A stretch of 24,000 nucleotides of DNA, taken from positions 1,317 to 25,316 of the forward strand of contig NZ_JBAIYT010000015.1 of assembly GCF_036763125.1 (NCBI RefSeq), read 5' to 3'. This DNA comes from Nitratidesulfovibrio sp. 1201_IL3209 (GTDB lineage: Bacteria; Desulfobacterota; Desulfovibrionia; Desulfovibrionales; Desulfovibrionaceae). The notes under the pieces are model-generated. The model saw only the letters and a program-made list of their open reading frames with translations. It had not been told where the DNA came from and ran no database searches. A program made the translations under genes and the position numbers. Below are positions 1 to 24,000 of this stretch, in pieces (the stretch's first letter is position 1; the number at the start of each line of letters is the position of its first letter).

Positions 1-144
1 GCACTCCCGGCTGCCGCGTCGCGGCAAAAAAATACTGCCTTCGGCGGCGCATCCTGCTATACTGGAAGGGATACCCCTCGTCCTCGTGCGGGAAGGCGAG
101 GGCGGGACAAAAAAAAATCGCATTCCGCGCGAAATTCCCCGTGG

Positions 145-162
145 TTTTGATGCCCGTCACAT
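145..162. promoter_or_regulatory. Candidate HcpR (CRP/FNR-family) operator upstream of hcp
   Basis: 18-bp imperfect palindrome TTTTGA-TGCCCG-TCACAT. It matches 10/12 half-site positions of the TTGTGA-N6-TCACAA type box I recall for Desulfovibrio HcpR/CRP-like regulators. A -10-like TATTGT at 183..188 places the box centre about 41.5 bp upstream of a predicted start near 195, which is class II activator geometry. A matching regulator gene lies at 6345..7034. Confidence 0.5.
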
Positions 163-232
163 CGCGCATCCGCCCCCCGGACTATTGTGCACTCAACGAC
201 GGGGCAAAAGGCCCGGCAACGATGTGAGCGTA

Positions 233-277
233 CCGGATGTGCCCGATGCGCTAGACGCGCCAGACGCGTCAAACGCG
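233..277 (+). repeat. Five tandem imperfect 9-bp repeats in the hcp leader region
   Basis: ccggatgtg / cccgatgcg / ctagacgcg / ccagacgcg / tcaaacgcg, read directly. Consensus is about ccaGAyGCG. The array lies between the predicted hcp promoter and the hcp start. Confidence 0.7.
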
Positions 278-412
278 CCGATCCGGAGACGCCGCCCCGC
301 CGAACCGCAACCACGACGGAGCGAGCCCATGGTCCTTTCGAAGATTTTAGGCCTGTTCGGCCTGTCTGGTCAGTCCGGCCACAAGAACGAACCCCAGAAA
401 AAGGAGAGCCCC

Positions 413-2032
413 ATGTCCATGTTCTGCAACCAGTGTGAACAGACCGCCAAGGGTACCGGCTGCACCACCATCGGCGTGTGCGGCAAGCAGCCCGAAGTCG
501 CCGCCCTGCAGGATCTGACCGTCTACGCCCTGCGCGGCCTGGCCCTGGTGGCGCTGGAAGCCCGCAAGAAAGGCATCGTGGACCCGGCCATCGACCACTA
601 CGGGGCCAAGGCCCTGTTCACCACGCTGACCAACGTCAACTTCGACCCGGCCCGCTTCCAGGCGTACATCAACGAGATCGTCAAGCACCGCAACGCCCTG
701 GCCGCCCGCGCGGGCGTGTCGGTTAGCTCCGGCCCGGCCTCGTTCCAGCCCGCCGCCACCCTGGACGGCCTGGGCGCCCAGGCCGAAATCGGCGCGCTCA
801 CCGCCGACAAGAGCGACCCGGACATCGTCTCGCTGAAGCAGACCCTGCTCTACGGCATGAAGGGCCTGGCCGCCTACGCCGACCACGCCGCCGTGCTGGG
901 CCAGACCGATCCCGAAGTGTTCGCCTTCCTGTTCAAGGGCCTGGCCGCCGGGTACGACGGCGTGCAGCGCGACCTTGGCCAGTGGGTGGAACTTGCCCTG
1001 GAATGCGGCAAGACCAACCTGCGCGCCATGGAACTGCTGGACGCGGGCAACACCGGCACCTACGGCCACCCCGTGCCCACCCAGGTGCCGCTGGGCCATC
1101 GCAAGAACAAGTGCATCCTGGTTTCCGGCCACGACCTGCGCGACCTGCACGAACTGCTGAAGCAGACCGAAGGCAAGGGCATCGACATCTACACCCACGG
1201 TGAAATGCTGCCCACGCACGGGTACCCGGAACTGAAGAAGTACCCCCACTTCTACGGCCACTTCGGCACCGCCTGGCAGAACCAGCACAAGGAATTCCCG
1301 GCCTTCCCCGGCGCCATCCTGTTCACCACCAACTGCATCCAGAAGCCGCAGGATTCGTACAAGGACCGCGTGTTCACCACCGGCCTCGTGGGCTGGCCCG
1401 GCCTCGTGCACTGCGAGAACTACGACTTCTCGGCCGTGATCAGGAAGGCGCAGGAACTGCCCGGCTTCACCGAGGACGCGCCCGGCAAGAACGTGCTGGT
1501 GGGCTTCGGCCACAACACCGTCATGAGCGTGGCCGGCCAGGTCATCGACGCGGTGAAGTCCGGCGCCATCCGCCACTTCTTCCTGGTGGGCGGCTGCGAC
1601 GGCGCCAAGCCCGGCCGCAACTACTACACCGAGTTCGTGGAAAAGACCCCCAAGGACACCGTGGTGCTCACGCTGGCCTGCGGCAAGTTCCGCTTCTTCG
1701 ACAAGGAACTGGGCGACATCGGCGGCATTCCGCGCCTGCTGGACGTGGGCCAGTGCAACGACGCCTACTCGGCCATCCAGATCGCCGTGGCCCTGGCTGG
1801 CGCCTTCGAGTGCGGCGTGAACGACCTGCCCCTGTCGCTGGTGCTCTCGTGGTACGAGCAGAAGGCCGTGGTCATCCTGCTCACGCTGCTGGCCCTCGGT
1901 ATCAAGGACATCCGCCTCGGACCGTCACTGCCCGCGTTCATCACCCCCAACGTGCTGAACTTCCTGGTGCAGAACTACAACATCAAGCCCATCACCACCC
2001 CGGACGAAGACCTGAAGGCCATCCTGGGGTAA
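413..2032 (+). CDS. hcp: Hybrid cluster protein (hydroxylamine reductase / NO-detoxifying Hcp), 539 aa
   Basis: N-terminal Cys motif MSMFCNQCEQTAKGTGCTTIGVCGK (C-x2-C-x8-C-x5-C), typical of Hcp. Length and downstream motifs (GHDL, NCIQKP, LACGKFRF, GQCNDAYS) fit the family. Strong SD AAGGAGAG at 401..408 sits 4 nt before ATG 413. The track ORF starts at 86, but that extension is low-complexity. Confidence 0.96.
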   Translation: MSMFCNQCEQTAKGTGCTTIGVCGKQPEVAALQDLTVYALRGLALVALEARKKGIVDPAIDHYGAKALFTTLTNVNFDPARFQAYINEIVKHRNALAARAGVSVSSGPASFQPAATLDGLGAQAEIGALTADKSDPDIVSLKQTLLYGMKGLAAYADHAAVLGQTDPEVFAFLFKGLAAGYDGVQRDLGQWVELALECGKTNLRAMELLDAGNTGTYGHPVPTQVPLGHRKNKCILVSGHDLRDLHELLKQTEGKGIDIYTHGEMLPTHGYPELKKYPHFYGHFGTAWQNQHKEFPAFPGAILFTTNCIQKPQDSYKDRVFTTGLVGWPGLVHCENYDFSAVIRKAQELPGFTEDAPGKNVLVGFGHNTVMSVAGQVIDAVKSGAIRHFFLVGGCDGAKPGRNYYTEFVEKTPKDTVVLTLACGKFRFFDKELGDIGGIPRLLDVGQCNDAYSAIQIAVALAGAFECGVNDLPLSLVLSWYEQKAVVILLTLLALGIKDIRLGPSLPAFITPNVLNFLVQNYNIKPITTPDEDLKAILG

Positions 2033-2070
2033 ACCGGGCTCACGCCGAAACGACGAGAACAACGAGAGAT

Positions 2071-2098
2071 GGAGGGGGCGGCACGGGCCGCCTCCTCC
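2071..2098 (+). other. Stable GC-rich stem-loop just downstream of the hcp stop (intercistronic)
   Basis: ggagggggcggc / acgg / gccgcctcctcc gives a 12-bp stem with one G-U pair and a 4-nt loop. No U-tract follows, so it is not a classical intrinsic terminator. Confidence 0.6.
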
Positions 2099-2151
2099 CC
2101 CTCCCCCGCTCCGGCATCCCCGTACCTGAAGACCACGGGGGCAACGGGGCC

Positions 2152-2196
2152 GCAGCGACCGCAACGACCGCCGCAACGACCGCCGCAACGCCCGGC
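2152..2196 (+). repeat. Short tandem repeat in the hcp/ferredoxin intergenic region
   Basis: Two perfect copies of gcaacgaccgcc (2161..2172 and 2173..2184). Degenerate copies flank them: gcagcgacc at 2152 and gcaacgcccggc at 2185. Confidence 0.7.
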
Positions 2197-2274
2197 ATCA
2201 CCGACCAGCCCCGCGACCGGCAACCGGCGGGGGGCCACCGCCCGCGCTCCGACCCGCGGACAAGGACCACAGAC

Positions 2275-3162
2275 ATGAACACCACCCGGAACATCCTGGA
2301 AATCGACGAGGAACGTTGCGACGGCTGCGGCGCGTGCGTGCTGGACTGTGCCGAAGGCGCCATCGCCATCGTGGACGGCAAGGCCAAGATCGTTTCCGAC
2401 AGCTTCTGCGACGGCCTCGGCGCGTGCATCGGCAGTTGCCCGCAGGGCGCGCTGCGCATCATCCAGCGCGAGGCCGTGCCCTTCGACGAGGAAGCGGCCA
2501 TGGAGCACGTGCGCACGCGCGACGGCGCGCAGCCCCGCTCCGGCGACCATCACGCCCCCCACGGCAGGCCCGACGGGCACGGCGTGCACGGGCACTACGG
2601 CCTTGCCCGTCAAACAGAACGGGCAGAACAGGCAGAACAGGCCGGACAGGCCGGGCACGGACACGGTCATGGTCATGGTCACGGACACGGTCATGGCGGC
2701 GGCCATGGCGGTTGCCCCGGTTCCATGATCCGCAGCTTCGCCAAGGCCGACGCGCCCGTATTCGGCGTGGCCCAAGGCCCGGTGTCCGGCCCCGGCCACT
2801 GGCCGCTGAAGATCCGCCTGGTGCCGCCCACGGCCCCCTACCTGAAGGACGCCGACGTGCTGGTGGCGGCGGACTGCGCGGCGGCGGCCTCGCCCCTGTT
2901 CCACAGCCACTTCGCCAGGGGCAAGGTGGTGCTCATCGGCTGTCCCAAGTTCGACGACACCGACGCCTACGCCCAGCGCCTGGCCGACATCCTGGCCACC
3001 AGCGGCATCCGGTCCATGACCGTGCTGCGCATGGAAGTGCCCTGCTGCCGTGGACTCACCGCAGCCCTGGCCAAAGCCCGCGAGCTTTCCGGCACCAACG
3101 TGCCGCTGAACGAAATGGTCATGACGTGCCAGGGCGCCCCGGCGCCCACACCTCTGGCCTGA
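2275..3162 (+). CDS. 4Fe-4S ferredoxin-domain protein associated with hcp, with His/Gly-rich linker, 295 aa
   Basis: N-terminal CDGCGACVLDC (CxxCxxCxxxC) plus CDGLGACIGSCP. Central HHAPHG...GHGHGHGHGHGHGHGGGHGG linker. C-terminal Cys-containing domain (GCPKFDD, EVPCCRG). Located directly downstream of hcp, like the ferredoxin-like hcp partner described in comparative genomics (called frdX as I recall). ATG at 2275 is the first Met before the ferredoxin motif. Confidence 0.85.
   Translation: MNTTRNILEIDEERCDGCGACVLDCAEGAIAIVDGKAKIVSDSFCDGLGACIGSCPQGALRIIQREAVPFDEEAAMEHVRTRDGAQPRSGDHHAPHGRPDGHGVHGHYGLARQTERAEQAEQAGQAGHGHGHGHGHGHGHGGGHGGCPGSMIRSFAKADAPVFGVAQGPVSGPGHWPLKIRLVPPTAPYLKDADVLVAADCAAAASPLFHSHFARGKVVLIGCPKFDDTDAYAQRLADILATSGIRSMTVLRMEVPCCRGLTAALAKARELSGTNVPLNEMVMTCQGAPAPTPLA
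2653..2712 (+). repeat. Coding Gly-His dipeptide repeat inside the ferredoxin-like gene
   Basis: ggg cac gga cac ggt cat ggt cat ggt cac gga cac ggt cat ggc ggc ggc cat encodes GHGHGHGHGHGHGHGGGH. It is preceded by an (AEQ/AGQ) repeat encoded by cagaacagg-type repeats. Confidence 0.85.
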
Positions 3163-3200
3163 CGCCCCGGCACTTCGCCAGACCTCCTGCCCACGACGCA

Positions 3201-3240
3201 CGGCCCGCAACGCGGGCCGCGCGCCGTTCCGCGCGTTGGT
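3201..3240 (+). terminator. Possible weak terminator after the hcp/ferredoxin pair
   Basis: cggcccgc-aac-gcgggccg (8-bp stem) is followed by cgcgc-cgttcc-gcgcg and then TTGGT. The T-tract is poor. Confidence 0.3.
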
Positions 3241-3360
3241 AAACCCCGGTCACAAAAAGGATGACGAAACGGCCCCGCCTTGCATACAGTGCGATACGGG
3301 GAAACACTGGCGGCGTCCTTCAGGGGAAGGGCCGTCGCATGGCGGCATCGGGGGCGTTCC

Positions 3361-4557
3361 ATGAACGACTACGAACTGCGTAAATTCGTCGCGCCGGAAT
3401 TCGTGTTCGGCTACGGCGCGGCCGGTCTGGCGGGCCGACATGCCCGCAACCTCGGCGCATCGCGATGCCTCGTGGTGTCCGACCAGGGCGTGGCGGCGGC
3501 TGGACATACCGAGGCGGTGGTCCGCACCCTGCGCGACGAAGGCATTGCCTGCGCGACCTTTCTGGGGGTGTCGGAAAACCCCCGCGATACCGAAGTGATG
3601 CAGGGCAGCGAAGTGTTCCGCGCCGAAGGGTGCGACGCCATCGTGGCCGTGGGCGGCGGCAGTCCCATGGACTGTGCCAAGGGCATCGGCATCGTGGTGG
3701 CCAACGGCGGCCACATCCTGGACTACGAGGGGGTGGACGCCATCCCCAAGCCCATGCCCCCGCTGGTCTGCGTGCCCACCACGGCGGGCAGTTCCGCCGA
3801 CGTCTCGCAGTTCGCCATCATCCGCGACACGCCGCGCAAGGTGAAGATCGCCATCGTCAGCAAGGCCAACGTGCCCGACGTGGCCCTGGTGGACCCGCTG
3901 ACCACCCTGACCAAGCCGCGCGACCTCACCGCCGCCACCGGGCTCGACGCCCTGACCCACGCCGTGGAGGCCTACGCCTCCAACGCCCATTCGCCCGTCA
4001 CCGACATGTTCGCCCTTGAGGCCATCCGGGGCATCGGAACAGCCCTGTTCGACGTACTGGACGACCTGCACGACAGGGACGCCCGGGCGCGCATGGCCCT
4101 TGGCAGCATGAACGCGGGGCTGGCCTTCTCCAACGCCATCCTGGGTGCGGTGCACGCCCTGTCGCACAGCCTGGGCGGCCTGCTGGACCTGCCCCACGGC
4201 GAATGCAACGCCCTGCTGCTGCCCTTCGTGGTGCGACGCAACTTCACGGCGGCCCCGCAGCGCTACCGCCGCGTGGCCGAAGCGCTGGGCGTGGCCAAGG
4301 CGCTGGGTGGGGACGGTACGCCGGGCGCGGGCGGGCCCCTCGCCGCCCCGGACGACGAGGTGCGCGACGCCCTGTTCGCCCGGCTTGGCGACATGCGCCG
4401 CCGGGCCGGGTTCGACAAGGGGCTCGCCCAGTACGGGGTCACCCGGGGACAACTGGCGGAACTGGCGCGCCTGGCGCTGGACGATCCCTGCCTGTCCACC
4501 AATCCGGCCCCGCTCGACGCGCGCGAACTGGAAGCATTGTATGCCGAAGCGCTCTGA
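3361..4557 (+). CDS. Iron-containing (group III) alcohol dehydrogenase, 398 aa
   Basis: GGGSPMDCAKG nucleotide-binding signature. Metal-ligand His motifs (LDALTHAVEAY, HALSHSLGG). Family-typical length. ATG 3361 is preceded by a GGGGG SD-like run. Confidence 0.92.
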   Translation: MNDYELRKFVAPEFVFGYGAAGLAGRHARNLGASRCLVVSDQGVAAAGHTEAVVRTLRDEGIACATFLGVSENPRDTEVMQGSEVFRAEGCDAIVAVGGGSPMDCAKGIGIVVANGGHILDYEGVDAIPKPMPPLVCVPTTAGSSADVSQFAIIRDTPRKVKIAIVSKANVPDVALVDPLTTLTKPRDLTAATGLDALTHAVEAYASNAHSPVTDMFALEAIRGIGTALFDVLDDLHDRDARARMALGSMNAGLAFSNAILGAVHALSHSLGGLLDLPHGECNALLLPFVVRRNFTAAPQRYRRVAEALGVAKALGGDGTPGAGGPLAAPDDEVRDALFARLGDMRRRAGFDKGLAQYGVTRGQLAELARLALDDPCLSTNPAPLDARELEALYAEAL

Positions 4558-6328
4558 CGACCTGCGGGAAAAACTCATCGGGCTCGGGCAGGCCTCCACG
4601 CGCAAGAGCTACTACCCGGAACTGAAGGAGCGCCTCCAGCAACTGGAACTGTTCCGCGCCCTGCTGGAAAGCGCGGGCGACGGGGTGCTGCTGCTGGACG
4701 CCGATACCCTGGTGGTGCTGGACGCCAACGGCGCGGCCTGCCGCTTCGCCGGGCTGCCGTGGGAGGCCCTGACCGGCCGCCCGCTGGCGGCGGCGTTTCC
4801 CGAACTGGCCGGGTGGAAGCCGCGCCTGGAGGGCGGCGCGGAGGGTGGCGCGCCGCAGGACGGCCCGCGCACCGGCGCATGGCACATGGCCGACGCCGTC
4901 CCCACGGCCACCGGCGAAGAGCGCCGCCTGATCCGCCAGCCCTCGCAGGGGGGCGGCCTGTGGCTGGAACTGGCCCTGAAGCGCCACGACATCGGCGGAC
5001 AGCCCTACGTCTCGTGCATCGCGCGCGACGTGTCGGAACGGCTGCGCGCCGAAGAGGAGTTGCGCGAGAGCGAGCGCAAGTACCGGGCGCTGTTCGAGGC
5101 GGCCAACGACGCCATCTTCCTGATCCGCGACGGCCTGGTGCGCGACGCCAACCGCCGGGCCTGCGAGCTGTTCGGCAGGCCCCTGGACCAGTTGACCTCC
5201 ATGGCCCCGCGCGACCTTTCGCCGCCGGAGCAGCCCCGCTCCGGAGACACCCGGCTGGTGGAGGAGATGCGCCTGGCCAAGGCCCTGGCTGGCGAGCCGC
5301 AGTTCTTCGAATGGACGCACCTGCGCGCGGACGGCGCCCCCTTCGACTGCGAGATTTCCCTCAGCCGGTTCACCCTGCGGGGGGAACCGTGGCTCATCGC
5401 CATCATCCGCGACGTGACCGAGCAGAAGAAGCTGCGCGAGATCATGGTGCAGACGGAAAAGATGATGTCCGTGGGGGGCGTGGCCGCGGGCATGGCGCAC
5501 GAGATCAACAACCCCCTGTCGGCCATCACCCAGTCGGCGCAGAACCTGCAACGCCGCCTTGCCCCCGGCGTGCCGGACAACGAGGCCGCCGCACTGATGG
5601 CGGGCGTGGACCTGGAGCGCGTGCGGCACTACTTCGAACTGCGCGGGCTGGCCAAACTGGTGACCAACATCCGCGAGGCCTGCGCCCGCGCCGCGGACAT
5701 CGTGCGGCACATGCTGGATTTCGCCCGGCGCAGCGACGCCGAGCGCAGCGAATGCGACCTGTCGGTGCTGCTGGACCGGGCTGTGGAACTGGCCGAAAAC
5801 GACTACGACCTCAAGAAACGCCACGACTTCCGCAACATCCGGATCATCCGGGAGTACGCGCCCGGCACGCCCAGGGCGGAATGCGCCCCCACCGAGATCG
5901 AACAGGTGCTGTTCAACCTGCTGAAGAACGCCTCGCAGGCCATCTCGCGGAAGACCTACCCGCAGAGGGAAAAGCCGCGCATCATCCTGCGCGTGGGCAC
6001 GCAACGCGGCGTGCCCGGCCTGCCCGGTCTGCCCGACGGGGCCGGAAGGAGCGATGGAAGCGGGGAGCCCGCCGCTCCGGGGGCCGACGCCGACTACGTG
6101 CGGGTGGAAGTGGAGGACAACGGGCCGGGCATGGACGAGAGGACGCGGGTACGGGCGTTCGAGCCGTTCTTCACCACCAAGCCGCCCGGCGAAGGCACGG
6201 GACTGGGCCTTTCGGTGTCGTACTTCATCGTCAGCCGCAACCACGGCGGGCACATCATGGTGGAATCGCAGCCGGGCCTGTGGTGCCGCTTCACGGTGCT
6301 GCTGCCCGCCGTGCGGCGCGGCGCGTAG
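4541..6328 (+). CDS. Cytoplasmic PAS/PAS sensor histidine kinase, 595 aa
   Basis: Two PAS-like segments. H-box GMAHEINNPLSAI. N box LLKNASQAI. G boxes DNGPGM and GTGLGLSVS. No obvious transmembrane segment. The start ATG overlaps the 3' end of the ADH gene by 17 nt. Confidence 0.9.
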   Translation: MPKRSDDLREKLIGLGQASTRKSYYPELKERLQQLELFRALLESAGDGVLLLDADTLVVLDANGAACRFAGLPWEALTGRPLAAAFPELAGWKPRLEGGAEGGAPQDGPRTGAWHMADAVPTATGEERRLIRQPSQGGGLWLELALKRHDIGGQPYVSCIARDVSERLRAEEELRESERKYRALFEAANDAIFLIRDGLVRDANRRACELFGRPLDQLTSMAPRDLSPPEQPRSGDTRLVEEMRLAKALAGEPQFFEWTHLRADGAPFDCEISLSRFTLRGEPWLIAIIRDVTEQKKLREIMVQTEKMMSVGGVAAGMAHEINNPLSAITQSAQNLQRRLAPGVPDNEAAALMAGVDLERVRHYFELRGLAKLVTNIREACARAADIVRHMLDFARRSDAERSECDLSVLLDRAVELAENDYDLKKRHDFRNIRIIREYAPGTPRAECAPTEIEQVLFNLLKNASQAISRKTYPQREKPRIILRVGTQRGVPGLPGLPDGAGRSDGSGEPAAPGADADYVRVEVEDNGPGMDERTRVRAFEPFFTTKPPGEGTGLGLSVSYFIVSRNHGGHIMVESQPGLWCRFTVLLPAVRRGA

Positions 6329-6344
6329 CTTCACGCCGCCGTCG

Positions 6345-7034
6345 TCAGAGCGTCTCGTCTCCGTCGGCCAACGCCTGGAGATAGTCGCGGTCCACGATGG
6401 TCACCTCGCGCCCGTCCACGGAAACGGCCCCCCGTTCGGCCAGCTTTCCGAGGCAGCGCGAAAGCGTCTCGCGCGCGGTGCCCAGCATGCCCGCCAGCAC
6501 TCCCTTGGCCATGTCCAGCCGGAAGGTGTCCGCGTCGCCCTTCAGTTCGCTGGCGTGCAGCAGGTAGGCGGCAAGGCGCTGCGGCGTCTCGTGCAGGGTC
6601 AGGGATTCCACCTTGGTGGTGAACACGCGCAGCTTGCGCGACAGCGCGGCCAGCATGTTCATGGCCAGGGTGGGGTCGCGGGTGATGCGGTCCACCAGGC
6701 CCTTGCGCGGCAAAAACAGCACGCGCGCATTCTCCACGGCCATGGCGTGGGCGGGAAAGGTGCCGCCCTGGAACACCGCCACCTCGCCGAAGGTCTCGCC
6801 GGGGCCCATCACGTGCATCACGGCCTCGCGCCCGTCGGGCGCGGTCTTGAATATCTTCACGCGGCCCTCGGCCACCACGTAGAAGCCTTCCGCCGGGGAC
6901 GATTCGAAGAAGATCATCTGGCCCTTGTCCACGCGGCGGTCCACCACGATGCCCGCAAGCCCTTCCAACTGGGCGTCGGAAAGCCCGTCGAAAAGGGGCA
7001 GGCGTTCGATGATGCGGCGGTTCTGCTGGGTCAC
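6345..7034 (-). CDS. hcpR: CRP/FNR-family transcriptional regulator, HcpR-like, 229 aa
   Basis: cNMP-binding-type beta-barrel (GETFGEVAVF) plus C-terminal CRP-type HTH (LGTARETLSRCLGKL). Sits in the hcp neighbourhood. The GTG start at 7034 was chosen because the homology begins there (VTQQNRRIIERLPLFDG) and an AGAGG sits upstream. The 370-aa track ORF extension is low-complexity. Confidence 0.8.
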   Translation of the reverse strand: MTQQNRRIIERLPLFDGLSDAQLEGLAGIVVDRRVDKGQMIFFESSPAEGFYVVAEGRVKIFKTAPDGREAVMHVMGPGETFGEVAVFQGGTFPAHAMAVENARVLFLPRKGLVDRITRDPTLAMNMLAALSRKLRVFTTKVESLTLHETPQRLAAYLLHASELKGDADTFRLDMAKGVLAGMLGTARETLSRCLGKLAERGAVSVDGREVTIVDRDYLQALADGDETL

Positions 7035-7050
7035 TGGCGTACCTCTGGTT

Positions 7051-7079
7051 GTTGTCGGGCGATGTCGGCGATGTCGGGC
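7051..7079. repeat. Three tandem 9-10 bp repeats in the divergent hcpR intergenic region
   Basis: gttgtcgggc / gatgtcggc / gatgtcgggc, read directly. Confidence 0.7.
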
Positions 7080-7167
7080 GGATGCGCCACAGCATAGGCC
7101 ACGTCGGCCCGCCGGGCAAGAACGGGCAGCATCCGCAACCGGTAGCCGGGACCGACCGGAACCGGCC

Positions 7168-7207
7168 GTGACTGGTCGTGACCGGCCATGACTGGTCGTG
7201 GCTGGCC
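7168..7207. repeat. Two tandem 20-bp direct repeats in the divergent intergenic region
   Basis: gtgactggtcgtgaccggcc / atgactggtcgtggctggcc, 17/20 identical. An additional accggcc precedes them at 7161..7167. Confidence 0.75.
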
Positions 7208-7314
7208 GGGATCGGCCCGCGCATCCCTGTTGCGGCCGTGCGCGGGGTGCGGTAAGCGACGGCAAGCCAAGGACGACCACGGGCGCCCGCGCCCCATCCA
7301 CAGGAGACCATTCC

Positions 7315-7839
7315 ATGAAATACGGCAGCAAGGTGGCGGCCCGCGTCGAGGAACTGCTGCGCGAGCAACTCGAGGAACTGGGCGAGGACCCCGGCGCCAT
7401 CGGCGCACATGACATCGCGGCGCACATGCGCTGCGAGATATGGCCCGACGACACCATGATCTACATCTGGAAGGAAACCCCCATCCTGCGCGTGTCCTCG
7501 GAACAGCACGACGACGGCAGCGTGACCTGGCGCATGTTCACCCGTGACGACGAAGGCGACGGCTTCGCCTCCGATCCGGCCGGCAGCCTGACCCGCGACG
7601 ACGGCCCCCTGCTGGACATGGACCGCGCCTGCGCTTCCCGCGCCGCCGCCCACGGTGAGGACGAGGACGACGACGAGGATGACGACGACGATCTGGACGA
7701 GGACATCCTGTCCGCCCTGCTGGACGACGAGGATTCCGGCAACGACGACCTCGGCGACGAGGACGACGAGGATGATGGCGACGAGGATGACGGCGACGGG
7801 GGCGATGACCGCCGCAACGGCGGCTACCCGGTGCAGTAG
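7315..7839 (+). CDS. Hypothetical protein with extremely acidic (poly-Asp/Glu) C-terminal tail, 174 aa
   Basis: Good SD AGGAGA at 7302..7307, 7 nt before the ATG. The N-terminal ~100 aa have ordinary composition. The C-terminal ~60 aa are D/E-rich (EDEDDDEDDDDDLDEDIL...DEDDEDDGDEDDGDGGDD). I recognise no family. Confidence 0.7.
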   Translation: MKYGSKVAARVEELLREQLEELGEDPGAIGAHDIAAHMRCEIWPDDTMIYIWKETPILRVSSEQHDDGSVTWRMFTRDDEGDGFASDPAGSLTRDDGPLLDMDRACASRAAAHGEDEDDDEDDDDDLDEDILSALLDDEDSGNDDLGDEDDEDDGDEDDGDGGDDRRNGGYPVQ

Positions 7840-7898
7840 CGCCGGGACCGGCGCCGGATTGCCGGGCGGCCGCGCGCCGCTCCGCGCGCATGCAGCGA

Positions 7899-7924
7899 AA
7901 GGGGACGCCTTGCGGCGTCCCCTT
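7899..7924. terminator. Hairpin terminator shared by convergent genes
   Basis: aaggggacgcc-ttgc-ggcgtcccctt gives an 11-bp stem. T-containing tracts follow on both strands (ttcctgcgttctg on plus, tttcgctg on minus). It lies between the acidic-protein gene and the HD-GYP gene. Confidence 0.6.
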
Positions 7925-8017
7925 CCTGCGTTCTGCCGATGGTCGCGGCCGTGCGCCATCCATGCGGAACGGCGCCAGTGCCGAAGGCCCCGTACGGCGG
8001 CGCGGCCCGCTGCCGCC

Positions 8018-9274
8018 TCAGCGCCCGATGTGACGGGTGAACTTGCTGCGCGCCTTGCCCTGCGCCGCCGCCGAAATGTCGATGATCTCGTCGCGCCGCG
8101 ATTCCAGCGTGGCCACCACCGCCTTGTCCAGCAGGCCCCGGCGTACGCCGTCGCGCAGCACGTCGACGATCTCGTCGCGGCGCATGCCCGCCCGGTAGGG
8201 CCGGTCCTCGGCCAGGGCGGTGCACATGTCCGCCACGGCCATGATCCGCGAGCCGATGCTCAGTCCGCCCGCCCCGATGCGGAAGGGATAGCCCGAGCCG
8301 TCGAGCTTCTCGTGGTGGAAGGCCGCCCATTCGGCGATGCCGCCAAGCCCCTTCATGGAATTGAGCACCAGGTAGGTGTGGTAGGTGTGCTGGCGCATGA
8401 CCGCGAATTCCTCGTCGGACAGGGGACCCGCCTTTTCCAGAATGGCGTTGGGCACCACCATCTTGCCGAGGTCGTGCAGGTTGCCCGCGATCTCCAGCAG
8501 GCGCGCCTCGGGCTCGGGCAGGCCGAAGGCCCGCGCCAGCGCCCCGGCCGAGGCGGAAACCCCGGCGGAATGGGTGGCGGTAAACGGGGAGCGGAAGTCG
8601 ATGATCTCGCGCACCAGCAGCGACCACATGCGCACGCCGTCCAGGTCCAGTTGCAGGCGGCGGCAGGGGTTGCGCTCGCTGAGAAAGGCGAACAGGCGCG
8701 GCGAGACGAGATTCAGCCAGAACTCGTCGCGGCCGGAAACCAGCAAGAAGGCTTCCACCACCCGGCGGTCGATGGCGCAGCCCGACATGCGGCGGATTCC
8801 GGCGGTGAGGTCGTCGTGCTGGTGCAGCACGTAGATGCGCCGGTCCATGGACCGTTCCAGCGTGTCGGCAAGCAGGACGATCTGGGCCAGCAGGCCCACG
8901 CGCGGATCCGGGCCGTGCGCCTCCAACTCCGGCAGGGTGGCGTGATGCAGGCGCACCACCTCGGCGGCCTCGGCCAGGCCCGGCCCCTGGGCCAGCAGCC
9001 CCGCGCCCACGGCGCAGTGCTCGTCCATGTTCTCCACGCGCGAGGCGCGCACGTCCAGCTTGTCTTCCGGCGACAGCGCGCCCACGTCGTGCAGCAGCGA
9101 TGCGATGAACAGCGTTTCCTTGTCCTTCTGCGGCAGGTCCAGCGCCTCCGCCAGTTCCCATGCCACGAAGGCGACCCGCAACTGATGCTGCGACAACGAA
9201 GGGCTCGCAAGGTCGAGCGCCTCCGAAATGGACAACAGCATGTCCGACAGGTCCACCGTAATCCCCGAATACAT
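8018..9274 (-). CDS. HD-GYP domain protein (probable c-di-GMP phosphodiesterase) with an extra N-terminal HD-like domain, 418 aa
   Basis: C-terminal HDLGKMVVP ... HHEKLDGSGYP, the canonical HD-GYP signature. The N-terminal half carries LLHDVGAL with no GYP. ATG at 9274 (MYSGITV) is preceded by a GGGGGGA SD-like run. Confidence 0.88.
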   Translation of the reverse strand: MYSGITVDLSDMLLSISEALDLASPSLSQHQLRVAFVAWELAEALDLPQKDKETLFIASLLHDVGALSPEDKLDVRASRVENMDEHCAVGAGLLAQGPGLAEAAEVVRLHHATLPELEAHGPDPRVGLLAQIVLLADTLERSMDRRIYVLHQHDDLTAGIRRMSGCAIDRRVVEAFLLVSGRDEFWLNLVSPRLFAFLSERNPCRRLQLDLDGVRMWSLLVREIIDFRSPFTATHSAGVSASAGALARAFGLPEPEARLLEIAGNLHDLGKMVVPNAILEKAGPLSDEEFAVMRQHTYHTYLVLNSMKGLGGIAEWAAFHHEKLDGSGYPFRIGAGGLSIGSRIMAVADMCTALAEDRPYRAGMRRDEIVDVLRDGVRRGLLDKAVVATLESRRDEIIDISAAAQGKARSKFTRHIGR

Positions 9275-9381
9275 GGTCCCCCCGGCACTGTCCCGGCAAC
9301 ACGGGGCCACTCGGACCCCGTTGCGCATGCGCCCGCCGCGTCACGATCCCCGATGGCGGCCGACAACATTGATGGTCATAT

Positions 9382-9411
9382 ACTTTATCGGCGAGCAAAT
9401 GGCGGTGTCAA
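9382..9411 (-). promoter_or_regulatory. Candidate sigma70-type promoter for the HD-GYP gene
   Basis: The minus strand reads TTGACA (9411..9406), an 18-nt spacer, then TAAAGT (9387..9382). It sits in the only AT-richer patch of this intergenic region, about 100 nt upstream of the start codon. Confidence 0.4.
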
Positions 9412-9456
9412 CAAGCAAATGACGATGTACCGGATTCATCGCACCCCGGCCGGGAA

Positions 9457-9520
9457 CGGCAATGAAGAGGGGCCGGAAGCTGTCGCTTCCGGCCCCGTTG
9501 CAGGCGCGATTTCATTGCCG
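9457..9520 (-). terminator. Compound hairpin, probable intrinsic terminator of gltX
   Basis: Inner 12-bp stem ggggccggaagc/gcttccggcccc (9469..9496) with a 4-nt loop. On the minus strand it is followed by UCUUCAUU. An outer 10-bp stem cggcaatgaa/ttcattgccg (9457..9466 / 9511..9520) encloses it. It starts 14 nt after the gltX stop. Confidence 0.6.
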
Positions 9521-9533
9521 GTGCGGCGGGTTT

Positions 9534-10928
9534 CTAGCCCAGCGTTGCCGCCCGGTCGAGCCTGGCCAGGGTTTCGGCCCGGCCCAGCACTTCCATGATC
9601 TCGGGCAGGCCGGGGCCGCCCAGCGAGCCCGCCAGGGCCACACGCAGCGGCGGCCCCACCTGCTTGAACTTCAGGCCGCCCTGCTCCACATAGTCGTGCA
9701 CCACCTTTTCCAGCGCGGCCTTGTCGAAGGGCTCGGCCTTTTCCAGCAGCCCGCGCAGGGCCGCCACGTGGGCCTTGCCCTCGGCGGTCAGGGCCTTGGC
9801 CACGGCGGCGGGGTCGTGGTCCAGCGCGGCGGCGTCCACCAGCATGAAGCGCATCACCTTGGCGAGGTCGGCCAGGTTCGAGGCGCGCTCGCGGAACAGG
9901 GGCGCCAGCGCGGCCAGCCGTTCCGGGGCCGCGTCGAAGCCTTCCGCCTTCACGAAGGGCGCGGCCAGGCGGGCCAGTTCGTCCACCGGGGTCTCGCGCA
10001 GGTAGTGGGCGTTCAGCCACTGCAACTTGTCCGGGTCGAAGGCGGCGGGGGCGCTGTTCAGGTTGTCGGTGGTGAACTTTTCCACCAGTTCCGGCAGCGC
10101 GAAGATTTCCTGATCGCCGAACGACCAGCCTAGGCGCACCAGATAGTTCACCAGCGCCTGGGGCAGCAGGCCGTCCTGCTCGTACTCGATGACCGCGCGC
10201 GCGCCGTGGCGCTTGGACAGCTTCTTCTTGTCCGGACCAAGGATCATGGGCACGTGGCCGAACACCGGCAACGGCAGCCCCAGGGCCTGGTAGATCAGCA
10301 CCTGCTTGGGCGTGTTGGACACGTGGTCGTCGCCGCGCAGCACGTGGGTGACGCCCATGGCGGCGTCGTCCACCACCACGGCCATGTTGTAGGTGGGCGT
10401 GCCGTCGGCCCGGCGCAGCACCATGTCGTCCAGTTCCGCCGCGTCGAAGGCCAGGGCGCCCTTCACCACGTCCTCGAACACCACGCGGCCGGTCAGCGGG
10501 GCCTTCAGCCGCACCACCCGGCCGGGGCCGGGGCCAAGGCCCCGCTCGCGGCAGCGCCCGTCGTACTTGGGCTTCAGGCCGCGCGCCCGCGCCGTTTCGC
10601 GCATCTGCTCCACCTCTTCGGGCGAACATTCGCACCAGTAGGCGTGGCCGGTTTCCAGCATGCGGTCGATGTAGCCGTTGTAGATGTCGAAGCGCCTGCT
10701 CTGGTAGATGGGCTCGCCGTCCCAGTCCAGGCCCAGCCAGCGCATGGAGGCCAGGATGGAGTCGGTGTACTCCTGCAGCGAGCGCTCCTGGTCGGTGTCC
10801 TCGATGCGCAGCAGAAAGGTGCCGCCGAAGTGGCGGGCCAGCAGCCAGTTGAAGATGGCGGTGCGCGCCCCGCCGATGTGCAGGTGCCCGGTGGGGCTCG
10901 GCGCGAAGCGCGTGACGACCTTGGTCAT
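9534..10928 (-). CDS. gltX: Glutamyl-tRNA synthetase, 464 aa
   Basis: MTKVVTRFAPSPTGHLHIGGARTA (class I HIGH motif), LLRIEDTD, and KLSKR (KMSKS motif). SD GGGGAGA lies upstream of ATG 10928. Confidence 0.96.
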   Translation of the reverse strand: MTKVVTRFAPSPTGHLHIGGARTAIFNWLLARHFGGTFLLRIEDTDQERSLQEYTDSILASMRWLGLDWDGEPIYQSRRFDIYNGYIDRMLETGHAYWCECSPEEVEQMRETARARGLKPKYDGRCRERGLGPGPGRVVRLKAPLTGRVVFEDVVKGALAFDAAELDDMVLRRADGTPTYNMAVVVDDAAMGVTHVLRGDDHVSNTPKQVLIYQALGLPLPVFGHVPMILGPDKKKLSKRHGARAVIEYEQDGLLPQALVNYLVRLGWSFGDQEIFALPELVEKFTTDNLNSAPAAFDPDKLQWLNAHYLRETPVDELARLAAPFVKAEGFDAAPERLAALAPLFRERASNLADLAKVMRFMLVDAAALDHDPAAVAKALTAEGKAHVAALRGLLEKAEPFDKAALEKVVHDYVEQGGLKFKQVGPPLRVALAGSLGGPGLPEIMEVLGRAETLARLDRAATLG

Positions 10929-11020
10929 GATGTTCTCCCCGTTCTTCGGGTATCGTTGATGGCGTGGGATGCCGCACGCGCGGCCGGGAAGACGAAAGGA
11001 ACGGGAGCGCGGCGCGGAGG

Positions 11021-11254
11021 CTACACGGCCTCGACGCACTTCACCTCGGGCACTTCCTTCAACACCATGCGTTCCACGCCGCCCTTCAGGGTCTGCTGCG
11101 ACATGGGACAGCCCTTGCACGCGCCGGTCAGGCGCACGCGGACCACGCCGTCGGCGGTGATGTCCACCAGTTCGACGTCGCCTCCGTCGCCTTGGAGATA
11201 GGGACGGACCTTGTCGAGGGCGGCCTGCACCCTTTCGCGGATGGCATCGGACAT
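11021..11254 (-). CDS. NifU C-terminal domain (Nfu-type) Fe-S cluster scaffold/carrier protein, 77 aa
   Basis: VRPYLQGDGGDVELV ... GACKGCPMS CxxC motif, typical of Nfu/NifU-C. Strong SD AGGAGG before ATG 11254. The rest of the 390-aa track ORF overlaps the next gene out of frame. Confidence 0.88.
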   Translation of the reverse strand: MSDAIRERVQAALDKVRPYLQGDGGDVELVDITADGVVRVRLTGACKGCPMSQQTLKGGVERMVLKEVPEVKCVEAV

Positions 11255-11322
11255 GGAAACCTCCTGAAGTTTCCCCACGGGGGGCGGATGGCGCGCCCCG
11301 CAGGGGCGGCGGACGCCGCGCC

Positions 11323-11352
11323 CTTCTACTGCCTTCGGCGGCGGGGTGTCAA
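11323..11352 (-). promoter_or_regulatory. Weak candidate promoter for the Nfu/gltX genes
   Basis: The minus strand reads TTGACA (11352..11347), an 18-nt spacer, then TAGAAG (11328..11323). The -10 is poor. Confidence 0.25.
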
Positions 11353-11445
11353 ACCACGGGCGGGGTTGGCGCGGCCATGCGGAATCCGGGCACCGCCGCA
11401 TGCCGGGGGTGCGGGGGACGCCGGAGGCGCACGAAAGACTCCGTC

Positions 11446-12345
11446 CTAGGCCGGGGCCACGTCCACCGCGAACTTCTTCAAAAAGCCCACGGGATTGTAG
11501 CTTTCCTTGGCCTGCCGCAGGCCCATGTCGTCCAGGTCCTGCTCGCGGTTGATGTACCGGAAGCTCATGGCGTGCTCGCGCGCGTACAGGTTGTTGATGG
11601 CCTGGTACACGCCGCGATACTCCGGCTTGGCCTTCTCGAAGTGCACCACCAGGGTCTCGTCGTCCAGCCGTTCGCCCACGGTGTAGGCGATCATCTTCCC
11701 GTCCACGTACAGCGCCCCGCCGGAAAGCCCGGGAATCCTGTCCCAGTGCTCCAGCACCCTGCGCACGGCGGTGTTCTCCGCCACCAGCGCGTGCGATTCG
11801 TCGCACTCGCGCCACTTGCACCATTCCTCCTGCATGTCCAGAACCGCCTCGATGCAGTCCGGCGTCATGGGGTGGTACTCGTGCGGATAGGCCTTCAGAA
11901 AGCCGTTCACGTGGTTCTTCTTCTTGTGGAACCTGTTGCCCTTCAGTTCCGCCAGATCCTGCGCGGCATACAGGTAGTCCCACTGGCCGCGCGCCTCGGC
12001 CAGCGCCACCCGGTCGCCCAGGGTCCGCTGCCAGTGCGCGGCCAGCGACTCGGGCACGCGGATGAACCGGGCGCCCGCGCCCAGCAGCGCGCACCGGCTC
12101 CAGTCCGCATCCAGCCACGGCCCCACGGGCGCCCACCATACGGGTTCCGGCCTGGTCTGGCGCAGCCAGCACAACCCGTGCGCAAAGGTCCATTCCAGGC
12201 CGTAGTATTCGGCCCAGCCCCAGACGTTGGTGAAACTGTAGTCCGACGCGCGCTGCGGCGTGCGGGCGAAAAGGTCGAGGTACTCGGCCATGCGGTCGAG
12301 CGAGACGGGCCGGAACTCTCCGGGGGTCAACTCACTGTCGGTCAT
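11446..12345 (-). CDS. DUF2156 (MprF C-terminal / LPG-synthase_C-like, tandem GNAT fold) domain protein, 299 aa
   Basis: Motifs I associate with standalone DUF2156 proteins: GNRFHKKKNHVNGF, EEWC, FEKA...GVYQ, DLDDMGLRQAKESYNP. SD AAGGAG sits 9 nt before ATG 12345. The start overlaps the upstream MATE gene by 14 nt. Confidence 0.72.
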   Translation of the reverse strand: MTDSELTPGEFRPVSLDRMAEYLDLFARTPQRASDYSFTNVWGWAEYYGLEWTFAHGLCWLRQTRPEPVWWAPVGPWLDADWSRCALLGAGARFIRVPESLAAHWQRTLGDRVALAEARGQWDYLYAAQDLAELKGNRFHKKKNHVNGFLKAYPHEYHPMTPDCIEAVLDMQEEWCKWRECDESHALVAENTAVRRVLEHWDRIPGLSGGALYVDGKMIAYTVGERLDDETLVVHFEKAKPEYRGVYQAINNLYAREHAMSFRYINREQDLDDMGLRQAKESYNPVGFLKKFAVDVAPA

Positions 12346-13753
12346 GCGAGGCAACTCCTTGTGGCGCGGCCTTGCGGCCGTTGCGCCGGATCATGCTGAA
12401 CCGGCTCCAGTCACGCGTGCAGAACAGCCACAGCATGACCGAAGACTGGAACACCTGGGAAACGAACATGGCGAGGAATATCCCCGCCGCATCCCGCCAC
12501 ACCACGTGGCCCATGACCCATGCCAGCGGCAGCCGCACGAACCACGTGGCCGAACCGTACACCAGGAAGGAATACAGGGTGGCGCCCGCGCCGGTCATGA
12601 CCCCGCCAAGGGTCATGCTGGCCACGGTGAAGGGGATGGAGACGAGGTTGTAGCGCAGATAGCTGACCACCTGGACGGCCACGGCGGGTTCCGGGGCCAG
12701 CCAGGCGGCGATGTCGGCCGTCCAGGGCCAGAGCAGCACGGCGAACACGCTCATGGAGGCGCAGCCGATGCCCAGCAGGCGCAGGCTGACCCGGAAGGCT
12801 TCCGGCTTGCGGCCCGCGCCCAGCAGATGGCCCACCAGCACCGAGGCGGTCATGTTGAAGGCCAGCGCTGGCAGGAAGATGAACGATTCCACGCGCATGC
12901 CCGCCGTCATGCCCGCCAGGGCGGCCACGCTGCCCGCGGGCAGCGAGGCGGTGATGGAAAACAGCACCAGGTAGCCGAGGTTCCACATGATCTGGAGCCC
13001 GGCGGCGGGCGCGGCCACGCGGATGAGATAGGGCGCGCCGCGCCGCATCCAGCGCAGGGGAGGGAACGAGGCGCGTTGCAGCAGTTCCCGGTCGCGGACC
13101 AGCATGCCCACGTTCAGCGCGGCCCCGATCATGATGGCGACGAAGGTGGCCCAGGCCACCCCGGCATACCCGTAGGCGGGCAGGCCCCACAGCCCGAGGC
13201 CGAAGCCCAGGGTGGCCCCGGCGTTGACGGCGCAGACCACCACCATGGACACCAGCGGCGCGATCATGCGCTTGCGGGCGCGGAACACCGCCCCGGTGAT
13301 GGTGAACAGGTAGTTGGCGGGCAGGCCCAGCAGGTACACCTTCCAGAAGTAGGAGGCCACCGGCATGATGGGCTCGGGCACCTGCAACAGGCGCAGGAAG
13401 GGCTCGATGGTGGCTAGGCCCAGCAGCATGATGCCCACGCCCACCGTGCACCCGCCCGCCAGCACCATGCCCGCGTAGCGGCGCGCGCGCGGCAGCAGGC
13501 CCGCCCCCAGCGCCTGGCTGATGGCGGCAACCCCGGCGTTGGCACCGGCCACGGCCACCACCAGCAGAAAGAACAGACACTGCGAGACGAGGCCGATGGC
13601 GGCCTGCACCTCCGGCTGGATGCGGCCCGCCACCCAGACGTCGGTGAACCCGATGAGGAAATGGAAGACCATCATCAGCATCTGGGGCCATGTCAGCCGC
13701 CAGATGCCGCGATAGGAAGCGTCGTCGCCCTGCGGGCGCGCGTGCTGCGACAT
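12332..13753 (-). CDS. MATE-family (MOP superfamily) transporter, 473 aa
   Basis: About 12 hydrophobic segments. MATE-like N-terminus (IWRLTWPQMLMMVFHFLIGFTDVWVAGRI). Internal duplication-like second half. The start at ATG 13753 (MSQHARPQ) was chosen because the upstream extension is low-complexity. Confidence 0.85.
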   Translation of the reverse strand: MSQHARPQGDDASYRGIWRLTWPQMLMMVFHFLIGFTDVWVAGRIQPEVQAAIGLVSQCLFFLLVVAVAGANAGVAAISQALGAGLLPRARRYAGMVLAGGCTVGVGIMLLGLATIEPFLRLLQVPEPIMPVASYFWKVYLLGLPANYLFTITGAVFRARKRMIAPLVSMVVVCAVNAGATLGFGLGLWGLPAYGYAGVAWATFVAIMIGAALNVGMLVRDRELLQRASFPPLRWMRRGAPYLIRVAAPAAGLQIMWNLGYLVLFSITASLPAGSVAALAGMTAGMRVESFIFLPALAFNMTASVLVGHLLGAGRKPEAFRVSLRLLGIGCASMSVFAVLLWPWTADIAAWLAPEPAVAVQVVSYLRYNLVSIPFTVASMTLGGVMTGAGATLYSFLVYGSATWFVRLPLAWVMGHVVWRDAAGIFLAMFVSQVFQSSVMLWLFCTRDWSRFSMIRRNGRKAAPQGVASHDRQ

Positions 13754-13968
13754 CTCGTGCCGTCCGTTCGGTTCGGTGGTGGGCGTCGCACCCGCCCGCA
13801 GGCATGATCCGGCGCGGGCCAGGGGATGCGGCGTGCTGGCCGTGCCCGTGGCCGGACGCGCGAATCCCGTGGCCGCACCGGAAAACCGGGGGCCGACGGG
13901 AAGGCGCGCCGCCGCGCCCGGCGCCGGTGCGTCACACCTGCCGGGCGCGGCCACGAAGAGATAGGCGC

Positions 13969-14967
13969 TTACGGCCTGCTGTCAATGACGTCGCCCGCAT
14001 GCAGGCGATGTTCGTGGCCCTGGGCGTCCACCAGGCGCAGCAGGCCGTCGGGGTCCACGTCGGCCACCAGCCCTTCCACCACGCCGTGGGGCGTGCCCAC
14101 CCGCAGGGGGGTGCCCACGATGGCGGAAAGCTCCTTCCAGCGGGCGATGACCGGGCCGGGGTCGCCCTCGCGCAGGGCGGCGTACCAGTGTTCCGCCCGC
14201 TCCAGGAAGGCGCGCAGCACGTCCACCCGCGATACCGGGCGGCCCAGTTCCGCCGCCAGCGAGGTGGCCGTGGCGCGCAGTTCTTCGGGCAGGTCCCCGG
14301 CGCTGGTGTTCACGTTGATGCCCGCGCCGGTGACCACGTGGGACACCGTGTCGGCCACCAGCGCCACCTCGGTCAGGTTGCCCGACACCTTGCGGCCGTG
14401 CAGCAGCACGTCGTTGGGCCATTTGGCGCGCGGGGCAAGGCCGGTGACCTCGGCCACCGCCTCGGCCACGGCCACGGCGGTCATCAGGGTGACCAGCGGC
14501 GCGGCCTGCGGGGCAAGGCGCGGCCGCAGCACCAGCGAGACGTACACCCCCACCCCGGCGGGCGATGCCCAGGCCCGCCCGGCGCGCCCGCGCCCGGCGG
14601 TCTGTTCGGAAGCCGCCACCACGACGCCTTCGGGCGCCCCGCCAAGGGCCAGCAGCGCGGCCTCGCGGTTAGTGGAATCGGTGGAGCCGTGCAGGACGAA
14701 ATCGCCCCGGCCGAAACAGCCGGTGCGCAGCCCCTGCCGGACGGCGGCCACGGTGAGCACGTCGGCCTCGGCCAGCAGCCGGTAGCCCCGGCGGGTCATG
14801 GCCTCGATCTGGTGCCCTTCCGCGCGCAGCGCCCGCACGTGCTTGGCCACGGCGGCCCGGCTCACGCCGAGCAGCCGCGAAAGTTCCTCTCCCGATCGCC
14901 AGTTGCCGCCCGCTTCGCGCAACATGGCGAACACACGCCCCTTCGTGGTCGTCCTGTCAGTGTCCAC
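13969..14967 (-). CDS. birA: Bifunctional biotin-[acetyl-CoA-carboxylase] ligase / biotin operon repressor, 332 aa
   Basis: N-terminal winged HTH (SGEELSRLLGVSRAAVAKHVRALRAEG). Ligase core STNREA...EQTAGRGRAGRAW and KWPNDV. The start is uncertain: GTG 14967 lies only 5 nt from the operator and lacks an SD. An internal ATG at 14925 (MLREAGG) is the alternative. Confidence 0.88.
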   Translation of the reverse strand: MDTDRTTTKGRVFAMLREAGGNWRSGEELSRLLGVSRAAVAKHVRALRAEGHQIEAMTRRGYRLLAEADVLTVAAVRQGLRTGCFGRGDFVLHGSTDSTNREAALLALGGAPEGVVVAASEQTAGRGRAGRAWASPAGVGVYVSLVLRPRLAPQAAPLVTLMTAVAVAEAVAEVTGLAPRAKWPNDVLLHGRKVSGNLTEVALVADTVSHVVTGAGINVNTSAGDLPEELRATATSLAAELGRPVSRVDVLRAFLERAEHWYAALREGDPGPVIARWKELSAIVGTPLRVGTPHGVVEGLVADVDPDGLLRLVDAQGHEHRLHAGDVIDSRP

Positions 14968-14972
14968 GGCGA

Positions 14973-15005
14973 TTGTAAACCATCAGGCAATTGCTTGGTT
15001 GACAA
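14973..15005. promoter_or_regulatory. BirA operator (bioO) in the birA/bioB divergent region
   Basis: TTGTAAACC-N15-GGTTGACAA. The arms are 8/9 complementary and match the well-known BirA box TTGTAAACC-N14/15-GGTTTACAA. The right arm contains TTGACA (14999..15004), which could serve as the bioB -35, with TACTCG 17 nt downstream. Confidence 0.8.
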
Positions 15006-15063
15006 AAAGGAACACGCCCGCTACTCGCCCTGAACTGCCATTCAACAGGAGCGCTACCGGTAC

Positions 15064-16191
15064 ATGAACCCCCTGCTGGAACGTTTGCGCGCGCGCCTTT
15101 CGGACACCATTCCCCCCGGAACGGAGACTTCTTGCGCATCGCCAAGCCGCGCCCACGCGGCCAAAGGCTCCCCGTCCGGCATCACCGGAGAGGAGGCGCT
15201 GGCCGTGGCGCGGCTGCCCGCGTCCGACATCCTGGACATCCTGGCCGTGGCGCAGGCCGTGCGTTCGGCCCGCAAGGGACCGCTGGCGACCACCTGCGGC
15301 ATCGTCAACGCAAAGTCGGGCCGCTGCGGCGAGGACTGCGCCTTCTGCGCCCAGTCGTCGCACCACGACACGGGCGCTCCGGTGCATGGGCTGCTCGGCC
15401 CCGACGCACTGCTGCGCCATGCGGAGGAACTGGCCCGCGCGGGCGTGCGCCGTTTCGGCATCGTGACCAGCGGCAACGCCCTTTCGGAGCGTGAATTCGA
15501 CGCGGTCTGCCATGCGGCGCGCCTGTTGCGCGAACGGGTGGACATCGGCCTATGCGCCTCCCTGGGGCAGCTCGCCACGGGGTCCGCCGCATCGAAAGGA
15601 CCGGACGGACGGGGAGAACGAGCGCGCCGCCTGAAGGACGCAGGCATTTCCAGCTACCACCACAATCTGGAAACGGCCAGAAGTTTTTTCCCGCAGGTAT
15701 GTACCACGCACTCCTACGACGACGATGTCGCCACCGTGCGCGAGGCCGCCCGGGCGGGGTTGCGCACCTGTTGCGGCGGCATCCTGGGCCTTGGCGAAAC
15801 GTGGGAACACCGCGTGGAACTGGCTCTGACCCTGCGTGAACTGAACGTGGATTCCATACCGCTGAACTTTCTGCATCCCATTCCGGGCACACGGCTGGGC
15901 CACCGCAGTCCGTTGCCGCCCATGGAGGCGTTGCGGGCCATCGCCATATTCCGCCTGCTGCACCCGGAGCGTGACGTCCTGGTGTGCGGCGGGCGGGAAA
16001 CCACCCTGGGCCCGTGGCAGTCGTGGGTGTTCGCGGCCGGGGCCAACGGCCTGATGGTGGGCAACTACCTGACCACGGCGGGCCGCGCCCTTTGCGACGA
16101 CATGGAGATGCTGGCCGCGCTGGGCGTGGGCGGCGTTGCCGCGCCCGGCGGGACGGCCGCCGGGCCTGACGGCGGGGAGGCGCGGGCATGA
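15064..16191 (+). CDS. bioB: Biotin synthase (radical SAM), 375 aa
   Basis: CGEDCAFCAQ radical-SAM CxxxCxxC motif. YHHNLET, CCGGILGLGE and NFLHPIPGT motifs. AGGAG lies upstream. Confidence 0.94.
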   Translation: MNPLLERLRARLSDTIPPGTETSCASPSRAHAAKGSPSGITGEEALAVARLPASDILDILAVAQAVRSARKGPLATTCGIVNAKSGRCGEDCAFCAQSSHHDTGAPVHGLLGPDALLRHAEELARAGVRRFGIVTSGNALSEREFDAVCHAARLLRERVDIGLCASLGQLATGSAASKGPDGRGERARRLKDAGISSYHHNLETARSFFPQVCTTHSYDDDVATVREAARAGLRTCCGGILGLGETWEHRVELALTLRELNVDSIPLNFLHPIPGTRLGHRSPLPPMEALRAIAIFRLLHPERDVLVCGGRETTLGPWQSWVFAAGANGLMVGNYLTTAGRALCDDMEMLAALGVGGVAAPGGTAAGPDGGEARA

Positions 16192-17681
16192 GCGGACAGG
16201 GTACGGAAAACGGCATGTCCGAGGGGGCCATCGTCCCCTCCACCGACGCCACCCGGCGGCTGCGCGCGCTGGACAAGGCCCACGTGTGGCATCCCTTCAC
16301 CCAGATGCGCGACTGGCTGGCCGCCGACCCGCTGATCATCGCCGCCGCCGAGGGCAACCGGCTCATCGACACCGACGGCGTGTCCTACCTGGACGGCGTG
16401 TCCTCGCTGTGGACCAACGTACACGGGCACCGCCACCCCAGGCTGGACGCGGCCGTGCGGGCGCAACTGGACAAGGTGGCCCACACCACCCTGCTGGGCC
16501 TGGGCAGCGAGCCGTCCATCGAACTGGCGGCGCGGCTGGCCGCCATCGCTCCGCAGGGACTGACGCGGGTGTTCTATTCCGACAGCGGGTCCACGTCCGT
16601 GGAAGTGGCGCTGAAGATTGCCTTCCAGTTCCACCGCCAGGCCCCGGCGCACCTGGGCGGCGACGCCCGGCGCACCCGCTTTCTCAGCCTGAGCAACGCC
16701 TATCACGGCGACACCGTGGGGGCCGTGGCCCTGGGCGGCATGGACCTGTTCCACGCCATCTACGCGCCGCTGCTGTTTGACACGCTGAAGGCGGAAAGCC
16801 CCCACTGCTACCGCTGCCCGTTCGGGCGGCAGGCCGGGGACTGCGGCCGGGAATGCATCGCCCACGTGGAAGACCTGTTCGCCCGCCACGGGCACGAGAT
16901 GTGCGCCGCCGTGGTGGAACCGCTGGTGCAGGGCGCGGCGGGCATGCTGTTGCAGCCGCCGGGCTGGCTGCGCCGGGTGCGCGAACTGTGCGACGCGCAC
17001 GGCGTGTTCCTGGTGGCCGACGAGGTGGCCGTGGGCTTCGGCAAGACCGGCACCCTGTTCGCCTGCGAGCAGGAAGGGGTGACGCCCGACTTCCTGTGCC
17101 TGGCCAAGGGCATCTCCGGCGGCTACCTGCCGCTGGCCGCCACCCTGACCGCCGAGCGGGTGCACGACGGCTTCCTGGCCCGCCACGAGGAGTTGCGCAC
17201 CTTCTTCCACGGCCACACCTACACCGGCAACCCGCTGGCCTGCGCGGCGGCCATCGCCTCGCTGGACGTGTTCGAGGAAGAACGGGTCATGGAACGGCTG
17301 CAACCGAAAATCGCCCGGCTGGCCGCGCGGCTGGAAACGCTGCGCGATCTGCCCCACGTGGGGGACATCCGGCAGCGCGGGGTGATGACCGGCATCGAGT
17401 TGGTGCGCGACCGGGAGACCAGGGAGTCCTACGACATGGCCCTGCGCGTGGGCCACCGGGTGACCCTGGAGGCGCGGCGGCGCGGGGTGATCGTCCGCCC
17501 GCTGGGCGACGTGATGGTGCTCATGCCGCCGCTGTCCATCACCGACGAGGAGATCGACCTGCTGGTGGACGCCACGGGCGAGGCCATCCGCGCCGTGACC
17601 GAGCGCGGGGCCACCGGTGGATTGGACGGGCTGGCCGGGCTGGACAGGCTTCCGGGCGCCAGCGGCCCGGCGGGAGCATGA
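16188..17681 (+). CDS. bioA: Adenosylmethionine-8-amino-7-oxononanoate aminotransferase, 497 aa
   Basis: HVWHPFTQM, SDSGSTSVEVALK, ADEVAVGFGKTG (PLP Lys region) and HGHTYTGNPLACAAA motifs. ATGA overlap with the bioB stop. Confidence 0.94.
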   Translation: MSGQGTENGMSEGAIVPSTDATRRLRALDKAHVWHPFTQMRDWLAADPLIIAAAEGNRLIDTDGVSYLDGVSSLWTNVHGHRHPRLDAAVRAQLDKVAHTTLLGLGSEPSIELAARLAAIAPQGLTRVFYSDSGSTSVEVALKIAFQFHRQAPAHLGGDARRTRFLSLSNAYHGDTVGAVALGGMDLFHAIYAPLLFDTLKAESPHCYRCPFGRQAGDCGRECIAHVEDLFARHGHEMCAAVVEPLVQGAAGMLLQPPGWLRRVRELCDAHGVFLVADEVAVGFGKTGTLFACEQEGVTPDFLCLAKGISGGYLPLAATLTAERVHDGFLARHEELRTFFHGHTYTGNPLACAAAIASLDVFEEERVMERLQPKIARLAARLETLRDLPHVGDIRQRGVMTGIELVRDRETRESYDMALRVGHRVTLEARRRGVIVRPLGDVMVLMPPLSITDEEIDLLVDATGEAIRAVTERGATGGLDGLAGLDRLPGASGPAGA

Positions 17682-18076
17682 CAGGCATGCCCGGCAGCAG
17701 GGATACGGCAGCACCGGCTTCCGCCTGCGCGCGCCGCGCCGTGCGTTGCGGCGTGTTCCGGTTCGACCCGGCCCACCCGCTGTTCGCGGACCATTTCCCC
17801 GGCGCGCCGGTGGTGCCGGGGTCGTGCATCGTGCTGGCCTTCGCGGACGAGGCGGCGCGCTGGGCGGACGGCCCCGCCGGGCCGCCGCGCCCGATACGTG
17901 AAGCGCGCGGGTTCCGCTTCCGGCGCTTCGTCACGCCGGGGGACTACGCCTTCCGCATGGAACGCACCGATGACGGCCTGCGCTGTTCGCTGCATGCGCT
18001 GGCCCCGGCGGTCGGCGAAGAGGGATGCGTCGCCGCACCCCCCGCCCCGCTGGTGACCGGGGTGCTGGCATGGTAG
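17678..18076 (+). CDS. FabZ/FabA-like hotdog-fold (3-hydroxyacyl-ACP) dehydratase homolog, 132 aa
   Basis: DHFPGAPVVPG matches the FabZ HFPxxPVMPG catalytic-His motif. FRFRRFVTPGD matches the hotdog kFr..V.PGD motif. ATGA overlap with the bioA stop, with GGGAG upstream. Confidence 0.72.
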   Translation: MTGMPGSRDTAAPASACARRAVRCGVFRFDPAHPLFADHFPGAPVVPGSCIVLAFADEAARWADGPAGPPRPIREARGFRFRRFVTPGDYAFRMERTDDGLRCSLHALAPAVGEEGCVAAPPAPLVTGVLAW

Positions 18077-18915
18077 CCCGCGCCGCCCTGACGGATTCCG
18101 CCCTGACGCATTCTGCCCTGCGCGGCCCGGCGCTCATCGCCGGTGGCTCGTGCGAACTGGGGCTGGCCCTCGGCGCAGCGCTGGCCGCCGGCGGCGTGGC
18201 CGTGGCCCTGACCGCGCGCGATGAGGCGGGCGCGGCGCGCATCCGCGCCGCGCTGCCGGACGCCGTGGTGCTGCGCCTGCACGCGCGCGGGCCGGAACAG
18301 GGCAGCGCGCCCGAAGATTTCACGCCCTCGACGGCGGCCGCAAGCCATGCCGAAGACGATGCCCCGGAAACCCTGCCCGAACGTGCCCGCACCTCGCTGG
18401 GGTCCGCGCCCCGGCTGTTCGTGGACCTGCTGCATTCGCGGTTCGAAGCGCTGCTGGCCGGGGCGGACCCTGCCGACATCGACCTGTGGGCCGCGCGCGA
18501 CATCGCCTTCCGCGCCCGGCTGCTGCGCGCCGTAAGCCGGTCCATGCTGGCCGGGCGCGACGGGCGGTGCGTGTTCGTCTCGTCCTCCGCCGCCGAACGG
18601 GCCGCGCCGGGGCAGGGCTACTACGCCGCCGCCAAGCTGGCCGGAGAAGCCCTGTACCGCGCCGTGGGCGTGGAACTGGCCCCGCGCGGGGTCACCGCCT
18701 GCTCGCTGCGGCTGGGCTGGCTGGAGGCGGGCCGGGGCGCGCCGTTCCTGCAATCGCGCGCCGCCAACGCCCCCCTGCCGTCCACCCGGCGCGTCGTAAC
18801 CGTTGCCGAGGCCGTGCAGACCCTGCGCTTTCTGCTGTCCGCCCCGGCTGCGGCCATCAACGCCACCACCCTGACCTGCGACGGCGGCTTCGGCGCGCTG
18901 AAACCGGCCTGCTGA
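18070..18915 (+). CDS. Short-chain dehydrogenase/reductase, FabG-like (3-oxoacyl-ACP reductase homolog), 281 aa
   Basis: N-terminal Rossmann segment ALIAGGSCELGLALGAALA. Catalytic SSSAA ... YYAAAK (Ser / YxxxK). C-terminal TLTCDGGF. The start ATG overlaps the upstream stop (ATGGTAG). Confidence 0.82.
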   Translation: MVARAALTDSALTHSALRGPALIAGGSCELGLALGAALAAGGVAVALTARDEAGAARIRAALPDAVVLRLHARGPEQGSAPEDFTPSTAAASHAEDDAPETLPERARTSLGSAPRLFVDLLHSRFEALLAGADPADIDLWAARDIAFRARLLRAVSRSMLAGRDGRCVFVSSSAAERAAPGQGYYAAAKLAGEALYRAVGVELAPRGVTACSLRLGWLEAGRGAPFLQSRAANAPLPSTRRVVTVAEAVQTLRFLLSAPAAAINATTLTCDGGFGALKPAC

Positions 18916-18979
18916 TCCCGCACCGGCGCGGAAGTACCTTCGCCGGAATATTCCCATCACCCCCACGGACAGGAACGCC

Positions 18980-19396
18980 ATGCCCTCACATACCCCCCAG
19001 GAACTGCACGACATCGCGGTCGCGGTAGCCGCGCTGGTGGCCCCCATCTTCGACGTGGACGCCGCCAGCCTGTCGCCCGCCACGCGGCTGATGGCCGACC
19101 TGCCCTGCGAATCCATCGACCTGCTGGAAATAGGCGCCGGGCTGAACCGCCACTTTGGTATCCCGGTGCGCGACGCCGCCGCCTTCCTCACCGACCTGCG
19201 CATCCACGTGCTGGAGGCGGAACGCCATGGCGAATCCCCGGAAGCCCGGCTGGCGCGGGAGTACCCGCACCTGCCCGCCGCGCGCGTGGCGGAAATCCTG
19301 GCCGACGTGCGCGTGCCGGGCGCGCCGCCGGTGCTGACCATCGGCGACGTGGCCGCCTATGTGGCGTGGGCGCTGGCACGGCACACGGGCCGATAG
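18980..19396 (+). CDS. Acyl-carrier-protein-like protein, unusually long, 138 aa
   Basis: LMADLPCESIDLLEIGAGLNRHFGI aligns by eye with the ACP DLGxDSLDxVEL helix II region. The Ser of CESID is the putative phosphopantetheine site. AGGAA lies 5 nt upstream of the ATG. Confidence 0.7.
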   Translation: MPSHTPQELHDIAVAVAALVAPIFDVDAASLSPATRLMADLPCESIDLLEIGAGLNRHFGIPVRDAAAFLTDLRIHVLEAERHGESPEARLAREYPHLPAARVAEILADVRVPGAPPVLTIGDVAAYVAWALARHTGR

Positions 19397-19431
19397 GCCT
19401 GACCGTCCCCGCAGCAGTGGCCGCCAAACAC

Positions 19432-20772
19432 ATGCAGCCCCGTTTCCGCCCTCCCCATTCCCCCCGCCGCGTGGCCGTCACCGGCGTGAGCGCGGTGACG
19501 CCCCTGGGGCATACCCCGCAGGACGTGGCCCGCGCCATCCGCGACGGGCACAGCCCGTTCCGCCATGCCGTGGCCCTGCCCGGCGCGGCCTGCGCGCCCG
19601 CGCGGAACTTCGACGAGGCGGCGGCCACCGGACGCTGGCGGCACCGCCGCTACCTTTCGCGCGGCGGGCTGCTGGCGCTGGCCTCGGCCCTGGCCGCCAC
19701 CCGGCAGGCCGGATACGCCTGCGGCGACGGAACCGACGGTGCGGTGGGCGACGGCGGCACCCCGCCCCCGCTCCCCTTTCCGGACGGCACCGCGCTGGTG
19801 GCCGCCAGCGGCCCCAACATGGACGTGGGGGCCGACTTTCCGGCGGCCTGCGGACGAATCAGGCCGCCGCACGACACCCCGCCGGGGCTTGAGCACCCCG
19901 ATCTGGACGCGCTGTGGATGCTGCGCTGGCTGCCCAACACCGTCGCCTCGGCCGTGGCCATGCGCTGCGGAATCCGGGGCGAAGGACTGGTGCTGGGCAC
20001 GGCCTGCGCCGCCTCGTTGCAGGCCGTGGGCGAGGCCGCCCGGCGGGTGCGCTGGGGCCTTGCCCCGGCGGCGCTGGCCGTGGGCGGCGATTCGCGCCTG
20101 TCGGAAGGGGGCCTTCTGGGCTACGCCCGCGCCGGGGCCATCCAGCGCGACCTGGACCTCGCCGATGCAACGGCCCCCCACATGGCCTGCCGCCCCTTCG
20201 ACAGGGCGCGGCGCGGCTTCGTGCCCGGCGAAGGAGGCGCGGCCTTCGTGCTGGAACCGCTGGACGCGGCGCTGGCGCGCGGGGCCACGCCGCTGGCCGA
20301 AATCCTGGGCATGGGGGCCACGCTGGACGGACACGCCCTGACCGCGCCGGAGCCCGACGCCCGCCGGGCCGAGGCCGCCGTGCGCGGCGCGCTGGCCGAG
20401 GCGGGGCTTGCCCCCGGCGACGTGCACTGGGTAGCGGCCCACGGCACCGGCACCGCCCTCAACGACGCGGCGGAAATCCGCCTGCTGGAACGGGTGTTCG
20501 CCAATGCGGGCCACGCGCCCGCCGTCACCGCCGTGAAGTCGTGGACCGGGCACTGCGCCTCGGCCTGCGGCGCGGTGGAACTGGCCGTGCTGCTGGCCTG
20601 CGCGGCGGACGGCTTTCTGCCGCCGGTGCGCAACCTGTCCGCGCCGGAAAGCGGGCGGCTGGACTTCGTGCGCGAAATGCGCCCCCTGCCCGGTACCGGG
20701 GGTGGTTCCGTCGGGCTGCTGCTCAACTTCGGCTTCGGCGGGCAGAACGCGGCGCTGGTGGTGCGACTGTGA
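19432..20772 (+). CDS. Beta-ketoacyl-ACP synthase, KAS I/II (FabF/FabB) type, 446 aa
   Basis: RRVAVTGVSAVTPLG N-terminus. Active-site LGTACAAS (Cys), AAHGTGT (His) and VKSWTGHCASACG (Lys/His) give a Cys-His-His triad. The start is uncertain: ATG 19432 or GTG 19417, and neither has a clear SD. Confidence 0.88.
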   Translation: MQPRFRPPHSPRRVAVTGVSAVTPLGHTPQDVARAIRDGHSPFRHAVALPGAACAPARNFDEAAATGRWRHRRYLSRGGLLALASALAATRQAGYACGDGTDGAVGDGGTPPPLPFPDGTALVAASGPNMDVGADFPAACGRIRPPHDTPPGLEHPDLDALWMLRWLPNTVASAVAMRCGIRGEGLVLGTACAASLQAVGEAARRVRWGLAPAALAVGGDSRLSEGGLLGYARAGAIQRDLDLADATAPHMACRPFDRARRGFVPGEGGAAFVLEPLDAALARGATPLAEILGMGATLDGHALTAPEPDARRAEAAVRGALAEAGLAPGDVHWVAAHGTGTALNDAAEIRLLERVFANAGHAPAVTAVKSWTGHCASACGAVELAVLLACAADGFLPPVRNLSAPESGRLDFVREMRPLPGTGGGSVGLLLNFGFGGQNAALVVRL

Positions 20773-21248
20773 CCCTTTTCCGCCATGCCCTTCCGGAGGA
20801 GACCCCCGCCCGCTTCCTGCTGCTGGACCGGGTGGACCGCTGCGACGCCGCGGGGGCCACGGGCCGCCGCGCCTTCGCCGGCGCACCCCCATGGCAGGGG
20901 CTGGAAGCCATGGCCCAACTGGCCGCGCTGCACGCCCGCTGGTCCTCCGGCTTTTCCCTCCACGCCTTTCTGCTGACGGTACAGGAATGCAACTGGCCGC
21001 CTGCCGACGTTTTGCACGGCCCCTCCCGCATCCGGGCCGACCTGCTGGCCCAAAGCGAGCGCGCCGCCACCTACGCCACGACCATCACGCCCATTCCGCA
21101 GGTGCCCGGCGCAGACACCCCGCCCGCGCCCCCGAGCATGGCCGCCACCCTGATCATCGGCCGCACGGCCTACGACACCCGCTTCAACGGCGACGTACTC
21201 GCCGCCCGTTATCGAGAGATATTCGCATGGCTGACCACAACCCCCTGA
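20769..21248 (+). CDS. Hypothetical protein, probable divergent hotdog-fold (FabZ-like) subunit, 159 aa
   Basis: FLLLDRV and GLEAMAQLAAL resemble the FabZ LLDRV and EAMAQ (catalytic Glu) motifs, but there is no HFP His motif. The GTG start overlaps the KS stop (GTGA), with GGTGGTG 5 nt upstream. The 3' end overlaps bioF by 22 nt. Confidence 0.58.
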   Translation: MTLFRHALPEETPARFLLLDRVDRCDAAGATGRRAFAGAPPWQGLEAMAQLAALHARWSSGFSLHAFLLTVQECNWPPADVLHGPSRIRADLLAQSERAATYATTITPIPQVPGADTPPAPPSMAATLIIGRTAYDTRFNGDVLAARYREIFAWLTTTP

Positions 21249-22597
21249 CCGCCGGACCCACGCCCGGCCCCTCCCCCGCCGCCGCGCCATCCCCGGCCGC
21301 TCCCGGCCTGCTGGCCGCGCGCCTGACCCTGCGGATGGAGGAATTGCACGCCGCCGGTCTTGGCCGCAGCGCCCCACTGCTGGACGGACTGCCCGCCTCC
21401 GCCGCCGTCCCTTCCGGAGACATCGGGAATGCCCCCTCCCCGGCGCTGGTGCACATGGACGGCCGTCCGCTGCTCCATTTCGCGGGCAACGACTACCTTG
21501 GCCTGGCCGCCGACGGGGCGTGGCGGGCCACGGTGGCCGCCTGCTTCGCGCGCCATGCGCCCTCGGGCACGGCCTCGCGCCTGGCCGCCGGGCACACCGC
21601 GCTGGCGGCGGACGCCGAGGCCGCGTGGGCCGAATACTTCGGCTATGCGGAATGCCTGTTCCTGCCCAGCGGCTACCAGGCCAACCTGGCCCTGCTCTGG
21701 GGCCTGCTGGGCCACGGTGACGCGGTATTCCTGGACCGCCGGGTGCACGCCAGCATGGCCCATGCCCTGCCCCCCACCGGGGCGCGGCTGCACACCCACC
21801 GCCACGCGGACATGGACGACCTGTCGCGCCGCCTGGCCGCATGGCGGGCCGCAGGCAACGACGGTCCCCCCGCGCGGGGTACCGGTTGCGCGCCCCAGCC
21901 CGTGGTCCTGGCCGAATCGCTGTACAGCATGGACGGCACCCTGCCGGACATGGCCCGGCTGGGCGCGGTGGCCCGCGAGCACGGGGCCTTCGTCATCGTG
22001 GACGAGGCCCACGCCTTCGGCGCGCTGGGCGCTGGCGGCCGCGGCCGGGCGCACGGCGTGGCCGACGCCGCCGTGGGCACGCTGGGCAAGGCGCTGGGGC
22101 TGTTCGGGGCGTTCCTGCTGCTGCCGCGCGGCACCCGGAATGCGCTGGAAAACCTGGCCTCGCCGCTGATCCACTCCACCGCCCTGCCGGAGGCGCACGC
22201 CGCCTGCTGCCTGGCCCTGCTGGACCTGCTGCCCCGGCTGGACGACCGCCGCCATCACCTCGCCGCGCTGGGTGCGGCCCTGCGCGCCGGATTGCGCGCC
22301 GAAGGCATGCCGGTACGCGAGGGCGCGCACGTGGTCTGCGTGGACGTGGGCGACGAGGCCCGCTGCACCCGCCTTGCCGCGAAGCTGCGCACACCCGCTG
22401 GCGGCGGCCCCGGCGTGCTGGCCCTGGCCGCGCGCCACCCCACCGTGGGGCGCGGCGCGGCCGTGCTGCGCCTGGGCCTTACCGCCCTGCACCGGGTGGA
22501 CGACGTGGCCCGCTGCGTGGACCTGCTGGCCCGCGCCTGGAAGGAAGAGGAAGAGCGGGGCGCTGCCCCGCACCACACGACCGGAGAATCCTCATGA
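21227..22597 (+). CDS. bioF: 8-amino-7-oxononanoate synthase, 456 aa
   Basis: FAGNDYLGLA, SGYQANLA, DEAHAFGALG and the GTLGKALG PLP-lysine motif. Start ATG 21227 (MADHNPL). Confidence 0.92.
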   Translation: MADHNPLTAGPTPGPSPAAAPSPAAPGLLAARLTLRMEELHAAGLGRSAPLLDGLPASAAVPSGDIGNAPSPALVHMDGRPLLHFAGNDYLGLAADGAWRATVAACFARHAPSGTASRLAAGHTALAADAEAAWAEYFGYAECLFLPSGYQANLALLWGLLGHGDAVFLDRRVHASMAHALPPTGARLHTHRHADMDDLSRRLAAWRAAGNDGPPARGTGCAPQPVVLAESLYSMDGTLPDMARLGAVAREHGAFVIVDEAHAFGALGAGGRGRAHGVADAAVGTLGKALGLFGAFLLLPRGTRNALENLASPLIHSTALPEAHAACCLALLDLLPRLDDRRHHLAALGAALRAGLRAEGMPVREGAHVVCVDVGDEARCTRLAAKLRTPAGGGPGVLALAARHPTVGRGAAVLRLGLTALHRVDDVARCVDLLARAWKEEEERGAAPHHTTGESS

Positions 22598-23340
22598 ACA
22601 CTACGCACGCAGCCCCCTCCCGCGCCCTGTTCGTGGTGGGCACGGACACGGGCGTGGGCAAGACGGTGGTCTCCATGCTGCTGCTGCGCGAGCTGTTCGC
22701 GCGGGGGGAGCGGCCGTTCTACGCCAAGCCCATGCAGACCGGGTGCAGGGATCCGTACGACACGGACAGCGACGCGGCCTTCGTGTACCAGCACGTTCCG
22801 GAACTGGCCGGGCGCGACCCGGCGGAGGCGGTGGGGTGGTGCTTCGCGGCGCCCAAAGCTCCGCTCCACGCCGCGCGGGACGAACTGCGCGGCGTGGAGA
22901 CGGAAGACCTGGTGCGCAGTCTGGCATGTCTGCGCGGTGAACACGCCTCGCTGGTCCTCGAGGGCGCGGGCGGCCTGATGGTGCCGTTCACGCCGGAAGC
23001 CCTGTGCATCGACTGCATCCGGGCCGCCGACGCCCGTCCCGTGCTGGTGGCGCGGGCGGGGCTGGGCACCGTGAACCACACGCTCCTCTCGGTGGAGGCG
23101 CTGGTCCGGAGAGGGATGGAACCGGCAGGGATCGTTTTCGTTCACACCAAGGAACGTTCCGCATCCCCGGACCTTGTGCGGGACAACATGGAGGCGGTAG
23201 CCATGCTGTCCGGTTTTCCGGTGAGCGGCGTGGTGCCGCCCATCGAAAATCTGCTGCATCCGCCCGACGCCGCCTTCGCGCCGCTGCGGCGCATGCTCGA
23301 CGTGCTGGACGGGACGGACAGGGTGACGACGCCCTGCTGA
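22594..23340 (+). CDS. bioD: Dethiobiotin synthetase, 248 aa
   Basis: FVVGTDTGVGKT P-loop, LVLEGAGGLMVP, GTVNHTLL. ATGA overlap with the bioF stop. Confidence 0.92.
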   Translation: MNTTHAAPSRALFVVGTDTGVGKTVVSMLLLRELFARGERPFYAKPMQTGCRDPYDTDSDAAFVYQHVPELAGRDPAEAVGWCFAAPKAPLHAARDELRGVETEDLVRSLACLRGEHASLVLEGAGGLMVPFTPEALCIDCIRAADARPVLVARAGLGTVNHTLLSVEALVRRGMEPAGIVFVHTKERSASPDLVRDNMEAVAMLSGFPVSGVVPPIENLLHPPDAAFAPLRRMLDVLDGTDRVTTPC

Positions 23341-23352
23341 GTCCCGGCGGGA

Positions 23353-24000
23353 CTAGGCGTCAGGAAAAAACGCCATCAAGTCCGAAAGCTCTTCCCGGCG
23401 GCGGATCAGCCGGGGCTGCCCGTCCAGGCCGATGAGCACCTCGGCCGGGCGCAGCCGCTGGTTGTACGTGGAACTCATGGCGTAGCCGTAGGCCCCGGTG
23501 TCCAGCACGCCCAGGATGTCGCCCTCCTGGATGGCGGGCAGCGCACGTTCCCTGGCCATGATGTCGCCGCTCTCGCAGATGTTGCCCACCACGGTCTGGG
23601 GGTGCAGGGCCGCGTCGGGCGCGCCGCCCGCGCGGTAGACCTCGATGTCGTGGTGCGCGTCGTACATCACCGGGCGGGCCAGCACGTTGAAGCCAAGGTC
23701 GGTGCCCACGTAGCGGGTGGGGCCGTTGTGCTTGGTGGCGTGCACCGTGCCCAGCAGCAGGCCGCATTCGGCCACCACGTAGCGGCCCGGCTCGACGTAG
23801 AAGCGGCCCCTGTACCCGGTGCGTTCCGACCAGGCGGAAATGAGCGCGTGGAACCGTTCCGCCGTGGCGGCCAGGTCCAGCCGGGGCTGCTCTTCATACT
23901 TGCGGTAGGGAATGCCGAAGCCGCCGCCGAAGTCGATGACCTCCACGGTGTCGAACTTCTCCGCCACGGACAGCAGGAAGTCCGCCGCCGCCACGTACCC
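23353..24000 (-). CDS. lysA: Diaminopimelate decarboxylase (PLP-dependent, fold-type III), C-terminal part; 5' end lies beyond the window
   Basis: DFGGGFGIPY, FYVEPGRY, GNICESGD and DTGAYGYAMSSTYN motifs. The frame stays open to position 24000. A related ornithine/arginine-type decarboxylase cannot be fully excluded without the N-terminus. Confidence 0.8.
   Translation of the reverse strand, partial: GYVAAADFLLSVAEKFDTVEVIDFGGGFGIPYRKYEEQPRLDLAATAERFHALISAWSERTGYRGRFYVEPGRYVVAECGLLLGTVHATKHNGPTRYVGTDLGFNVLARPVMYDAHHDIEVYRAGGAPDAALHPQTVVGNICESGDIMARERALPAIQEGDILGVLDTGAYGYAMSSTYNQRLRPAEVLIGLDGQPRLIRRREELSDLMAFFPDA

Follow-up and report, generated by a model that had tools for sequence, protein, structure and literature searches.

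A Desulfovibrio-type biotin operon in Nitratidesulfovibrio with a likely private type II synthase for the pimeloyl chain

Results and discussion

The whole 24-kb stretch of DNA analysed (the window) carries what is in all likelihood a Desulfovibrio-type, BirA-controlled bio operon of Nitratidesulfovibrio, in which five genes inserted between bioA and bioF would constitute a private type II synthase making the pimeloyl moiety for BioF. A dedicated pimeloyl-ACP pathway feeding BioF, as put forward in the original prediction, is supported, and is already known rather than new: Rodionov et al. (2004) predicted the cassette as a pimeloyl-ACP route (PMC545781), and Trotter et al. (2023) found by RB-TnSeq that DVU2558:DVU2565 and DVU1220, a nitroreductase-like gene, are required without biotin in D. 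vulgaris Hildenborough, where bioC and bioH are absent (PMC10102598). Of the ten genes specifically required in that screen, nine cluster in DVU2558:DVU2565 and the tenth is DVU1220 (PMC10102598). The description of the cassette as uncharacterised therefore stands only in part, given that its biotin-specific requirement has been known since 2023; our literature search returned no biochemical study of the cassette proteins and no follow-up paper after the 2023 genetics. The count of three known pimelate routes needs revision, as four are now characterised, the diiron oxygenase BioE having joined in 2025 (PMC12704756).

Organisation and control of the operon

The features of the locus are as follows.

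13969..14967, minus strand: birA, bifunctional biotin ligase/repressor, divergent from the bio operon (HTH_11, BPL_LplA_LipB and BPL_C; birA_ligase 169 bits, above cutoff)
14973..15005, no strand assigned: BirA operator TTGTAAACC-N15-GGTTGACAA, between birA and bioB, upstream of bioB
15064..16191, plus strand: bioB, biotin synthase (TIGR00433 365 bits, above cutoff)
16188..17681, plus strand: bioA, DAPA aminotransferase (TIGR00508 548 bits, above cutoff)
17678..18076, plus strand: hotdog-1, putative ApeI-like half-dehydratase with predicted catalytic His39 (DHFPGAPVVPGS) (Pfam FabA/FabZ-like 23.6 bits, barely above cutoff)
18070..18915, plus strand: SDR, FabG-like 3-oxoacyl-ACP reductase (Pfam adh_short_C2 63 bits)
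18980..19396, plus strand: dedicated carrier protein, 138 aa, Ser45 (PP-binding 21.9 bits, cutoff 20.8)
19432..20772, plus strand: KAS I/II-type elongating ketosynthase (Pfam ketoacyl-synt N and C domains; NCBIfam fabF)
20769..21248, plus strand: hotdog-2, putative ApeP-like half-dehydratase with predicted catalytic Glu46 (GLEAMAQLAALH) (AlphaFold2 hotdog model; profile comparison with ApeP)
21227..22597, plus strand: bioF, 8-amino-7-oxononanoate synthase (TIGR00858 246 bits, the best family but below cutoff; Aminotran_1_2)
22594..23340, plus strand: bioD, dethiobiotin synthase (TIGR00347 127.7 bits, above cutoff)

The operon thus reads bioB-bioA-[hotdog1-SDR-ACP-KAS-hotdog2]-bioF-bioD, and the five-gene insert was located as predicted, with all five ORFs intact on the plus strand and ending in one terminal stop each. 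The junctions likewise agree with those proposed, namely ATGA (4-nt overlap) between bioA and hotdog-1, ATGGTAG (7-nt overlap) between hotdog-1 and the SDR gene, GTGA (4-nt overlap) between the ketosynthase and hotdog-2 genes, and a 22-nt overlap between hotdog-2 and bioF; gaps of 64 nt and 35 nt separate the carrier protein gene from the SDR and ketosynthase genes, respectively, and bioF and bioD meet at ATGA. Third-position GC is 0.85-0.90 in all five cassette genes, similar to the flanking bio genes, and terminator-like sites within the operon are in no excess (4 seen, 3.1 expected). Gene callers place the start of hotdog-1 three codons downstream (P0029, 129 aa).

The BirA operator is a perfect match, unique in the window (0 expected in 100 shuffles), to the consensus shared by the Desulfovibrio sites listed in PMC545781 (Table 1). 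The window ORFs that were scanned include no methyltransferase, alpha/beta-hydrolase, BioW, P450 or FabH-like gene, in line with the predicted lack of BioC, a BioH-type esterase, BioW, BioI and a FabH-like BioZ.

Ketosynthase, reductase and carrier protein

Pfam matches were obtained for four of the cassette proteins (FabA/FabZ-like, adh_short_C2, PP-binding and ketoacyl-synt N and C), hotdog-2 having neither a Pfam nor an NCBIfam match. The ketosynthase scores 232.7 bits against NCBIfam fabF, below the equivalog cutoff of 493.75, and retains Cys192, His337, Lys369 and His374 in alignments with FabF and its orthologs. Arg222, in the motif GGDSRL, is family-invariant in the ortholog alignment and sits at a FabF position that we take to line the pocket. 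The N-terminal third of the protein aligns poorly to FabF. In the SDR, Ser and Tyr185-x3-Lys189 are kept and the best PDB matches are FabG enzymes with the YaaaK motif aligned; the protein also bears a low-complexity insert that is lineage-specific in the ortholog alignment. The carrier protein motif DLPCESIDLLE (Ser45) is invariant in an alignment of 27 sequences and is accompanied by approximately 55 additional helical residues. Its AlphaFold2 model displays seven helices (pLDDT 89.7), for which the Foldseek matches are ACPs, with TM of about 0.8 on target length and weak E-values.

Compared with housekeeping FAS II, the FabF C-H-H-K, FabG S-Y-K and ACP serine residues are all kept, whereas scores against FabF, FabG, FabZ and AcpP fall far below the NCBIfam equivalog cutoffs, the SDR has an atypical cofactor loop, GGSCELG instead of TGxxxGxG, the carrier protein is nearly twice the length, and the dehydratase is probably distributed over two chains.

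Proposed route and choice of primer

We propose the following route, in which the choice of primer, the round count, the unprotected carboxylate, the heterodimeric dehydratase and the identity of the enoyl reductase are inferences. The holo-carrier protein would be malonylated on Ser45 by a housekeeping transacylase from outside the cassette, and the Cys-His-His ketosynthase may condense a malonyl primer bearing a free omega-carboxylate with malonyl-ACP to give 3-oxoglutaryl-ACP. The 3-keto group would then be reduced by the FabG-like SDR and dehydrated by a hotdog-1/hotdog-2 heterodimer, with His39 and Glu46 in a composite active site as in ApeI:ApeP. An enoyl reductase from outside the window, either a nitroreductase-like flavoprotein or a housekeeping enzyme, would end the round, and a second round would provide pimeloyl-ACP on its own carrier protein for use by BioF, the presumed consumer of the thioester supplied by the cassette. 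No methyl ester features in this route because BioC and BioH are absent from the window. We know of no characterised precedent for a KAS I/II enzyme taking a malonyl primer without decarboxylation, which counts against the malonyl-primer step.

As in the E. coli BioC-BioH pathway, two FAS-type rounds from a malonyl primer would give a C7 diacid thioester for BioF. BioC-BioH, however, hijacks housekeeping FAS II with a malonyl-ACP methyl ester, whereas the window has neither methyltransferase nor esterase and the cassette brings private enzymes and a carrier protein, presumably acting on a free omega-carboxylate. The BioZ system of alpha-proteobacteria shares with the cassette a dedicated ketosynthase in the bio cluster and a pimeloyl chain built without methyl esters; BioZ is a FabH-like KAS III, primed by glutaryl-CoA and dependent on housekeeping FAS, unlike the Cys-His-His KAS I/II enzyme here, which is accompanied by a cassette-encoded reductase, putative dehydratase and carrier protein.

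The same cassette could reach the same product by BioZ logic from a C5 diacid thioester, glutaryl-CoA or glutaryl-ACP, for which a single round of condensation and reduction would be enough. In BioZ organisms, housekeeping FAS enzymes complete the round, so unusual short intermediates would better account for a full private set of reductase, dehydratase and carrier protein. Also against a C5 primer, the ketosynthase is not a CoA-primed FabH-like KAS III, and none of the loci examined links the cassette to an acyltransferase, CoA ligase or lysine-catabolic gene. No sequence feature fixes the number of rounds, and the poorly aligned N-terminal third of the ketosynthase is the part that, in enzymes of the FabF type, helps to bind the primer. 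Together with the example of BioZ, for which a single condensation of glutaryl-CoA with malonyl-ACP is enough (PMC7645780; PMC12704756), these points leave a C5 primer an outside chance.

A dehydratase probably divided between two hotdog proteins

Returning to the malonyl-primed route, its dehydration step would rest on the two hotdog proteins, which are probably not two dehydratases but the two halves of one enzyme. The catalytic pair of FabZ is divided between them, with the His on hotdog-1 and the Glu on hotdog-2. In hotdog-1 the His matches that of FabZ and is invariant in 20 homologues, and Leu replaces the catalytic Glu; this position is L, Q, R or D among homologues, with E solely in the most distant members, and L, Q or D in the seven proteins from bio-cluster loci. 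Lacking the acid residue, hotdog-1 would need a partner, although the Asp in the bio-linked protein of L007 and the Glu in more distant homologues suggest that some hotdog-1 proteins might act alone. In hotdog-2, Glu46 is invariant across 67 diverse homologues, and the family profile places it on the FabZ Glu; the FabZ His has no counterpart in hotdog-2.

ApeI/ApeP has been described as a heterodimer that has one active site (PMC8041823). The hotdog-1 profile matches E. coli ApeI (E=0.0048, His aligned; weak by hhalign, probability 7%) and the hotdog-2 profile matches E. coli ApeP (E=6.6e-5; again weak, probability 64%), with no significant match in the cross-pair comparisons of hotdog-1 with ApeP and hotdog-2 with ApeI. 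Precomputed annotation of the hotdog-1 family contains PF22818 ApeI-like matches; the precomputed PF22818/PF22817 matches of the hotdogs were absent from our local Pfam scan. Taken together, the His/Glu split and the reciprocal matches suggest that hotdog-1 and hotdog-2 are probably the two subunits of a heterodimeric dehydratase that has one active site. As in the aryl-polyene type II PKS (ApeI:ApeP, PDB 6QSR), the cluster encodes two small hotdogs, of which the ApeI-like one bears the His and the ApeP-like one the Glu, and the ApeP-like gene lies immediately after, and overlaps, the ketosynthase gene. The two hotdogs have very little identity to ApeI:ApeP (BLAST E=0.003 and 0.13), the proposed product is a saturated C7 diacid and not a polyene, and the pairing here is predicted from sequence comparison.

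Hotdog-2 might instead be a hotdog thioesterase or transferase releasing or proofreading the pimeloyl chain, leaving hotdog-1 to act alone or with FabZ. Its AlphaFold2 model (hotdog fold, pLDDT 92) resembles FabZ and ApeI:P 6qsr_B in Foldseek, and by fold alone 4-hydroxybenzoyl-CoA thioesterases match it as well as FabZ does, the top hits including the Arthrobacter enzyme and the PA1618/PA5202 thioesterases, whose E-values are similar to those for FabZ. The missing Pfam assignment and the overlap with bioF would also suit such a role. Searched against PDB sequences, however, the hotdog-2 family profile retrieves FabZ dehydratases exclusively, with Glu46 on the FabZ Glu, and in the Ape pair it matches ApeP, not ApeI; hotdog-1 without its acid residue needs a partner, and free pimelate would require a BioW-type ligase, none of which is in the window. 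We accordingly regard this role as improbable.

Conservation and the enoyl reductase

The cassette belongs to a recurrent arrangement. The same gene order, at 36-47% protein identity, was found in MAG contigs from Desulfobacteraceae and Desulfosarcinaceae (L006, L007) and a metagenome contig (L008), a recurrence far beyond chance. The cassette also adjoins bioF in L009 and L012, and among the loci sampled, spanning at least two orders, it is always beside bioF, with which it is co-conserved. That it makes another lipid or polyketide (for instance an acyl chain resembling an aryl polyene or related to lipid A) and is merely located in the bio operon, as the aryl-polyene-type hotdog pair and the one distant hotdog-2 relative in a non-bio context (L014) might suggest, is hardly credible against its translational coupling to bioA and bioF, the upstream BirA operator, the constant neighbourhood of bioF, a ketosynthase and SDR nearer FabF and FabG than ApeO/ApeR and ApeQ, and the biotin-specific fitness defect, at pool level, of the D. 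vulgaris orthologs (PMC10102598).

Orthologs carry Nitratidesulfovibrio names, N. vulgaris Miyazaki F among them, Hildenborough being a strain of that species, and identity to neighbouring species is 55-94% per protein. In DVU2558:DVU2565 of Hildenborough, DVU2560 and DORF42491 are FabZ-like, DVU2561 is the reductase, DVU2562 the ACP and DVU2563 the KAS; the families between bioA and bioF, the divergent birA, the operator type and the genus are the same here. The window cassette is a further member of this cluster type, differing in sequence with no functional difference visible from it.

The predicted absence of an enoyl reductase is correct for the window. The published candidate for this step is a nitroreductase-like flavoprotein encoded away from the cluster in D. 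vulgaris (PMC10102598). Unlike in Hildenborough, where DVU1220 is implicated, no DVU1220-like gene was found in the 24-kb window. A nitroreductase-family gene lies within the cassette in three distant loci, and in Desulfobacterales-type cassettes it separates the carrier protein gene from that of the ketosynthase.

Beyond the published work, our analysis adds the split hotdog dyad, the ketosynthase residues with the invariant Arg, the motif and extension of the carrier protein, and the placement of the nitroreductase-like gene in the Desulfobacterales-type versions of the cassette.

Gene organisation and regulation of the cassette

Five open reading frames (ORFs) occupy 17678..21248 of the + strand between bioA and bioF, each in frame and with a single terminal stop. 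Four were assigned from Pfam and NCBIfam matches, and the fifth, hotdog-2, from the hotdog fold of its AlphaFold2 model.

Genes of the cassette
17678..18076, + strand, hotdog-1, FabA/FabZ-like protein (Pfam/NCBIfam)
18070..18915, + strand, SDR, protein with an SDR domain (Pfam/NCBIfam)
18980..19396, + strand, carrier protein, PP-binding (Pfam/NCBIfam)
19432..20772, + strand, KAS, with both ketoacyl-synthase domains, PF00109 and PF02801 (Pfam)
20769..21248, + strand, hotdog-2, no Pfam/NCBIfam match, hotdog fold in the AlphaFold2 model

The bioA/hotdog-1 and bioF/bioD junctions read ATGA, the KAS/hotdog-2 junction GTGA, and hotdog-1/SDR ATGGTAG (7-nt overlap), while hotdog-2 and bioF overlap by 22 nt; gaps of 64 and 35 nt separate the carrier-protein gene from SDR and KAS, respectively. 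In each of the five genes, GC at third codon positions is 0.85-0.90, equal to that of the flanking bio genes, and the cassette is flanked by bioB, bioA, bioF, bioD and divergent birA (Pfam/NCBIfam). Four terminator-like sites were found inside the operon against 3.1 expected from shuffled sequence, which is no excess. The gene content, boundaries and strand given in the original prediction were borne out by the ORFs, the domain matches and the hotdog-2 model, and the overlaps that it had listed (ATGA, ATGGTAG, GTGA and 22 nt) read exactly as claimed. Its statement that the window encodes no BioC-, BioH-type, BioW, BioI or FabH-like protein agrees with our scan of the window ORFs, in which no methyltransferase, alpha/beta hydrolase, BioW, P450 or FabH-like gene was detected; none of bioC, bioH, bioG, bioK, bioW, bioI and bioZ lies within the 24-kb window.

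A perfect palindrome, TTGTAAACC-N15-GGTTGACAA, is located at 14973..15005 between bioB and the divergently oriented birA, 59 nt before the bioB start and immediately upstream of birA. It is the sole copy in the window, with 0 expected by chance, and the BirA sites tabulated for Desulfovibrio follow the same consensus (PMC545781). The original prediction did not include this operator. A hotdog protein, a 3-oxoacyl-ACP reductase, an ACP, a KAS and a second hotdog protein encoded on one strand between bioA and bioF, with a BirA operator between divergent birA and bioB, make up the arrangement of a Desulfovibrio-type cassette. The remaining genes of the window are as follows.

Other genes in the window
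86..2032, + strand, hybrid-cluster (prismane) protein gene
about 2250..3162, + strand, 4Fe-4S ferredoxin-domain ORF following the prismane gene
3280..4557, Fe-alcohol dehydrogenase
4145..6328, PAS histidine kinase
6345..7457, - strand, Crp/cNMP-binding regulator
8018..9328, HD-domain protein with HDOD
9534..11120, glutamyl-tRNA synthetase family
11446..12354, LPG_synthase_C protein
12332..13954, MatE transporter
23353..23994, partial Orn/DAP decarboxylase, probably lysA, downstream of bioD

The prismane gene, the ferredoxin ORF and the Crp-type regulator presumably resemble the hcp-frdX/HcpR nitrosative-stress locus of D. vulgaris; the other genes listed are ordinary.

A putative split-dyad dehydratase

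Alignment with FabZ structures over the segment HPLFADHFPGAPVVPGSCIVLAFAD revealed that hotdog-1 keeps the catalytic His (His39) and carries Leu in place of the catalytic Glu. The His is invariant in 20 homologues, among which the Glu position is occupied by Leu, Gln, Arg or Asp, and by Glu in the most distant members only; of the seven hotdog-1 proteins encoded in bio-cluster loci, five have Gln there, one Leu and one Asp. Hotdog-2 holds Glu46 within GLEAMAQLAALH, invariant across 67 diverse homologues, and has Ala or Arg at the position of the FabZ His. FabZ dehydratases were the sole matches of the hotdog-2 family profile among PDB sequences, with Glu46 falling on the FabZ Glu; these matches came with a deeper profile, a 14-sequence profile having returned nothing relevant. 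Neither protein has the His and Glu of FabZ in the same chain, and the NCBIfam FabZ score was 25 bits against a cutoff of 113. Because the hhalign comparison of the hotdog-1 and hotdog-2 profiles was not significant (E=0.24), the His/Glu register rests on the separate FabZ alignment of each family.

In FabZ, each active site takes its His from one subunit and its Glu from the partner subunit; hotdog-1 and hotdog-2 would therefore form one complete site only, and only as a heterodimer. ApeI and ApeP, the hotdog proteins of aryl-polyene (APE) clusters, have been described as "heterodimeric dehydratases with a single active site" (PMC8041823). Precomputed tables list PF22818 (ApeI-like, for hotdog-1) and PF22817 for the hotdog proteins, but a local Pfam scan at E<=10 gave neither family for either protein, and this test was replaced by direct comparison with the APE cluster of E. 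coli CFT073. The hotdog-2 profile matched E. coli ApeP (E=6.6e-5 over 94 columns), placing its Glu on ApeP ALELMAQ, and the hotdog-1 profile matched ApeI (E=0.0048), placing its His on ApeI GHF, while the cross-pairs were not significant (E=0.47 and 0.15). The two hotdog genes of one cluster are each homologous to their own counterpart, a relationship that is weak but reciprocal. Comparison with the ApeI:P structure (PDB 6QSR) gave TM 0.58-0.61 for the hotdog-2 model (pLDDT 92) against 6qsr_B and E=0.01 for the hotdog-1 profile against 6qsr_A. Moreover, apeP of E. coli comes directly after apeO, a ketosynthase gene, and overlaps its end (L015:35684-37314, in the CFT073 cluster), just as hotdog-2 follows and overlaps KAS, and the KS and ApeP-like genes may be a conserved gene pair. 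From these alignments we infer that hotdog-1 and hotdog-2 constitute an ApeI/ApeP-like heterodimeric dehydratase with a split dyad and a single composite active site, a predicted assignment added by the present analysis.

Carrier protein, reductase and ketosynthase

The carrier protein belongs to a family of 120-140 aa in which DLPCESIDLLE, containing Ser45, is invariant, and it scores 21.9 bits against the PP-binding model (PF00550, cutoff 20.8). Its structural model (pLDDT 89.7) contains seven helices, one of which (45-59) starts at Ser45, in agreement with the four-helix bundle of an ACP, whose helix II opens at the phosphopantetheine Ser. A Foldseek search with this model returned ACPs only, with TM ~0.8 on target length and weak E-values. 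The protein is not the housekeeping AcpP, as evidenced by its length (138 aa versus ~78) and its TIGR00517 score (21.4 bits, cutoff 70.45). The model agrees with an ACP core extended by about 55 helical residues, and Arg74, His97 and Arg102 are conserved in the extra part; this anatomy of the enlarged carrier protein is likewise new to the present analysis.

In the SDR protein, Ser171/Ser172, Tyr185 and Lys189 are invariant and align to the catalytic residues of FabG, including its YaaaK motif, and the protein is therefore read as a ketoreductase rather than an enoyl reductase of the FabI/FabL type. FabI and FabL display Y-x6-K, and the SDR was rejected as the missing enoyl reductase because its Y-x3-K aligns to FabG. 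It scores 54.7 bits against the best FabG model, below the equivalog cutoff of 332. In place of the classical TGxxxGxG, its dinucleotide loop (residues 24-31) reads GGSCELG, or GAGSELA in a related metagenomic contig (L012). This atypical loop, conserved in the family, is a further observation added here.

KAS displays the thiolase-fold pair of N- and C-terminal domains (PF00109, PF02801), and its Cys192, His337, Lys369 and His374 align to FabF. Since the Cys-His-His triad and the conserved Lys are kept relative to FabF, KAS is assigned as a decarboxylating, elongating KAS I/II and not as a BioZ-like KAS III; no KAS III family was found among its matches. FabF structures gave the highest bit score (168), followed by ApeR (124) and ApeO (94). 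The FabF equivalog model TIGR03150 gave 232.7 bits (cutoff 493.75), aligning to residues 166-445 only; the first 165 residues align poorly to the FabF family model and include a lineage-specific insert of ~45 residues that is missing in Desulfobacterales-type orthologs. Variable Ala/Pro/Gly-rich low-complexity inserts, missing in these orthologs, occur across the Nitratidesulfovibrio cassette proteins, namely at residues ~75-125 of SDR (281 versus 229 aa) and ~95-150 of KAS (446 versus 402 aa), as well as in hotdog-1 and hotdog-2 homologues, and probably explain the poor N-terminal matches to family models. The KAS segment GGDSRL, with GGTEAA as its FabF counterpart, is invariant across five orthologs, and Arg222 falls on Ala193 of E. 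coli FabF in an alignment counted from the active-site Cys. If this FabF segment lines the acyl pocket, as we assume, Arg222 would be a candidate partner for the omega-carboxylate. We put forward this carboxylate-binding Arg as a hypothesis of the present analysis.

Conservation of the cassette and a nitroreductase-family gene

By name, the cassette proteins have their closest homologues in Nitratidesulfovibrio, N. vulgaris Miyazaki F among them. A locus search with a 14-sequence alignment returned seven genome loci. Three Nitratidesulfovibrio/Desulfovibrio loci (L001, L002 and L005) share the ten genes and their order, with 55-94% identity. Hotdog-1, SDR, carrier protein, KAS, hotdog-2, bioF and bioD are also kept in this order, with 36-47% identity, in a Desulfobacteraceae MAG (L006), a Desulfosarcinaceae MAG (L007) and a metagenome (L008). 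These latter loci contain an extra gene of ~224 codons, 62-74% identical among the three, encoding a member of the Nitroreductase family (PF00881, 106 bits).

Nitroreductase-family gene (PF00881) between carrier protein and KAS
L006:8100-8765
L007:1752-2423
L008:3753-4427

Neither the window nor the Nitratidesulfovibrio loci contain the gene. A nitroreductase remnant in the window was considered and rejected (tblastn E>0.8).

The metagenomic contig L012 encodes an ApeI-like hotdog protein, an SDR, a 129-aa PP-binding protein, a KAS, hotdog-2 and a BioF-like aminotransferase. An ORF encoding DUF4143 (L012:5847-6173) is inserted there between the SDR and carrier-protein genes. In a library of 1.84 billion proteins, the hotdog-2 family comprises 228 representative clusters at E<=0.001. 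A weak hotdog-2 relative (L014:8001-8462, E=8e-15 to the profile) follows a gene for a TPS-domain protein on another comparison locus, without bio or FAS-like neighbours, so that membership of the family is not confined strictly to biotin clusters.

Relation to published work and proposed pathway

An extended BirA-regulated biotin operon that includes five new genes linked to fatty-acid synthesis was reported by Rodionov et al. in 2004 for both Desulfovibrio genomes then available, and a novel pimeloyl-CoA pathway was proposed because bioC, bioH, bioG and bioW were missing (PMC545781). Using RB-TnSeq with avidin in D. vulgaris, which has neither bioC nor bioH, Trotter et al. in 2023 identified ten genes specifically important without biotin, nine of them clustered in DVU2558:DVU2565, including DVU2560 and DORF42491 (FabZ-like), DVU2561 (reductase), DVU2562 (ACP) and DVU2563 (KAS) (PMC10102598). 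The tenth is the nitroreductase-like DVU1220; related clusters of other Desulfobacterota contain a nitroreductase-like gene, and this protein has been put forward as a candidate for the enoyl reductase that the cassette lacks, the biochemistry of the pathway being still to be defined (PMC10102598). Literature searches by locus tags and for later work gave only Trotter 2023 and its preprint. The cassette is thus a rediscovery of a pathway already published as genetically validated, and the window adds one more member of the cluster, from the genus to which the model strain D. vulgaris Hildenborough, now a strain of N. vulgaris, belongs.

The statement in the original prediction that Desulfovibrio bio operons contain FAS-like genes was accurate (PMC545781). 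Of its statement that three routes to pimelate are known, the routes themselves (BioC-BioH, BioI-BioW and BioZ) stand, but the count is now four with the new BioE, according to a December 2025 paper that makes no mention of Desulfovibrio (PMC12704756). Its central proposal, a dedicated pimeloyl route to BioF, was right, in agreement with the 2004 prediction (PMC545781) and with the biotin-specific requirement, which has been published for D. vulgaris only (PMC10102598).

The reading with most support is an operon repressed by BirA, whose private mini-synthase makes the pimeloyl moiety on its own carrier protein for BioF; gene content, coupling, operator, catalytic residues, split dyad and the conservation alongside bioF were observed directly. 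The carrier protein would be phosphopantetheinylated by the housekeeping AcpS and malonylated by the housekeeping FabD, and a malonyl primer, kept as free diacid, would undergo two rounds of elongation, with dehydration by the hotdog-1/hotdog-2 heterodimer. For enoyl reduction, the pathway may depend either on a nitroreductase-like flavoprotein whose gene lies elsewhere or on a housekeeping reductase, and the omega-carboxylate may be held by conserved basic residues (KAS Arg222 and carrier-protein Arg74, His97 and Arg102). The full scheme would amount to a fifth, self-contained pimeloyl route, in which malonyl-ACP is elongated twice with a free omega-carboxylate on a private enlarged carrier protein by means of a split-dyad ApeI/ApeP-type heterodimer and a nitroreductase-fold enoyl reductase; we regard it as possible rather than probable. 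Its outline is already published as a hypothesis, and the present analysis contributes no more than the heterodimer and the candidate residues.

The main rival, a C5 diacid primer with one round of elongation, differs from this scheme in the primer only. Hotdog-2 could instead be a thioesterase, given that its fold resembles 4-hydroxybenzoyl-CoA-type thioesterases; this likeness is one of fold alone, and we consider this minor rival unlikely beside the alignment of Glu46 to the FabZ Glu. An unrelated product of the cassette is likewise unlikely, set against the biotin-specific requirement in D. vulgaris.

The predictions made here for the pimeloyl mini-synthase, namely His39 and Glu46, each on its own chain, KAS Arg222 and the extension of the carrier protein, offer direct handles for mutagenesis and reconstitution. 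The biotin pathway is otherwise universal and varies in the synthesis of its precursor; four other routes have been worked out biochemically, whereas the Desulfovibrio-type cassette has genetic support and a chemistry yet to be solved. Its solution would reveal the means by which a type II synthase deals with a charged omega-carboxylate that has no methyl-ester disguise. It would also show whether enoyl-ACP reduction can be catalysed by a nitroreductase-fold protein, in which case this flavoprotein would represent a new class of such enzymes.

Follow-up and report, generated by a model that had tools for sequence, protein, structure and literature searches.

The extended biotin operon of Nitratidesulfovibrio carries, among its bio genes, two genes for small hotdog-fold proteins, each of which retains only one residue of the catalytic His/Glu dyad of FabZ dehydratases. 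The question raised by this locus is whether two such incomplete proteins are the parts of a single enzyme. The window analysed here is the whole 24,000-nucleotide stretch of contig NZ_JBAIYT010000015.1 from Nitratidesulfovibrio sp. 1201_IL3209, in which the operon reads bioB, bioA, HD1, KR, ACP, KS, HD2, bioF, bioD. Our preferred reading, to which we assign a probability of roughly two in three, is that HD1 and HD2 each supply half of a single 3-hydroxyacyl-ACP dehydratase dedicated to the pimeloyl-ACP precursor of biotin, pairing as a heterodimer that has one active site. From our own analysis, the basis of this reading is a complementary pattern of catalytic residues, the hotdog fold of both proteins, their strict co-occurrence, and the operon context; from the literature, it is the genetic requirement for the orthologues, the cross-subunit active site of FabZ, and the precedent of the single-site heterodimer ApeI:ApeP.

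The cassette inserted between bioA and bioF

The operon is opened by bioB (15064-16191; Radical_SAM and BATS domains of Pfam) and bioA (16188-17681; Aminotran_3 of Pfam), both on the forward strand, as are the genes that follow. The divergent birA gene (13969-14967, reverse strand) and a candidate BirA operator, TTGTAAACC-N15-GGTTGACAA (14973-15005), lie 5′ of bioB, and Rodionov 2004 (PMC545781) predicted operators of this type in Desulfovibrio. HD1 (17678..18076), a small FabZ/ApeI-like hotdog subunit of 132 amino acids, begins at an ATG that overlaps the bioA stop codon (ATGA). Its own stop codon is overlapped by the likely start codon (ATG at 18070) of a FabG-like SDR ketoreductase (KR; 18070..18915), which was identified by domain searches and GC3 and whose reading frame is open from 18025. 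The next gene encodes a dedicated acyl carrier protein (ACP; 18980..19396; 138 amino acids) in which PP-binding/ACP domain models cover residues 11-68 only; a C-terminal extension of about 60 amino acids follows, and this long form is present in all related loci. The FabF-like elongating ketosynthase (KS; 19366..20772; 468 amino acids) has N- and C-terminal ketoacyl-synt domains and the motifs TACAAS, HGTGT, and GHCASACG, and scores 232 bits against the TIGR03150 fabF model, which is under the cut-off. KS lies directly 5′ of, and is translationally coupled to, HD2 (20769..21248), the larger hotdog subunit of 159 amino acids, the GTG start codon of which overlaps the KS stop codon (GTGA). The 3′-end of HD2 in turn overlaps the start of bioF by 22 nucleotides. 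Both bioF (21227-22597) and bioD (22594-23340) were assigned by domain search and GC3, and their products use the pimeloyl thioester from the inserted cassette.

The two hotdog reading frames exist as first described and are in coding frames, with GC3 values of 0.865 for HD1 and 0.85 for HD2 and, in both, the order GC3 > GC1 > GC2 that is also seen in the flanking bio genes. Substitutions in both genes are in excess at third positions. Variable low-complexity insertions are found in the HD1 and HD2 proteins of Nitratidesulfovibrio.

HD1 and HD2 occur together in all 14 bio loci examined, whichever of the two was used to locate them. The synteny of the loci is strict: each also contains the KS/KR/ACP cassette, with the gene for the Glu-bearing subunit directly 3′ of KS. 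Fusions of HD1 with HD2 were found in none of 150 representatives; several longer HD2 representatives (P0239, P0247, P0257, and others) were considered as fusions and rejected, the extra length being a low-complexity insertion or an N-terminal over-extension without an HD1 domain. The same operon and gene order are found in the extended bio cluster of D. vulgaris Hildenborough (DVU2558-DVU2565), where a set of nine clustered genes, DVU2560 and DORF42491 among them, is reported to be specifically required in the absence of biotin (PMC10102598). These two genes have been described as having 'FabZ-like domains' (PMC10102598), as first noted by Rodionov 2004 (PMC545781), and the available portions of Rodionov 2004 and Trotter 2023 contain no mention of a complementary His/Glu loss, of a heterodimer, or of a link to ApeI:ApeP. 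A full-text literature search for the locus tags yielded the 2023 study, its preprint, and nothing else.

Distribution of the catalytic residues

The active site of FabZ spans subunits, with His58′ and Glu72 contributed by different monomers (PMC5143422). In FabZ, both residues are present in every polypeptide and there are two sites per dimer, whereas HD1 and HD2 have one residue each: in neither protein are the catalytic His and the acid at His+14 found in one polypeptide.

In HD1, phmmer against FabZ chains of the PDB places HFPGAPVVPGSCIVLAFAD on HFPkrPVmPGvliiEAlAQ. His39 (codon 17792-17794, forward strand), within HFPGAPVVPG, falls on the catalytic His, and Leu53 (codon 17834-17836, forward strand) falls on the catalytic Glu (profile E = 1e-10), in agreement with the initial annotation, which had read the His as present and a Leu at the Glu position by eye. 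HD1 scores 23.6 bits against PF07977 (FabZ/FabA-like), just over the Pfam gathering threshold of 23 bits; its AF2 model (pLDDT 81) has a central helix that begins directly after Pro47, and the top Foldseek matches are all FabZ. The catalytic His is invariant in the HD1 family, and the family alignment has no acidic residue that is conserved anywhere. Among bio loci the Glu position is occupied by Gln, Arg, Asp, His, or Leu. Three loci (L007, L009, and L010, of which the last two are nearly identical) have Asp there, as does ApeI, so not every HD1 has lost the acid. Glu itself is found only in a stand-alone paralogue that lies outside bio clusters and has no HD2 nearby. The drift at this position would reflect relaxed constraint at a dead position.

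HD2 is the more divergent of the two by sequence. Against Pfam FabA (PF07977) it reaches 11.3 bits (E = 0.26), under the gathering threshold; NCBIfam gave no match, a single-sequence PDB search gave only a chance match (E = 0.9), and a 105-sequence HD2 profile found no match in the PDB. The family HMM scores FabZ at 7.5 bits and ApeP at 3.8 bits, both weak. Since HD2 and the relatives tested fall under the Pfam and NCBIfam cut-offs, the family is annotated as 'hypothetical'. It is compact, with approximately 244 clusters at 50% identity, and stays distinct from both FabZ and ApeP; its core residues show strong conservation throughout Desulfobacterota and outside it. The AF2 model is a confident hotdog fold (pLDDT 88, pTM 0.84), with a central helix (residues 41-59) wrapped by six strands. 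Foldseek matches include FabZ chains and, at rank 3, ApeP (6qsr_B; TMq 0.61), and thioesterases score as high as FabZ. The initial annotation had allowed that HD2 might not be a hotdog protein or might not be translated; with this model and a conserved coding gene, neither doubt stands.

The register of HD2 is set by hhalign with E. coli FabZ (E = 1.1e-4, probability 56%), in an alignment that spans both the N-terminal FLLLDRV motif, which resembles FabZ, and the LEAMAQ motif. Glu46 (20904-20906, forward strand), within LEAMAQ, falls on Glu68 of FabZ and is the sixth residue of the central helix, as in FabZ; all 260 relatives have it, and 262 of 263 have Gln50. The Glu that the initial annotation had seen in EAMAQ is thus borne out. 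Its assignment of a Gly to the His position holds in the ungapped register, which places Gly32 (20862-20864, forward strand) there, and does not hold in the gapped hhalign alignment, which places Ala35 there. The ungapped register agrees with the start of the HD2 helix after Pro40, as after Pro47 in HD1, and with an ungapped match to ApeP; Ala35 is less likely, and the choice does not affect the conclusion, as none of 257 relatives has His at position 32 or 35. Profile-profile and BLAST comparisons of HD1 with HD2 were insignificant, and a register taken from them is unreliable. His is therefore found in HD1 only and Glu in HD2 only, as the initial annotation had proposed, and a conserved substitute for the missing residue was found at the dyad positions of neither family. 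The complementary pattern is family-wide and not due to chance.

Comparison with known hotdog dehydratases

The hotdog fold is common to HD1, HD2, and the FabZ homodimers of E. coli, H. pylori, and P. aeruginosa, and the motifs of both proteins are recognisably FabZ-derived (HFPxxPxxPG in HD1; LPxxxPFLLxDRV and LEAMAQ in HD2). HD1 lacks the N-terminal strand of FabZ; in HD2 the His loop and short helix of FabZ are missing, and a C-terminal helix (residues 141-157) has been gained. At Glu+11, HD2 has Arg57 (20937-20939) in place of the back-door Phe of FabZ (Phe83 in HpFabZ, Phe79 in EcFabZ). Arg57 is near-invariant, as are His55 (20931-20933) and His65 (20961-20963), all on the forward strand.

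Heterodimeric hotdog dehydratases with one active site per heterodimer include mycobacterial HadAB and HadBC, to which the initial annotation had likened the pair. These enzymes belong to the MaoC/hydratase-2 lineage, and their catalytic Asp and His are both in HadB, HadA and HadC being purely structural. HadAB is a poor model for a split dyad because both catalytic residues are in HadB, and neither HD1 nor HD2 of the window has a MaoC match in Pfam at E ≤ 1; one HD1 relative alone has such a match (E = 0.11). The double-hotdog dehydratase domains of PKS and FAS systems are pseudo-dimers whose N-terminal hotdog supplies the catalytic His and whose C-terminal hotdog supplies the acid, and members of the HD1 family have weak PKS_DH_N matches. 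The halves of the PKS/FAS domain are fused in one chain, whereas HD1 and HD2 are encoded by two genes with 2.7 kb between them.

The closest known system is ApeI:ApeP, not HadAB. ApeI:ApeP belongs to the type II PKS clusters for aryl polyenes; the heterocomplex from Xenorhabdus doucetiae has been solved (6QSR) and is heterodimeric, 'with a single active site' (PMC8041823), and the E. coli CFT073 proteins are c1196/c1188. Its catalytic make-up, as read from the sequences and PMC8041823, is a His plus an Asp at +14 in E. coli and X. doucetiae ApeI, and an ELMAQ or EMMAQ motif without a conserved His in ApeP. As in the biotin operon, the His subunit is small and lacks the N-terminal strand motif (GHFxVQPLLPGV in ApeI), and the larger, His-less subunit has a LExMAQ-type motif (xLExMAQ in ApeP) and an N-terminal LLLxD. 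In both systems the gene for the Glu-bearing subunit directly follows that for an elongating KS (apeO-apeP in E. coli CFT073), and the two dehydratase genes are non-adjacent.

The likeness does not extend to family membership. Precomputed matches to PF22818 (ApeI-like) are present on HD1 orthologues of nine loci without a weak mark and of one (L012) marked weak, and the Pfam copy searched here did not return PF22818 for the window's HD1; a 'faint' precomputed match to PF22817 (ApeP-like) is present on two HD2 orthologues. The HD1 profile matches 6qsr_A at E = 0.035 and scores FabZ at 44.8 bits and ApeI at 16-17 bits, and the ungapped hhalign match of HD2 to ApeP has E = 0.0065 with a probability of only 6%. 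As the HD2-ApeP comparison is insignificant and HD1 is nearer to FabZ than to ApeI, the pair was not filed in the Ape families. Kinship of the whole cassette with the APE cluster was likewise rejected: identity between its KS, KR, and ACP and the APE enzymes is only 27-30%, the generic FAS-II level. The systems also differ in that ApeI keeps Asp at the second acid position, where Gln, Arg, or Leu predominate in HD1; in that ApeP lacks Arg57, His55, and His65 of HD2; and in that the biotin route is primary metabolism with short dicarboxylyl substrates, in contrast to the long conjugated polyenes of the Ape system.

A proposed split dehydratase and its alternatives

With only one catalytic residue kept in each protein, a physical HD1:HD2 heterodimer with a single active site is the most likely arrangement, for which ApeI:ApeP is the precedent. 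HD1 and HD2 would assemble like the FabZ dimer, bringing His39 of HD1, in the loop before the helix, to Glu46 of HD2, in the central helix, across the interface to form one competent site; the symmetry-related site, composed of Gly32 or Ala35 of HD2 and Leu53 of HD1, would be dead. The probable substrates are 3-hydroxyglutaryl-ACP and then 3-hydroxypimeloyl-ACP, carried on the cluster's own ACP, and dehydration would follow the FabF-like KS and FabG-like KR and precede an enoyl reductase encoded elsewhere.

HD2 might instead be an independent homodimeric hotdog enzyme, such as a thioesterase, that uses Glu46 with its own His55 or His65 while HD1 acts separately. Foldseek places 4HBT/PaaI-type thioesterases (1zki, 3r32, 4qda) alongside FabZ; His55, Arg57, and His65 are absent from FabZ; and the family, with its 244 representatives, stands apart from both FabZ and ApeP. 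This likeness to thioesterases is at the level of fold, as HD2 has no 4HBT match in Pfam at E ≤ 1, and the FabZ signatures FLLLDRV and LEAMAQ are kept at the right structural places. Free pimelate released by a thioesterase would, moreover, need a BioW-type ligase, which is absent in these organisms (PMC545781), and because HD1 alone has no conserved acid, separate action of the two proteins would leave the pathway without a complete dehydratase. We regard this explanation as unlikely, and we hold an equally low opinion of one in which HD2 is a non-catalytic scaffold or a chain-length or specificity factor, comparable to HadA/HadC or to the chain-length factor of a KS, with Glu46 structural and HD1 catalysing dehydration with water or another residue as acid. 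Structural subunits are known from HadAB/HadBC, 5zy8 is among the fold matches of HD1, and neither the His-bearing loop nor the short helix survives in HD2. The exact conservation of LEAMAQ, with its Glu and Gln (260/260 and 262/263), is nevertheless far beyond what a scaffold needs; the equivalent position of HD1 drifts freely, unlike Glu46, and HD1 has no alternative conserved acid.

Much less credible than either is that HD1 and HD2 are decaying FabZ duplicates without a dehydratase role, the pathway being served by the housekeeping FabZ. Each protein does lack half of the dyad, and the low-complexity insertions of the Nitratidesulfovibrio proteins could be taken in the same sense. Decay is at odds with the strong conservation of core residues within and outside Desulfobacterota, with coding-type GC3, the excess of third-position substitutions, and strict synteny, and it is largely refuted by published fitness data, as both D. 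vulgaris orthologues have biotin-specific fitness defects (PMC10102598).

Within the preferred heterodimer, Arg57 of HD2, together with His55 and His65, may close and charge the acyl tunnel and hold the free ω-carboxylate. The suggestion of the initial annotation that the tunnel is remodelled for a dicarboxylate could find one concrete support in the invariant Arg57 at the back-door Phe position. It is a tentative extension, which we think somewhat less probable than not being so, that the heterodimer is a specificity device: a short, closed, and positive pocket of HD2, formed by Arg57 with His55 and His65 near the distal tunnel, would bind the ω-carboxylate of 3-hydroxyglutaryl- and 3-hydroxypimeloyl-ACP and limit the chain to C7, so that a FAS-like cassette could elongate a free dicarboxylate without the methyl-ester disguise provided by BioC/BioH. 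In E. coli the free carboxylate must be masked as a methyl ester, and how the present route handles it is a question posed by Trotter et al. 2023 (PMC10102598), to which the proposed pocket offers a testable structural answer.

For reconstitution of this biotin route, the analysis serves as a guide: the products of the two 'FabZ-like' genes probably form an obligate heterodimer, so the genes should be co-expressed and assays of single proteins would fail, with His39 of HD1 and Glu46 and Arg57 of HD2 as the key residues. If this reading is true, the split-site design of ApeI:ApeP, known from a pigment pathway, also serves primary cofactor metabolism.

The extended biotin operon and its two hotdog genes

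The bio region of the window, which comes from a Nitratidesulfovibrio (formerly Desulfovibrio) genome, spans positions 13969-23340 and consists of birA on the minus strand (13969-14967), divergent from bioB, followed by a plus-strand operon in the order bioB, bioA, HD1, a FabG-like SDR ketoreductase, a long acyl carrier protein (ACP), a FabF-like ketosynthase (KS), HD2, bioF, and bioD. The operon genes are tightly packed, with overlapping start and stop codons. HD1, the smaller of the two hotdog proteins (132 aa), is encoded at 17678-18076 (+) between bioA and the SDR gene; HD2 (159 aa), at 20769-21248 (+) between the KS gene and bioF, matches at 100% identity a protein of Nitratidesulfovibrio sp. 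1201_IL3209 annotated as 'hypothetical protein'.

The 'extended biotin operon' was first described by Rodionov et al. 2004 (PMC545781), and the D. vulgaris Hildenborough cluster was analysed by RB-TnSeq by Trotter et al. 2023 (PMC10102598). As presented by the latter authors, nine clustered genes are specifically required without biotin, including DVU2560 and DORF42491, which are described as having 'FabZ-like domains'; the cluster contains a dedicated ACP, and, as bioC and bioH are absent, free dicarboxylyl-ACPs are the presumed intermediates. Because these studies described the cluster and its two FabZ-like genes, both were already known, and it is the residue-level pattern and the idea of a heterodimer that called for testing.

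Several other features of the region can be recorded. An imperfect inverted repeat, TTGTAAACC-N15-GGTTGACAA, lies between birA and bioB (14973-15005) and fits the type of BirA operator that Rodionov et al. predicted upstream of bio operons in Desulfovibrio (PMC545781). The placement of bioA differs among related loci: Desulfovibrio-type clusters have it between bioB and HD1, L014 has it after bioD (9271-10566), and several Desulfobacteraceae loci (L006, L013, L015, and L016 are listed) have no bioA in the cluster. The cluster ACP (115-154 aa) matches ACP models over its first ~68 residues alone, and carries a conserved C-terminal extension of ~60 aa with no family match (window 18980-19396; L006 3747-4124; also L009 and L013-L018). 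Elsewhere in the window, the ORF at 7198-7839 (+) has coding-type composition (GC3 0.85) and the ORF at 2316-3242 (+) was not picked as coding by the GC3 screen; neither has a Pfam match.

Complementary halves of the FabZ catalytic dyad

HD1 residues 33-92 align with several FabZ chains (phmmer against the PDB, best E=1.3e-4; HD1 family profile, E=1e-10), and its predicted AF2 model is a hotdog (pLDDT 81) whose best PDB structural matches are all FabZ. The segment HFPGAPVVPGSCIVLAFAD aligns over the FabZ motif HFPkrPVmPGvliiEAlAQ, and therefore His39 occupies the catalytic His position and Leu53 the catalytic Glu position, as the initial annotation had read them by eye. All of 24 HD1 relatives share His39 and the HFPGAP..PG frame, and none of the acidic residues anywhere in the protein is conserved; since HD1 alone lacks such an acid, its homodimer should be inactive.

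HD2 is a real gene despite its near-invisibility to sequence libraries. The Pfam FabA model covers no more than residues 44-61, at 11.3 bits (E=0.26), an NCBIfam search had no match, and PDB sequence searches, including one with a 105-sequence profile, returned nothing usable. Its frame has a GC3 of 0.85 with GC3>GC1>GC2 as in neighbouring genes, differences from four orthologues fall mostly at third codon positions, and a search of 1.84 billion proteins yielded a sharply bounded family that comprises 244 representatives after clustering at 50% identity, 210 with E-values under 1e-10. The AF2 model (105 homologues; pLDDT 88, pTM 0.84) predicts a classic hotdog of two strands, a long helix (41-59), four strands, and an additional C-terminal helix. 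Both the coding status and the hotdog fold of HD2, on which the initial annotation depended, are upheld by model, composition, and substitution pattern. Foldseek with this model recovered FabZ chains and 6QSR chain B ('The Dehydratase Heterocomplex ApeI:P'; rank 3, TMq 0.61), with 4HBT-type thioesterases scoring similarly to FabZ.

Alignment of the HD2 family to E. coli FabZ by hhalign (E=1.1e-4, probability 56%) matches the N-terminal FLLLDRV and LEAMAQ of HD2, placing Glu46 on E. coli FabZ Glu68. The ungapped register puts Gly32 at the His position and the hhalign register, with a 3-residue gap, Ala35. The Gly32 register is preferred because the central helix begins directly after Pro40 in HD2 and after Pro47 of 'PG' in HD1, and because LPGWFALELMAQ of ApeP aligns ungapped with both HD2 and FabZ. 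Ala or Gly fills column 32 and column 35 varies; a His is absent from both in 257 sequences, and the short helix and the loop on which FabZ and HD1 carry their His are missing from the HD2 model. Conservation counted across 264 family members is highest at Glu46 (260/260), Gln50 (262/263), and Arg57 (261/263), followed by His55 (254/263) and His65 (254/264). The complementary loss that had been proposed is thus confirmed, with the His position of HD2 holding Gly (Ala in the hhalign register), the Glu of EAMAQ retained, and the catalytic His found only in HD1.

HD1 and HD2 were taken from every related locus with sufficient flank, giving 14 loci including the window and two near-identical pairs (L009/L010 and L006/L016); some were reached from the HD2 side by genome scan and contig look-ups, and two from the HD1 side (L017 and L018). 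In all 14, HD1 lies downstream of bioB/bioA and HD2 directly 3′ of the KS gene, and the HD1 His is present. The HD1 Glu position is Gln in most and otherwise Arg, Asp, His, or Leu, a variability that reads, at the sequence level, as the signature of a site freed from constraint; an acid is nevertheless kept in three of the loci, L007 and the nearly identical L009 and L010, which have Asp there as ApeI does. HD2 mirrors this pattern, its Glu being absolutely conserved and its His position never His. No HD1-HD2 fusion was found among the representatives examined. As the HpFabZ active site comprises His58′ of one monomer and Glu72 of the other (PMC5143422), an HD1:HD2 dimer would have exactly one complete and one dead site.

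Glu at the HD1 acid position is found only in separate, stand-alone ApeI-like paralogues that adjoin a DUF3298 gene and have neither bio genes nor HD2 in their vicinity. This 107-aa hotdog gene retains the His as well as the Glu (HFPGAPRVPGSCLVEA), lies far from bio/KS genes, where a DUF3298/PdaC gene overlaps it at that gene's end (L008 8001-8324; L019 6001-6324), and could, from its residues, be a homodimer-competent relative of HD1. In Nitratidesulfovibrio, the loops that join the conserved core strands of both HD1 and HD2 hold Pro/Ala/Gly-rich insertions that vary greatly, the shortest being a few residues and the longest >150 (window 17860-17900 and 21090-21130; relatives P0033-P0050, P0012-P0023, P0239, and P0257); orthologues of other taxa lack them.

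Precedents and alternative readings

HadAB and HadBC, offered by the initial annotation as analogues, are MaoC-type enzymes with both catalytic residues within one subunit. They fit poorly, and a Pfam search found no MaoC match for HD1 or HD2. The ApeI:ApeP dehydratase of aryl-polyene clusters is a better match; it was read in the annotated E. coli CFT073 genome and, for the X. doucetiae chains of 6QSR, in alignments. The complex is described as a heterodimer that has one active site (PMC8041823). ApeI (~117 aa) has the His in GHFxVQPLLPGV and Asp at +14, and ApeP (~154 aa) has an N-terminal MLLLEDV motif and xLE[LM]MAQ without a conserved His. The two systems share subunit sizes, the subunit that retains the N-terminal strand motif, and gene order, apeP following the KS gene apeO as HD2 follows its KS. 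Precomputed Pfam annotations appear to point in the same direction, HD1 orthologues being assigned to PF22818 'ApeI-like' and two HD2 orthologues faintly to PF22817 'ApeP-like'. However, the HD1 profile scores 44.8 bits against FabZ and 16-17 against ApeI, the HD2 profile 7.5 against FabZ and 3.8 against ApeP, and the KS, ketoreductase, and ACP are only 27-30% identical to the aryl-polyene enzymes. Since these values do not establish family membership, the claim is that the HD1/HD2 split-site dehydratase probably works like ApeI:P, with one or two origins of the split both possible.

That HD2 acts as an enzyme in its own right, for example a thioesterase, is permitted by the Foldseek results and by its own conserved His residues, but is unlikely given its FabZ motifs, the lack of a 4HBT signature and of a pimelate-CoA ligase, and an HD1 that has no conserved acid. 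A purely structural role for HD2 is likewise improbable, as its catalytic Glu is conserved in 260 of 260 sequences while the equivalent HD1 position drifts. Decay of both genes as duplicates, with the housekeeping FabZ serving the pathway, is contradicted by their conservation and by published fitness data (PMC10102598) and is very hard to credit.

A proposed split-site dehydratase in pimeloyl-ACP assembly

Support for the heterodimer interpretation comes from indirect lines of evidence that converge (complementary residues, a hotdog fold in each protein, strict co-occurrence, and operon context) and from a solved precedent, and both orthologues are needed for making biotin in the fitness data of Trotter et al. 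(PMC10102598). In the proposed pathway, the KS would condense malonyl units on the dedicated ACP, the SDR would reduce the 3-oxo group, and the HD1:HD2 heterodimer, by means of HD1 His39 and HD2 Glu46, would dehydrate first 3-hydroxyglutaryl-ACP and then, one round later, 3-hydroxypimeloyl-ACP. An enoyl reductase encoded elsewhere would complete each round, and BioF would then take pimeloyl-ACP. Candidates for this reductase are a DVU1220-type nitroreductase, proposed for the role by Trotter et al. (PMC10102598), or the nitroreductase-family gene found between ACP and KS in Desulfobacteraceae-type bio clusters (L006 4094-4768; L013 5157-5804; L014 5140-5709; L015 5154-5804; L016 5157-5804). 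The window cluster lacks such a gene.

His55, Arg57, and His65 of HD2 (window 20931-20963) are near-invariant basic residues without counterpart in FabZ or ApeP. Arg57 is predicted to lie at Glu46+11 along an unbroken helix, with His65 at the beginning of the next strand. The Glu+11 position is Phe79 in E. coli FabZ, Gly in ApeP, and in HpFabZ the 'back-door' Phe83 (Glu72+11) that gates the distal acyl tunnel (PMC5143422). More speculatively, an invariant Arg57, with His55 and His65, would be in keeping with an omega-carboxylate pocket that is short, closed, and positively charged, and may give concrete form to the remodelled tunnel suggested by the initial annotation; the idea is testable.

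HD1 and HD2 are thus probably best described, by analogy, as a split-site, ApeI:P-like heterodimeric hotdog dehydratase in a known, biochemically uncharacterised biotin pathway. This would be no surprise to those familiar with ApeI:P, and would be directly useful for reconstitution of the pathway.
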